This document shows positions 1-64,000 of a DNA stretch of 64,000 bases, in pieces. The notes beneath the pieces are model-generated. The model made no database searches and was not told the origin of the DNA. It saw only the letters and a list, made by a program, of their open reading frames with translations. Every line of letters starts with the position of its first letter. Positions within the stretch are counted from its first letter, which is position 1. The position numbers and the translations under genes were made by a program. The stretch is from assembly GCF_024223415.1 (NCBI RefSeq), contig NZ_CP100500.1; one strand, given 5' to 3'. This stretch comes from Escherichia coli (GTDB lineage: Bacteria > Pseudomonadota > Gammaproteobacteria > Enterobacterales > Enterobacteriaceae).

Positions 1-2
1 CT

Positions 3-314
3 TATTATTATTCCGGCATCAGCGACATTTTGACGCTCGACGAAACCATCAAACGTAATCCGCAGGCGCTGGTACAGCTTTGCCTCGGTGCCTTTAAAGC
101 CGGAATGCGTGAATTTACCGCCAATGTCAGCGGTAACGATCTGGTTCGCGTTACCGGTTATATGGTGCGTTTGTCAGATTTAGAAAAATATCGCGCCGAA
201 GGTTCACGCACCAACACCACCTGGCTGGGCGAAGAAGCCGCACGCAACACTCGTATTCTGGAACGCCAGCCGCGCGTGATAAGCCATGAACAGCAGATGC
301 GCTTTAGTCAGTAA
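3..314 (+). CDS. yjjI: YjjI (DUF3029, glycine-radical-enzyme-like), 3' end only; 5' end lies before the window
   Basis: Frame is open from the window edge to the stop at 312-314; sits directly upstream of the yjjW activase as in E. coli. Confidence 0.75.
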
Positions 315-1149
315 GATTATCCCCTTCTCCTGCGTTGACGGGCCAGGCAGTCGTCTGGCTCTGTTTTTGCAGGGCTGCAATCTGCGCTGCAAAAACTGTC
401 ACAATCCGTGGACGATGGGACGTTGCAATGACTGTGGGGAGTGCGTGCCGCAGTGTCCGCATCAGGCGTTGCAGATTGTTGACGGCAAAGTGGTGTGGAA
501 CGCTGTGGTTTGCGAGCAGTGTGATACCTGCCTGAAGATGTGTCCGCAACATGCCACACCAATGGCGCAATCCATGAGCGTGGACGAAGTGCTTAGCCAT
601 GTCCGCAAAGCAGTGCTGTTTATCGAAGGGATAACGGTGAGTGGCGGTGAAGCCACGACCCAGCTGCCGTTTGTGGTGGCGCTGTTTACTGCTATCAAAA
701 ACGATCCGCAACTGTGCCATCTCACCTGCCTCGTGGACAGTAACGGTATGTTGAGCGAAACCGGCTGGGAAAAATTACTCCCGGTGTGCGACGGCGCGAT
801 GCTCGATCTCAAAGCGTGGGGGAGCGAATGTCATCAACAATTAACCGGACGCGATAATCAGCAGATTAAGCGCAGCATCTGTTTGCTGGCAGAGCGCGGT
901 AAGCTGGCGGAACTGCGTTTGCTGGTAATCCCTGGCCAAGTGGATTATTTGCAACACATCGAAGAACTGGCGGCGTTTATCAAGGGAGTCGGCGATGTTC
1001 CGGTACGCCTGAACGCGTTTCATGCCCACGGCGTGTATGGCGAGGCGCAAAGCTGGGCGAGCGCCACGCCGGAAGACGTTGAGCCGTTGGCTGATGCGTT
1101 AAAGGTGCGCGGGGTGAGCCGGTTGATATTTCCGGCGCTCTATTTGTGA
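286..1149 (+). CDS. yjjW: Glycyl-radical enzyme activating protein (radical SAM)
   Basis: 287-aa ORF with radical-SAM CX3CX2C motif (CNLRCKNC) and a second Cys cluster; ATG at 286 overlaps the yjjI 3' end. Confidence 0.9.
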
Positions 1150-1575
1150 CATGCCGGATACGGCCTACGGTTCGGCACAGACTTGTAGGCCTGATAAGAC
1201 GCGTCAAGCGTCGCATCAGGCATTGTGCGCCAACTGCCGGATGCGGCGTGAACGCCTTATCCGGCCTACGGTTCGGCACAAACCTGTAGGCATGATAAGA
1301 CGCGACAAGCGTCGCATCAGGCATTGTGCGCCGACTGCCGGATGCGGCGTGAACGCCTTATCCGGCCTACGGTTCGGCACAGACTTGTAGGCATGATAAG
1401 ACGCGACAAGCGTCGCATCAGGCATTGTGCGCCAACTGCCGGATGCGGCGTGAACGCCTTATCCGGCCTACGGTTCGGCACAAACCTGTAGGCATGATAA
1501 GACGCGTTAAGCGTCGCATCAGGCATTGTGCGCCAACTGCCGGATGCGGCGTGAACGCCTTATCCGGCCTACGGC
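1150..1575. repeat. BIME/REP array, about four tandem copies of a 101-bp unit
   Basis: The motif ccggatgcggcgtgaacgccttatccggcctacgg recurs at 1237, 1338, 1439 and 1540 (period 101 bp); near-identical 69-aa shadow ORFs are offset by 101 bp. Confidence 0.9.
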
Positions 1576-2348
1576 ACGTTAAACAACGTATACGTGTTAT
1601 TAAGCAACGCTTGCGCAATCTCATCCGCCGGTTCCCGGCGCAACTCGCAAAGCACGGCAAACACACGGGCAGCATGCTCCGGGCGGTTAGGCTGCCCCTG
1701 AAAGCCGTTGAGCGGCATATCCGGCGCGTCGGTTTCCAGCAACAACGATGCCAGCGGTAATTTTGCGATGACATCGCGGGTTTTACTGGCGCGTGGATAG
1801 GTGATAGTACCGCCTACGCCGATTTTGTAGCCCAGCTGTACAAACCGTTCAGCCTGTTGCTGGCTGCCAGAAAATCCGTGGACAACACCAGCACGCGGCA
1901 AATCGTGGCGTTTAAGATGCATCGCCAGTTTGTCGTGTGTGCGCCGTGAATGCAGGATCACCGGCAGATCGTAGCGTTTCGCCAGTTTCAGTTGTTCGTC
2001 GAGCAACCACTGCTGCCTCTCAAATTGCGGATCGTCGCCAAAGAGATCCAGACCGATCTCCCCCACCGCCACCACCTTCGCCGGACGCCTTTGCAGCGCC
2101 TGCTGTAGCTGCTCAAGAGACACATCGCTATGTTTTTCCAACATACCAGGATGCAAGCCCAATGCGGCATACAGCGGTTGATAATTTTCCGCTAACGCCT
2201 GCACGCGGGCAAAATTTTCCGCCTCTGTCGCCGGAACAATGATCTTGCCTACGCCCGCTTGTGCCGCGCGTTGCAGGCTGGCCTCTTCATCGCCACTAAA
2301 CGGCGGGAAATCAAAATGGCAGTGGGTGTCGATAAAACGGCAAATCAA
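1569..2348 (-). CDS. yjjV: TatD-family metal-dependent hydrolase
   Basis: 259-aa ORF starting MICRFIDTHCHFDF (TatD-type HxH motif); synteny. Confidence 0.9.
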   Translation of the reverse strand: MICRFIDTHCHFDFPPFSGDEEASLQRAAQAGVGKIIVPATEAENFARVQALAENYQPLYAALGLHPGMLEKHSDVSLEQLQQALQRRPAKVVAVGEIGLDLFGDDPQFERQQWLLDEQLKLAKRYDLPVILHSRRTHDKLAMHLKRHDLPRAGVVHGFSGSQQQAERFVQLGYKIGVGGTITYPRASKTRDVIAKLPLASLLLETDAPDMPLNGFQGQPNRPEHAARVFAVLCELRREPADEIAQALLNNTYTLFNVP

Positions 2349-3454
2349 GCCAGATCCTCATTGTTAAATGTCGGGTCGTTCGCCTGCGGAGCGTCGATCA
2401 CTTCGGCAACCAGTGTATCGTTGGCGACTGGCGCAGGCGGAATGACAATCGATTCCGGCGTCACCACTGGCACCAGATGGCGGGTAAGCGGCGCTTTTTC
2501 AGTTAATAGCTTGCCAACCGTTGCCAGGAAATAACGACCGCATAAACGCCCAAGTTTATAGTCTTCGCGCAGCGCCGGAATCCGACTGCCAAGCGCGATA
2601 CTATGTAATGGCTTCGGCGGATAAATTTCGAATATCCGCAGCTTGCCCGGTGGTTTCTCAATAAATTGCTGAATGTCACGATAGCTGGTTTCATGATGCT
2701 GCACCAGATTGACCAGCGGCTGCAGGCTACTGTCACCCAGCCAGCGTTCCATGCGTTTGAACCACTGCGGCGTGTAGTACATTTGTGACGGCACAGTGCG
2801 GATGACGACCAACGTTTTAGCGCCCTGCCTTGCCGCCTCTTTAACCGGAATCGCATCACTGATCCCGCCATCCAGGTAGTTAATGCCTTCCAGCGACACT
2901 CCGCTACGATAAAAGCCAGGTATCGCACTGGAGGCGCGAATCACATCCAGCCAGTTTTGTTTGGTTGGTAAAAAGTAATTCGGCGCGTAGTCATCCTGAC
3001 GACAGGCGCACATATAAAACGATTTGCCGCTGTCAAACAACCGCGCGGCGGTATCCATTTGCAACGGCATCTGGCTTGCGGTGGCCTCCACCAGCCAGTC
3101 GAGATCGATAAGATTTCCTCCACGGACAAAGCGCAATGGATCGAAAAATTCGCGTTTTGTGGTATAGCGCATGATGACTTTGCGCGCGTAACCGGGCTGA
3201 TTGCAGATAAACGCCGAGAGGTTCTGCGCCCCGGCAGATGTGCCGAGATAAAGATCGAAAGGATTAAACTGCGCGCGCATAAACTCATCCAGCACGCCAG
3301 CCGTGAAAATTCCACGCTGCCCGCCGCCTTCGCACACCAGAGCTATTCGTCCAGGCTGGAACGGCCTTAGCGACAACGGCGCAATATTACCAAGCGTTAC
3401 AGGTATTCGCTGCCCCACTTCTGCCTTCCTGTTTTTGTTGTGAAAGAAAGACAA
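2345..3454 (-). CDS. yjjU: Patatin-like phospholipase
   Basis: ORF with GXSXG lipase motif (GTSAG); its 3' end overlaps the yjjV start; true start may be a few codons downstream. Confidence 0.85.
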   Translation of the reverse strand: MSFFHNKNRKAEVGQRIPVTLGNIAPLSLRPFQPGRIALVCEGGGQRGIFTAGVLDEFMRAQFNPFDLYLGTSAGAQNLSAFICNQPGYARKVIMRYTTKREFFDPLRFVRGGNLIDLDWLVEATASQMPLQMDTAARLFDSGKSFYMCACRQDDYAPNYFLPTKQNWLDVIRASSAIPGFYRSGVSLEGINYLDGGISDAIPVKEAARQGAKTLVVIRTVPSQMYYTPQWFKRMERWLGDSSLQPLVNLVQHHETSYRDIQQFIEKPPGKLRIFEIYPPKPLHSIALGSRIPALREDYKLGRLCGRYFLATVGKLLTEKAPLTRHLVPVVTPESIVIPPAPVANDTLVAEVIDAPQANDPTFNNEDLA

Positions 3455-3539
3455 AGTAACGCAATTTATTATTCGCTAAAACCGCAAAAGCCAGTCCGCT
3501 GGACTGGCTTTGGATAAAATTTTCTTAATGGTCTGAAAT

Positions 3540-3701
3540 CTAGGGTCGTTTTCGGCCCATGAACAAACTCACCAGGAACAGAATAATCCCGACGACAAAG
3601 ACAATTTTAGCTGCGCCTGCAGCGGTACCGGCCAGACCACCAAACCCAAGTGCGGCGGCGATTAACGCGATAACCAGAAATATGATGCCCCAACGAAACA
3701 T
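3540..3701 (-). CDS. ytjA: Small membrane protein YtjA (53 aa)
   Basis: Hydrophobic small [23 protein letters not shown]...; start placed at the internal Met of the 63-aa track ORF. Confidence 0.8.
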
Positions 3702-3827
3702 AAGCGTCTCCTTTACCATAGTTAATGTCACCGCTTGATATGAGCGTGAAAATCACTCAATGCGATATTTTTAGTGTGGTGCACATCGCGCCTCCCGACA
3801 AAGTTCGGGAGGACGAATTACGACGAA

Positions 3828-4433
3828 TTACTTAGTTTTCAGATCATTTTTAACGCTTTTCACACCATCTACCGCTTTGGCGATACTTTCAGCACGGTCA
3901 CTTTGTGCCTGAGAATCTACGGTACCGGAGAGCTGAACCACGCCATCGGTGGTTTCAACTTTCACTTTACGTGAAGGGACGATATCGTCCGCCAGCAGTT
4001 TGGCTTTGATTTCACTGGTGGTGGCGGTGTCACCCGCGTAGCCCTTCACCGAGCCTTCTTTAGCGTCGCGAACGTGCAGTTTGTCGCTGACAGAGGTCAC
4101 GCCTTCAACGCCTTTCGCCACTTTCACTGCCTCTTCGGCCTGGGCCTGACTTTCAACGAAACCGCTCAGGGTCACGACTTTTTGATCGGTTTTGACAGAG
4201 ATATCGGTGCTCTTGATGTTGTCATGATCCACCAGCGCCGCCTTCACTTTCGCGGTGATGGCGCTGTCATCCATGAAATTACCGACTTTATTCATAGAGC
4301 TATCGACTTTTTGCCCTGCGCTTTCATTGGTAGTCTGCGCGTTGTTTTCCGCGTAGGCAGAGCCGGTCGCGACGGCAGAGGTCAACATTACAGCCAGCAG
4401 AGTTTTCGAAATCTTCAGTCTTGTCATAGTCAT
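3828..4433 (-). CDS. osmY: Osmotically inducible periplasmic protein OsmY (BON domains)
   Basis: Signal peptide plus two BON-like repeats; start at internal ATG ([10 protein letters not shown]), 201 aa. Confidence 0.95.
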
Positions 4434-4825
4434 CGATTTATTCCTGTATGTTTGCTCGTAATTTGAGCCTGGCAACACGAGGTTGCATTGCTGAATAGGG
4501 AGAGACTTCACCCTCTACAGAAGTCAATGGTCGCCATCACAAAAGCGATGGGTGATGAATAACGACCATTACAGCCTCTGAATCAGTTATTAATATCGGT
4601 AGAATGACAATCGACGGCTTTAGATACTGATATCTACGCATTGAACGGTATTTAACGCCGTCAGAAATGTCATCACTTTGTTAAATATAGATCACAATTT
4701 TGAAACCGCTCGGGATATCAGCGAAAACATAAGCAAAAGTGAATGTTTTAAGAACATTCCGTAAGCGGCTAATAAGGAAGGGAAATTGACAGGGCGCAGC
4801 GGCTACCGCGCCCTGGAGGCAAGAA

Positions 4826-6415
4826 TTAATGCTCGCGGGTCTGGTGGAACTGAACGTCCGGATAACGTTCCTGCGCCAGGCGCAGATTGACCATGCTGGT
4901 AGCGATGTAAGCGAGGTTATCGCCGCCATCAAGCGCCAGTTGGCTTTCGTTCTTACGCTTGAACTCTTCGAATTTCTTCGCGTCCGCACATTCTACCCAC
5001 CGGGCGGTAGCAACGTTGACTGATTCATATACTGCTTCAACGTTGTATTCGCTCTTCAGGCGCGCTACCACCACATCAAACTGCAGCACACCAACCGCAC
5101 CAACGATCAGATCGTTGTTGGAGATTGGACGGAACACCTGCACCGCGCCCTCTTCGGAAAGCTGTACCAGCCCTTTGAGCAGCTGTTTTTGCTTCAGCGG
5201 ATCTTTCAGGCGGATACGACGGAACAGTTCTGGTGCGAAGTTCGGAATACCGGTGAACTTCATCATCTCACCCTGGGTAAAGGTGTCGCCGATCTGAATG
5301 GTGCCGTGGTTGTGCAGGCCGAGGATATCGCCCGGATACGCTTCTTCAACGTGCGAACGGTCACCCGCCATAAAGGTCAGCGCGTCGGAGATCACCACAT
5401 CTTTCGCAGTGCGCACCTGGCGCAGTTTCATGCCTTTTTCATATTTACCGGACACCACACGCATAAACGCCACGCGGTCGCGGTGTTTCGGGTCCATGTT
5501 GGCCTGAATTTTAAATACGAAGCCGGTAAATTTATCTTCGCTCGCTTCTACGGTACGGGTATCAGTCTGACGCGGCATCGGCGCAGGTGCCCACTCCACC
5601 AGGCCATCCAACATATGATCGACGCCGAAGTTACCCAGCGCAGTACCGAAGAATACCGGAGTGATTTCGCCCGCAAGGAACAGCTCTTTGTCGAACTCGT
5701 TAGACGCGCCTTTCACCAGTTCCAGTTCGTCACGCAGCTGCTGTGCCAGATCTTCACCAACCGCAGCATCGAGATCCGGGTTATTCAGCCCTTTAACAAT
5801 GCGGACTTCCTGAATAGTGTGCCCTTTACCGCTCTGATAGAGATAGGTTTCGTCTTTATAAAGGTGGTAAACGCCTTTAAACAGCTTGCCGCAGCCAATC
5901 GGCCAGGTGATCGGCGCACAGCCGATTTTCAGCTCGTTCTCAACTTCATCGAGCAGCTCCATCGGGTCGCGGATATCACGGTCAAGTTTGTTCATAAAGG
6001 TGAGGATCGGCGTGTCGCGCAGACGGGTAACTTCCATCAGCTTACGGGTACGATCTTCAACACCTTTTGCGGCGTCGATAACCATCAGGCAGCAGTCCAC
6101 CGCCGTCAGGGTACGATAGGTATCTTCCGAGAAGTCTTCGTGCCCCGGGGTGTCGAGCAGGTTAACCAGGCAATCGTGATACGGAAACTGCATCACAGAC
6201 GTAGTAATGGAGATCCCACGCTGCTTTTCCATCTCCATCCAGTCCGACTTAGCGTGCTGGTTGGAACCACGGCCTTTTACTGTACCGGCGGTCTGAATGG
6301 CCTGTCCGAACAGCAGCACCTTCTCGGTGATGGTAGTCTTACCGGCGTCCGGGTGAGAAATAATGGCAAAAGTGCGGCGCTTCGCCACCTCTTGCAAATA
6401 AGGAGACAACGTCAT
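4826..6415 (-). CDS. prfC: Peptide chain release factor 3 (GTPase)
   Basis: P-loop [12 protein letters not shown], translational GTPase architecture; start at [10 protein letters not shown] inside the 538-aa track ORF. Confidence 0.95.
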
Positions 6416-6505
6416 AATTCTTTCTTCTTGAGTAAGCGGCATCGCGCCGCGCTTGTTGAAAACGAAAAATTGCGGCTATTTTACCCATCAACGGGGGGGA
6501 GGCAA

Positions 6506-7183
6506 TCAGTGTTTACACAGGAGCTGCTCCAGTTCGTGCAACGAAGAAACGGTCCAGGTGGGCGCGATGCCTTCTGGTTGCTCGCGATGGTGTGCATTCA
6601 GCCAGCAGGTCGCAAGCCCGGCGTTGATGCCACCGAGAATATCGGACTCGGCAGTGTCGCCAACCATCAGCACGCGTGAACGGTCAGGATTGCCCGCCTG
6701 TTCCAGCGCATAATCGAAAATTTTCTTATTCGGTTTGGCAACGCCAACTTCTTCGGAAATCACCAGCAAATCGAAGTAATCACGCAGGCCCGTGCGTTCC
6801 AGACGCACCTGTTGCAAGGCACTAAAGCCGTTGGTGATGATGCCGATTTTGGCGTTGCCACGAATGGCGTTAAGCAGAGAAACCGCGCCCGGCAGCGGCG
6901 TGCAGATTTCCGCCATCGCATTAATAAAGGCTTCGTTGAGTTTACCTGGCTCGACGTTCAGCCGTTCGGCCCAGCTCTCAAACCGCCCGTGCTGAAGCTG
7001 TAATGAAGTGATCGCGCCGTTTTGATAATCCACCCACAGTGGCTTGTTAACGGCCTGATAGTCCTGAAAATCTTCAGCGGTAAAGGTGACGCTGTAATCA
7101 AGAAACATCCGCTGCAGGCCGGTGAATGAGTCAAAGGTAAACAGCGTTTCATCGGCATCAAAGAAAATCCAGTCCCACTTCAT
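6506..7183 (-). CDS. yjjG: HAD-family pyrimidine 5'-nucleotidase
   Basis: 225-aa ORF with HAD motif I (FFDADETL); synteny. Confidence 0.9.
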
Positions 7184-7197
7184 TATTCCACCTTGTA

Positions 7198-7644
7198 TTA
7201 CATACTGATTGGCAACGCCATGATGATGGCGTCTTCGCGACCGTCCGTGGTGGGGTAGTAATTGCGGCGAATCGTCGCCTCGTTAAAGCCTAAACTTTCG
7301 TACAGGGCAATGGCGGCAGCGTTTGAAGCACGGACTTCCAGCCATAGTGTCGCCACGCCGCGTTTTTCCAGTTCGTCGATCAGATGTTCCAGCAGCGCCC
7401 TTCCCAATCCCTGACGCTGATAGTCAGGATCGACCGCAATATTGAACAATGTAGCTTCATCCAGCACCACTTGCGTAATCGCAAACGCCGCCATTTTGCC
7501 GTTTTGCGTTAACTGAAAGTTGAGATAACGCTCGCCCTGGTTGCTGGCAAACGTTTTTTCACTCCACGGAAAGGCGTGGGCGCGTTGTTCAATGTGGTAA
7601 GCCGCCGGTAAATCAGTCGTTTCGAGGGAAGAAATCGTGTTCAT
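7198..7644 (-). CDS. rimI: Ribosomal protein S18 alanine N-acetyltransferase (GNAT)
   Basis: 148-aa GNAT-fold ORF ([10 protein letters not shown] acetyl-CoA motif); synteny. Confidence 0.9.
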
Positions 7645-8026
7645 ATGTGCAAATTTGTTGCCATAACGCGGCGCGTGCCGTTGGGTTTGCCCGTAAATCG
7701 GTGAGCGCCGGTGATGCCACCTGAGCGCCTTCCAGTGATAGCGGTTCGTCAGTACCCAACCGCCAACTGTTGCAGCGACTGCCTTGCGGCAGCATCGCGA
7801 TTTTTTCTGGCGTCAGTTGCAGCACCTGGTCGGGGCTGACGGTTAATGCGCGCAGAACATCGCTCACTAAAGGATCAGTCAGGGCGGGAAGATCGTTTGC
7901 CACCATCACCAGACGGACGTGTGCCGGGATCGCAATGGCAATCTCCCCCTGCAACGCGCCAGGGCGACGCAGCGACCACTGGGTAATGCCCAGTTGCTGT
8001 AACTGCCAGTCTCGTCGGGATGTCAT
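7613..8026 (-). CDS. holD: DNA polymerase III psi subunit
   Basis: 137-aa ORF overlapping the rimI start (holD-rimI operon arrangement). Confidence 0.9.
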   Translation of the reverse strand: MTSRRDWQLQQLGITQWSLRRPGALQGEIAIAIPAHVRLVMVANDLPALTDPLVSDVLRALTVSPDQVLQLTPEKIAMLPQGSRCNSWRLGTDEPLSLEGAQVASPALTDLRANPTARAALWQQICTYEHDFFPRND

Positions 8027-8128
8027 AGCGAATCGCTCCTGTTGTCAGGGGCGCAAATATAGCAAATTCGTCGATACCGCGCCAACATATGGCTATAATC
8101 GCCGCCAGTATCAATTGAGGAGCATTCC

Positions 8129-9160
8129 ATGTCTGCATTTACCCCGGCAAGTGAAGTCTTGCTGCGTCACAGTGATGATTTCGAACAAAGCCGTATTCTG
8201 TTTGCCGGAGACTTACAGGATGACCTGCCCGCGCGTTTAGATACCGCGGCCAGCCGTGCTCATACCCAGCAATTCCACCACTGGCAGGTATTAAGCCGCC
8301 AGATGGGGGATAACGCCCGTTTCAGTCTGGTCGCCACGGCGGATGACGTCGCAGATTGCGATACGCTGATTTACTACTGGCCGAAGAACAAACCGGAAGC
8401 CCAGTTCCAGTTGATGAATTTACTTTCTCTGCTGCCAGTGGGGACAGATATTTTTGTCGTTGGCGAGAACCGCAGCGGCGTGCGCAGCGCCGAGCAGATG
8501 CTGGCAGATTATGCGCCGTTGAATAAAGTCGACAGCGCTCGTCGCTGTGGCCTCTATTTTGGTCGTCTGGAAAAACAGCCGGTATTTGATGCGGAGAAAT
8601 TCTGGGGCGAATACAGCGTCGATGGCCTGACGGTCAAAACGCTGCCTGGCGTGTTTAGCCGCGACGGTCTGGATGTCGGTAGCCAGTTGCTGCTCTCGAC
8701 GTTAACTCCGCACACGAAAGGTAAAGTGCTGGATGTCGGCTGTGGCGCGGGCGTGCTTTCAGTTGCCTTTGCGCGCCATTCGCCGAAAATTCGTCTCACC
8801 TTGTGCGATGTCTCTGCCCCGGCGGTAGAAGCCAGCCGCGCAACACTTGCGGCCAACGGTGTTGAAGGTGAAGTCTTTGCCAGCAACGTCTTTTCCGAGG
8901 TGAAAGGTCGTTTTGATATGATCATCTCCAACCCGCCGTTCCACGATGGGATGCAAACCAGCCTGGATGCGGCGCAAACGCTGATTCGCGGTGCGGTGCG
9001 TCATCTTAATAGCGGCGGCGAGCTGCGAATTGTAGCGAACGCCTTCCTGCCTTATCCGGACGTGCTGGATGAGACATTTGGCTTCCACGAAGTGATCGCG
9101 CAAACAGGGCGCTTCAAGGTGTATCGCGCCATTATGACCCGCCAGGCGAAGAAAGGTTAA
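8129..9160 (+). CDS. rsmC: 16S rRNA m2G1207 methyltransferase
   Basis: 343-aa ORF with SAM-binding [11 protein letters not shown] and NPPFH motifs. Confidence 0.9.
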
Positions 9161-9170
9161 TTATCTCGCC

Positions 9171-9340
<170 letters not shown>

Positions 9341-9391
9341 TCTCCTGATGAACATTTTTCCAGCAATTACATCTCCGGCGATAATTAACTA

Positions 9392-9419
9392 TTGACGAAA
9401 AGCTGAAAACCACTAGAAT
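9392..9419 (+). promoter_or_regulatory. Sigma70 promoter of the leuQPV tRNA operon
   Basis: TTGACG, 16-bp spacer, TAGAAT, followed by GC-rich discriminator gcgcctcc about 40 bp before the first tRNA. Confidence 0.6.
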
Positions 9420-9460
9420 GCGCCTCCGTGGTAGCAATTCTTTTTAAGAATTGATGGTAT

Positions 9461-9547
9461 GCGAAGGTGGCGGAATTGGTAGACGCGCTAGCTTCAGGTG
9501 TTAGTGTCCTTACGGACGTGGGGGTTCAAGTCCCCCCCCTCGCACCA
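9461..9547 (+). tRNA. leuQ: tRNA-Leu(CAG), copy 1
   Basis: 87 nt GCGAAGGTGGCGGAATTGGTAGACGCG...; anticodon loop CTTCAGGTG; T-arm GGGGGTTCAAGTCCCCC; encoded CCA. Confidence 0.95.
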
Positions 9548-9575
9548 AAAACCACGTTGATATTGCTCGCACTGG

Positions 9576-9662
9576 GCGAAGGTGGCGGAATTGGTAGACG
9601 CGCTAGCTTCAGGTGTTAGTGTTCTTACGGACGTGGGGGTTCAAGTCCCCCCCCTCGCACCA
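9576..9662 (+). tRNA. leuP: tRNA-Leu(CAG), copy 2
   Basis: Same 87-nt sequence with one substitution (gttcttacgg instead of gtccttacgg in the variable arm). Confidence 0.95.
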
Positions 9663-9696
9663 AACGAGGCGATATCAAAAAAAGTAAGATGACTGT

Positions 9697-9782
9697 GCGA
9701 AGGTGGCGGAATTGGTAGACGCGCTAGCTTCAGGTGTTAGTGTCCTTACGGACGTGGGGGTTCAAGTCCCCCCCTCGCACCA
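9697..9782 (+). tRNA. leuV: tRNA-Leu(CAG), copy 3
   Basis: Same sequence, but the C-run before the 3' acceptor strand has 7 C instead of 8 (86 nt). Confidence 0.9.
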
Positions 9783-9820
9783 ATTATCTTTACTTCCTTT
9801 CTTGTTGCTTCCCTGTTTTA

Positions 9821-10057
9821 TCATCCCTGCCTCAAATTCATTATCATCAGCATGATGCCAGCAATAAGCGCCAGGCACGATGGTAGCAAAATGTAATGCC
9901 GTAACTGTTTGTGATACAGCATCACCGGCGTCAATATCAATCCCATCAGAATGACAATCCGCCACTGATCCGGCGATAAATCCGCATACATCAGCCCTGC
10001 AATCAGCAATCCCGGCAGCAACACTCCCCAGCCACTGCCCAGCGTACGTTGCAACAT
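9821..10057 (-). CDS. yjjZ: Small inner-membrane protein YjjZ (78 aa)
   Basis: Hydrophobic ORF MLQRTLGSGWGVLLPGLLIAG...; start at the internal Met of the 115-aa track ORF; Fur boxes immediately upstream. Confidence 0.7.
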   Translation of the reverse strand: MLQRTLGSGWGVLLPGLLIAGLMYADLSPDQWRIVILMGLILTPVMLYHKQLRHYILLPSCLALIAGIMLMIMNLRQG

Positions 10058-10075
10058 GGTTTCATCTCTTTCATT

Positions 10076-10115
10076 GATAATGATAACCAATATCATATGA
10101 TAATTTTTATCATTT
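10076..10115. promoter_or_regulatory. Fur boxes in the yjjZ/fhuF divergent region
   Basis: gataatgataaccaatatcatatgataatttttatcattt contains overlapping GATAAT/ATCATT hexamers of the Fur consensus. Confidence 0.6.
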
Positions 10116-10164
10116 GCAAGCCAGAGAAATCCCTTGCTATCGGGTAAACCTATCGCTAGGATTA

Positions 10165-10180
10165 GCAATCATTATCATTT
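10165..10180. promoter_or_regulatory. Fur box proximal to fhuF
   Basis: gcaatcattatcattt matches the ATAATCATTATC core of the Fur consensus, about 20 bp before the fhuF ATG. Confidence 0.55.
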
Positions 10181-10197
10181 AGATTACTATCCCGATT

Positions 10198-10986
10198 ATG
10201 GCCTATCGTTCCGCACCGCTCTATGAAGATATCATCTGGCGAACGCATCTCCAGCCACAGGATGCTAGGCTTGCACAAGCCGTACGTGCGACGATCGCCG
10301 AACATCGTGAACATTTGCTGGAGTTTATCCGCCTGGATGAACCCGCTCCGCTTAACGCCATGACGCTGGCGCAATGGTCATCACCGAATGCGCTAAGTTC
10401 TCTACTCGCGGTCTATTCCGATCATATCTATCGCAACCAACCAACGATGATCCGCGAGAACAAACCGCTGATCTCACTATGGGCACAATGGTATATCGGC
10501 CTGATGGTGCCACCATTAATGCTGGCGCTACTGACGCAGGAAAAAGCATTAGATGTGTCGCCGGAACATTTCCATGCTGAGTTTCACGAAACCGGACGCG
10601 TCGCCTGTTTCTGGGTCGATGTGTGTGAAGATAAAAACGCAACACCACATTCGCCGCAGCAGCGAATGGAAACGTTAATCAGCCAGGCGCTGGTTCCGGT
10701 TGTGCAGACACTAGAAGCGACCGGAGAGATCAACGGCAAACTTATCTGGAGTAATACCGGTTATTTGATCAACTGGTATCTTACTGAGATGAAGCAACTG
10801 CTCGGCGAGGCGACGGTTGAATCGCTGCGCCATGCCCTCTTTTTTGAGAAAACGCTTACTACCGGTGAAGATAATCCACTCTGGCGTACCGTGGTGCTAC
10901 GCGACGGCCTGCTGGTGCGCCGCACTTGCTGCCAGCGTTATCGCTTACCGGATGTGCAGCAATGTGGCGATTGTACGCTGAAATGA
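10198..10986 (+). CDS. fhuF: Ferric-siderophore reductase FhuF (2Fe-2S)
   Basis: 262-aa ORF with C-terminal C-C-x10-C-x2-C cluster (CCQRYRLPDVQQCGDC). Confidence 0.9.
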   Translation: MAYRSAPLYEDIIWRTHLQPQDARLAQAVRATIAEHREHLLEFIRLDEPAPLNAMTLAQWSSPNALSSLLAVYSDHIYRNQPTMIRENKPLISLWAQWYIGLMVPPLMLALLTQEKALDVSPEHFHAEFHETGRVACFWVDVCEDKNATPHSPQQRMETLISQALVPVVQTLEATGEINGKLIWSNTGYLINWYLTEMKQLLGEATVESLRHALFFEKTLTTGEDNPLWRTVVLRDGLLVRRTCCQRYRLPDVQQCGDCTLK

Positions 10987-11023
10987 AAGCACTGCCGGGG
11001 AAGTAAACCCGGCATCATGCGGA

Positions 11024-11701
11024 TTAATAGGGATGCAACACATTACTTGCTTCGCAATGCCGCATACATAACAGAATATCTGCGGCCTCCAACAACCCTG
11101 CATCAGAACTGACGCCCAGTTTCGACATCACATTAAATTTATGTGCACGGATCGTTTTGATATTGCGTTTAAGCTGCTCGGCAATTTGTGTCATTGAGTA
11201 GCCACGCGACATAAAGCGCAATATTTCTCTCTCCGTCGGGCTTAACGTCCGGCTTTGGTTAATGTACCACTGATTGTTCAGTCGGTCGGTCGCCTGACGT
11301 ACACCATTTAATGACAAAAAGAGTTCCTGATGAAAAATCTCCAGCGTTGACGCTTTACTTAATACACCGTCCAGCGGTGATGGCGACAATGAACCAATCA
11401 GCCGAGCTTCAATATCATCATCCGCAATAACTAAACGCCGGGTACGCGGAAACTTAATCGCCAGTTCAGTCAGGCAAGATAATCCCTCTCTGCGCTCACT
11501 TCTCATGGCAGAAAAAGAAAAAATGACCGCCGCAAACGAGATCCGCGACATGGCATCCTGAAATGACTCCTGACTGGTATAGGTATGGAGCTTATAAGGG
11601 TTACCCGCAAACTTTCTGAATAAACTCTCAATACCGATACTACTCATGACGCATTTTTCTATGAGTGCGACATTTCTCTTCTTAATTCGGCTGTGTTCCA
11701 T
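11024..11701 (-). CDS. bglJ: LuxR-family transcriptional regulator BglJ
   Basis: 225-aa ORF with C-terminal LuxR-type HTH; overlaps the yjjQ 3' end. Confidence 0.85.
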
Positions 11702-12384
11702 TCTGCGGCATCTCCATAAACAGAAGGCAAGTTAAGTTCTCTTGCACCCTGCGCGCTATTTATCCATGCATACATTTCAGCGTTGCTGTGAATTGCCAGT
11801 CGACGCATCGCACTGTTTTTTTGGGCGCTGATAGTTTTATTACTTTTCTTAAGCAATGAAGCTATCTGGTTGATGCCCCATCCTTTACCTAATAGCCGCA
11901 GTACCTTGCGCTCTGAAAGAGTGAGAATGACGGAGCGATAGCTAAAATCATGAGTTTCAGTCATTGCCGGGGAGGTCAGCATGGCGCTGATACGCTCTGC
12001 GTGCGTATTGCCGGAACGTACGGTCTTGACCAGATTCTCAATGGGTTCAACATCAGACAATAACGTCGCCGTAGGGCACATGAGCAGTTCTACTGCCTGG
12101 GAATACCAGGAGCGTGACACCATGAAAACCCAGTGAATTTCCCGATATTGTGAGATTAAAGAATAATAATGTTCACAAACAGAACGTGGATCTTCACTTT
12201 CACCGGCTAAATCAGCAATGACTAATCCGGAACGACGTAATTGTAATAAGGTAAGGTCCTCCGCAGAGGCGCTGGATATTATTTCATATTCAGGGAAGTG
12301 AGTCCTCATGACCTCTTTTAACCCTGCTTGCATAACAGGTATTTTACTGATAACAATTCCATTTTTGCAGCATCCTGGCAACAT
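11659..12384 (-). CDS. yjjQ: LuxR-family transcriptional regulator YjjQ
   Basis: 241-aa ORF with C-terminal LuxR HTH ([22 protein letters not shown]); AT-rich. Confidence 0.85.
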
Positions 12385-13002
12385 ATTTCCTCCACATCCA
12401 CTGTCTAAAAATTATGATGGTTTATTCAGGATATTCATTCCTTAAATGTTTCCAGCAAATTAATAGATTAAGCGAATAAATTATCCTTAGCATTCACTTT
12501 CATATCAGCATACTCCTGCTGCACAACAACTCCACTGCATGTGTCAGAAGGTTAGCATCAAATGATAACCTGGTGAAATAGCCTGGAGACATTTAAAATA
12601 TCTACATTAAGTTGTTAGGAATACTTAATGAAAAACAGAAATCACATTCATTTAATTTATAATTAAATGATATCCCTTCCCGCAGAATGCAAAATCACAC
12701 AACCAATATTTATTCAATGAAATCTGATGGTTTTAGCTTGTTAACATTAAAAAACGTGCCCGGTTATCTATTATCCTGATTCGTAAAGGCCAAACAATAA
12801 ATTCATTATGATGATAATATTCATGTGATAGTTTGTTTGCGGCGAGAGATAATTCGCTTTTTATCACCGAGCTTCTCCCGATAACCAGGATTAATCAGCG
12901 CAATTTTGATCTTAACCTACCGCAAAACAACCGTGCTTCATGATACAAATGGATTCTCATTATCTGAACAATACGCAGCACGTCTATGACAAAGGGCGAG
13001 TT

Positions 13003-13773
13003 ATGCAAACTGAGCAACAGCGAGCCGTAACACGGCTTTGTATCCAGTGTGGATTATTTCTTTTGCAACATGGTGCGGAAAGCGCGTTGGTTGATGAGCT
13101 TTCCTCACGACTGGGTCGGGCACTGGGAATGGACAGCGTCGAAAGTTCTATCTCTTCGAACGCCATAGTGCTGACAACTATTAAAGATGGGCAATGCCTG
13201 ACATCGACACGTAAAAATCACGATCGCGGCATTAATATGCATGTGGTGACTGAAGTCCAGCACATTGTGATTCTTGCGGAGCATCATCTGCTGGATTACA
13301 AAGGCGTAGAGAAACGATTTAGCCAAATTCAGCCATTACGTTACCCAAGATGGCTGGTAGCCTTAATGGTTGGCCTTTCTTGCGCCTGTTTCTGTAAACT
13401 CAATAACGGTGGCTGGGATGGTGCCGTCATCACCTTCTTTGCCAGTACGACCGCGATGTATATCCGCCAGCTGCTGGCACAACGTCATCTTCATCCACAG
13501 ATCAACTTTTGCCTTACCGCTTTCGCCGCCACCACCATTTCCGGATTGCTTTTGCAACTCCCCACTTTCAGCAATACCCCCACCATTGCGATGGCCGCCA
13601 GCGTTCTGCTGCTAGTGCCGGGCTTTCCGTTGATTAATGCCGTCGCCGATATGTTTAAAGGCCACATCAATACCGGACTGGCACGCTGGGCGATCGCCAG
13701 TCTGCTGACACTGGCTACCTGCGTCGGCGTAGTGATGGCACTGACGATTTGGGGGCTACGCGGATGGGTGTGA
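13003..13773 (+). CDS. yjjP: Inner membrane protein YjjP (ThrE family)
   Basis: Start at ATG 13003 ([12 protein letters not shown]) inside the 277-aa track ORF; multi-pass membrane protein. Confidence 0.85.
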
Positions 13774-14237
13774 TCGAATTTCTGTTAGCGTTGGCGCAGG
13801 ATATGATCCTCGCCGCCATTCCTGCGGTCGGCTTTGCGATGGTTTTCAACGTTCCCGTGCGGGCGTTACGCTGGTGTGCGCTGCTTGGCTCGATAGGTCA
13901 TGGTTCCCGAATGATCTTGATGACCAGCGGGTTGAATATTGAGTGGTCAACCTTTATGGCTTCGATGCTGGTCGGTACCATTGGTATTCAATGGTCGCGC
14001 TGGTATCTGGCGCATCCGAAAGTGTTTACCGTGGCGGCCGTTATCCCTATGTTCCCGGGCATATCGGCTTATACCGCAATGATTTCGGCGGTAAAAATCA
14101 GCCAGTTAGGTTACAGCGAACCGTTGATGATTACCCTGTTAACCAACTTTCTTACAGCTTCATCGATTGTTGGTGCGTTATCCATCGGTCTTTCCATTCC
14201 TGGATTATGGTTGTACCGCAAGCGCCCTCGCGTATAA
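13764..14237 (+). CDS. yjjB: Inner membrane protein YjjB
   Basis: Hydrophobic 157-aa ORF; start at ATG 13764 overlapping the yjjP 3' end. Confidence 0.85.
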
Positions 14238-14343
14238 AATTGCCTCGCTTAAGCACACGGATGAGAGACAGCCTCCTCTCCTCCGTGTGTTACTATAAAA
14301 GTTATCTCCCTTCTCGTTCATCGTTCCATATTTGAGAAACAGT

Positions 14344-14883
14344 ATGTCTTCCAGAGTTTTGACCCCGGACGTCGTTGGTATTGACGCCCTGGTACACGAT
14401 CACCAAACCGTTCTGGCAAAAGCTGAAGGCGGTGTGGTTGCCGTATTTGCTAACAATGCCCCGGCGTTTTATGCCGTCACGCCTGCACGCCTGGCTGAAC
14501 TGCTGGCGCTGGAAGAAAAGCTGGCGCGTCCGGGAAGCGATGTCGCTCTGGACGATCAACTCTATCAGGAACCGCAAGCCGCTCCCGTTGCTGTACCCAT
14601 GGGGAAATTCGCCATGTATCCGGACTGGCAACCCGATGCCGATTTTATCCGCCTGGCGGCGCTATGGGGCGTGGCGCTAAGAGAGCCGGTGACCACCGAA
14701 GAACTGGCCTCATTCATTGCCTACTGGCAGGCGGAAGGTAAAGTCTTTCACCATGTGCAGTGGCAACAAAAACTGGCGCGCAGCCTGCAAATCGGTCGTG
14801 CCAGCAACGGCGGACTGCCGAAACGAGATGTGAATACGGTCAGTGAACCTGACAGCCAAATTCCACCAGGATTCAGAGGGTAA
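14344..14883 (+). CDS. dnaT: Primosomal protein DnaT
   Basis: 179-aa [23 protein letters not shown]...; immediately upstream of dnaC. Confidence 0.9.
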
Positions 14884-14885
14884 CG

Positions 14886-15623
14886 ATGAAAAACGTTGGC
14901 GACCTGATGCAACGCCTGCAAAAAATGATGCCTGCCCATATCAAACCTGCATTCAAAACGGGTGAAGAGCTACTGGCCTGGCAGAAAGAACAAGGGGCGA
15001 TCCGCTCCGCCGCTCTCGAACGTGAAAATCGGGCGATGAAAATGCAGCGCACCTTTAACCGCTCCGGTATTCGTCCACTGCATCAGAACTGCTCCTTTGA
15101 GAACTATCGCGTTGAGTGTGAAGGGCAGATGAATGCGTTAAGCAAAGCGCGCCAGTATGTCGAAGAGTTTGACGGCAACATCGCCAGCTTCATCTTTTCT
15201 GGTAAGCCAGGAACCGGCAAAAACCATCTGGCGGCGGCAATCTGCAACGAGCTGCTGCTACGCGGTAAATCCGTATTGATCATCACCGTGGCCGATATTA
15301 TGTCGGCGATGAAAGATACCTTCAGGAATAGCGGAACCAGCGAAGAACAACTGCTTAACGATCTGAGCAACGTTGATCTGCTGGTGATCGATGAGATCGG
15401 CGTGCAGACCGAATCGAAATACGAAAAAGTGATCATCAACCAGATCGTCGATCGCCGCTCTTCTTCCAAACGCCCAACCGGGATGCTGACCAACAGTAAT
15501 ATGGAAGAGATGACCAAGTTGCTGGGCGAACGCGTGATGGACCGTATGCGCCTGGGTAACAGTTTGTGGGTGATCTTCAACTGGGATAGCTACCGTAGCC
15601 GTGTAACAGGTAAAGAGTATTAA
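14886..15623 (+). CDS. dnaC: Helicase loader DnaC (AAA+ ATPase)
   Basis: 245-aa ORF with Walker A GKPGTGKNHLAAA and Walker B LLVIDEIG. Confidence 0.95.
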   Translation: MKNVGDLMQRLQKMMPAHIKPAFKTGEELLAWQKEQGAIRSAALERENRAMKMQRTFNRSGIRPLHQNCSFENYRVECEGQMNALSKARQYVEEFDGNIASFIFSGKPGTGKNHLAAAICNELLLRGKSVLIITVADIMSAMKDTFRNSGTSEEQLLNDLSNVDLLVIDEIGVQTESKYEKVIINQIVDRRSSSKRPTGMLTNSNMEEMTKLLGERVMDRMRLGNSLWVIFNWDSYRSRVTGKEY

Positions 15624-15671
15624 TCCCCGTTTCTGGCGGTATACTGCGACACAATTCCACCTTGAGTAATG

Positions 15672-16166
15672 ATGATGAAAACTGTTAAACATCTTCTGTG
15701 CTGTGCCATTGCCGCCAGCGCATTAATTTCCACCGGGGTGCATGCTGCGTCCTGGAAAGATGCGCTCTCCAGCGCCGCCAGCGAACTTGGCAACCAAAAC
15801 AGCACGACACAGGAAGGCGGTTGGTCGCTCGCGTCATTAACTAACTTGCTTAGCAGCGGAAACCAGGCCTTAAGCGCAGATAACATGAACAATGCCGCAG
15901 GCATTCTGCAATACTGCGCGAAGCAAAAGCTGGCTTCGGTAACCGATGTCGAAAACATCAAGAACCAGGTGCTGGAAAAGCTGGGCCTGAACAGTGAAGA
16001 GCAAAAAGAAGACACCAACTATCTGGACGGCATTCAGGGTTTGCTGAAAACCAAAGATGGTCAGCAACTCAATCTGGATAACATCGGAACAACTCCGCTG
16101 GCAGAAAAGGTGAAAACCAAAGCCTGCGATCTGGTGTTAAAACAGGGGCTGAACTTCATTTCCTGA
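15672..16166 (+). CDS. yjjA: Secreted protein YjjA (DUF2501)
   Basis: ORF with N-terminal signal peptide (…ISTGVHA); three consecutive ATG, so the start is ambiguous by one or two codons. Confidence 0.8.
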   Translation: MMKTVKHLLCCAIAASALISTGVHAASWKDALSSAASELGNQNSTTQEGGWSLASLTNLLSSGNQALSADNMNNAAGILQYCAKQKLASVTDVENIKNQVLEKLGLNSEEQKEDTNYLDGIQGLLKTKDGQQLNLDNIGTTPLAEKVKTKACDLVLKQGLNFIS

Positions 16167-16419
16167 ACCGCGAAACGCCGCGTTTTAGCTGTTACCCGGC
16201 TGACGCGGCTCTCTCCTGCCCTTTTCCCTGCTCCTGGACGGTTTTCCCCCTGTTACACGGGAAGCGACCGCGATCAAAAAAGTCTGTTTATAAACTAATT
16301 CCTAACAACATCGCATTTTTTTGACACTAGAATTGCAGCAATATGGCGACGCCATTACATTGTGCTTCTCAAAAAGCTTAAACGTTGGCTAAACGGCCCG
16401 GTTTAGTGAGGATCGCCCG

Positions 16420-18711
16420 TTGTCAGAACTACTCTCTTTCGCCCTTTTTCTCGCCTCTGTGCTGATTTACGCATGGAAAGCGGGACGTAACACCTGGTGG
16501 TTTGCAGCCACATTAACGGTGCTGGGGCTATTTGTCGTTTTAAATATCACCCTGTTTGCCAGCGACTATTTTACTGGCGATGGTATTAACGACGCGGTTC
16601 TCTATACCTTAACCAACAGCCTGACCGGTGCTGGCGTCAGCAAATACATCCTGCCGGGTATCGGCATTGTGCTGGGGCTGACGGCGGTGTTCGGTGCGCT
16701 GGGCTGGATCCTGCGCCGTCGTCGTCATCATCCGCACCATTTTGGTTACAGCCTGCTGGCGCTCTTACTGGCGCTGGGTTCGGTGGACGCCAGCCCGGCA
16801 TTTCGTCAGATAACGGAACTGGTGAAATCCCAGTCACGCGATGGCGACCCGGACTTTGCGGCTTATTATAAAGAGCCGTCGAAAACTATCCCAGACCCGA
16901 AACTCAACCTGGTTTATATCTACGGCGAAAGTCTCGAGCGGACCTATTTTGATAACGAAGCTTTCCCGGATCTCACGCCTGAACTGGGCGCGTTGAAAAA
17001 TGAAGGCCTGGATTTCAGCCACACGCAGCAGCTGCCAGGAACGGATTACACGATTGCGGGCATGGTGGCTTCTCAGTGCGGCATACCGCTGTTTGCCCCC
17101 TTTGAAGGCAACGCCTCCGCTTCTGTTTCCAGCTTCTTCCCGCAGAACATCTGTCTGGGCGATATCCTGAAAAACTCGGGTTATCAGAACTATTTCGTGC
17201 AGGGCGCAAATCTGCGTTTTGCCGGTAAAGATGTGTTCCTGAAATCGCACGGCTTCGATCACTTATACGGCTCAGAAGAGCTGAAAAGCGTGGTGGCCGA
17301 CCCGCACTATCGCAACGACTGGGGATTCTACGACGATACCGTTCTCGATGAAGCGTGGAAAAAGTTTGAAGAGCTTTCCCGTTCTGGTCAGCGATTCTCA
17401 CTGTTTACCCTGACAGTCGATACCCATCACCCGGATGGTTTTATCTCTCGTACCTGTAACCGCAAAAAATATGATTTTGACGGTAAACCGAATCAGTCAT
17501 TCAGCGCGGTAAGTTGCAGCCAGGAGAATATCGCGACGTTTATCAACAAAATCAAAGCGTCACCGTGGTTTAAAGATACTGTCATCGTCGTCTCTTCTGA
17601 CCATTTAGCGATGAACAACACGGCGTGGAAATACCTCAATAAGCAGGATCGCAATAACCTGTTTTTTGTCATTCGTGGCGACAAGCCGCAGCAAGAGACG
17701 CTGGCAGTGAAGCGTAACACGATGGATAACGGCGCGACGGTGCTGGACATTCTCGGTGGCGATAACTATCTCGGACTTGGTCGTAGCAGTTTATCCGGGC
17801 AGTCGATGTCGGAAATCTTCCTCAATATCAAAGAGAAAACATTGGCGTGGAAGCCAGATATCATCCGCCTGTGGAAATTCCCTAAAGAGATGAAAGAGTT
17901 CACCATCGACCAGCAGAAAAACATGATTGCCTTCTCGGGTAGCCATTTCCGTTTGCCGCTGCTGTTGCGGGTTTCAGACAAACGCGTGGAACCGCTGCCG
18001 GAAAGCGAATACTCAGCACCGCTGCGTTTCCAGCTGGCCGATTTCGCTCCACGCGACAATTTCGTCTGGGTTGACCGTTGCTACAAGATGGCACAACTCT
18101 GGGCTCCGGAACTGGCACTTTCCACCGACTGGTGTGTCTCGCAGGGGCAACTTGGCGGTCAGCAAATTGTTCAGCATGTTGACAAAACAACATGGAAGAG
18201 CAAGACGGCATTTAAAGATACGGTCATCGACATGGCGCGTTACAAAGGCAATGTCGATACGCTGAAGATTGTTGATAACGATATTCGCTACAAAGCCGAC
18301 AGTTTCATCTTTAACGTCGCCGGTGCGCCAGAAGAGGTGAAACAGTTTAGCGGGATTTCCCGTCCGGAGTCGTGGGGCCGCTGGTCCAACGCGCAGCTGG
18401 GCGATGAAGTAAAAATCGAGTACAAGCATCCGCTGCCGAAGAAATTTGACCTGGTGATTACCGCCAAAGCATACGGCAATAACGCCAGCCGTCCTATTCC
18501 GGTACGCGTAGGCAATGAAGAACAAACTCTTGTGCTGGGCAATGAAGTGACCACCACCACACTGCATTTCGATAACCCAACCGATGCCGACACACTGGTA
18601 ATTGTGCCGCCGGAACCTGTCTCAACCAACGAAGGGAATATCCTCGGACACTCGCCGCGTAAGCTCGGGATCGGCATGGTGGAAATTAAAGTGGTAGAAC
18701 GTGAAGGGTAA
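16420..18711 (+). CDS. opgB: Phosphoglycerol transferase I (sulfatase family)
   Basis: 763-aa ORF with N-terminal TM segments and sulfatase-type domain; apparent TTG start. Confidence 0.9.
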
Positions 18712-18723
18712 TTCCTGACTGAT

Positions 18724-18752
18724 GTGTAGGTCGCATAGGGTGCGACCTACAC
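18724..18752. repeat. Perfect 12-bp inverted repeat hairpin after opgB
   Basis: gtgtaggtcgca-taggg-tgcgacctacac; no downstream T-run, so more REP-like than an intrinsic terminator. Confidence 0.5.
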
Positions 18753-18847
18753 ACCTTCTCCGGCTTACAACACATTATTAAGAAACAAAAAAACAGCGCC
18801 CAACACTTCCCCGGACGCTGCATGGCAACTTTAATAATCTCGCCTTA

Positions 18848-19870
18848 TCAGAAAGTAATTACGCCTTTAATTAACTCACGATTGTTAATCACATCGCGCT
18901 CGTAGGTTTCTGCCAGCGTGGCGAACGGATAGCGATGGGTTAACATCATGTCAGCAGTGATTTTTCCTTCCGCCATCAGTCGACCGACTTTAGCAAAATC
19001 TTCCGGCGTGGCGTTGCGGCTGCCCATCATCGTCGTTTCTTTTTTATGGAATTCCGGATCGGAGAACTGCAACTCACCTTTAAACAGGCCGACAAATACC
19101 ACCGTGCCGCCGTGACGAATCAGATTCACGGTGTTATTCATCGCATGTTGATTACCTGTCGCGTCGATCACTTTCTGCGCCAGCGAACCACCAAACTGCG
19201 CCCGCAGCTGCGCGTCAAAATCTTCGGCTGACGGGTCCAGCACGGGCAACTCCAGACGCGTTGCCACATGTTCACGGCGCGCCGGACTGGTATCCGCCAC
19301 CACCACCTGTGCGCCATCGGCTTTAGCGATTGCCGCCGCGCCCAGACCGATTGGCCCCGCCCCGACCACCAGCACCTGCTCGCCGGGAGCAATGGCTGCG
19401 CGACGCACCGCATGAGCGCTAATAGCGAAAGGTTCAATCAATGCGGCCGCCTGCGGGTCAATACCGTCTGCGGGCAAAATGTTCGCCACCGGCACGCTCA
19501 AATACTCACTAAAACCGCCATCCTGATGCACGCCAATGACTGAAATTTTTTCACAGCAATTGGTACGCCCGCTTTTACACGCCGGGCATTGCTGACAGGC
19601 AACATAAGGGATCACAGCAACTTGCTGACCATTTTTAAGATCAGCAATATTTTTACCCAGCCCAACAATCTCCCCACATATTTCATGGCCTAAAACCCGT
19701 GGATAACTAAAAAATGGTTGATTTCCACCCCAGGCATGAATATCGGTACCGCAAATCCCGACAGACTTAATTTTTATTAATGCTTCATTGTCACCCGGAA
19801 TAGGTATCTCGCGTTGTTTCCAGACTAATTCTTTCGGCTGCTGGCAAATTAAAACATTCATCGTAGACAT
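18848..19870 (-). CDS. lgoD: Zn-dependent L-galactonate 5-dehydrogenase
   Basis: MDR-family alcohol dehydrogenase signatures (GHEICGEIV, Rossmann GAGPIGLG); start at internal ATG (MSTMNVLI). Confidence 0.85.
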   Translation of the reverse strand: MSTMNVLICQQPKELVWKQREIPIPGDNEALIKIKSVGICGTDIHAWGGNQPFFSYPRVLGHEICGEIVGLGKNIADLKNGQQVAVIPYVACQQCPACKSGRTNCCEKISVIGVHQDGGFSEYLSVPVANILPADGIDPQAAALIEPFAISAHAVRRAAIAPGEQVLVVGAGPIGLGAAAIAKADGAQVVVADTSPARREHVATRLELPVLDPSAEDFDAQLRAQFGGSLAQKVIDATGNQHAMNNTVNLIRHGGTVVFVGLFKGELQFSDPEFHKKETTMMGSRNATPEDFAKVGRLMAEGKITADMMLTHRYPFATLAETYERDVINNRELIKGVITF

Positions 19871-20008
19871 GATTCGGCTCTCCATTTTTTGTTGCCTTAG
19901 ATATCAATGAAAATGAAAAATGGCAGCGGAACGGAAAATCTGTTTTGTGAAAACACACGCATAAAAATGTTTTAAATCGGGTTTTAATGGACTCACAAGG
20001 AGGAAAAT

Positions 20009-20923
20009 ATGAGTCGTTCACAAAATTTACGCCACAATGTGATTAACCAGGTCATTGATGATATGGCGCGGGGTCATATCCCTTCCCCACTTCCATCGCA
20101 AAGTGCGCTGGCGGAAATGTACAACATCAGCCGCACTACAGTGCGTCATATTCTCAGCCACTTACGCGAATGCGGCGTCTTAACGCAGGTTGGAAACGAC
20201 TATGTTATTGCGCGTAAACCTGACCATGATGACGGTTTCGCCTGCACTACCGCTTCAATGAGTGAACAAAACAAAGTGTTTGAGCAGGCTTTTTTCACGA
20301 TGATAAACCAGCGTCAGTTACGCCCTGGGGAAACTTTTTCTGAACTGCAACTGGCTCGGGCCGCGGGTGTCAGCCCGGTGGTTGTAAGAGAATATCTTTT
20401 AAAATTCGGCCGTTATAATCTTATTCAAAGCGAAAAGCGCGGCCAGTGGAGCATGAAGCAATTCGATCAATCCTACGCCGAGCAGCTGTTTGAGCTACGC
20501 GAAATGCTCGAAACACATTCACTTCAGCACTTTCTCAACCTGCCTGATCATGATCCCCGCTGGCTGCAGGCGAAAACCATGCTCGAACGTCATCGGCTAC
20601 TGCGTGACAACATCGGCAATAGCTTTCGCATGTTCTCGCAACTTGACAGAGATTTTCACTCCTTACTGCTTTCAGCTGCCGACAATATCTTTTTTGATCA
20701 ATCGCTTGAGATCATCTCAGTCATCTTTCATTTTCACTATCAATGGGACGAAAGCGATCTTAAACAGCGCAATATCATTGCCGTCGATGAGCATATGACC
20801 ATTCTCAGCGCTCTGATTTGCCGCAGTGACCTTGATGCCACCCTTGCGCTCCGTAACCATTTGAATTCAGCGAAACAATCAATGATTCGGTCCATTAATG
20901 AGAACACGCGTTATGCTCATTAA
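20009..20923 (+). CDS. lgoR: GntR-family regulator of L-galactonate catabolism
   Basis: 304-aa ORF with N-terminal GntR-type wHTH; divergent from lgoD. Confidence 0.85.
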   Translation: MSRSQNLRHNVINQVIDDMARGHIPSPLPSQSALAEMYNISRTTVRHILSHLRECGVLTQVGNDYVIARKPDHDDGFACTTASMSEQNKVFEQAFFTMINQRQLRPGETFSELQLARAAGVSPVVVREYLLKFGRYNLIQSEKRGQWSMKQFDQSYAEQLFELREMLETHSLQHFLNLPDHDPRWLQAKTMLERHRLLRDNIGNSFRMFSQLDRDFHSLLLSAADNIFFDQSLEIISVIFHFHYQWDESDLKQRNIIAVDEHMTILSALICRSDLDATLALRNHLNSAKQSMIRSINENTRYAH

Positions 20924-21137
20924 GTACGGATTAAAAACAGCAAACTATTAGCGGGTGCACGGTTTTATCAAAAGATAAATACCGGGAAATTCCCGCTTAC
21001 CTATGCTCACAATCAGTCGACTAAAAATGTTTTTGTGAGCGGTAGTAAAGTCCTAAAACTTTAACCTGCCGTTAATGTCAACCTTGCGTAATGCACAATT
21101 ACGTAAACAATTAAAATTATAAATACAGGAGTCCGGC

Positions 21138-22499
21138 GTGGAAAAAGAAAATATCACCCTCGATCCGCGTTCTTCATTTACTCCATCTTCGTCGGCAGAT
21201 ATTCCCGTGCCACCAGATGGATTAGTTCAACGCAGTACCCGAATTAAACGCATTCAAACCACCGCCATGTTGTTATTATTTTTTGCGGCGGTAATCAATT
21301 ATCTCGACCGCAGTTCGCTGTCGGTAGCAAATTTAACGATTCGTGAAGAATTGGGATTAAGTGCCACCGAAATCGGCGCTTTGCTCTCCGTGTTTTCACT
21401 CGCTTACGGCATTGCGCAACTTCCTTGCGGCCCACTATTGGATCGTAAAGGCCCACGCCTGATGCTGGGACTGGGGATGTTCTTCTGGTCACTGTTCCAG
21501 GCCATGTCTGGCATGGTGCACAGCTTTACGCAGTTCGTGTTGGTGCGTATCGGTATGGGGATTGGTGAAGCGCCGATGAACCCATGCGGTGTAAAAGTCA
21601 TTAACGACTGGTTCAACATCAAAGAGCGCGGACGCCCGATGGGCTTCTTCAACGCAGCTTCTACCATTGGCGTTGCCGTAAGCCCACCGATTCTGGCGGC
21701 GATGATGCTGGTGATGGGCTGGCGCGGGATGTTTATTACCATTGGTGTACTGGGGATTTTTCTCGCCATCGGCTGGTATATGCTCTATCGCAACCGCGAG
21801 CACGTAGAACTGACTGCCGTTGAACAAGCTTATCTCAATGCAGGTAGCGTCAATGCCCGCCGAGATCCGCTCAGTTTTGCCGAATGGCGCAGCCTGTTCC
21901 GTAACCGCACAATGTGGGGAATGATGCTCGGATTCAGTGGCATCAACTACACTGCGTGGCTGTATCTGGCCTGGCTTCCTGGTTACCTGCAAACAGCCTA
22001 TAACCTGGATTTAAAAAGCACAGGGTTGATGGCGGCTATCCCTTTCCTGTTTGGGGCTGCCGGGATGCTGGTCAACGGTTACGTTACTGACTGGCTGGTC
22101 AAAGGGGGAATGGCTCCGATTAAAAGCCGTAAGATCTGCATTATTGCCGGGATGTTCTGTTCTGCCGCCTTTACGCTGATAGTACCACAAGCGACAACAT
22201 CCATGATGGCGGTTCTGCTGATTGGCATGGCACTGTTCTGTATTCACTTTGCCGGAACATCCTGCTGGGGCTTGATCCACGTCGCAGTTGCTTCTCGCAT
22301 GACTGCGTCGGTGGGCAGTATCCAGAACTTTGCCAGCTTCATCTGCGCCTCTTTCGCGCCGATCATTACTGGTTTTATTGTTGATACAACCCACTCATTC
22401 CGTCTGGCACTAATCATTTGCGGTTGCGTCACCGCAGCGGGAGCACTGGCGTACATCTTCCTGGTTCGTCAGCCGATCAACGACCCGCGTAAAGATTAA
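21138..22499 (+). CDS. lgoT: MFS L-galactonate transporter
   Basis: 453-aa 12-TM MFS protein; GTG start. Confidence 0.85.
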   Translation: MEKENITLDPRSSFTPSSSADIPVPPDGLVQRSTRIKRIQTTAMLLLFFAAVINYLDRSSLSVANLTIREELGLSATEIGALLSVFSLAYGIAQLPCGPLLDRKGPRLMLGLGMFFWSLFQAMSGMVHSFTQFVLVRIGMGIGEAPMNPCGVKVINDWFNIKERGRPMGFFNAASTIGVAVSPPILAAMMLVMGWRGMFITIGVLGIFLAIGWYMLYRNREHVELTAVEQAYLNAGSVNARRDPLSFAEWRSLFRNRTMWGMMLGFSGINYTAWLYLAWLPGYLQTAYNLDLKSTGLMAAIPFLFGAAGMLVNGYVTDWLVKGGMAPIKSRKICIIAGMFCSAAFTLIVPQATTSMMAVLLIGMALFCIHFAGTSCWGLIHVAVASRMTASVGSIQNFASFICASFAPIITGFIVDTTHSFRLALIICGCVTAAGALAYIFLVRQPINDPRKD

Positions 22500-22508
22500 A
22501 CTCCCTAT

Positions 22509-22541
22509 GCCCGATAACATTTTGCTTATCGGGCATTTTTA
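22509..22541 (+). terminator. Intrinsic terminator after lgoT
   Basis: gcccgataa-cattttgc-ttatcgggc followed by atttttat. Confidence 0.6.
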
Positions 22542-22547
22542 TGGCGA

Positions 22548-24212
22548 TTAAAACGTTTCCCAGTTCTCCCCGCTATCTGCCACGGCCATTTTACGCAGCG
22601 CAGCTGGCGTCACGGTTTTTACCACAGCCGATGTTTCACGCTGCTGTTGCTGCTGTTGCTGAATCCGGAACACTGCCACAGCTTCGGTCAGGCGACTGGC
22701 CTGCTCTTCCAGCGCGGCGGCGGCGGCGGCAGATTCTTCCACCAGCGCGGCGTTCTGTTGAGTTACCCGGTCCATCTCAGCAACCGCTAAGCCAACCTGA
22801 TCGATACCACGGCTCTGCTCATCAGAAGCAGAAGCTATTTCGCCCATAATGTCCGTCACGCGGGTCACGGCACTGACAATCTCCGCCATTGTTTCCCCGG
22901 CGCTTTCGACCAGCGTAGAGCCAACATCCACTTTCCCCACCGAGTCTTCAATCAGGCTTTTAATTTCACGAGCCGCCTGGGCGCTACGCTGGGCCAGATT
23001 ACGCACTTCTCCCGCAACCACCGCAAAACCACGTCCTTGCTCACCCGCACGCGCTGCTTCAACCGCCGCGTTCAAAGCCAGAATATTGGTCTGGAAGGCA
23101 ATGCCGTCAATTACACTGATAATATCGGCGATTTTCTGCGAACTGGTGGAGATATCACGCATAGTCTGCACCACGTTATCTACCACTTTGCCGCCGCGTT
23201 GCGCCGTTTCAGAAGCACTTAATGCCAGATGGCTGGCCTGGCGCGCATTCTCGGCGTTCTGTTTCACCGTTGCGGTCAGTTGCTCCATGCTGGCTGCCGT
23301 CTCTTCCAGCGAAGCGGCCTGTTGCTCGGTGCGCGAAGAGAGATCGTTATTACCGGTAGCGATTTCGCTGGCACCGCTATAGATGGCATTGGCCCCGTTG
23401 CGCACATCACCGACGGTACGCATCAGTTCTCCCTGCATATGGCGCAAACTCTCTGCCAGTTGCCCCATCTCATTAGAGCCATCCACCTCAATCGGTTTCA
23501 CCAGATCGCCGCCTGCAATATGACGAATGCTGTCAATCAGGCGATTCATTGGCGCTACCAGCGAGGCTTTAATACCGAACCAGACGGCGAAGATGACCGC
23601 CAGTACGACGATCATCACGCCCACCAGAATCCACATCGCCTGGCTGTAGGAGGCATTGTTATCGCTGACGGCGATATCATAGAGCCGATCGTTTTGCTCC
23701 ATGTAAGCCACATACTGCTTCTCGAAACCGTCCTGATATCCCTGGGTCGGCTGATCAAAGAACTCGTTGATTTTGCCTGCACCTAACAGTTGGATCAGCT
23801 CCGCCAGCGCATTGTGATAAATATCGTAATTACGTTTGATCTCTGCCGCTGCGGCGGTGCTCTGACGCGGGTCACGCGGCAACGCTTCGTAATCCGCCCA
23901 GTTTTTTTCCGCCTGTTTCAGCGAAATACTGGCACTCCGCATCAGCTCAGCAACGGTTGAACCGCTACCAATATTATTCTGATCCATCATGTAGCGGATA
24001 CCCGCGCGGTTGAGGGTGTTACGCGTCTGCAACAACGCGACCCAGCTGCCATTCAGCGTGGATTGCTGCTGACGAATGGTTTGTAAAACAGTGAAATTTT
24101 CTTTGTCATTCTTTAAGGCATTAAAGAACAGACCGCCTGATGTCAGTTGTAAAAGGCCAAAAACGGCCAAAACCAGCAGTAAGCTGGTCACGATCTTGAT
24201 ACGTTTTAACAT
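22548..24212 (-). CDS. tsr: Methyl-accepting chemotaxis protein I (serine receptor)
   Basis: 554-aa MCP with HAMP domain, methylation helices and C-terminal NWETF pentapeptide; poly-Gln linker of 7 Q. Confidence 0.95.
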
Positions 24213-24242
24213 GGTTTCTCTTTCCTGTGGACCGATGCAAGA

Positions 24243-24269
24243 TTTTCGGCCTGAAATGAGAAAACTTTA
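24243..24269 (-). promoter_or_regulatory. Sigma28 (FliA) class-3 promoter of tsr
   Basis: Minus strand reads TAAAGTTT, 11-bp spacer, GCCGAAAA (consensus TAAAGTTT-N11-GCCGATAA), about 30-55 bp upstream of the tsr ATG. Confidence 0.65.
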
Positions 24270-24439
24270 TAGGTAGCGACTTGAAACTGGTTAATTTTAC
24301 CTCACTTTTTTAATTTTTGTTCAAAAATACAATAACCACTTATTGATACATTTTCTTTTCTTATTTTTTTCACACGAATTGTATCTATTTTGAACGAAAT
24401 ATTTTATAGAGTGTGGAATTTTAAGAAAGGACATCTGAA

Positions 24440-24982
24440 ATGTTAAACCGTGACTTCGATCATCTCTCAACGCTATTACATCTCTTTTTTGAACGTGAGG
24501 ATATTTGCCAAAAGCTTAATATTATTGACCAAAACAATATCACCGGTTGGGAAGTGTGGTTCCAGGTAGAGTTTGCTAATATGCTCTGCTCAACAGACCA
24601 TGAATGGTGGCGTGAACAAGCACTTTCCTGTGATATGCGCAAAAAACCTGAGCGCCCGACACTACGCACAGATTTCTTACTACGTAAAAAAGGCTGGGCA
24701 CAAGATAGCTATATCGCGCTTGAAATAAAACAAAACAGAGACGCGACCAGTTGTGTTAAAAATATGATCGCAGACTTAGAAAAAAGCGCAAAAATAAAAC
24801 GTTCCGAACTCGATTTACGCAGTTTCTGGACCTTGGGTATCACCCCTATGATAGACAGGGAAAGGCTGGACTCTCTCATCGATTGCTATTTAGATGAGAA
24901 ATTTTATCTTACTAAATCTCGTAAAAAACACGTTTTACTTAAAGAAATAAATAACACACCATATTGCTATATTGTTATTTAA
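24440..24982 (+). CDS. Hypothetical protein, AT-rich orphan ORF (180 aa) with possible PD-(D/E)xK-like motif
   Basis: ATG preceded by aagaaagga; markedly AT-rich versus flanking core genes; residues ...RTDFLL...IALEIKQ... resemble a D...ExK nuclease core; no family recognised. Confidence 0.4.
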   Translation: MLNRDFDHLSTLLHLFFEREDICQKLNIIDQNNITGWEVWFQVEFANMLCSTDHEWWREQALSCDMRKKPERPTLRTDFLLRKKGWAQDSYIALEIKQNRDATSCVKNMIADLEKSAKIKRSELDLRSFWTLGITPMIDRERLDSLIDCYLDEKFYLTKSRKKHVLLKEINNTPYCYIVI

Positions 24983-25090
24983 TATTTATAGCATGAATAT
25001 AATTTTTAAATGAGTTACACAACCGAGGGCTAAAAATCGCTTCGGTTGTGATCATCATCACATAAATAACCTTCATAAACCTTGCTCAAA

Positions 25091-25139
25091 ACCGCTCAAC
25101 CGCAAAACTGACCGCTTACGTCCCTAAAATAACCACTCA
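25091..25139 (+). promoter_or_regulatory. BtsR (YehT) binding motifs upstream of btsT
   Basis: Three direct copies of ACC(G/A)CT(C/T)A: ACCGCTCA (25091), ACCGCTTA (25111), ACCACTCA (25132); the last two are separated by 13 bp. Confidence 0.55.
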
Positions 25140-25274
25140 GTTATTTACCTTACTTTACGCGCGCGTAACTCTGGCAGCATCACTGCAGGATAGCGGTCAA
25201 TTTACCTCCTCAAACGCAACGCAAACCTAGAACGGCTTCGGCCAACTATTAATCAATACATGCCAGGTTTTACT

Positions 25275-27425
25275 ATGGATACGAAAAAACTATTCAAGCA
25301 CATACCCTGGGTGATTCTCGGAATCATCGGTGCATTCTGCCTCGCGGTAGTTGCATTACGTCGGGGGGAGCACGTCAGCGCCCTGTGGATCGTGGTCGCC
25401 TCTGTGTCGGTGTATCTGGTGGCGTATCGCTACTACAGTTTGTATATCGCCCAGAAGGTGATGAAACTCGACCCCACGCGCGCGACGCCTGCGGTTATTA
25501 ACAACGACGGTCTGAACTACGTTCCGACCAACCGTTACGTGTTGTTTGGTCACCACTTCGCCGCTATCGCCGGTGCTGGTCCGCTGGTTGGTCCGGTTCT
25601 CGCCGCGCAGATGGGCTATCTGCCTGGCACGCTGTGGCTGCTGGCGGGGGTAGTGCTGGCCGGTGCGGTACAGGACTTTATGGTGCTGTTTATCTCCTCT
25701 CGCCGTAACGGCGCATCTCTCGGTGAGATGATCAAAGAAGAGATGGGACCAGTACCGGGGACTATCGCGCTGTTTGGCTGTTTCTTAATCATGATCATCA
25801 TCCTCGCCGTCCTGGCGCTGATTGTGGTTAAAGCCCTGGCCGAAAGTCCGTGGGGTGTCTTCACCGTTTGCTCAACCGTACCGATTGCGCTGTTTATGGG
25901 TATCTACATGCGCTTTATCCGTCCGGGGCGTGTGGGTGAAGTCTCTGTTATTGGTATCGTGCTGCTGGTTGCCTCTATCTACTTCGGTGGCGTGATTGCT
26001 CACGATCCGTACTGGGGTCCGGCACTGACCTTTAAAGACACCACCATTACCTTCGCGCTGATTGGCTATGCGTTTGTTTCCGCGCTGCTGCCGGTGTGGC
26101 TGATCCTCGCACCACGCGACTATCTGGCAACCTTCCTGAAGATCGGCGTTATCGTCGGCCTGGCGCTGGGTATCGTGGTGCTGAACCCGGAACTGAAAAT
26201 GCCTGCGATGACCCAGTACATTGACGGTACTGGCCCGCTGTGGAAAGGCGCTCTGTTCCCGTTCCTGTTCATCACCATCGCCTGTGGTGCGGTATCTGGC
26301 TTCCACGCGCTGATCTCTTCCGGTACGACGCCGAAACTGCTGGCTAACGAAACCGACGCGCGTTTCATTGGCTACGGCGCAATGCTGATGGAGTCCTTCG
26401 TGGCGATTATGGCGCTGGTTGCAGCGTCCATCATCGAACCGGATCTTTACTTCGCGATGAACACCCCGCCTGCTGGCCTTGGCATCACCATGCCTAACCT
26501 GCATGAAATGGGTGGCGAGAACGCGCCGATCATCATGGCGCAGCTGAAAGACGTTACCGCACACGCGGCAGCGACCGTCAGCTCCTGGGGCTTCGTGATT
26601 TCGCCAGAGCAGATCCTGCAAACCGCGAAAGACATTGGTGAGCCTTCTGTCCTGAACCGTGCAGGTGGTGCACCAACGCTGGCGGTAGGTATCGCTCACG
26701 TGTTCCACAAAGTGCTGCCGATGGCTGACATGGGCTTCTGGTATCACTTCGGTATTCTGTTCGAAGCCCTGTTCATCCTGACCGCGCTGGATGCGGGTAC
26801 CCGTTCTGGCCGCTTTATGCTGCAAGACCTGCTGGGTAACTTCATCCCGTTCCTGAAAAAAACCGACTCTCTGGTTGCTGGTATCATCGGTACTGCGGGC
26901 TGTGTGGGTCTGTGGGGCTACCTGCTGTATCAGGGCGTTGTCGATCCGCTGGGCGGCGTTAAGAGCCTGTGGCCGCTGTTCGGTATCTCCAACCAGATGC
27001 TGGCAGCCGTAGCGCTGGTACTGGGCACCGTTGTGCTGATTAAGATGAAGCGCACCCAATACATCTGGGTAACTGTTGTTCCGGCTGTATGGCTGCTTAT
27101 CTGCACCACCTGGGCGCTGGGCCTGAAACTGTTCAGCACCAACCCGCAGATGGAAGGCTTCTTCTACATGGCAAGCCAGTACAAAGAGAAGATTGCTAAC
27201 GGTACTGACCTGACGGCACAGCAGATTGCCAACATGAACCACATCGTTGTGAACAACTACACCAACGCGGGCCTGAGTATTCTGTTCCTGATTGTGGTGT
27301 ACAGCATCATCTTCTACGGTTTCAAAACCTGGCTTGCGGTGCGTAACAGCGACAAACGTACTGACAAAGAAACACCGTACGTTCCAATCCCGGAAGGCGG
27401 CGTGAAGATCTCTTCGCACCACTAA
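25275..27425 (+). CDS. btsT: Pyruvate/H+ symporter BtsT (CstA family)
   Basis: 716-aa polytopic membrane protein; start at ATG 25275 (MDTKKLFKHIPW) inside the 721-aa track ORF. Confidence 0.9.
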   Translation: MDTKKLFKHIPWVILGIIGAFCLAVVALRRGEHVSALWIVVASVSVYLVAYRYYSLYIAQKVMKLDPTRATPAVINNDGLNYVPTNRYVLFGHHFAAIAGAGPLVGPVLAAQMGYLPGTLWLLAGVVLAGAVQDFMVLFISSRRNGASLGEMIKEEMGPVPGTIALFGCFLIMIIILAVLALIVVKALAESPWGVFTVCSTVPIALFMGIYMRFIRPGRVGEVSVIGIVLLVASIYFGGVIAHDPYWGPALTFKDTTITFALIGYAFVSALLPVWLILAPRDYLATFLKIGVIVGLALGIVVLNPELKMPAMTQYIDGTGPLWKGALFPFLFITIACGAVSGFHALISSGTTPKLLANETDARFIGYGAMLMESFVAIMALVAASIIEPDLYFAMNTPPAGLGITMPNLHEMGGENAPIIMAQLKDVTAHAAATVSSWGFVISPEQILQTAKDIGEPSVLNRAGGAPTLAVGIAHVFHKVLPMADMGFWYHFGILFEALFILTALDAGTRSGRFMLQDLLGNFIPFLKKTDSLVAGIIGTAGCVGLWGYLLYQGVVDPLGGVKSLWPLFGISNQMLAAVALVLGTVVLIKMKRTQYIWVTVVPAVWLLICTTWALGLKLFSTNPQMEGFFYMASQYKEKIANGTDLTAQQIANMNHIVVNNYTNAGLSILFLIVVYSIIFYGFKTWLAVRNSDKRTDKETPYVPIPEGGVKISSHH

Positions 27426-27433
27426 CCGTGTTT

Positions 27434-27461
27434 AGCCCCGCTTCGGCGGGGCTTTGTTCTT
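27434..27461 (+). terminator. Intrinsic terminator after btsT
   Basis: agccccgc-ttcg-gcggggct followed by ttgttctt, directly after the btsT stop and 14 bp before yjiX. Confidence 0.6.
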
Positions 27462-27474
27462 ATCAGAGTGAACT

Positions 27475-27678
27475 ATGTTTGGTAACTTAGGACAGGCAAA
27501 AAAATATCTCGGCCAGGCGGCGAAGATGTTGATTGGCATTCCAGACTACGACAACTACGTCGAGCATATGAAGACCAACCATCCCGACAAGCCGTACATG
27601 AGCTATGAAGAATTCTTCCGCGAACGCCAGAACGCGCGCTACGGCGGCGATGGTAAAGGCGGTATGCGCTGTTGTTAA
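27475..27678 (+). CDS. yjiX: CstA-associated small protein YjiX (DUF466)
   Basis: 67-aa ORF ending [11 protein letters not shown]; immediately downstream of btsT. Confidence 0.85.
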
Positions 27679-27688
27679 TGGAGAGAGC

Positions 27689-28645
27689 ATGAACCCGATT
27701 GCAGTTACCCTACTCACCGGTTTTTTAGGCGCGGGCAAAACCACCCTGCTGCGCCATATTCTTAATGAACAACACGGCTACAAGATTGCCGTGATTGAAA
27801 ACGAATTCGGCGAAGTCTCCGTTGATGATCAACTGATTGGCGACCGCGCCACGCAGATCAAAACGCTGACCAACGGCTGCATCTGCTGTTCGCGCTCCAA
27901 CGAGCTGGAAGACGCACTACTCGACCTGCTGGATAATCTCGATAAGGGCAATATTCAGTTCGATCGTCTGGTCATTGAATGCACCGGCATGGCCGATCCC
28001 GGCCCGATTATTCAGACCTTTTTCTCCCATGAGATTTTATGCCAGCGTTACCTGCTGGACGGCGTGATTGCGCTGGTGGATGCGGTACATGCCGATGAGC
28101 AGATGAACCAGTTCACCATCGCCCAGTCCCAGGTTGGCTACGCCGACCGTATTCTGCTGACGAAAACCGACGTCGCAGGCGAAGCAGAGAAACTGCTTGA
28201 ACGTCTGGCGCGCATCAACGCCCGTGCACCGGTCTACACCGTCACCCACGGCGACATCGACCTGGGTCTGCTGTTCAACACCAACGGTTTTATGCTGGAA
28301 GAGAATGTCGTCAGCACCAAACCGCGTTTCCACTTTATCGCGGACAAACAAAACGATATTTCGTCGATTGTGGTGGAACTGGATTACCCGGTAGATATCA
28401 GCGAAGTTTCCCGGGTGATGGAAAACCTGCTGCTGGAATCGGCAGATAAACTACTGCGTTACAAAGGGATGCTATGGATTGACGGCGAACCTAACCGCCT
28501 GCTGTTCCAGGGCGTCCAGCGCCTCTACAGCGCCGACTGGGACCGCCCGTGGGGCGATGAGAAACCGCATAGCACGATGGTGTTTATCGGGATTCAGCTG
28601 CCGGAGGATGAGATTCGGGCGGCGTTTGCGGGGTTGAGGAAGTAA
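27689..28645 (+). CDS. yjiA: CobW/ZNG1-family metal-chaperone GTPase
   Basis: P-loop LTGFLGAGKTTLL; CICC motif; start at ATG 27689 (MNPIAVTLL) rather than the upstream in-frame start that overlaps yjiX. Confidence 0.9.
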   Translation: MNPIAVTLLTGFLGAGKTTLLRHILNEQHGYKIAVIENEFGEVSVDDQLIGDRATQIKTLTNGCICCSRSNELEDALLDLLDNLDKGNIQFDRLVIECTGMADPGPIIQTFFSHEILCQRYLLDGVIALVDAVHADEQMNQFTIAQSQVGYADRILLTKTDVAGEAEKLLERLARINARAPVYTVTHGDIDLGLLFNTNGFMLEENVVSTKPRFHFIADKQNDISSIVVELDYPVDISEVSRVMENLLLESADKLLRYKGMLWIDGEPNRLLFQGVQRLYSADWDRPWGDEKPHSTMVFIGIQLPEDEIRAAFAGLRK

Positions 28646-28678
28646 TTTTGGATGATGGCCGCCATGTGGCGGCCTGAA

Positions 28679-28981
28679 TTATTTTTTGTTCTGATCGCGC
28701 AGCATCGCTTCACGTAAAATTGCGTTCAGGCGAGTTTGATAGCCTTTACCAGGTCGCTTCAGCCATTCCATCACATCAGCATCAATACGCACCGAAGCCT
28801 GGGTTTTCAATGGCCGATAAAACTTACCGCGTTCTGCGTTAGACCATTGCTCATCGCTGGAAGGCGGGATATCACTGTAATCAATATCTTCGTCGAATTT
28901 ATTCGCCAGTGCCTTCAGTTCGGCCTCATGCTGCACATCGAGTGTAGAGGGTGTCCCTCGTTTATGTTTAACCATGCTCAT
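28679..28981 (-). CDS. brnA: BrnA-like antitoxin (DUF4415/COG3514)
   Basis: C-terminal VRIDADVMEWLKRPGKGYQTRLNAILREAM is the hallmark BrnA motif; start at internal ATG (MSMVKHKRG) overlapping the brnT 3' end by 14 nt. Confidence 0.7.
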   Translation of the reverse strand: MSMVKHKRGTPSTLDVQHEAELKALANKFDEDIDYSDIPPSSDEQWSNAERGKFYRPLKTQASVRIDADVMEWLKRPGKGYQTRLNAILREAMLRDQNKK

Positions 28982-29255
28982 AGCGACTCCTCTCTTTACG
29001 ATCTGCTTTTCGTGCACTGATGATTCGAATAATTTCATTTCCGCTTTCGAAACGGATGGTATGCGCAACCAGAATAACCACGATACCGTGAACCAGGCCG
29101 ATAGTCTGCCAGCGATACTCACCGTTTTCTATGCGATCTTGCTGTGACAAATGTTGTGGATCATCAAACACTAACACCGCATCTTCAAAGCGGATGCCAT
29201 GTTTCACCCGATTACTTTTGGCCTTGTTTGCATCCCATTCAAACTCCATTGGCAT
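28968..29255 (-). CDS. brnT: BrnT-like toxin (DUF497/COG2929, RelE-fold ribonuclease)
   Basis: N-terminus ...MEFEWDANKAKSNRVKHGIRFEDAVLVFDD is the typical BrnT signature; toxin gene lies upstream of the antitoxin as in brnTA operons; start ambiguous among three nearby ATG (29249/29255/29264). Confidence 0.7.
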   Translation of the reverse strand: MPMEFEWDANKAKSNRVKHGIRFEDAVLVFDDPQHLSQQDRIENGEYRWQTIGLVHGIVVILVAHTIRFESGNEIIRIISARKADRKERSRYEHG

Positions 29256-29451
29256 AGTTGCCATCCCTAATTGTATATACAAAAATGTATCTACAATTAT
29301 TCTGCAATTATAGCGTTGATGTTGGAAATAGCATCACGTTTTGGATAATCAACCATGAAATTGACAATGAGTAAGTTGGACTTGATTCATCCAATAGAAT
29401 TTCTCGCCTGACATGGCACACTAAACACCTCGCTGTCGTTAAGGGATTACC

Positions 29452-30618
29452 GTGAAAAACTATAAAGTTATTACCCCGCTTTTTCCTACCTATGCACAGG
29501 TTAAAGCTATGATGAAAGCCGTCTCAGGCTATTCCCTGAAAGCGGTACGCAATATGATTACCGCCATTCGCGATCAAACCGGTACGCCGCAAAAACCCGT
29601 TGACTGGTCGGAACCTGACCTGTGGATCAGCGAACGCTTAACGGGCGAAGATGCCGACATCGCCCGTCGTATTTGGGATACAGATAATCACATATTGAAC
29701 CCGCGCCACAGCTACGGCTGCTACTTATTCCTCAACTATCCCCAGTTTGAGCTGATGGAAAGCACGCCAGATGATACCTGGCAGCCCACCTCGCGCGGGC
29801 AAAAATTCCTGCAAGATGACGAAAAAACGCTGCGTTCACTGGATGACCAGGAAGGCATTCTGCAACTGCTTGAGCTGCTGGCTGGCCGGGAAATGTCGCG
29901 CCGCGCCGATTTATTGCCGGAATGGCAGGCCTTTTTGCATCAGCATTCGAAATTCGCGTCTGCAAGTTCAGTGAAAAGCACGCTCTACTCCCGTCTCTAT
30001 AACCTTATTGACCGTGGCATGGTTACTCGCGAAGGTATGAGCTATTGCATCACCGATACCGGACGCGCCTGGCTTGGAAAAGCGTTGCCAGCACGAAAAA
30101 GCGATCCGCGTAAAGAGCTGTTGGAAGCGGTGAAACGCTACAACGAGCAGCAAAAAGAGCTGCTGCGCGAACAAATCAGCACGATGAACCCGTACAAATT
30201 TGAACAACTGGTCGGTCAATTACTGGAAGCAATGGGCTACGAGCAGGTCGAAGTGACCAAAGCCTCAGGCGATAAAGGTGTGGACGTGATTGGTCAGGTG
30301 CAGGTCGGCATCACCACTATTACCGAAGTGGTGCAGGTCAAAAGAATGCAGAACACCATCACTCGACCGTATATCGACCAGTTGCGCGGAGCGTTGCCTT
30401 ACCACAAAGCCATTCGCGGTACGCTCATCACCACCGGGAAATTTGCGGCGAAATGTGCAGAAGCGGCGCTCTTTCCGGGGGCAGCGCCCATTACGCTTAT
30501 CGACGGCGATCGCTTACTGGAACTGTTAATCGAAAATAACGTCGGCATTCGCCGCAGCAATGCAGTGGAATTGCTGGATGTAGATTTGCAGTTGTTTGAT
30601 GAGCTGGAGATGGATTAA
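29452..30618 (+). CDS. Mrr-family (type IV-like) restriction endonuclease with extended N-terminal region
   Basis: C-terminal Mrr_cat-like core (GDKGVDVIG...TEVVQVKR, D...QxK variant); GTG start preceded by aaggga; ends 63 bp before hsdM on the same strand. Confidence 0.75.
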   Translation: MKNYKVITPLFPTYAQVKAMMKAVSGYSLKAVRNMITAIRDQTGTPQKPVDWSEPDLWISERLTGEDADIARRIWDTDNHILNPRHSYGCYLFLNYPQFELMESTPDDTWQPTSRGQKFLQDDEKTLRSLDDQEGILQLLELLAGREMSRRADLLPEWQAFLHQHSKFASASSVKSTLYSRLYNLIDRGMVTREGMSYCITDTGRAWLGKALPARKSDPRKELLEAVKRYNEQQKELLREQISTMNPYKFEQLVGQLLEAMGYEQVEVTKASGDKGVDVIGQVQVGITTITEVVQVKRMQNTITRPYIDQLRGALPYHKAIRGTLITTGKFAAKCAEAALFPGAAPITLIDGDRLLELLIENNVGIRRSNAVELLDVDLQLFDELEMD

Positions 30619-30681
30619 AGGGCGAAATCTGCCGTCTCTACCATTACAATAGCGACCCAATTTATCTGAACAGAGTTCATC

Positions 30682-32301
30682 ATGGCCAAAGCACCAACTA
30701 AAAAAGCCAAAGCAAAGAAAGGCTTTGAAGAAACATTATGGGATACTGCAAACCAACTTCGCGGTAGCGTTGAGTCCTCCGAATACAAGCACGTGGTGTT
30801 AAGCCTCGTGTTCCTGAAATTCATCAGCGATAAGTTTGAAGCACGCCGCAAAAAAATGATTGCCGATGGGCAAGCTGACTTCCTTGAGATGGAAGTGTTC
30901 TACCAGCAGGACAACATTTTCTACCTGCCGGAAGAGGCGCGCTGGTCATTTATCAAACAAAATGCCAAACAGGACGATATTGCGGTTCGTATTGACACCG
31001 CCCTCTCGACCATTGAGAAACGTAACCCAACCCTGAAAGGCGCGCTGCCAGACAACTACTTCAGCCGTCAGAATCTGGAAACCAAAAAACTGGCGTCACT
31101 GATTGATACCATCGACAACGTCGAAACGCTGGCACACGAAACTGACGTTGAAACGTTGTCGAAAGAAGACCTGGTCGGACGCGTTTACGAATACTTCCTC
31201 GGTAAGTTTGCCGCAACCGAAGGCAAAGGCGGTGGTGAGTTCTACACGCCCAAATGTGTGGTTACGCTGTTAACTGAAATGCTCGAACCTTTCCAGGGCA
31301 AAATCTATGACCCATGCTGCGGCTCGGCGGGGATGTTCGTGCAGTCGGTGAAGTTTGTCGAGAGCCATCAGGGTAAAAGTCGTGATATCGCGCTGTATGG
31401 TCAGGAACTGACAGCCACGACGTATAAACTGGCAAAAATGAACCTCGCCATTCGCGGCCTTTCAGCAAACCTCGGCGAACGCCCGGCAGACACTTTCTTT
31501 AGCGACCAGCACCCGGACCTGAAAGCCGACTACATTCTGGCGAACCCGCCGTTCAACCTGAAAGACTGGCGTAATGAAGCCGAATTAACCAAAGATCCAC
31601 GTTTTGCTGGTTATCGTATGCCGCCAACCGGTAACGCCAACTACGGCTGGATTTTGCATATGCTCTCCAAGCTGTCGGCTAACGGCACAGCAGGTTTTGT
31701 GCTGGCAAACGGTTCGATGAGTTCTAACACCAGCGGTGAAGGCGAGATCCGTGCGCAGATGATCGAAAATGATCTGATCGACTGCATGATCGCCCTACCT
31801 GGTCAGTTGTTTTACACCACGCAGATCCCGGTGTGTTTATGGTTTATGACCAAATCGAAGGCTGCCGACCCGGCCAAAGGTTATCGTGATCGTCAGGGCG
31901 AGACGCTGTTTATTGATGCGCGTAACCTCGGCACCATGATTAGCCGCACAACTAAAGAGTTAACGGCGGAAGATATTGCCACCATCGCCGATACCTACCA
32001 TGCATGGCGCAGTACGCCGGAAGAACTGGCTGCACGGATTGCGCGTGGTGACAGCAAGCTGGAAAAATATGAAGACCAGGCAGGCTTCAGCAAAGTTGCG
32101 ACCCTGCAAGATATTAAAGATAACGACTACGTGCTGACGCCGGGCCGCTATGTGGGTGCAGCCGAGCAGGAAGAGGACGGCGTGGCATTTGAGACAAAAA
32201 TGCGGGAGTTGTCGAAGACGTTGTTTGAGCAGATGAAGCAGGCGGAAGAACTGGATTGTGCGATTCGCCAGAATCTGGAGGCGCTGGGTTATGGGGAGTA
32301 A
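30682..32301 (+). CDS. hsdM: Type I R-M N6-adenine DNA methyltransferase subunit
   Basis: 539-aa ORF with SAM-binding motif I (DPCCGSAGMF) and catalytic NPPF (ILANPPFNL); N-terminus unlike EcoKI HsdM. Confidence 0.9.
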   Translation: MAKAPTKKAKAKKGFEETLWDTANQLRGSVESSEYKHVVLSLVFLKFISDKFEARRKKMIADGQADFLEMEVFYQQDNIFYLPEEARWSFIKQNAKQDDIAVRIDTALSTIEKRNPTLKGALPDNYFSRQNLETKKLASLIDTIDNVETLAHETDVETLSKEDLVGRVYEYFLGKFAATEGKGGGEFYTPKCVVTLLTEMLEPFQGKIYDPCCGSAGMFVQSVKFVESHQGKSRDIALYGQELTATTYKLAKMNLAIRGLSANLGERPADTFFSDQHPDLKADYILANPPFNLKDWRNEAELTKDPRFAGYRMPPTGNANYGWILHMLSKLSANGTAGFVLANGSMSSNTSGEGEIRAQMIENDLIDCMIALPGQLFYTTQIPVCLWFMTKSKAADPAKGYRDRQGETLFIDARNLGTMISRTTKELTAEDIATIADTYHAWRSTPEELAARIARGDSKLEKYEDQAGFSKVATLQDIKDNDYVLTPGRYVGAAEQEEDGVAFETKMRELSKTLFEQMKQAEELDCAIRQNLEALGYGE

Positions 32302-33604
32302 TGCTATTACAACAATAATTGGTGAACACTTGCTGATTAGAAATGGCAAATCTTCGCCATCAAGAGCCATAACAGGAGAATATCCTGTTTATGGTTCAAA
32401 TGGAATAATAGGTTATTCAGATGAATATAACGCTAATGAAAATACAATAATTATCGGGCGTGTTGGGTCATATTGTGGTTCAGTTTATATTTCCGATAAA
32501 AAATGTTGGGTCACTGATAATGCAATAATTGGAACCGCAAAGAATGAAAATGAAAGTCATTTTTGGTTCTATCTTTTAAAAAAAATAGATTTGAACAATT
32601 ATAGTACTGGTTCAGGCCAACCTCTCATTAACCAAACAATAATTAATACAATATCCGTTACCATTCCTAAGCTCAGTGAGAAAAGAGTAGCCATTGGACA
32701 TTTTTTACGCCACTTTGATCAAAAGATAAATTTATCTCTTAATATCAATCAATCCTTGGAACAAATGTCCCAAACCTTGTTCAAATCCTGGTTTGTGGAT
32801 TTCGATCCGGTGATTGATAACGCGCTGGACGCGGGAAACCCAATCCCGGAAGCGATGCAATCTCGCGCAGAACTGCGTCAAAAAGTACGTAATAGTGCAG
32901 ATTTTAAACCGCTTCTAGCGGAAATCCGCTCGCTTTTCCCAAGTGAATTTGAAGAAACCGAACCAGGATGGTTACCTAAGGGCTGGAAACATGGTAATTT
33001 AAATGATGTCACGAAGATCTTAAGTGGGTTTGCTTTTAAGAGTAAAGACTTTGGTGATGAAGGTAAAAGTGTCATAAAAATAAAGAACATTAATATCGAT
33101 AAAACAATTGATATAGATCATACTCAAAAAATTTCTGATATCGTAGCCAAAGACGTAAAGCGTTTTCAATTATTTGATGCCGATATTTTGATGGCTATGA
33201 CTGGTGCCACGGTCGGTAAATTTGGAATATTAGCATCAAAAAATCATGAAGAATATTATCTTAACCAACGAGTTGCGAAGTTTGAAACAGATAAAAAAGC
33301 TTACCTTTATTGTATATTGAATCAAGAAAGTACCGAAAGATTTATAATCAATACAGCTCAGGGCAGTGCACAACCAAATATCAGTGCTAAAGATATTTTA
33401 AGTATTCCACTCACACTACCATCAAACGAAATAATAACTATATTCAATACATTTGTTGATCCTTTATTCTACAGAATGATAGCGAATACAAAAGTTAGTT
33501 TAAGTCTAACAGAACTCCGCGACACCTTGCTCCCAAAACTCATCTCCGGCGAGCTCTCCCTGGAAGATCTTCCGGATCTCAGCACCAATACAGAAGCCGC
33601 ATAA
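32291..33604 (+). CDS. hsdS: Type I R-M specificity subunit
   Basis: Two AT-rich variable target-recognition regions separated by a conserved central region (SLEQMSQTLFKSWFVDFDP) plus conserved C-terminal helix (LTELRDTLLPKLISGEL); ATG at 32291 overlaps the hsdM 3' end. Confidence 0.85.
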   Translation: MGSNAITTIIGEHLLIRNGKSSPSRAITGEYPVYGSNGIIGYSDEYNANENTIIIGRVGSYCGSVYISDKKCWVTDNAIIGTAKNENESHFWFYLLKKIDLNNYSTGSGQPLINQTIINTISVTIPKLSEKRVAIGHFLRHFDQKINLSLNINQSLEQMSQTLFKSWFVDFDPVIDNALDAGNPIPEAMQSRAELRQKVRNSADFKPLLAEIRSLFPSEFEETEPGWLPKGWKHGNLNDVTKILSGFAFKSKDFGDEGKSVIKIKNINIDKTIDIDHTQKISDIVAKDVKRFQLFDADILMAMTGATVGKFGILASKNHEEYYLNQRVAKFETDKKAYLYCILNQESTERFIINTAQGSAQPNISAKDILSIPLTLPSNEIITIFNTFVDPLFYRMIANTKVSLSLTELRDTLLPKLISGELSLEDLPDLSTNTEAA

Positions 33605-33612
33605 CGCATTTT

Positions 33613-33637
33613 GCCCCTGTAAAATCAGGGGCTTTCT
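33613..33637 (+). terminator. Hairpin with T-run between hsdS and hsdR (possible attenuator)
   Basis: gcccctg-taaaat-caggggc followed by tttct, 9 bp after the hsdS stop and about 60 bp before the hsdR ATG. Confidence 0.45.
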
Positions 33638-33698
33638 GGTAAGGTTTTCTACTGATACGGGAATGCTTACCAGAAATTAGCCAGGGTTGGAGCGCGAT

Positions 33699-36600
33699 AT
33701 GAGTCTCTCTTTCAGTGAAGCAAAATTAGAACAAGCGATCATTGAACTGCTGCAGGATCAGGGATATCAACACCTGATCGGCGATAATGTCCCACGTTCA
33801 AGTCTCGATCAGGTCATCATCGAAGACGATCTCCGTCATTATTTAGCGGCACGCTACCAGCCTGATGGCATTACTGAAGAAGAGATTCAACGGCTGATCA
33901 AACAGTTCACCACGCTTCCGGCCTCCGACCTTTATGAAAGCAACAAAACATTTTGTCGCTGGCTGGCAAATGGTTTTCTGTTCAAACGCGACGATCGGCA
34001 ACAAAAAGATCTCTATATTGAATTGCTCGACACCCGGCATCTACCCGCCGCACTGCGCCAGATATTTGACACCGACGATGTCCCGTTGCAACAGGCGGCG
34101 GAACTCCCGCCTTCCTATATTAATCCGCCGCTTAACCGGATTAAGATTGTTAACCAGCTTAAAATCTCCGGTAAAGATAATCAGACTCGTATTCCTGACG
34201 GCATTCTCTATATCAACGGTCTGCCACTGGTCGTCTTTGAATTTAAAAGTGCGGTGCGCGAGCAAGAAGCCAGTATTGGCGATGCCTGGAAGCAGCTCTG
34301 TAAACGCTATCGCCGGGATATTCCGCAACTGTTTATCTACAACGCGCTCTGCGTTATCAGCGATGGCGTAAATAACCGGATGGGCAACCTGTTTGCGCCC
34401 TATGAATACTTTTACTCATGGCGCAAAGTCACCGGTAATGAAAACCGTGAACAGGACGGAATTCCATCATTGCACTCAATGATTCAGGGGCTGTTTCATC
34501 CGGTACGTCTGCTGGACGTGATTAAAAACTTTATCTGCTTCCCGGATAAAGCCAAGCACGAAGTAAAAATTTGCTGCCGATATCCGCAGTACTATGCCGC
34601 CCGCAAACTCTATTACAGCATCAAGCAAGCGCGTAAACCTTTCGGTAGCGGTAAAGGCGGCACCTACTTTGGCGCAACGGGCTGTGGCAAAAGTTACACC
34701 ATGCAATTTTTAACGCGTCTTTTGATGAAGAGCGTGGAGTTTGCCAGCCCGACCATTGTTTTGATCACCGACCGCACCGATCTGGACGATCAGCTTTCTG
34801 CGCAAATGTGCAACGCCAAAAATTACATTGGCGACGACACCATCGTTCCTGTTACCAGCCGTGAAGATTTGCGTAATCAACTGGCGGGACGCAATAGTGG
34901 CGGTGTATTCCTGACAACGATCCATAAATTCACCGAAGACACCGAACTCCTTTCTGAACGCAGCAATATCATTTGCATCTCGGACGAAGCACATCGCAGC
35001 CAGGTTAACCTCGACCAGAAAGTCATCGTCGATAAAGAAAGCGGAAAAGTGCGCAAAACTTATGGCTTTGCGAAATACCTGCACGATTCACTGCCAAACG
35101 CCACCTATGTTGGCTTTACCGGCACACCGATTGACGCGACGCTCGATGTCTTCGGTGAGGTGATCGACAGTTACACCATGACCGAATCCGTTCAGGATGA
35201 AATCACTGTACGCATCGTGTACGAAGGCCGTGCGGCTAAAGTGATCCTGGACTCCAGTAAACTGGAAGAAGTTGAAAAGTATTACGAAGAGTGCGCAAAC
35301 GCAGGCACCAATGAGTGGCAAATCGACGAAAGCAAAAAAGCCACCGCAACCATGAATGCGGTACTGGGTGATGAAGATCGGTTAAAAGCCCTCGCGGAAG
35401 ATTTTGCCAAACATTATGAAAAACGCGTAGACGAAGGTTCCACCGTAAAAGGCAAAGCCATGTTTGTTTGTGCCAGCCGTGAAATTGCCTGGGATTTCTA
35501 CCGTCAGCTTAAAGCTATTCGCCCTGCCTGGTTTGAAGTGAAGCAAGCACCCGATGGCGTCGTCCTGACGGAACAGGAGCAGAAAGAGTTACCGCCTTCA
35601 GAAATGGTGAAGATGGTCATGACGCGCGGTAAAGATGACGACGAGGCGCTTTATGATTTACTGGGCACAAAAGAATATCGTAAAGAGCTGGATAAACAGT
35701 TTAAAAACGCTAAATCGAATTTCAAAATTGCCATTGTTGTTGATATGTGGCTGACCGGTTTCGACGTCCCGGAACTGGATACCATCTATATTGATAAACC
35801 CTTACAAAAACATAATCTTATCCAGACCATTTCTCGCGTTAACCGTAAACTGGAAGGCAAAAGTAAAGGGTTAGTGGTGGACTACATCGGCATTAAAAGT
35901 CAGATGAACCAGGCACTGGCAATGTATTCCCGCATTGATGCCACCAACTTTGAAGATATTCAGCAATCGGTAATAGAAGTTAAAAACCATCTCGATTTGT
36001 TGGGGCAAGTCTTTTACGAATTTGACAGTCGGGATTATTTTAGTGGTGAGCCACAAGCGCAATTATCCTGCCTCAACCGCGCGGCGGAATTTGTTCTGCG
36101 TACCCAGAAAGTTGAACGTCGTTTTATGGGACTGGTTAAACGCATGAAAGCCGCCTACGACGTCTGCTGCGGCAGCGAAGCATTATCACAGACAGAACGT
36201 GACTATATTCACTATTATCTTGCTGTTCGTTCAATTGTTTTCAAACTGACGAAAGGTGACGCACCGGATGTCACCCAGATGAATGCACGCGTTCGTGAAA
36301 TGATTGCAGAAGCGTTAAAAGCTGATGGCGTAGAAGAGATTTATTTTCTTGGCGATAAAAAAGCGGAATCCATCGATATTTTTGACGAAGATTATCTGGC
36401 ACGAATTAACAAGATCAAACTTCCGGCAACGAAGATCCAGTTATTACAAAAATTACTGGAAAAAGCGATCAGCGACTTCAAGAAAGTGAACCAGTTGCAA
36501 GGGATTAACTTCACCCGCCGCTTCCAGGCAATTATAGATCGTTATAATGAGCGGCGAGAAGATGATGTACTCAACGGTGAAGAATTCGATACATTCAGTC

Positions 36601-36962
36601 AGGAAATGACCGATATTATCTATGATATTAAAACCGAAATGGGCACCTGGGCCGATTTAGGCATTGATATTGAAGAAAAAGCGTTTTTCGACATTCTTGC
36701 TCATATGCGCGATAAATATCAGTTCACCTATGACGATGAAAAAATGCTGTCACTGGCAAAAGAGATGAAAAGCGTGGTTGACAACACATCGAAATATCCT
36801 GACTGGAGTAAACGTGATGATATTAAAGCGAAACTGAAAGTTGAACTTATTCTGCTTCTACACAAGCATAAGTTCCCGCCAGTAGCGAATGATGATGTTT
36901 ATATGGGTGTGCTGGCACAGGCAGAGAATTTTAAAGAACACCATATGAGTGCTTTAAATTAA
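33699..36962 (+). CDS. hsdR: Type I R-M restriction subunit (nuclease/helicase)
   Basis: N-terminal PD-(D/E)xK (…LPLVVFEFKS), Walker A (GATGCGKS), DEAH box (ISDEAHRSQ); ATG 33699 preceded by ggag. Confidence 0.9.
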   Translation: MSLSFSEAKLEQAIIELLQDQGYQHLIGDNVPRSSLDQVIIEDDLRHYLAARYQPDGITEEEIQRLIKQFTTLPASDLYESNKTFCRWLANGFLFKRDDRQQKDLYIELLDTRHLPAALRQIFDTDDVPLQQAAELPPSYINPPLNRIKIVNQLKISGKDNQTRIPDGILYINGLPLVVFEFKSAVREQEASIGDAWKQLCKRYRRDIPQLFIYNALCVISDGVNNRMGNLFAPYEYFYSWRKVTGNENREQDGIPSLHSMIQGLFHPVRLLDVIKNFICFPDKAKHEVKICCRYPQYYAARKLYYSIKQARKPFGSGKGGTYFGATGCGKSYTMQFLTRLLMKSVEFASPTIVLITDRTDLDDQLSAQMCNAKNYIGDDTIVPVTSREDLRNQLAGRNSGGVFLTTIHKFTEDTELLSERSNIICISDEAHRSQVNLDQKVIVDKESGKVRKTYGFAKYLHDSLPNATYVGFTGTPIDATLDVFGEVIDSYTMTESVQDEITVRIVYEGRAAKVILDSSKLEEVEKYYEECANAGTNEWQIDESKKATATMNAVLGDEDRLKALAEDFAKHYEKRVDEGSTVKGKAMFVCASREIAWDFYRQLKAIRPAWFEVKQAPDGVVLTEQEQKELPPSEMVKMVMTRGKDDDEALYDLLGTKEYRKELDKQFKNAKSNFKIAIVVDMWLTGFDVPELDTIYIDKPLQKHNLIQTISRVNRKLEGKSKGLVVDYIGIKSQMNQALAMYSRIDATNFEDIQQSVIEVKNHLDLLGQVFYEFDSRDYFSGEPQAQLSCLNRAAEFVLRTQKVERRFMGLVKRMKAAYDVCCGSEALSQTERDYIHYYLAVRSIVFKLTKGDAPDVTQMNARVREMIAEALKADGVEEIYFLGDKKAESIDIFDEDYLARINKIKLPATKIQLLQKLLEKAISDFKKVNQLQGINFTRRFQAIIDRYNERREDDVLNGEEFDTFSQEMTDIIYDIKTEMGTWADLGIDIEEKAFFDILAHMRDKYQFTYDDEKMLSLAKEMKSVVDNTSKYPDWSKRDDIKAKLKVELILLLHKHKFPPVANDDVYMGVLAQAENFKEHHMSALN

Positions 36963-36969
36963 TTATGAA

Positions 36970-37000
36970 GGCCGGATACACTTTGTTATCCGGCCATTCT
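36970..37000 (+). terminator. Hairpin after hsdR
   Basis: ggccggata-cactttgt-tatccggcc followed by attct; weak T-tract. Confidence 0.45.
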
Positions 37001-37082
37001 GAATTAACGTTAATTTCTCTTCCAGATCTTTCCAGTAACGCTTTTATTATTTTCTATTTTTAGCTGGACTATCCCTGTATTT

Positions 37083-37098
37083 ACTGATGATATATCCA
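37083..37098. promoter_or_regulatory. LexA (SOS) box upstream of symE
   Basis: CTGATGATATATCCAG fits CTG-N10-CAG with an AT-rich centre, about 80 bp upstream of the symE ATG. Confidence 0.6.
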
Positions 37099-37104
37099 GG
37101 TATT

Positions 37105-37183
37105 TAGCGCGGTGCGGATGTGCGCCAACACACCCGCACCGCTCATCACAATCACTATTTTCAAGGAATAGCAGTTATGACTG
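37105..37183 (-). ncRNA. symR: SymR antisense sRNA (approximate coordinates)
   Basis: Placed by analogy with the K-12 symE/SymR type I TA arrangement, where a ~77-nt antisense RNA overlaps the symE RBS and start codon; boundaries not determined from sequence. Confidence 0.35.
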
Positions 37184-37515
37184 ACACGCATTCTATTGCA
37201 CAACCGTTCGAAGCAGAAGTCTCCCCGGCAAATAACCGCCAATTAACCGTGAGTTATGCGAGTCGCTACCCGGATTACAGCCGTATTCCCGCCATCACTC
37301 TGAAAGGTCAGTGGCTGGAAGCCGCCGGTTTTGCTACCGGCACGGCGGTAGATGTCAAAGTGATGGACGGCTGTATTGTCCTCACCGCCCAACCACCCGC
37401 CGCCGAAGAGAGCGAACTGATGCAGTCGCTACGCCAGGTGTGCAAACTGTCGGCACGTAAACAAAAGCAGGTGCAGGAGTTTATTGGGGTGATTAGTAGC
37501 AAAACGCCACGCTAA
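37177..37515 (+). CDS. symE: SOS-induced toxin SymE (AbrB-fold)
   Basis: [55 protein letters not shown]...; start at internal ATG 37177 with RBS aagga. Confidence 0.85.
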
Positions 37516-37557
37516 GTTTCTCTCCCCTTCCCCATACGTGAAGGGGAATTGCCCCCA

Positions 37558-37722
37558 TCACTCCACATCCTCCTTGCGTAACCCAATATCCCTCAACCGT
37601 TCATCACTCATTTGCTGTAACACTCGTCGGGTCTGCATTTGTCGCCGCCAACGCCTCACCGCCTGCCAGAGTTGCACAAGTCTGATAAACGGCGTTTTGG
37701 CTTTGTTTTCGTGAAATTCCAT
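37558..37722 (-). CDS. yjiS: DUF1127 small protein YjiS (54 aa)
   Basis: Hand translation of the minus strand: MEFHENKAKTPFIRLVQLWQAVRRWRRQMQTRRVLQQMSDERLRDIGLRKEDVE with RBS gaggagg; below the 60-aa cutoff so absent from the ORF track. Confidence 0.8.
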   Translation of the reverse strand: MEFHENKAKTPFIRLVQLWQAVRRWRRQMQTRRVLQQMSDERLRDIGLRKEDVE

Positions 37723-37898
37723 CTGCTGCCTCCTCATCTTTCAGAGGCTTCATCATCCGCCTTCTGGCAGTTCACAATACAGATGCAAATATTAGTTTTA
37801 TTTAACATACAGACAGGTTAAAACAGCATCTGCATCCGGTTTTTTAGCCTCATCTGTACCGGTTTTTCTCTCTGTATGGTCTAAATAAGGAATACAGC

Positions 37899-39311
37899 AT
37901 GACGCGTTATCAACATCTGGCAACTCTGCTTGCCGAGCGGATTGAGCAAGGGCTGTATCGTCACGGGGAGAAATTGCCGTCGGTGCGCAGCTTAAGTCAG
38001 GAGCACGGCGTCAGCATCAGCACCGTGCAGCAGGCGTATCAGACGCTGGAGACGATGAAGCTCATCACTCCGCAGCCGCGTTCGGGGTATTTTGTCGCAC
38101 AACGTAAAGCCCAGCCGCCAGTGCCGCCGATGACGCGTCCGGTGCAGCGCCCGGTGGAAATTACCCAGTGGGATCAGGTACTGGATATGCTGGAGGCGCA
38201 TAGCGACAGTTCCATTGTTCCGTTAAGCAAAAGCACGCCGGATGTCGAAACGCCCAGCCTGAAACCACTCTGGCGGGAGCTAAGCCGGGTGGTACAGCAT
38301 AATCTGCAAACCGTTCTCGGTTATGACTTGCTAGCCGGTCAGCGGGTATTGCGCGAGCAGGTTGCCCGCCTGATGCTCGACAGCGGCTCGGTGGTCACCG
38401 CCGATGACATCATTATCACCAGCGGCTGCCATAACTCGATGTCGCTGGCGTTAATGGCGGTGTGTAAACCGGGCGATATTGTCGCGGTCGAATCCCCCTG
38501 TTATTACGGTTCGATGCAGATGCTGCGCGGCATGGGTGTGAAAGTGATTGAAATCCCAACCGATCCAGAAACTGGCATCAGCGTTGAAGCGCTGGAACTG
38601 GCGCTGGAACAGTGGCCGATTAAAGGCATCATTCTGGTGCCAAACTGTAATAATCCGCTGGGATTTATTATGCCGGACGCGCGCAAACGGGCCGTTCTCT
38701 CTCTCGCTCAGCGTCATGATATTGTGATTTTTGAAGATGATGTCTACGGCGAACTGGCAACGGAGTATCCGCGCCCGCGGACCATTCATTCCTGGGATAT
38801 CGACGGGCGAGTGCTGTTGTGCAGCTCGTTCAGTAAAAGTATTGCTCCAGGCCTGCGGGTGGGTTGGGTCGCACCGGGGCGCTATCACGATAAACTGCTG
38901 CATATGAAATACGCCATCAGCAGCTTTAATGTACCGTCCACGCAAATGGCGGCGGCAACGTTTGTGCTGGAAGGTCACTATCATCGCCATATCCGGCGGA
39001 TGCGGCAGATCTATCAGCGCAATTTGGCGCTTTATACCTGCTGGATACGGGAATATTTTCCCTGCGAAATCTGTATTACGCGCCCGAAAGGCGGATTTTT
39101 ACTGTGGATCGAATTGCCTGAACAGGTCGATATGGTCTGCGTCGCGCGGCAGCTATACCGCATGAAAATCCAGGTGGCGGCAGGCTCGATTTTCTCGGCT
39201 TCCGGCAAATACCGTAATTGTCTACGTATCAACTGCGCTTTGCCGCTCAACGAAACCTATCGCGAAGCACTGAAGCAAATTGGCGAGGCCGTGTATCGGG
39301 CAATGGAATAA
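37899..39311 (+). CDS. yjiR: MocR-family regulator (GntR HTH fused to aminotransferase-like domain)
   Basis: 470-aa ORF with N-terminal GntR wHTH (LPSVRSLSQEHGVSISTVQQAY) and PLP-fold domain (SFSKSIAPGLRVG). Confidence 0.85.
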   Translation: MTRYQHLATLLAERIEQGLYRHGEKLPSVRSLSQEHGVSISTVQQAYQTLETMKLITPQPRSGYFVAQRKAQPPVPPMTRPVQRPVEITQWDQVLDMLEAHSDSSIVPLSKSTPDVETPSLKPLWRELSRVVQHNLQTVLGYDLLAGQRVLREQVARLMLDSGSVVTADDIIITSGCHNSMSLALMAVCKPGDIVAVESPCYYGSMQMLRGMGVKVIEIPTDPETGISVEALELALEQWPIKGIILVPNCNNPLGFIMPDARKRAVLSLAQRHDIVIFEDDVYGELATEYPRPRTIHSWDIDGRVLLCSSFSKSIAPGLRVGWVAPGRYHDKLLHMKYAISSFNVPSTQMAAATFVLEGHYHRHIRRMRQIYQRNLALYTCWIREYFPCEICITRPKGGFLLWIELPEQVDMVCVARQLYRMKIQVAAGSIFSASGKYRNCLRINCALPLNETYREALKQIGEAVYRAME

Positions 39312-39427
39312 ATTCGAATTAGTGGCGAAGCACCTGATTTATTCTCACGAATCGCCTGTGACTCGTTTTATCTTTGCAGGATCATAGCCACGTTCCGGCA
39401 TGGCTTAGTAAAGTGCGCTTCGTTCAT

Positions 39428-39530
39428 GCCGGATGCGGCGTGAACGCCTTATCCGGCTTACAAATCGCGCAAATTCAATAGATTGCAGAGGTAATGTAGG
39501 TCTGATAAGCGTAGCACATCAGGCAGCTTT
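39428..39530. repeat. REP pair between yjiR and rpnD
   Basis: gccggatgcggcgtgaacgccttatccggcttac plus an inverted degenerate copy gtaggtctgataagcgtagcacatcaggcagc. Confidence 0.8.
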
Positions 39531-39551
39531 GCGTTTGTCATCAGTCTCTGA

Positions 39552-40496
39552 TTAGTACTCGATCCATGGATCGCGCTTGCTTTCAGGCAAGGGTTGCTCT
39601 AATGCCTGCATTTGCTCTGCCGAAAGTCCAGTATATCGTTGTATCCATTCAGGATCCGCACCGTTCTGCAAAAGCAATCTAAGGAGGCGTTGTTCCCCTT
39701 CTTCTTTCCCCTTTTCCATCCCTAACAGCCATCCATCATTATGAATTCGCTCTGCAATCGTCATTATTCGCTCCCTGTGTTGTGGCATTCGACTGGTTAG
39801 TTCGCTGATAAACTCTTTAAAACTCGCTTCATCGCCAGCCAGTAAAATGTAATTTAACAGCGCGGTTATCTGGCTGTCATTAGCGCACCCTGTAACCAGT
39901 AATACTGCCAGTTGATCAATAAGCCCCATTAGATCGCGCTGGCGAATATGCTTTTGGATCAACTCCAACAGGGCGACTCTGCGGTGCTGCACAATCTCGT
40001 CGTCTGGCACGACAGTGATATCCACCAGCGGGAACGCGGCATTATAAAGTTTCCGTGCGGTAGTCGGGTCGGCAAATTCGTCCAGCCAGCACAGGGACCA
40101 GGGGTAAGGACTACGGCTACCGTGATAAAACAGCATCGGGATGACCAGCGGTAGCTGCCGGCGTTTATCATGCTCGATATGGCGCTGCATCACCGCCATG
40201 GAATAGCGCATCAGGCGAAAGGCCATATGAATATCCTCACGGCTCTGATGTTCAATCACCACATAAATATAGCCATCGCCTTCGCGGGTCTTTACCGACC
40301 ACAGAATATCGGAATGTAGCGCCCGCAATTTTTCATCGACAAAGCTGGCGGATTCCAGTTTTAAGCTGTCGAGATCGCACAGTTCCCGTAAATCTTTAGG
40401 TAAGTGGATCTCCATAAAATCCCGCGCGGTGTCAGGGTGCATGAGAAAGGATTTAAATAATGCGTCATGCGGCGTGCTGGTCGTGAAGTTTGTCAT
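39552..40496 (-). CDS. rpnD: Rpn-family recombination-promoting nuclease (YhgA-like)
   Basis: 314-aa ORF with N-terminal HDALFKSF... and VVIEHQS PD-(D/E)xK-like core typical of Rpn/YhgA; intact reading frame. Confidence 0.75.

Positions 40497-64000: not shown

Follow-up and report, generated by a model that had tools for sequence, protein, structure and literature searches.

The window, that is, the whole 64-kb stretch of E. coli DNA analysed here, is 99.97% identical to E. coli SCU-316. Following the gene order of that strain, it carries btsT, yjiX and yjiA, followed on the opposite strand by brnA and brnT, next a gene for a 388-aa 'restriction endonuclease', and continues through type I hsdM-hsdS-hsdR, symE, yjiS, yjiR, an rpn gene, mdtM and yjiN. 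We found that the pair on the opposite strand is an intact BrnT/BrnA type II toxin-antitoxin operon, ordinary and already known, which together with its neighbours comprises the following features:

27689..28645, plus strand: yjiA, a conserved anchor gene of the immigration control region, given as context (RefSeq).
28657..28674, no strand assigned: GC-rich hairpin GGCCGCC-ATGT-GGCGGCC, between the convergent genes yjiA and brnA.
28679..28981, minus strand: brnA antitoxin gene, 100 aa, MSMVKHKRG... (open reading frame, Pfam and RefSeq).
28968..28981, minus strand: overlap of brnT and brnA, 14 nt, from the brnT stop to the brnA start.
28968..29255, minus strand: brnT toxin gene, 95 aa, MPMEFEWDANK...RYEHG (open reading frame, Pfam, PDB and RefSeq).
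29268..29299, no strand assigned: putative BrnA/BrnTA operator, an imperfect palindrome TAATTGTAGATACA-N4-TGTATATACAATTA.
29296..29312, minus strand: two hexamers, TATAAT (29312-29307) and AATAAT (29301-29296), as candidate -10 elements for brnTA.
29321..29342, minus strand: conserved 22-nt block AAAACGTGATGCTATTTCCAAC, marking the module's upstream edge.
29452..30618, plus strand: 388-aa Mrr-like type IV restriction nuclease, divergent from brnTA, given as context (PADLOC).

Measured against K-12, the window loses homology precisely at the stop codon of yjiA (28645) and regains it at symE (37046). The K-12 genome has mrr directly next to yjiA, with no brnTA between them, and the earlier note on this DNA, which took the module to be foreign to this position in K-12, was right on this point. 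It had also placed the pair beside restriction genes, and these do adjoin it, namely the 388-aa Mrr-like nuclease (PADLOC candidate PDC-S02, E=7.7e-207; mREase_IV, E=1.3e-27) and a type I restriction-modification (R-M) system. The latter follows the nuclease at 30682-36962 on the plus strand, with the gene order M-S-R, and the two stand in place of the K-12 mrr-hsdR-hsdM-hsdS genes, mcrBC being absent. The same island holds a second module of the toxin-antitoxin type, SymR/symE, in which the SymR antisense RNA (37106-37182, minus strand; Rfam RF01809, 91.7 bits) faces the 5' end of symE.

Several other features of the window were recorded outside this region. Between tsr and btsT, an interval that in K-12 is only a 378-bp intergenic region, there is a 180-aa open reading frame (24440-24982, plus strand; RefSeq hypothetical protein WP_000934391.1), whose sole matches are weak, to a TnsA-like endonuclease N-terminal domain (E=0.11) and to a PADLOC orphan methyltransferase (E=9e-4), and whose ALEIK motif could belong to a PD-(D/E)xK nuclease. 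The region upstream of btsT also contains a perfect CRP consensus, TGTGATCATCATCACA, at 25047-25062. At 46122-48491 on the plus strand the window has an intact 789-aa open reading frame, the SCU-316 counterpart of which is a frameshifted pentapeptide-repeat protein; the gene is absent from WCHEC050613, where ytiA is followed directly by yjiK. Finally, four tandem copies of naRNA4 (CssrE, REP-type), about 101 nt apart, lie at 1188-1569.

The two minus-strand reading frames, their 14-nt overlap and the toxin-first order, all described previously, can be read directly from the sequence. The toxin frame contains MEFEWDANKAKSNRVKHGIRFEDA, reads ...MPMEFEWDANKAKSNRVKHGIRFEDA...RYEHG and ends with a TAA stop codon (28970-28968); it is full length and intact in the window. 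The antitoxin frame opens at the ATG at 28981, has RIDADVMEWLKRPGKGYQTRLNAILR inside and closes with the stop codon at 28681-28679. For the span of the pair, given by the earlier note as 28679-29264, the lower bound and the two frames stand, but the upper bound must be moved, since the conserved start of brnT is at 29255. The position 29264 is the first of the other in-frame brnT ATGs, the second being at 29249. Three observations place the gene at 28968-29255: in an alignment of 12 enterobacterial loci from 6 genera the ATG at 29255 (ATGCC...) is the sole invariant brnT start, RefSeq uses the same start (95 aa), and the N-terminus of the crystallised Salmonella homologue, PMEFEW..., fits it. 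On the minus strand, Shine-Dalgarno sequences precede both starts, AGGGA at 29268-29264 ahead of the brnT ATG and GAGAGGAG at 28987-28994 ahead of the brnA ATG. The overlap and the toxin-first order are kept in 11 orthologous loci, and the overlap implies that translation of brnT and brnA may be coupled.

The identity of both proteins, proposed earlier from short motifs, is upheld by strong profile matches over the full length of the Pfam models: BrnT matches BrnT_toxin (DUF497, PF04365) at positions 1-77 of 77 with E=7.9e-25, and BrnA matches BrnA_antitoxin (DUF4415, PF14384) at positions 1-68 of 68 with E=3.1e-17. Both proteins also fall in toxin and antitoxin families of PHROGs, BrnT matching PHROG 4399, 'ribonuclease toxin', with E=5.7e-23. 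Searches of NCBIfam gave no family match for either protein. In RefSeq the products are named 'BrnT family toxin' (WP_001295743.1) and 'BrnA antitoxin family protein' (WP_000063148.1), names used in thousands of genomes and in every one among the matches listed with both genes intact, and the two window proteins are identical to the most widespread RefSeq alleles. That the reading frames are not chance ones is evident from the comparison between genera, where synonymous sites are saturated and non-synonymous change is low (pS 0.6-0.9, pN 0.07-0.14). A review in EcoSal Plus (2025) includes brnAT in its list of toxin-antitoxin systems for the immigration control region, and the order T/A is that of the BrnT/BrnA family (PMC11980606). 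Our literature search found no functional study of the E. coli brnTA module.

The closest structural relative of the toxin is chain A of PDB 7VD7, which aligns with the whole of BrnT at about 85% identity (E=6e-53), followed at a much greater distance by the Brucella abortus BrnT in PDB 3U97 (E=3e-4). The AlphaFold model of BrnT has four strands plus helices (pLDDT 89.6) and, when used as a Foldseek query, gave 7VD7_A as its only significant hit (TM 0.85), so that the protein is predicted to have a RelE-like fold, an antiparallel beta-sheet packed on short helices. In the account of Brucella BrnT given by a review of Heaton et al. 2012, residues D6, E7, K9, R41 and E78 matter for ribonuclease activity; they align to D8, A9, K11, R48 and E88 of the window protein, so that four of the five are kept, and these four are invariant across nine diverse BrnT sequences in our alignment. 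The fifth, an alanine at the position of Brucella E7, is found throughout the enterobacterial clade, the crystallised Salmonella protein included, and from this distribution we read it as a probable clade feature rather than an inactivating change. Moreover, brnT is under purifying selection, with pS of 0.63-0.84 and pN of 0.07-0.11 between genera.

One non-conserved residue out of five in the ribonuclease set of Brucella, together with the fact that decayed forms of the module are common in E. coli, could suggest that in this strain the pair is degenerating or already inactive, a functionless remnant whose toxin is attenuated. We consider this highly improbable, given that both frames are full length and belong to the most widespread alleles, that the alanine occurs clade-wide and in a protein that was crystallised, that pN is far below pS, and that the promoter and operator, as predicted, appear intact.

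The antitoxin seems to be built of two parts, which we delimit as follows:

BrnA residues about 14-57: toxin-binding segment, by match to 7VD7_B.
BrnA residues about 58-100: putative ribbon-helix-helix DNA-binding domain, conserved between genera.

Residues 14-57 match the 44-residue fragment that is chain B of 7VD7 (E=9e-16). The C-terminal half is almost invariant, with pN of 0.01-0.08 against 0.13-0.19 in the N-terminal half, synonymous sites being saturated. The BrnA model has a pLDDT of only 65 overall, with a disordered N-terminal half, but residues 61-99 form an extended-helix-helix arrangement (pLDDT 76-86) that is compatible with a ribbon-helix-helix domain. Since the model is of low confidence and had no structural match in Foldseek, the assignment of this fold rests on the Pfam family and on the literature, in which BrnA antitoxins are described as having such a domain (PMC11980606); the PDB holds no structure of a BrnA C-terminal half.

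Upstream of brnT, conservation among orthologues extends over about 90 bp and takes in the 22-nt block, the -10, the palindrome and the Shine-Dalgarno sequence, beyond which the DNA is unrelated. The arms of the palindrome (29268-29281 and 29286-29299) are 14 nt each and 93% complementary. Across 12 loci from 6 genera the right arm, GTATATACAA, is invariant and the left arm nearly so, whereas the flanking DNA diverges, and a third copy resembling a half-site, TAATTGCA, lies at 29303-29310. Of the five matches to TAATTGYA in the 64-kb window, three sit within 43 bp upstream of brnT. The count over the whole window is no higher than chance (5 found against 5.6 expected), and only the clustering of the three copies and their conservation across genera carry weight. 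A simple sigma-70 scan called no minus-strand promoter at brnTA, there being no good -35. Regarding the two candidate -10 elements, the hexamer at 29301-29296 is AATAAT in the window and GATAAT in other genera. Whichever of the two is used, the palindrome is predicted to overlap the core promoter and the expected transcription start. The conservation of palindrome and -10 would fit autorepression through the DNA-binding domain of BrnA, and the invariance of its right arm appears to match the near invariance of the C-terminal half of the protein.

The 22-nt block AAAACGTGATGCTATTTCCAAC is nearly invariant across the six genera, homology ending just upstream of it, and it is kept at the junction of those E. 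coli variants that have lost the 5' part of brnT and the operator. We also weighed whether this block could be a CRP site of class II, with its centre at -41.5, but do not claim it: 3 mismatches have to be allowed, and matches of this quality are no more frequent than by chance (229 found against 224 expected). At the other end of the module, the hairpin at 28657-28674 was called as a plus-strand terminator, that of yjiA; it follows brnA by 4 nt on the minus strand, where it has no T-run, and for this reason termination of brnTA at the hairpin is uncertain.

Altogether, we regard it as very probable that the pair works as a canonical brnTA type II operon, with a ribonuclease toxin, neutralisation by BrnA, autorepression at the palindrome and translational coupling. 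For this strain, we infer the ribonuclease activity, the neutralisation and the autorepression by homology with the Brucella and Salmonella systems. Free BrnT would act as a small ribonuclease of the RelE/BECR fold, whose cutting of RNA would lead to translation arrest. The N-terminal segment of BrnA (about residues 14-57) would wrap around BrnT and neutralise it; binding of antitoxin to toxin is seen in the Salmonella homologue in 7VD7. The C-terminal domain of BrnA, alone or within a BrnT-BrnA complex, would bind the palindrome and repress the operon, and translation of brnA would be linked to that of brnT through the 14-nt overlap.

Among 5426 complete E. coli genomes, brnA or some part of the module is present in 2111 and the brnT core is kept in 1780, which leaves 331 carriers with brnA and no brnT core; about 61% of the genomes are without any part of the module. 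Only 879 of the 2111 carriers share the Mrr-like neighbour. In 15 of 30 evenly spaced rows of the search that gave this last count, homology ends at 29438, from which we estimate roughly 1000 E. coli genomes with this break, and the break itself (29438/29439) falls 14 bp before the start of the Mrr-like gene. In the two such genomes that were examined (L005 and L006, 9487-10184 in each) an IS1 lies at the break and brnTA with its promoter region is intact, the restriction island being either deleted, so that mdtM follows, or inverted, so that opgB follows.

In E. coli two forms of decay were resolved. One allele (L003 6001-6419) lacks 162 nt (28991-29152), which cuts BrnT short after about 35 residues, and also carries D8N. 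The second form (L004 6001-6374; L007 6712-7085) lacks 288 nt (29031-29318), including most of brnT together with the operator and the -10, and here a Fic gene and a GmrSD nuclease lie upstream of brnA. In one Citrobacter (L020 9794-10154) a 23-codon in-frame stub of brnT remains beside an intact brnA. This series, with loss of the toxin preceding that of the antitoxin, could be useful for studying how chromosomal toxin-antitoxin modules are lost.

Orthologues were sought by scanning one genome per species for the coding pattern of EFEWDANKA, and were found in E. albertii, five Citrobacter genomes, Pluralibacter, two Raoultella species, Klebsiella michiganensis, Enterobacter and another enterobacterium, with identities to the window proteins of 81-99% for BrnT and 77-85% for BrnA. 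The site near yjiA is also used in E. albertii, Citrobacter and Pluralibacter, an adjacency adequately shown by DNA-level conservation of yjiA, and no yjiA was found in the available flank of brnTA in Klebsiella, Raoultella and Enterobacter. The earlier note had taken the pair as accessory content of the defence island. This stands in so far as the pair lies inside the yjiA..yjiN region and is variable in E. coli, but the module is not tied to this restriction locus, since its site on the yjiA side recurs in other genera and it persists beside any cassette or none. We conclude that brnTA, about 0.7 kb in size, forms a unit by itself on the border with yjiA, that its presence varies, and that it is not bound to any one restriction cassette.

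The physiological role of this unit could be addiction or stabilisation of the locus, a stress response, or phage defence; between addiction or stabilisation and phage defence, both possible, the data favour neither decisively. A purely selfish addiction module, without benefit to the host, would be maintained next to yjiA through the killing of cells that lose it. In keeping with this, the unit of about 0.7 kb appears to have a promoter and an operator of its own, small plasmids carry many close family members (762 records, mostly Acinetobacter), the IS1-mediated rearrangements took the island away yet stopped short of brnTA, and the toxin has repeatedly been lost before the antitoxin, in 331 E. 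coli genomes and in one Citrobacter. However, the occupation of the same site in three genera and the strong purifying selection on the toxin are also compatible with a host benefit, and with about 61% of E. coli genomes lacking the module, its loss or replacement is clearly survivable. We therefore hold the purely selfish reading to be a tentative one, with the chances leaning somewhat against it.

Alternatively, brnTA could have been selected for abortive infection against phages, as a working part of the defence island, in which case the shut-off of host transcription by a phage, or the degradation of BrnA, would free BrnT and stop translation before phage release. The pair sits in the best-known defence island of E. 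coli, beside the Mrr-like nuclease (PDC-S02) and the type I R-M system, homologues occur in phage protein families, and BrnT-like ribonucleases adjoin other type IV restriction systems. Set against this, PADLOC has no model for, and gave no defence match to, either protein. Moreover, roughly 1000 E. coli genomes keep brnTA by an IS1, the restriction genes being deleted or rearranged in the two examined, and Klebsiella, Raoultella and Enterobacter carry brnTA at loci without yjiA, so that its co-location with restriction genes is not obligatory. On balance, we think a selected role in phage defence unlikely.

A further idea, which we consider distinctly doubtful, gives brnTA the part of a border guard for the immigration control region. 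If this were true, the module could be a phage-triggered abortive-infection ribonuclease that backs up the adjacent restriction enzymes, or else an addiction module by which deletions coming in from the side of the island are kept in check, and the orphan brnA genes of the 331 genomes could be anti-addiction genes, retained to neutralise incoming BrnT toxins of plasmids or phages.

The canonical operon that we describe is an ordinary one, being already annotated, already in the literature and present in about one third of E. coli genomes, and its value as a discovery is small: the family was characterised in 2012, the structure of a close homologue dates from 2022, RefSeq gives both names and the 2025 review lists the system. 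The by-products of the analysis are a corrected start codon, a candidate operator and promoter conserved across genera, and the independence of the module from the adjacent restriction cassette.

Compared with known systems, the nearest is the one deposited as PDB 7VD7, 'Toxin-Antitoxin complex from Salmonella enterica serovar Typhimurium' (released 2022-09-14), which belongs to the same enterobacterial BrnTA subfamily as the E. coli pair. It comes from another species, its toxin is about 14 substitutions apart, and of its antitoxin the crystal contains a fragment of only 44 residues, in which the DNA-binding half of BrnA is not seen. The organism is taken from the Foldseek entry description; an exact-sequence look-up of the 7VD7 toxin with an added Met returned no encoding contig, a tblastn search of plasmids gave only E. 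coli matches (84-85%), and a literature search found no paper describing the structure.

The prototype of the family is the Brucella abortus BrnT/BrnA pair (Heaton et al. 2012, JBC; PDB 3U97), which shares with the E. coli pair the same Pfam families, the toxin-first bicistronic order and the D/K/R/E of the ribonuclease set. The review of that work describes a 2:2 complex and autorepression for the prototype, which serve here as the model for E. coli brnTA. In contrast, the Brucella toxin is only about 30% identical to E. coli BrnT, whose equivalent of E7 is an alanine and which is longer, owing to an insertion around residues 34-37 and a C-terminal extension, and the Brucella operator sequence is apparently unrelated to the E. 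coli palindrome.

RelE/ParE toxins of the BECR fold, such as that of HigBA, resemble this module in being small basic ribonucleases with a protein antitoxin, autoregulated and, in the case of HigBA, with the toxin gene first. They differ in belonging to another Pfam family, and antitoxins of the HigA type are helix-turn-helix rather than ribbon-helix-helix proteins; ribosome dependence is established for HigB and RelE, not for BrnT (PMC11980606).

Finally, the BrnTA pairs on plasmids of Acinetobacter and other genera have the same families and annotation, at 55-63% identity. The 762 plasmid records with close family members, mostly from Acinetobacter, are of small mobilisable plasmids, in contexts typical of plasmid maintenance, whereas the E. 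coli module is chromosomal and occupies a fixed site beside yjiA.

What the first reader, a model, noticed from the sequence alone, without database searches (positions are those of the whole stretch)
33605..33698. Hairpin with T-run between hsdS and hsdR suggests separate control of the restriction subunit
A 7-bp GC-rich stem followed by tttct sits 9 bp after the hsdS stop and about 60 bp before hsdR, followed by a second imperfect inverted repeat (ggtaagg...ccttacc). In type I systems hsdMS and hsdR are often expressed separately to delay restriction after acquisition. Here the M-S-R order puts that control point in this short spacer.
Basis: inference. Interest (0 to 1): 0.4.

Follow-up and report, generated by a model that had tools for sequence, protein, structure and literature searches.

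The report
Conserved two-hairpin spacer before hsdR
The 94-base gap between the specificity gene and the cutting-enzyme gene of this E. coli restriction system holds two RNA hairpins kept almost unchanged across several bacterial genera; the first looks like a weak, leaky transcription stop that probably lowers output of the cutting subunit, an ordinary device whose working here is still unproven.

Summary
A 7-bp, 6-GC hairpin (33613-33632) starts 8 nt after the hsdS stop and is followed by TTTCT. The second repeat is larger than described: a perfect 11-bp inverted repeat (33633-33643 / 33666-33676) whose 5' arm is the T-run itself, extended by a 5-bp inner stem.

The window is the E. coli immigration control region (mrr-like, hsdM, hsdS, hsdR, symE). 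The system is probably type ID.

The spacer is under selection. It is 82-88% identical between genera, whereas synonymous sites in the adjacent hsdR are 54-59% identical. Stems are nearly invariant and loops vary. Xenorhabdus has a canonical hairpin plus T8 run at the same place, and its T-run again pairs with a downstream A-run.

As a terminator, hairpin 1 is borderline (d'Aubenton-Carafa d = +3.8). It also lies close enough to the stop codon for ribosomes to suppress it. No convincing promoter lies in the spacer: the best candidate, CTGTAA-17-TAAGGT, scores like about 550 other sites in the window. Covariation statistics are not significant.

Most likely this is a leaky intercistronic terminator or 3' stabiliser plus a leader hairpin, which sets hsdR expression below hsdMS by read-through. 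An independently regulated promoter is neither shown nor excluded. This is a new member of a known kind, of modest interest.

The parts
30682..32301 (+). hsdM (type I methyltransferase subunit)
   Evidence: Pfam N6_Mtase 1e-105 and HsdM_N; RefSeq annotation of an identical locus
32291..33604 (+). hsdS (specificity subunit). It overlaps hsdM by 11 nt and its stop TAA is at 33602-33604. The 3' end from about 33506 onward is conserved across alleles.
   Evidence: Pfam Methylase_S; start as in RefSeq; matches in other E. coli genomes begin at query base 207
33605..33612 (+). 8-nt linker between the hsdS stop and hairpin 1 (5-9 nt in relatives)
   Evidence: distance relevant to ribosome occlusion (PMC4824070)
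33613..33632 (+). Hairpin 1: 7-bp stem (6 G-C) with a 6-nt loop, terminator-like
   Evidence: Arms are invariant at 13 of 14 positions in 8 genus-level sequences; the only change is G-C to G.U in Pragia. The loop is invariant at 1 of 6 positions
33633..33637 (+). Short T-run TTTCT: the weak U-tract of hairpin 1 and also the start of the 5' arm of hairpin 2
   Evidence: T-score 3.0, d = +3.8. The homologous tract in Xenorhabdus is TTTTCTTTTTTTT
33633..33676 (+). Hairpin 2: 11-bp perfect outer stem (33633-43 / 33666-76), a small internal loop (1-2 unpaired nt per side), a 5-bp inner stem (33646-50 / 33659-63) and an 8-nt loop (33651-58)
   Evidence: -17.7 kcal/mol. 92% of cells are paired across 24 variants, with one-sided U.G/U-A/C-G changes and a variable loop. 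The outer stem is retained in Xenorhabdus through changes on both sides
33617..33645 (+). Weak sigma-70-like candidate promoter: -35 CTGTAA (33617-22), 17-bp spacer, -10 TAAGGT (33640-45). Unproven.
   Evidence: Weight-matrix score 5.8 here and 5.8-7.8 in the other 7 genus-level relatives scored, but about 550 equal or better sites occur on the window's + strand. It is below the threshold of the consensus scan
33689..33701 (+). hsdR Shine-Dalgarno GGAG (33689-92) and start codon ATG (33699-701)
   Evidence: 12 of 13 positions invariant among Enterobacteriaceae
33699..36962 (+). hsdR (1087 aa restriction/translocase subunit)
   Evidence: Pfam HSDR_N, SWI2_SNF2, T1R_D3-like and T1RH-like_C; only a distant match to EcoR124I HsdR

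Best explanation
The hsdS-hsdR spacer encodes a conserved, two-part RNA structure on the + strand.

Hairpin 1 sits 8 nt after the hsdS stop and is followed by UUUCU. It acts as a weak, leaky intrinsic terminator, and as a 3'-end stabiliser for the hsdM-hsdS message.

hsdR has no strong promoter of its own. It is transcribed mainly by polymerases that read through hairpin 1. The leak, modulated by how closely a ribosome follows the polymerase to the hsdS stop codon, sets HsdR synthesis below that of HsdM and HsdS.

In read-through RNA the U-tract is taken up into hairpin 2, a 16-18 bp irregular helix that becomes part of the hsdR leader. Its role is inferred only: leader stability, or a processing site.

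Shown: the structures, their conservation, their strand bias, and the absence of a strong promoter match.

Inferred: termination, read-through, and ratio-setting.
For: - **Anatomy.** Hairpin 1 is the top-ranked terminator-like site in 9 kb, at -13.7 kcal/mol with a positive d'Aubenton-Carafa score of +3.8.
- **Selection.** The spacer is 82-88% identical between E. coli and Citrobacter, Klebsiella, Enterobacter, Pluralibacter and Superficieibacter. Synonymous third positions in the adjacent hsdR are only 54-59% identical. Stems are invariant and loops are variable.
- **Strand.** The only hairpin-1 stem change is G-C to G.U. Hairpin 2 uses U.G pairs that alternate with U-A and C-G. The + strand folds better than the - strand in 20 of 24 variants.
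- **Homologous position in Xenorhabdus.** It carries a hairpin plus a T8 run (d = +15.9). Its T-run again pairs with a downstream A-run in 12 of 13 pairs, 6 of them changed on both sides.
- **Other lineages.** Non-homologous GC hairpins lie directly after the hsdS stop in Vibrio and Aeromonas relatives.
- **Promoter.** No sigma-70 site of at least 9 of 12 matches lies between 33260 and hsdR, and the best weight-matrix candidate is ordinary.
- **Copy number.** The element is single-copy and tied to this hsd family.
- **Ribosome effect.** Terminators 5-9 nt after a stop codon are strongly repressed by the translating ribosome (PMC4824070), which fits a leaky rather than a full stop.
Against: - The U-tract is poor, with three U, then C, then U, and the score is borderline.
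- At 8 nt from the stop the hairpin may hardly terminate at all in coupled transcription-translation. It could then be only a stability or processing element.
- Covariation statistics on 24-32 close relatives are not significant: 1 double change, and 34 of 500 shuffles reach the observed score.
- Hairpin 2 carries uncompensated mismatches at one pair in the Citrobacter-type clade and in Pragia.
- The Xenorhabdus support rests on a low-complexity U-run/A-run pairing and a weak model match (17.8 bits).
- A weak promoter, CTGnnA-17-TAAGGT, is positionally conserved and cannot be excluded. Type I promoters are known to be weak.
- No transcript data were available.
Confidence: 0.45

Rival explanations
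1. Hairpin 1 is a real terminator ending the hsdMS unit, and hsdR is transcribed from its own promoter inside the spacer. The promoter would be -35 CTGTAA in hairpin 1 and -10 TAAGGT in the 5' arm of hairpin 2, with a start near 33652. This would give independent control of the restriction subunit.
For: - The candidate is the best-scoring site upstream of hsdR in all 8 genera (5.8-7.8), with a fixed 17-bp spacer, invariant A2 and T6 of the -10, and an invariant A at the last -35 position.
- Its score is similar to the best candidate upstream of hsdM (7.45).
- EcoKI promoters are weak but functional, and canonical type I systems have separate hsdR promoters.
- Xenorhabdus has a strong terminator followed by about 100 nt of AT-rich DNA with -10-like TATGAT.
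Against: - The candidate matches only 6 of 12 consensus positions. About 550 sites on the window's + strand score as well, roughly one per 116 nt.
- Its conservation is fully explained by the invariant hairpin stems that contain it.
- It does not explain why the 3' arm of hairpin 2 is conserved and complementary. A transcript starting in the hairpin-2 loop could not form hairpin 2.
- The consensus scan finds nothing.
Confidence: 0.22
2. There is little or no termination. The two hairpins are an intercistronic processing and stability element in a single hsdMSR mRNA. Hairpin 2, an irregular helix of about 18 bp, would be cut, for example by RNase III. Hairpin 1 would then protect the 3' end of the hsdMS segment, giving different half-lives for the two parts.
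For: - The hairpin-2 geometry is an 11-bp and a 5-bp stem with a small internal loop, fully paired over 18 bp in variant L021. From my own knowledge it resembles intercistronic RNase III sites such as T7 R1.1.
- Hairpin 1 abuts hairpin 2 with no linker.
- The weak U-tract and the 8-nt distance from the stop argue against efficient termination.
- Vibrio and Aeromonas relatives have a GC hairpin with no usable T-run.
Against: - There is no direct evidence for cleavage.
- The helix is at the short end for RNase III.
- The Xenorhabdus version has a canonical T8 terminator tail.
Confidence: 0.18
3. Translational coupling by RNA structure. The folded spacer brings the hsdS stop next to the hsdR start, or the hsdR Shine-Dalgarno is sequestered by the hsdS sequence CUCCGGC (33544-50). 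HsdR would then be translated only when ribosomes translate or terminate on hsdS.
For: - The minimum-energy fold of the window pairs CAUA/CGC at the stop with GCG/UAUG at the start, with AUG paired at P = 0.93.
- The anti-Shine-Dalgarno helix is 97% paired across 32 sequences, including CC to UU changes that remain G.U pairs.
Against: - AUG pairing is specific to E. coli. It is 0.00-0.40 in 7 of the other 8 relatives folded, and in Pluralibacter it reaches 0.90 only by pairing with a different site far upstream.
- The pairing probability of the Shine-Dalgarno is no higher with native hsdS than with shuffled hsdS (native 0.59-0.82 against shuffled means of 0.69-0.78).
- Synonymous Ser-codon changes break the helix without compensation.
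- There are no both-sided changes.
Confidence: 0.05
4. Chance inverted repeats with no function.
For: Terminator-like patterns are not enriched locally, with 11 found against 10.3 expected. Formal covariation tests are not significant.
Against: - The spacer is far more conserved than synonymous sites.
- Stems and loops differ sharply in conservation.
- The fold has z = -3.0.
- An 11-bp perfect inverted repeat is very unlikely in 94 nt.
Confidence: 0.03

Closest known systems
Intrinsic (Rho-independent) terminators used as leaky intercistronic attenuators within operons
   Same: A GC-rich stem-loop lies directly downstream of a stop codon and is followed by a U-rich tract. It sits between cistrons whose products are needed in different amounts. 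The discriminant score is positive.
   Different: The U-tract is only UUUCU. The hairpin is 8 nt from the stop, where ribosomes are expected to suppress it. The U-tract is also the 5' arm of a second conserved hairpin. Termination was not measured.
EcoKI (type IA) hsd transcription: promoters before hsdR and before hsdM, with an apparent terminator after hsdR
   Same: It is a type I system at the same chromosomal island. A terminator-like structure lies between the restriction gene and the modification genes, and the promoters are weak (PMC12707154).
   Different: The gene order is reversed, M-S-R here against R-M-S. In EcoKI a documented promoter follows the terminator, and here none is evident. 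The protein family differs, and E. coli genomes with other type I families are not matched.
Type IC systems (EcoR124I; the E2348/69 hsdMSR locus)
   Same: M-S-R order with a roughly 100-nt hsdS-hsdR gap from which independent hsdR expression has been inferred (PMC2518929).
   Different: HsdR is only distantly related (E = 1e-24 over the motor domain). There is no spacer homology. The inference for E2348/69 is also untested.
Ribosome-dependent modulation of terminators close to stop codons (lambda tR2 constructs; pyrBI attenuator)
   Same: The stop-to-hairpin distance of 5-9 nt is in the range where termination dropped from about 90% to under 10%.
   Different: Those are engineered or leader-peptide systems. 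Here the upstream ORF is a full-length structural gene, and no alternative antiterminator structure was found.

Membership tests
Intrinsic (Rho-independent) terminator | Stable GC-rich stem-loop, 5-14 bp with a short loop, on the transcribed strand | tested here: met
   7 bp with 6 G-C pairs, a 6-nt loop and -13.7 kcal/mol
Intrinsic (Rho-independent) terminator | U-rich tract of about 7-9 nt immediately 3' of the stem | tested here: inconclusive
   The tail UUUCUGGU has a T-score of 3.0 and d = +3.8, which is borderline. The Xenorhabdus homologue UUUUCUUUUUUUU scores d = +15.9
Intrinsic (Rho-independent) terminator | RNA 3' ends generated at the U-tract | not testable with these tools
   No transcript data; needs Term-seq, 3' RACE or in vitro transcription
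Sigma-70 promoter for hsdR within the spacer | -35 and -10 hexamers with 16-18 bp spacing close to consensus | tested here: inconclusive
   No site reaches 9 of 12 matches. The best, CTGTAA-17-TAAGGT, has 6 of 12 matches and a weight-matrix score of 5.8. It is conserved in position but ordinary in score
Ribosome-mediated transcription attenuator (trp / pyrBI type) | An alternative antiterminator structure competing with the terminator | tested here: not met
   No competing structure appears in the folds of the window and relatives. Hairpin 1 forms in all of them
Ribosome-mediated transcription attenuator (trp / pyrBI type) | A stop codon close enough to the terminator hairpin for the ribosome to occlude it | tested here: met
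   8 nt here and 5-9 nt in relatives.
Conserved structured RNA supported by covariation | Statistically supported compensatory base changes | tested here: inconclusive
   94% of cells are paired, but there is only 1 double change among close relatives and the shuffles are not exceeded. Both-sided changes appear only against Xenorhabdus, in a low-complexity stem
Known Rfam RNA family | A match at or above the family's gathering score | tested here: not met
   Only sub-threshold chance hits: isrK 18.1 against 50 bits and c4-a1b1 16.7 against 46.7 bits
Type ID restriction-modification family (StySBLI / EcoR9I / KpnAI) | Subunit sequence similarity to, and complementation with, founder members | not testable with these tools
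   No reference sequences were available and Titheradge 2001 is not held. Indirect support: the locus is in the immigration control region and is present in 16% of E. coli genomes, against 12% reported for type ID there. A K. pneumoniae relative is 91% identical. The system is not type IC
RNase III processing site | About two turns of dsRNA, often with an internal loop | tested here: inconclusive
   Hairpin 2 has 16-18 pairs with a small internal loop or bulge. Cleavage is not testable here

The most novel reading that the evidence does not exclude
The two abutting hairpins form a family-specific riboregulator. Hairpin 1 would be a ribosome-gated terminator, so polymerase reads into hsdR only when a ribosome is at the hsdS stop codon. 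Hairpin 2 would then capture the U-tract in read-through RNA, creating a conserved leader that marks or protects hsdR mRNA or is bound by a trans-acting factor. Restriction-subunit expression would thus be licensed by ongoing HsdS synthesis at the RNA level. That would be a layer of type I control not described so far.
Probability: 0.12. Interest if true: 0.5.

Novelty: new member of a known kind. Interest (0 to 1): 0.3.

Why it matters
Reviews note that very little is known about transcriptional control of type I restriction systems (PMC12707154). About one in six complete E. coli genomes carries this M-S-R family.

If the spacer does set the HsdR:HsdM/S ratio, it would explain how these systems keep the nuclease subunit limiting without a separate promoter. 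It would also give a small, mutable handle for engineering restriction level or transformability in clinical E. coli and Klebsiella.

If it is only a leaky terminator, that is routine operon architecture. In that case the value here is a corrected description and a clear set of tests.

Tried and rejected
- **Rfam scan of 29000-38500.** Nothing credible at the spacer. It did find SymR next door.
- **Dispersed repeat or mobile element.** The pattern is unique in the window. The covariance model finds no other copy in the window or in unrelated loci. It is absent from plasmids apart from one 834-kb E. coli record in the plasmid collection.
- **Antisense or - strand terminator.** There is no T-run after either hairpin on the - strand (read from the sequence). 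The nearest - strand promoter-like site ends about 170 nt upstream of the spacer. The - strand folds less well.
- **Closing helix between the hsdS stop and the hsdR start, a three-way junction.** It is strong only in E. coli and is not conserved.
- **Long-range anti-Shine-Dalgarno helix with the hsdS coding sequence.** It is 97% paired but has no double changes, and it is no better than shuffled controls.
- **More divergent homologues for covariation.** Relatives at 59-70% protein identity have non-homologous spacers.
- **Mini-ORF ATGCTTACCAGAAATTAG (33663-33680).** It is present only in E. coli-type sequences and is not conserved.
- **Literature on transcription of type ID hsd genes.** Titheradge et al. 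2001 is not held, and four searches found nothing specific.

Full report
**Context.**

The window is E. coli chromosome, 100% identical over the query to eight complete genomes. The region is the immigration control region. In order it holds btsT, yjiX, yjiA, brnT/brnA, an Mrr-family endonuclease gene (29452-30618), hsdM (30682-32301), hsdS (32291-33604), hsdR (33699-36962), symE with its antisense SymR, yjiS and yjiR.

HsdR has the HSDR_N, SWI2/SNF2 and T1RH-like_C architecture. It matches the type IC EcoR124I HsdR only distantly (E about 1e-24). The locus is present in 861 of 5426 complete E. coli genomes, always on chromosomes.

A recent review lists types IA, IB and ID as the type I families at this island, with type ID at 12%. 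By elimination, and from a 91%-identical Klebsiella pneumoniae relative, this is probably a type ID system. I could not test that directly because no reference sequence was available and the founding paper is not held.

**The observation.**

The hairpin is there. It reads GCCCCTG (33613-33619), loop TAAAAT, CAGGGGC (33626-33632), at -13.7 kcal/mol, and is followed by TTTCTGG. It starts 8 nt after the hsdS stop (TAA, 33602-33604) and ends 66 nt before the hsdR ATG at 33699. The Shine-Dalgarno GGAG lies at 33689-33692.

The second repeat was under-described and slightly misquoted. It is a perfect 11-bp inverted repeat, TTTCTGGTAAG (33633-33643) / CTTACCAGAAA (33666-33676). A 5-bp inner stem (UUUCU / GGGAA) and an 8-nt loop extend it, at -17.7 kcal/mol.

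The key anatomical point is that the T-run following hairpin 1 is the 5' arm of hairpin 2, and that the two helices abut with no linker. The 116-nt fold has z = -3.0.

**Is it more than chance?**

Locally, terminator-like patterns are not enriched: 11 were found against 10.3 expected. The pattern alone therefore proves little. Conservation is the real evidence.

A protein-guided scan of one genome per species returned the same M-S-R junction in the following genera:
- E. albertii
- Citrobacter
- Klebsiella (two species)
- Pluralibacter
- Enterobacter
- Superficieibacter
- Pragia
- Xenorhabdus

A DNA-pattern scan of metagenomes added 68 loci.

Between E. coli and the other Enterobacteriaceae genera, the non-coding spacer is 82-88% identical. 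Third positions of identical codons in the adjacent hsdR are only 54-59% identical.

Conservation within the spacer, in eight genus-level sequences:

| Element | Invariant positions |
|---|---|
| Hairpin 1 arms | 13 of 14 |
| Hairpin 1 loop | 1 of 6 |
| Hairpin 2 outer arms | 18 of 22 |
| Hairpin 2 loop | 2 of 8 |

The single hairpin-1 stem change, in Pragia, is G-C to G.U. This pattern is what selection on structure produces.

**Limits of the comparative evidence.**

On 24 distinct variants, 94% of cells form standard pairs. Most pairs never vary, there is only one both-sided change, and 34 of 500 shuffles reach the observed covariation score. The formal test is therefore not significant.

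The metagenome set was ascertained with a pattern that fixes hairpin 1 and part of hairpin 2, so it cannot inform on those columns.

Hairpin 2 has uncompensated mismatches at one pair. G to U occurs on the 5' side in the Citrobacter-type clade, and C to A on the 3' side in Pragia. A few single variants also break pairs.

Supportive details:
- Inner-stem positions alternate between U.G, U-A and C-G.
- One variant (L021) is fully paired over 18 bp.
- The + strand folds better than the - strand in 20 of 24 variants.

The most divergent homologous spacer, from Xenorhabdus, is matched by a covariance model built from the close relatives (17.8 bits, E = 2e-4 in a 211-nt search). It keeps hairpin 1, with the loop-closing G-C replaced by U-A. 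That hairpin is followed by TTTTCTTTTTTTT, and this T-run pairs with a downstream A-run in 12 of 13 positions. Six of those pairs are changed on both sides relative to E. coli. The one mismatch falls at the same pair that is broken in the Citrobacter clade and in Pragia. Because that stem is low-complexity, I treat it as suggestive and not conclusive.

**Terminator quality.**

The classical discriminant gives d = +3.8 for the window (T-score 3.0). It gives +15.9 for Xenorhabdus. The Enterobacteriaceae version is therefore a borderline terminator, and a relative carries a canonical one at the same site.

The hairpin is only 8 nt from the stop codon, and 5-9 nt in relatives. Li et al. measured that lambda tR2 fell from about 90% termination to under 10% when the stop codon lay 5-9 nt upstream. 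That repression was abolished when translation was uncoupled (PMC4824070). Applied here by inference, this predicts substantial read-through whenever hsdS is being translated.

**Promoter.**

The consensus scan finds no + strand site between 33260 and hsdR. A weight-matrix scan puts CTGTAA-17-TAAGGT (33617-33645) on top with a score of 5.8. About 550 sites on the window's + strand do as well.

The same candidate is the best-scoring site upstream of hsdR in all eight genera, at 5.8-7.8. It lies inside the invariant stems, so its conservation carries no independent weight. A transcript starting from it could not form hairpin 2, which would leave the conserved 3' arm unexplained.

For comparison, the best candidate upstream of hsdM scores 7.45 and the best upstream of the mrr-like gene scores 11.1. 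A weak hsdR promoter is therefore neither shown nor excluded.

**Other ideas tested.**

- The window's minimum-energy fold pairs the hsdS stop region with the hsdR start. This is specific to E. coli: AUG pairing probability is 0.93 there, and 0.00-0.40 in seven of the other eight relatives. In Pluralibacter it reaches 0.90 only in the 200-nt context and through a different, far-upstream partner.
- A long-range helix between the hsdS sequence CUCCGGC and the hsdR Shine-Dalgarno is 97% paired. It shows only one-sided changes. Synonymous codon changes break it without compensation. The pairing probability of the Shine-Dalgarno is no higher than with shuffled hsdS. I reject structure-based translational coupling as the main explanation.
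- Rfam has no family for the element.
- It is single-copy and specific to this hsd family.
- Relatives at 59-70% HsdR identity have unrelated spacers. Vibrio and Aeromonas again place a GC hairpin with a poor T-run directly after the hsdS stop.

**Most likely mechanism (confidence about 0.45).**

Hairpin 1 is a leaky intrinsic terminator and 3' stabiliser for hsdMS mRNA. hsdR is expressed mainly by read-through. The degree of leak, influenced by ribosome proximity at the hsdS stop, keeps HsdR below HsdM and HsdS. Hairpin 2 forms only in read-through RNA, absorbs the U-tract, and forms part of the hsdR leader with an unknown stabilising or processing role.

Rivals:
- Processing and stability element without termination: 0.18.
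- Structural translational coupling: 0.05.
- Chance: 0.03.

**Comparison with what is known.**

The idea that hsdR and hsdMS are separate units comes from EcoKI, which has two weak promoters and an apparent terminator after hsdR. It is repeated as the canonical picture.

The delay of restriction after transfer is attributed mainly to ClpXP proteolysis in types IA and IB, and to assembly in type IC. The same review stresses how little is known about type I transcription. I found nothing on transcription of the type ID family.

**Verdict.**

The element is best filed as a new, family-specific example of a known device, an intercistronic hairpin or attenuator. It has one unusual and conserved feature: the second hairpin re-uses the U-tract. 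Interest is modest, at 0.3.

Noticed in passing
window 37106-37182 (-) and symE 37120-37515 (+): A full-length SymR antisense RNA (Rfam RF01809, 91.7 bits, E = 2e-17) overlaps the 5' end of symE directly downstream of hsdR. The type I toxin-antitoxin pair is intact in this allele of the island.
   Followed up: partly
window 36970-36995: A 9-bp GC-rich hairpin, GGCCGGATA...TATCCGGCC, begins 8 nt after the hsdR stop (TAA 36960-62). Its arms resemble REP-element sequence. It is followed by ATTCTGAATT, so the end of hsdR also lacks a classical T-run.
   Followed up: no
window 30619-30681 and 29452-30618: The Mrr-family endonuclease gene lies on the same strand only 63 nt upstream of hsdM, with no terminator-like hairpin between them and only a weak promoter candidate (GCGAAA-17-TACAAT, score 7.45). 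The strongest promoter-like sites lie upstream of the mrr-like gene (TTGCCA-17-AAAAAT, score 11.1). mrr-hsdM-hsdS-hsdR may be one transcription unit.
   Followed up: partly
window 28679-29282 (-): RefSeq annotation of an identical locus places a BrnT/BrnA toxin-antitoxin pair between yjiA and the mrr-like gene.
   Followed up: no
window 33655-33663 and 33688-33692; alignment A2 columns 42-51: The 3' side of the hairpin-2 loop and inner stem carries a nearly invariant TACAGGAA motif (TACGGGAA in this window). A second GGA lies in the hsdR Shine-Dalgarno about 30 nt downstream. From my own knowledge this loosely resembles paired CsrA-type GGA sites. The first GGA is predicted to be base-paired, and the idea was not tested.
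   Followed up: no
L079 (metagenome contig UPSY01042511.1): In this variant the hsdS sequence upstream of about window position 33572 is replaced by unrelated AT-rich sequence, while the last 30 nt or so of hsdS, both hairpins and the hsdR start are intact. It is a truncated or recombined hsdS allele.
   Followed up: no
L087 1459-2301; L088 347-2469; L090 220-2382: More distant relatives carry extra genes at the S/R junction or inside the system. There is an FRG-domain gene between hsdS and hsdR (L087) and several small ORFs with no Pfam hits (L088). L090 has a nucleotidyltransferase-family gene pair, one member of which also carries the HsdS (Methylase_S) domain. These are examples of genes embedded in type I loci.
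   Followed up: no
L009 (Pragia fontium) 2957-3000: The Pragia spacer is 17 nt longer and carries a third small hairpin (GGGGGCGATTAAATCGTGCCC) between hairpin 2 and the hsdR Shine-Dalgarno.
   Followed up: no
window 33663-33680: A five-codon mini-ORF (ATG CTT ACC AGA AAT TAG) lies in the 3' half of hairpin 2. It is present only in E. coli-type sequences, because other genera lack the ATG, so it is probably fortuitous.
   Followed up: yes

Follow-up and report, generated by a model that had tools for sequence, protein, structure and literature searches.

symE lies downstream of hsdR in the K-12 orientation at an Escherichia coli ICR

Introduction

Has the symE gene been turned around in part of the species Escherichia coli? 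In a stretch of 64,000 nucleotides from the E. coli contig NZ_CP100500.1 (hereafter the window), symE directly follows hsdR, the last gene of a type I restriction-modification operon, and its other end abuts yjiS. A sequence-only reading of the locus took K-12 symE to be convergent with hsdS and held that the gene of the window is flipped with respect to the core genes on either side. It also reported a LexA box upstream of symE and placed the antisense RNA SymR across from this gene's 5′-end by analogy. The question raised by the locus is whether this arrangement is a rearrangement at all, and what controls symE within it.

In K-12, symE and symR form an SOS-induced pair resembling a type I toxin-antitoxin system. 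LexA represses symE transcription, the Lon protease degrades the SymE protein, and SymR lowers both the translation and the level of the symE mRNA, the three effects being additive (Kawano, Aravind and Storz, 2007; PMC1891008). The mRNA is virtually undetectable unless DNA is damaged, and SymR is a stable RNA approximately tenfold more abundant than it, transcribed from a promoter that is embedded in the symE ORF (PMC1891008). SymE was initially put forward, in 2007, as an endoribonuclease-like toxin (PMC1891008). Later work (Thompson et al., 2022, as cited in PMC11894785) is reported to have detected no RNase activity in the protein and to have shown that it binds DNA non-specifically and compacts the nucleoid. 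The RefSeq label for K-12 SymE is now nucleoid-associated protein.

Sibley and Raleigh are said to have portrayed the enterobacterial immigration control region (ICR) in 2004 as a locus of replaceable cassettes. A 2025 review likewise places these cassettes between yjiA and yjiS/yjiN, and names brnAT, symE-symR and rpn as the toxin-antitoxin systems that accompany the restriction systems of Types IA, IB and ID, the only types found at the ICR in 9,040 enterobacterial genomes (PMC12707154).

Results

The K-12 map settles the matter of orientation. In RefSeq NC_000913.3, symE of strain MG1655 (4579499–4579840) lies on the minus strand, as do hsdS, hsdM, hsdR, mcrB, mcrC, yjiA and btsT; symR and yjiS lie on the plus strand. 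The order is yjiA(−) mrr(+) hsdR(−) hsdM(−) hsdS(−) symE(−) mcrB(−) mcrC(−) … yjiS(+), so that symE and hsdS share one strand and are not convergent. Read from the other strand, the K-12 locus becomes yjiA(+) … hsd(+) symE(+) … yjiS(−), which is the layout of the window, where the ORF list and the annotation of the near-identical strain SCU-316 give yjiA(+), hsdM-S-R(+), symE(+), yjiS(−) and yjiR(+). The alignment to K-12 that had been proposed as a check was run, and the K-12 locus, once reverse-complemented, matches the window from ~37046 to ~37495, with symE in the same orientation to yjiS. The same relative orientation was kept in all eight further E. coli and Salmonella loci examined, and the layout recurs in the IB loci, in a second IA locus, in a second locus with M-S-R gene order and in a locus with an hsdR remnant.

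A local inversion of symE, with or without symR, relative to the flanking core genes had been argued from a supposed symE-hsdS convergence in K-12, with no computed result behind it. Against it stand the K-12 map, of which the window is the mirror image, the alignment and the eight further loci, and we regard its chance as practically nil. The claimed inversion stems from a mistaken K-12 map. In K-12, too, symE runs in the same direction as the hsd operon, so no rearrangement calls for an explanation.

The remainder of what had been read from the sequence agrees with the map of the window. The symE coding sequence (37177–37515, +) lies on the same strand as hsdR, beginning 214 bp after its stop codon at 36962, and ends 42 bp from the stop codon of yjiS (37558–37722, −), the right-hand framework gene of the ICR and a DUF1127 gene with annotations in SCU-316 and numerous other genomes. 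Its ATG at 37177 sits in frame within a longer listed ORF (37120–37515). The predicted protein of 112 aa belongs to the SymE family of SOS-induced proteins with an AbrB/MazE fold, for which ~113 aa are expected, and residues 1–110 match the NCBIfam equivalog NF010128 (“endoribonuclease SymE”) with 222.7 bits (cut-off 132). SCU-316 matches the window collinearly over its full length, with 99.7–99.98% identity, and its ortholog carries the symE annotation.

Compared with the K-12 symE (yjiW, b4347) and symR (ryjC, b4625) genes, the locus of the window diverges by ~5% in nucleotide sequence, while the sequence at the start codon and in the symR promoter region is identical. The SymE proteins are also highly similar, the main difference being in the last 6–7 residues. 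K-12 SymE (113 aa) ends in AGKQKVA, whereas that of the window (112 aa) ends in SSKTPR. The SSKTPR tail is found where symE abuts yjiS, namely in the window and in strain uk_P46212, and the AGKQKVA tail in loci with a cassette 3′ of symE. Since these final 6–7 codons vary with the arrangement, an exchange or deletion breakpoint lies inside the symE ORF, and this right-hand breakpoint accounts for the altered C-terminal tail.

The LexA (SOS) box that had been noted about 80 bp upstream of symE is the 16-mer CTGATGATATATCCAG (37084–37099), which ends 77 bp before the ATG and is enclosed by the 20-mer TACTGATGATATATCCAGGT (37082–37101). In the 64-kb window, it is the sole CTG-N10-CAG site that departs from the 20-mer LexA consensus at no more than six positions; first-order Markov simulations give a chance expectation of 0.085 such sites per window. 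The site itself has six mismatches and an AT-rich spacer. It agrees at 15 of 16 positions with the symE box of K-12 (which ends in ..ATACAG), a box for which Kawano et al. (PMC1891008) cite LexA binding and SOS induction from Fernandez de Henestrosa et al. (2000). The one difference falls in the right half-site, which reads CCAG in the window and ACAG in K-12 (C for A). The CCAG form was present in six of the seven aligned E. coli loci, and the K-12 box is thus the minority allele. Several validated E. coli SOS boxes also end in CCAG, for example those of uvrB, ruvA and dinI. Both the CTG and the CAG triplet are invariant, as is the distance between them, and the position of the box is held across genera: in Salmonella diarizonae, Kluyvera ascorbata and Pseudocitrobacter, a CTG-N10-CAG box starts 94–98 nt from the ATG. 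Taken by themselves, the counts argue modestly that the box exceeds chance; homology and conservation argue for it more strongly.

The shorter pattern TACTG-N10-CAG occurs five times in the window, compared with approximately one occurrence expected from shuffles. The four further sites (22303, 34574, 41513 and 59475) have GC-rich spacers and more than six mismatches to the consensus, and are probably chance matches.

The box is set within a promoter block that is conserved in the alignment, TTTTTAGCTGGACT … LexA box … GGTATTTAG (37056–37105, +). The homology common to all ICR types begins at ~37056, and the sequence further upstream is specific to the hsd cassette; in agreement with this, megablast matches limited to symE begin at 37046–37052. 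A CTGGACT block upstream of the box is invariant in the aligned loci and is likely the −35-like element, with the AT-rich core inside the box as the likely −10. With the −10 in this position, a bound LexA would sit directly on it. A scan for sigma-70 consensus promoters between 36850 and 37950 called none for symE or symR, and both promoters are therefore placed solely by their homology to K-12. A terminator scan of the same region returned only one terminator-like site, inside symE, which was at chance level.

SymR had been placed antisense to the symE 5′-end by analogy, and a covariance model now puts it there. The best Rfam match across the whole window is RF01809 at 37182–37106 on the minus strand (77 nt), with 91.7 bits (gathering score 61; E = 7e-18) over model positions 1–77. 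The predicted RNA spans the symE 5′ UTR and Shine-Dalgarno sequence and reaches across the start codon to 3 nt beyond it, so that its 5′-end falls on nucleotide six of the symE ORF; its 3′-end stops 7 nt short of the LexA box. Relative to the ATG, this geometry equals that of the K-12 pair. The RNA is predicted to fold into two hairpins with −39.3 kcal/mol, as compared with a mean of −21.6 for shuffled sequences (z = −6.1). When 13 SymR sequences were aligned (from E. coli, Salmonella, Kluyvera, Pseudocitrobacter and one further enterobacterium), compensatory changes were seen at five pairs of the second hairpin. Inside the symE coding sequence, the hexamer TAGAAT (37195–37190, −), 7 nt upstream of where SymR begins, is the probable symR −10; its region is invariant in seven loci and falls in a segment (37165–37238) that is identical to K-12. 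By this sequence match, the symR promoter would lie within the symE coding sequence, as it does in K-12.

The apical loop of the first SymR hairpin, which corresponds to the Shine-Dalgarno region of symE, differs between the window and K-12 in six bases. This loop (37158–37163) is the most variable stretch of the conserved module, taking the forms TTCAAG, TATAGG, ATCGGA and CCTGGA in different strains, and a purine-rich GGA or GGAG always precedes the start codon. A second variation was observed at the apex of the SymR terminator hairpin in uk_P46212 (locus L008, 9207–9283), which is flipped relative to 37118–37140 of the window. The plus strand of the apex reads GTGTTGGCGCAC in uk_P46212 and GTGCGCCAACAC in the window and all other loci, meaning that an 8-nt segment has been swapped for its own reverse complement and the stem has stayed intact. 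This looks like a hairpin-apex inversion generated by template switching at a quasi-palindrome.

Elsewhere in the window, Rfam models detected four tandem naRNA4 (REP/BIME-type) matches with a spacing of ~101 bp (1188–1569), and one more at 9239–9321, near three tRNA-Leu genes (9461–9779). SnoRNA-like matches at ~37720–37761 and 38573–38642 scored under their gathering scores, are implausible in a bacterium and were rejected.

The type I operon upstream of symE consists of hsdM (30682–32301, +), hsdS (32291–33604, +) and hsdR (33699–36962, +), of which hsdM and hsdR were recognized by NCBIfam matches. Its HsdM shares 24.5% identity with HsdM of EcoKI (IA) and 26.5% with that of the EcoAI family (IB), and its HsdR has a weak local match of 24.7% to IA, with none to IB, which puts both subunits outside these two families. 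Given that Types IA, IB and ID are the only ones recorded at the ICR in the review cited above, the system would be Type ID by elimination. We thus consider it probably a member of this third family, by elimination rather than by comparison with a prototype. It resembles the Type ID systems StySBLI, EcoR9I and KpnAI in being a type I system that is encoded on the chromosome, within the ICR, and is neither IA nor IB. In K-12, the gene preceding symE is hsdS of EcoKI, whereas in the window it is the hsdR of another family; hsdR adjoins symE here because this type I family has the gene order M-S-R. The HsdM and HsdR proteins of the window and of uk_P46212 are 99% identical, and their HsdS proteins share 39% identity, which suggests that the two systems should recognize different target sequences. 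Members of one family that differ in specificity usually show such a combination of conserved HsdM and HsdR with divergent HsdS.

Just after the hsdR stop codon lies a GC-rich hairpin, GGCCGGATA-N8-TATCCGGCC (36970–36995, +), with −21.1 kcal/mol (z = −5.5) and no U-tract, which the terminator scan of 36850–37950 did not call. K-12, in contrast, has a canonical hairpin with a U-tract after hsdS. The hairpin of the window ends in TTATCCGGCC, which may resemble a REP element.

The ICR (defence hotspot 36) framework genes yjiA, yjiS, yjiR, rpn, mdtM and yjiN are kept in the standard order in the window, where the complete series is yjiA, brnTA, a gene for an Mrr-cat endonuclease, hsdMSR, symE, yjiS, yjiR, rpn, mdtM and yjiN. 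According to the SCU-316 annotation (offset 21899), brnA and brnT occupy 28679–28981 (−) and 28968–29255 (−), and the 388-aa Mrr-cat restriction endonuclease is encoded at 29452–30618 (+). The latter has a Pfam Mrr_cat domain (E = 3.8e-29) and shares 31% identity with K-12 Mrr over 173 aa. K-12 carries mrr in place of this left-hand combination. The components listed in the review for the ICR (type I, Mrr-like type IV, brnTA and symE-symR) are those of the window, and nothing essential differs.

The arrangement on the right-hand side of symE is more variable. The slot between symE and yjiS is empty in the window and holds mcrBC, yjiV and yjiT in K-12. GmrSD-type genes occupy it in O157:H7, 02E060 and XH990, and a large helicase gene in OSUCMP42NDM. 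The proximity of symE to yjiS in the window can therefore be ascribed to the absence of a second, type IV cassette (mcrBC or GmrSD). Wherever hsd genes were present in the IA, IB and M-S-R loci examined, symE lay just 3′ of the last of them in the same direction, at a spacing of ~215–230 bp in all three type I families. In XH990, symE has been kept and only a 210-bp hsdR remnant lies upstream. In Salmonella diarizonae, which has the order yjiA(+) … symE(+) … yjiS(−) as in the window, a gene for an AraC-type regulator and one for a LysE-type exporter are found between yjiA and symE, and there are no hsd genes. symE is missing from some genomes, among them that of strain CFSAN064036, which has an IS1 between yjiA and yjiS. 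The sequence common to all arrangements extends from ~37056, ~30 bp upstream of the LexA box, to ~37495, ~20 nt before the symE stop codon. Homology to other symE arrangements stops at ~37495, and matches restricted to yjiS begin at 37546–37558; the junction at which symE abuts yjiS (37496–37557) thus comprises the last seven symE codons and the 42 bp that follow. A hairpin within this junction (37523–37547) has −13.4 kcal/mol on the plus strand and −16.5 on the minus strand (z ~ −2.1).

In XH990 (locus L003, 9774–12063), the remnant derives from the 3′-end of an hsdR of the M-S-R family, and a gene annotated as “3′-5′ exonuclease” replaces the type I system. Judged by its sequence, this ICR is a decayed or replaced cassette that has retained symE.

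The symE module was found in 2872 of 5426 complete E. coli genomes. The junction of a window-type hsdR with the symE promoter occurs in 866 of these 5426 genomes, and the hsdR-symE-yjiS stretch in 916, which places the ICR variant of the window in ~16–17% of complete E. coli genomes, or about one in six. Two contigs of metagenome-assembled genomes labelled “Bacillota bacterium” also contain E. coli-like ICR segments, with proteins 92–99.6% identical to those of E. coli. One of them (L016) encodes a IA HsdM and SymE, and the other (L018) encodes a IB HsdR and HsdM together with GmrSD, YjiS and SymE. These segments are most likely binning contamination and not Firmicutes DNA.

Discussion

The window very probably contains the canonical, unrearranged symE/SymR locus of the E. 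coli ICR, and we estimate the probability of this reading at roughly 0.93. The locus is an ordinary ICR variant that has already been described, and the SOS-regulated pair of an antisense RNA and a toxin is likewise known: the position of the box, the antisense offset and the gene orientation are the same as in the K-12 pair (PMC1891008). By analogy with K-12, symE would be transcribed from its own promoter, on which LexA bound to 37084–37099 would act as a repressor, and SOS induction would relieve this repression. The stable 77-nt SymR, expressed from the promoter on the opposite strand inside the symE ORF, would be the constitutive partner; it would pair perfectly with the 5′ UTR, Shine-Dalgarno sequence and start codon of symE, thereby limiting both translation and the level of the mRNA. 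SymE protein that is nevertheless made would be degraded by Lon. For the strain of the window, we infer LexA binding, SOS induction, the expression and action of SymR and the control by Lon from these K-12 precedents.

Two other accounts of symE control deserve to be weighed against this one. The first would make symE a part of the type I transcription unit, reached by read-through from hsdR (or from hsdS in IA and IB loci) and thereby coupled to restriction instead of to SOS alone. The co-directional placement of symE at a near-constant distance from the last hsd gene in three type I families fits such an account, as does the post-hsdR hairpin, whose missing U-tract would make some read-through from hsdR to symE possible. 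The same hairpin is very stable, however, and K-12 has a canonical intrinsic terminator at the equivalent place after hsdS. Moreover, the upstream edge of the conserved symE module lies just ~30 bp from the LexA box, with cassette-specific sequence beyond it, the box and SymR persist where the hsd genes are deleted (XH990) or absent (S. diarizonae), and K-12 symE mRNA is hardly present before DNA damage. Read-through from hsdR is not required to explain anything observed, and we consider a coupling of this kind unlikely. It is similarly doubtful, and if anything a shade more so, that the box of the window is a weakened or non-functional remnant which leaves symE mainly to SymR and Lon. Such a reading could appeal to the six consensus mismatches and to the A-to-C substitution in the ACAG half-site of the experimentally studied K-12 box, a change that could alter the affinity for LexA. 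It is difficult to reconcile with the predominance of CCAG among the aligned E. coli loci, in which K-12 is the minority, and with the invariant triplets and spacing at a position kept across genera.

A third proposal concerns the role of the pair rather than its control. The constant position and orientation of symE beside three unrelated type I families in several genera could suggest that symE/SymR is a functional accessory of type I restriction-modification that shields the chromosome from self-restriction or coordinates it with restriction. If this were true, an SOS-induced, nucleoid-compacting SymE would act at the time when damage and repair yield unmodified sites, as a form of restriction alleviation. 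The data fit equally well with symE as a framework gene that provides a homology anchor between two independently exchanged cassettes, and symE persists where hsd has been deleted or was absent; we therefore view an accessory role as improbable.

The canonical symE/SymR reading is of small importance in itself, and its useful outcome is the corrected orientation of symE in K-12. A modest by-product concerns the structure of the ICR, in which symE appears as a fixed pivot that splits the region into two independently replaceable cassettes, the exchange breakpoints falling ~30 bp in front of the LexA box and within the last seven symE codons. Different type I/type IV cassettes can occupy the segment from yjiA to symE, their type I genes always pointing towards symE, and the segment from symE to yjiS holds mcrBC, GmrSD, a helicase gene or nothing. 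In these terms, the window combines a cassette of brnTA, an Mrr-like gene and hsdM-S-R (probably Type ID) on the left with an empty slot on the right.

What the first reader, a model, noticed from the sequence alone, without database searches (positions are those of the whole stretch)
37558..37722. DUF1127 gene yjiS is present but hidden below the ORF-track size cutoff
Hand translation of the minus strand gives a 54-aa protein with the DUF1127 signature and a strong RBS (gaggagg). The only ORF the track lists here (37639-37821, plus strand) is probably spurious. yjiS marks the right-hand boundary of the variable defence locus.
Basis: seen in the sequence. Interest (0 to 1): 0.3.

Follow-up and report, generated by a model that had tools for sequence, protein, structure and literature searches.

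The report
Known small gene yjiS, correctly spotted

Summary
Confirmed and ordinary. Minus strand 37558-37722 encodes a 54-aa protein. A GAGGAGG ribosome-binding site lies 6 nt before the ATG. The protein matches Pfam DUF1127 (E 2.2e-12, 46.9 bits against a cutoff of 23.3). It is 49/54 identical to K-12 YjiS (b4341), and RefSeq annotates it as yjiS at the same place in near-identical genomes.

The longest ORF in this frame is 59 aa, just under the 60-aa default. The 60-aa plus-strand ORF (37639-37821) has no family match. It is broken in related alleles, and its substitution pattern does not look like coding sequence.

Homology to K-12 ends 6 nt past the yjiS stop. In a 60-genome sample, 40 genomes lose homology on the symE side of yjiS; 39 of them break 0-15 nt past the stop and one breaks 59 nt past it. 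The literature already defines the Immigration Control Region as lying between yjiS and yjiA.

One caveat: yjiS is not universal. It is full-length in 3736 of 5426 complete E. coli genomes, a decayed 3' relic in about 423, and absent in 1267. Some of the absences are IS1-linked deletions.

Published work on K-12 YjiS indicates that it binds the sensor kinase PhoR and dampens phosphate-uptake genes.

Side observation: the yjiS-yjiR spacer carries clustered CTGTAT repeats conserved across genera, a possible YjiR operator.

The parts
37558..37722 (-). yjiS coding sequence: 54 codons plus a TGA stop. It encodes a small arginine-rich DUF1127 protein (10 Arg, pI 11.1).
   Evidence: Translation. Pfam PF06568 at E 2.2e-12. 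RefSeq yjiS at the same place in SCU-316 and others. 49/54 identical to K-12 YjiS. Third-codon-position excess across genera. Composition.
37729..37735 (-). Shine-Dalgarno sequence GAGGAGG, 6 nt upstream of the start codon.
   Evidence: Read directly from the sequence. Conserved as GAGGAGG/GGGGAGG in K-12, Citrobacter and Klebsiella.
37735..37737 (-). Upstream in-frame ATG that gives the 59-aa mechanical ORF. It is not the real start.
   Evidence: K-12 has a TAG between this ATG and the annotated ATG (ATGAGGAGGTAGCAGATG). Protein conservation begins exactly at MEFHEN in all 20 aligned homologues.
37723..37898 (.). Divergent yjiS-yjiR promoter spacer, 176 bp. It carries four CTGTAT/ATACAG hexamers (starting at 37777, 37807, 37872, 37892) and other blocks that are invariant across genera.
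   Evidence: Alignments. 4 hexamers observed against 0.08 expected from the window-wide frequency. The same 176-177-nt spacing occurs in Citrobacter and Klebsiella. RNA polymerase sigma-70 SELEX binding with predicted divergent promoters in the K-12 spacer (PMC3946193).
37795..37821 (-). Predicted yjiS promoter: TTAACC (37816-37821), 15-nt spacer, TAAAAC (37795-37800).
   Evidence: Inferred by mapping the K-12 hexamers TTAACC-15-TAAAAG listed in PMC3946193 onto the window sequence. The simple consensus scan did not call it. No transcription start site was mapped here.
37899..39311 (+). yjiR, a MocR-type regulator (GntR wHTH domain plus an aminotransferase-like domain), divergent partner of yjiS.
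   Evidence: ORF. Pfam GntR and Aminotran_1_2. RefSeq annotation. The pairing is conserved in Citrobacter and Klebsiella.
37639..37821 (+). 60-aa antisense ORF listed by the ORF track; judged spurious.
   Evidence: No Pfam match. Frameshifted in L008/L009 and carrying a stop in a Citrobacter allele; variable sites 19/12/11 by its codon positions.
37543..37558 (.). Zone where homology to other E. coli genomes ends, i.e. the junction between the conserved yjiS-yjiR core and the variable cassette.
   Evidence: K-12 homology covers 37552-44482 (alignment). In the 60-genome spread, 39 query_from values of 294-309 correspond to 37543-37558; one further genome breaks at 37499.
28646..37551 (.). Variable restriction/defence segment (Immigration Control Region) of this strain. 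It holds brnA/brnT, an Mrr-cat restriction endonuclease, hsdM, hsdS, hsdR, and symE with SymR.
   Evidence: K-12 homology stops at 28645 (yjiA) and resumes at 37552. Pfam assignments. SymR Rfam hit at 37106-37182, 91.7 bits. Same arrangement in SCU-316 and ST131 EC958.
37177..37515 (+). symE, convergent with yjiS; 42 bp separate the two stop codons.
   Evidence: Pfam SymE_toxin. RefSeq annotation. This symE-yjiS junction type is found in about 918 genomes.

Best explanation
This is the E. coli gene yjiS (K-12 b4341). It is a real, translated small gene for a 54-aa, arginine-rich, DUF1127-domain protein. It is transcribed divergently from the MocR-type regulator gene yjiR, and its stop codon abuts the variable Immigration Control Region (type I R-M, Mrr-like enzyme, brnTA, symE in this strain).

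Shown here: the ORF, its RBS, family membership, orthology and synteny, purifying selection in this frame, and the position of the homology breakpoint.

Inferred from published experiments on the K-12 protein (49/54 identical): YjiS acts through protein-protein contact. It binds the inner-membrane sensor kinase PhoR and dampens the Pho regulon (pstS expression and phosphate uptake). This parallels the membrane association and sensor-kinase (SsrA) contact of Salmonella YjiS.

Its role as a boundary is passive. It is the last conserved core gene before the cassette, and recombination in the conserved flanks swaps what lies beyond it.

The confidence of 0.9 is for identity and boundary. I put the PhoR-modulator mechanism applying to this allele at about 0.55.
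For: Sequence and RBS. Pfam DUF1127 at 46.9 bits against a cutoff of 23.3. RefSeq yjiS annotation at the same position. K-12 comparison. MEFHEN...QQMSDERLRDIGLRR is invariant or nearly so in 20 enterobacterial homologues. The yjiR-yjiS pair with an identical spacer length occurs in Citrobacter and Klebsiella. Third-position substitution excess of 22/16/41. Breakpoints 0-15 nt beyond the stop in 39 of 40 sampled genomes that break on that side. The ICR is defined between yjiS and yjiA in PMC3874165, PMC2481252 and PMC3874153. An E. coli yjiS mutant shows raised pstS and faster phosphate uptake, and YjiS-PhoR interaction was seen by two-hybrid and Far-Western assays (PMC12501420). Salmonella YjiS localises to the inner membrane and pulls down SsrA (PMC11707872).
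Against: Nothing argues against the identification. Several points weaken the mechanism. The PhoR interaction was seen in only one two-hybrid orientation. Another DUF1127 protein, CcaF1, binds RNA (PMC8034643). yjiS is dispensable in nature: it is intact in only about 69% of complete E. coli genomes. Within E. coli, residues 7-31 vary a good deal. This window's allele has Lys at position 50, where 18 of the 19 aligned homologues have Arg. The AlphaFold model was low-confidence (pLDDT 68.6), so no structural support was obtained.
Confidence: 0.9

Rival explanations
1. YjiS here works mainly as a small RNA-binding protein, like the DUF1127 protein CcaF1 of Rhodobacter, using its arginine-rich SAM/Smaug-like segment to alter RNA processing or stability rather than binding a sensor kinase.
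For: CcaF1 binds RNA and affects sRNA maturation (PMC8034643). The protein is very basic, with 10 Arg and pI 11.1. The best, non-significant, PDB sequence hit is a SAM domain (tankyrase-2, E 0.74), which echoes the SAM/Smaug resemblance reported for CcaF1.
Against: Pull-downs of Salmonella YjiS gave no evidence of RNA association (PMC11707872). E. coli YjiS bound PhoR directly and complemented the Agrobacterium phosphate phenotype (PMC12501420). Enterobacterial YjiS is only about 20% identical to CcaF1. The PDB hit is not significant.
Confidence: 0.15
2. The copy in this strain is on its way to decay. It would be a dispensable, weakly constrained remnant next to a recombination hotspot, not a functioning gene.
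For: yjiS is absent from 1267 and truncated in about 423 of 5426 complete genomes. Decayed relics occur in CFT073, UTI89 and ST69. One allele has a premature stop next to a yjiR pseudogene. This window's allele has a private R50K change.
Against: Here the ORF, start codon, RBS, spacer motifs and the partner gene yjiR (470 aa) are all intact. R50K is conservative. The near-identical gene in SCU-316 and EC958 is also intact. The C-terminal domain is nearly invariant across genera.
Confidence: 0.05
3. The plus-strand 60-aa ORF 37639-37821 is the real gene, or a second overlapping gene, and yjiS is the by-product.
For: It is open in 6 of the 8 E. coli alleles compared, and it passes the ORF-track length cutoff.
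Against: It has no family match and starts with TTG. It is frameshifted in L008/L009 and has an in-frame stop in a Citrobacter allele. Its most variable codon position is the first (19/12/11). Its C-terminal half is the conserved promoter spacer. RefSeq never annotates it.
Confidence: 0.01

Closest known systems
Escherichia coli K-12 YjiS (b4341, NP_418761.1), DUF1127 domain-containing protein
   Same: Same length (54 aa), same start context and RBS, and 49/54 identical residues. Same divergent partner yjiR with a 176-nt spacer. Same role as the last core gene before the Immigration Control Region.
   Different: Five substitutions (K7R, T10A, R14G, R44K, K50R, written window to K-12). In K-12 the gene beyond the stop codon is yjiT, followed by yjiV and mcrBC. 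Here symE converges on yjiS directly, 42 bp from stop to stop.
Salmonella Typhimurium YjiS (PMC11707872)
   Same: A 54-aa enterobacterial DUF1127 protein with the same architecture: an N-terminal helix-forming segment and a C-terminal arginine-rich DUF1127 domain with the DIGL motif. The authors place it in the same enteric clade.
   Different: The Salmonella phenotypes (delayed macrophage escape, SsrA/B link, flagella) depend on SPI-2 machinery that E. coli lacks. I did not fetch the Salmonella sequence, so identity to this allele was not measured.
Agrobacterium SDP1-3 and Rhodobacter CcaF1 (small DUF1127 proteins; PMC12501420, PMC8034643)
   Same: Same Pfam domain. E. coli YjiS complements the Agrobacterium triple mutant's pstS phenotype.
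   Different: Only about 20-24% sequence similarity is reported. CcaF1 is an RNA binder co-transcribed with sRNAs. Alphaproteobacteria carry several paralogues, whereas E. coli has one.
Immigration Control Region (ICR) of E. coli (Sibley and Raleigh 2004, as cited in PMC2481252, PMC3874165, PMC3874153)
   Same: A variable restriction-gene cassette between yjiA and yjiS. Here that is window 28646-37551, with a type I R-M system, an Mrr-cat enzyme, brnTA and symE.
   Different: The cassette content differs from K-12: no mcrBC or yjiTV, and a different hsd family. It matches the arrangement in ST131 EC958 and SCU-316.

Membership tests
Pfam PF06568 (DUF1127 / YjiS-like) | Match to the family HMM above the curated gathering score | tested here: met
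   46.9 bits against a cutoff of 23.3, E 2.2e-12, residues 18-54 on model positions 1-37 of 37.
Pfam PF06568 (DUF1127 / YjiS-like) | Arginine-rich segment followed by the conserved D-I/V-G-L motif near the C-terminus of a small protein | tested here: met
   RRWRRQMQTRR at residues 23-33 and DIGL at 45-48. D45, G47, L48 and R49 are invariant in 20 homologues. The protein is 54 aa with 10 Arg.
Orthologue of E. coli K-12 yjiS (b4341) | Sequence identity and conserved position: divergent from yjiR, on the yjiA-proximal side | tested here: met
   92% nucleotide and 49/54 amino-acid identity. Collinear K-12 homology covers window 37552-44482, from yjiS to yjiM. RefSeq names it yjiS in thousands of genomes.
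Orthologue of E. coli K-12 yjiS (b4341) | The gene is expressed and translated | not testable with these tools
   There is only indirect support: an RBS 6 nt from the ATG, coding-type substitution pattern, sigma-70 RNA polymerase binding in the K-12 spacer (PMC3946193), and Ribo-seq and western evidence for the Salmonella orthologue (PMC11707872).
PhoR-binding DUF1127 modulators (PMC12501420) | [quoted passage not shown] | not testable with these tools
   Shown for K-12 YjiS in the paper. Transferred to this allele by 91% identity only.
Immigration Control Region boundary gene | A variable segment carrying restriction genes lies between yjiA and yjiS, and homology between strains ends at the gene's 3' end | tested here: met
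   K-12 homology ends at 28645 and resumes at 37552. Of the 40 sampled genomes that break on this side, 39 have breakpoints at 37543-37558 and one at 37499. R-M content confirmed. Exceptions exist where deletions remove yjiS.

The most novel reading that the evidence does not exclude
The conserved yjiR-yjiS divergent pair is a regulatory module. In this reading the MocR-type regulator YjiR, which should sense an unknown amino or PLP-reactive ligand, controls yjiS (and itself) through the cross-genus conserved CTGTAT/ATACAG repeats in the 176-bp spacer. An unidentified metabolite signal would then be coupled, via YjiS, to sensor-kinase (PhoR) output. The evidence here is only motif clustering, conservation and synteny. 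I found no paper describing a YjiR operator, and no experiment was possible.
Probability: 0.35. Interest if true: 0.35.

Novelty: already known. Interest (0 to 1): 0.1.

Why it matters
For the scan, this shows that a 60-aa ORF cutoff hides a real, conserved, experimentally studied small gene while letting a spurious antisense ORF through. That is a useful calibration point but not a discovery.

Biologically, yjiS is the fixed anchor on one side of the classic E. coli restriction-gene cassette. Its product is one of the few small proteins with evidence for tuning a sensor kinase.

The only mildly new points concern its distribution and its promoter region. About 31% of complete E. coli genomes lack an intact copy, which tempers claims of a conserved core function. 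The yjiS-yjiR spacer also carries a strongly conserved repeat array that may be the YjiR operator.

Tried and rejected
- NCBIfam scan of YjiS: no family at E up to 1. The RefSeq name therefore rests on the Pfam domain.
- PDB sequence search: nothing significant. The best hits were Spire (E 0.28) and a tankyrase-2 SAM domain (E 0.74). No DUF1127 structure was found by sequence.
- AlphaFold2 on a 20-sequence enterobacterial alignment gave one long helix with mean pLDDT 68.6 and pTM 0.33. That is too weak to justify a fold search, so none was run.
- The promoter and terminator consensus scan found nothing at yjiS.
- The hairpin between the symE and yjiS stops (about 37522-37548) folds at -18.8 kcal/mol on the minus strand and -13.4 on the plus strand. 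The z-scores are only -1.5 and -1.8, and there is no T-run, so I do not claim it as a terminator.
- Rfam sub-threshold C/D-box snoRNA hits at 37720-37761 (16-21 bits against cutoffs of 45-54) are chance matches.
- The codon-position test using E. coli alleles alone was inconclusive (8/8/13), because some lineages carry decaying copies. The cross-genus test was decisive.
- I considered the 59-aa form starting at ATG 37737. I rejected it because K-12 has a TAG in that extension and conservation starts at MEFHEN.
- The first guess at UTI89 coordinates missed the locus; the second found it.

Full report
**What is in the sequence.**
- Read on the minus strand, window 37558-37722 is an uninterrupted 54-codon frame. 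It encodes MEFHENKAKTPFIRLVQLWQAVRRWRRQMQTRRVLQQMSDERLRDIGLRKEDVE and ends in TGA.
- GAGGAGG lies at 37729-37735, six nucleotides before the ATG at 37722.
- The mechanical ORF in this frame starts at an upstream ATG (37737) and is 59 aa, one residue short of the 60-aa default of the ORF list. The antisense plus-strand ORF 37639-37821 is exactly 60 aa and is therefore listed.

**Is it more than chance?**
- Short ORFs are abundant here: 17 of at least 20 aa overlap this 700-bp stretch. The ORF alone proves nothing.
- The protein matches Pfam PF06568 (DUF1127) over the whole model, at E 2.2e-12 and 46.9 bits against a gathering score of 23.3. The antisense ORF matches nothing.
- The 701 bp around the gene match 4219 of 5426 complete E. 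coli genomes. RefSeq annotates the same interval as "yjiS: DUF1127 domain-containing protein", flanked by symE and yjiR.
- The window is 99.76% collinear over 40.7 kb with strain SCU-316, where yjiS is annotated at the corresponding coordinates.
- K-12 YjiS (b4341) differs at five residues.

**Start codon.**
- In K-12 the stretch between the upstream ATG and the annotated ATG contains a TAG (ATGAGGAGGTAGCAGATG).
- In 20 aligned enterobacterial homologues the first six residues, MEFHEN, are invariant.
- The 54-aa form is therefore the real one.

**Which strand is coding?**
- With E. coli alleles alone the codon-position test was weak: variable columns fell 8/8/13. Some lineages carry decaying copies, including one allele with a GAA-to-TAA stop at codon 5 next to a yjiR pseudogene.
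- I then fetched orthologues from Citrobacter and Klebsiella. Across the five sequences, variable sites fall 22/16/41 on codon positions 1/2/3 of the yjiS frame. My chi-square on these counts is about 12.9, p about 0.002.
- In the frame of the plus-strand ORF they fall 19/12/11, so its first position is the most variable. That is what an antisense non-coding frame would show.
- The plus-strand ORF also carries an in-frame stop in one Citrobacter allele. A 1-bp insertion frameshifts it in two E. coli alleles while leaving yjiS in frame.
- Its second half lies in the conserved promoter spacer. I conclude that it is spurious.

**Boundary claim.**
- BLAST of the window against K-12 shows homology up to 28645 (the end of yjiA). 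There is then a shared symE/SymR island at 37052-37494, and collinear homology again from 37552 to 44482, covering yjiS to yjiM.
- The alignment shows identity through the stop codon and about six more bases, then unrelated AT-rich DNA in K-12.
- I also looked at a 60-genome sample spread evenly over 4223 matching genomes.
  - 13 keep the symE-yjiS junction as it is here.
  - 39 lose homology at window 37543-37558, which is 0-15 nt past the stop; one more breaks at 37499.
- The segment 28646-37551 in this strain holds brnA/brnT, an Mrr-cat restriction endonuclease, hsdM, hsdS, hsdR and symE (Pfam), plus SymR (Rfam, 91.7 bits). ST131 EC958 has the same arrangement.
- The literature already defines the Immigration Control Region as the variable restriction locus between yjiS and yjiA (PMC3874165, PMC2481252, PMC3874153).

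**A qualification I did not find stated in the papers I read.**
- By blastn, yjiS is full-length in 3736 of 5426 complete genomes, partial in about 423, and undetectable in 1267.
- The partial class includes CFT073, UTI89 and an ST69 strain. They carry a 5'-truncated, decayed relic annotated as a 26-aa hypothetical protein (MQTRCVLQQVRDERLKDIGLCREDVV). In these genomes yjiR and mdtM are missing and the relic abuts rpnD.
- The absent class includes genomes in which yjiA-brnAT is followed by an IS1 and then mdtM. Another IS1 deletion removes the region from brnT through yjiS.
- So yjiS is the usual right edge of the cassette, but not the universal one. E. coli's sole DUF1127 gene is dispensable in nature.

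**What the protein does.**
- Nothing can be tested here beyond sequence.
- The protein is very basic (10 Arg, pI 11.1), has no hydrophobic span, and is moderately amphipathic between residues 7 and 32.
- PDB has no significant sequence relative. The weak SAM-domain hit (E 0.74) only echoes the SAM/Smaug resemblance proposed for CcaF1 (PMC8034643).
- The AlphaFold model was a single low-confidence helix (pLDDT 68.6), so I did not run fold searches.
- Published experiments give the best guide.
  - An E. coli yjiS mutant over-expresses pstS and takes up phosphate faster.
  - YjiS binds PhoR in two-hybrid assays (one orientation only) and in Far-Western assays.
  - E. coli YjiS complements the Agrobacterium DUF1127 triple mutant (PMC12501420).
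  - Salmonella YjiS is associated with the inner membrane, pulls down the sensor kinase SsrA, and showed no RNA association (PMC11707872).
- I therefore favour a small modulator of sensor kinases acting by protein contact (about 0.55) over a CcaF1-like RNA binder (about 0.15).

**Surroundings.**
- yjiS and yjiR (GntR wHTH plus an aminotransferase-like domain) form a divergent pair with a 176-177-nt spacer in E. coli, Citrobacter and Klebsiella.
- What lies beyond the yjiS stop differs between them. In Citrobacter and Klebsiella it is a MarR-efflux operon, not restriction genes.
- The spacer contains blocks that are invariant across genera. CTGTAT/ATACAG occurs four times in 183 bp, against 0.08 expected from its frequency in the window.
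- Within E. coli the spacer varies less than the coding sequence: 16 of 179 variable columns against 29 of 162.
- A genomic SELEX study lists sigma-70 RNA polymerase binding and divergent predicted promoters in the K-12 spacer (PMC3946193). The repeats overlap those hexamers.
- This looks like an operator array for YjiR, but that is inference only. I found no paper describing one.

**Verdict.** The observation and the interpretation are both correct. The feature is a known, annotated gene at a known landmark. Interest is low. The value lies in calibrating the ORF cutoff and in the side notes on gene loss and the spacer repeats.

Noticed in passing
window 37723-37898 (hexamers start at 37777, 37807, 37872, 37892): The yjiS-yjiR divergent spacer carries four CTGTAT/ATACAG hexamers, against 0.08 expected. 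Three of them are TCTGTAT, out of only 9 in the whole 64-kb window. They sit in blocks that are invariant from E. coli to Klebsiella and overlap the predicted divergent promoters. This is a candidate operator for the MocR-type regulator YjiR.
   Followed up: partly
L007 22501-22581 (CFT073); also L020 13206-13286 (UTI89), L005 16507-16587 (ST69), L003 14999-15079: In these lineages yjiS survives only as a 5'-truncated, mutated 26-codon relic annotated as a hypothetical protein. yjiR and mdtM are deleted, and the relic lies next to the recombination-promoting nuclease gene rpnD and a GmrSD/DUF262 restriction module.
   Followed up: partly
L021 3180-6182 (strain D9); L006 8028-10566 (strain ET82): These are IS1-associated deletions. 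In D9 and many other genomes, yjiA-brnAT is followed by IS1 and then mdtM, so the R-M genes, symE, yjiS, yjiR and rpnD are all gone. In ET82, IS1 replaces the region from brnT through yjiS. About 23% of complete E. coli genomes have no detectable yjiS.
   Followed up: partly
window 37574-37576 (codon 50 of yjiS): This allele has AAG (Lys) where 18 of the 19 aligned homologues, and the closest genome SCU-316, have Arg (GLRR). No complete E. coli genome in the collection carries an identical yjiS; the best match is 99.4%.
   Followed up: partly
window 37106-37182 (-) and 37177-37515 (+): The SymR antitoxin sRNA (Rfam RF01809, 91.7 bits) overlaps the 5' end of symE. symE is convergent with yjiS with only 42 bp between the stops. 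That gap holds a G+C-rich hairpin (about 37522-37548) without a T-run and with an unremarkable z-score.
   Followed up: partly
L012, L016 (Citrobacter) and L015 (Klebsiella), positions 8314-10922: In Citrobacter and Klebsiella the DNA beyond the yjiS stop is a MarR / membrane-fusion protein / DUF2955 operon rather than restriction genes. In Citrobacter it lies between yjiS and yjiA. The yjiS 3' end is therefore an old junction whose neighbour differs by genus.
   Followed up: no
window 39552-40496 (-): An intact rpnD-type Rpn (Transposase_31/YhgA-like) recombination-promoting nuclease gene lies just beyond yjiR. It is a pseudogene in K-12. A paper in the library links this gene (yjiP) to RecA-independent replacement events (PMC4498929; abstract only seen).
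   Followed up: no
L004 12001-12165 (MINF_1D); P0068, P0080: A divergent yjiS allele group replaces the arginine run RRWRRQMQ with RTWWLKKQ or RSWWLKKQ while keeping the C-terminal QQMSDERLRDIGLRREDVE intact. The arginine-rich stretch is therefore less constrained than the DIGL end.
   Followed up: no
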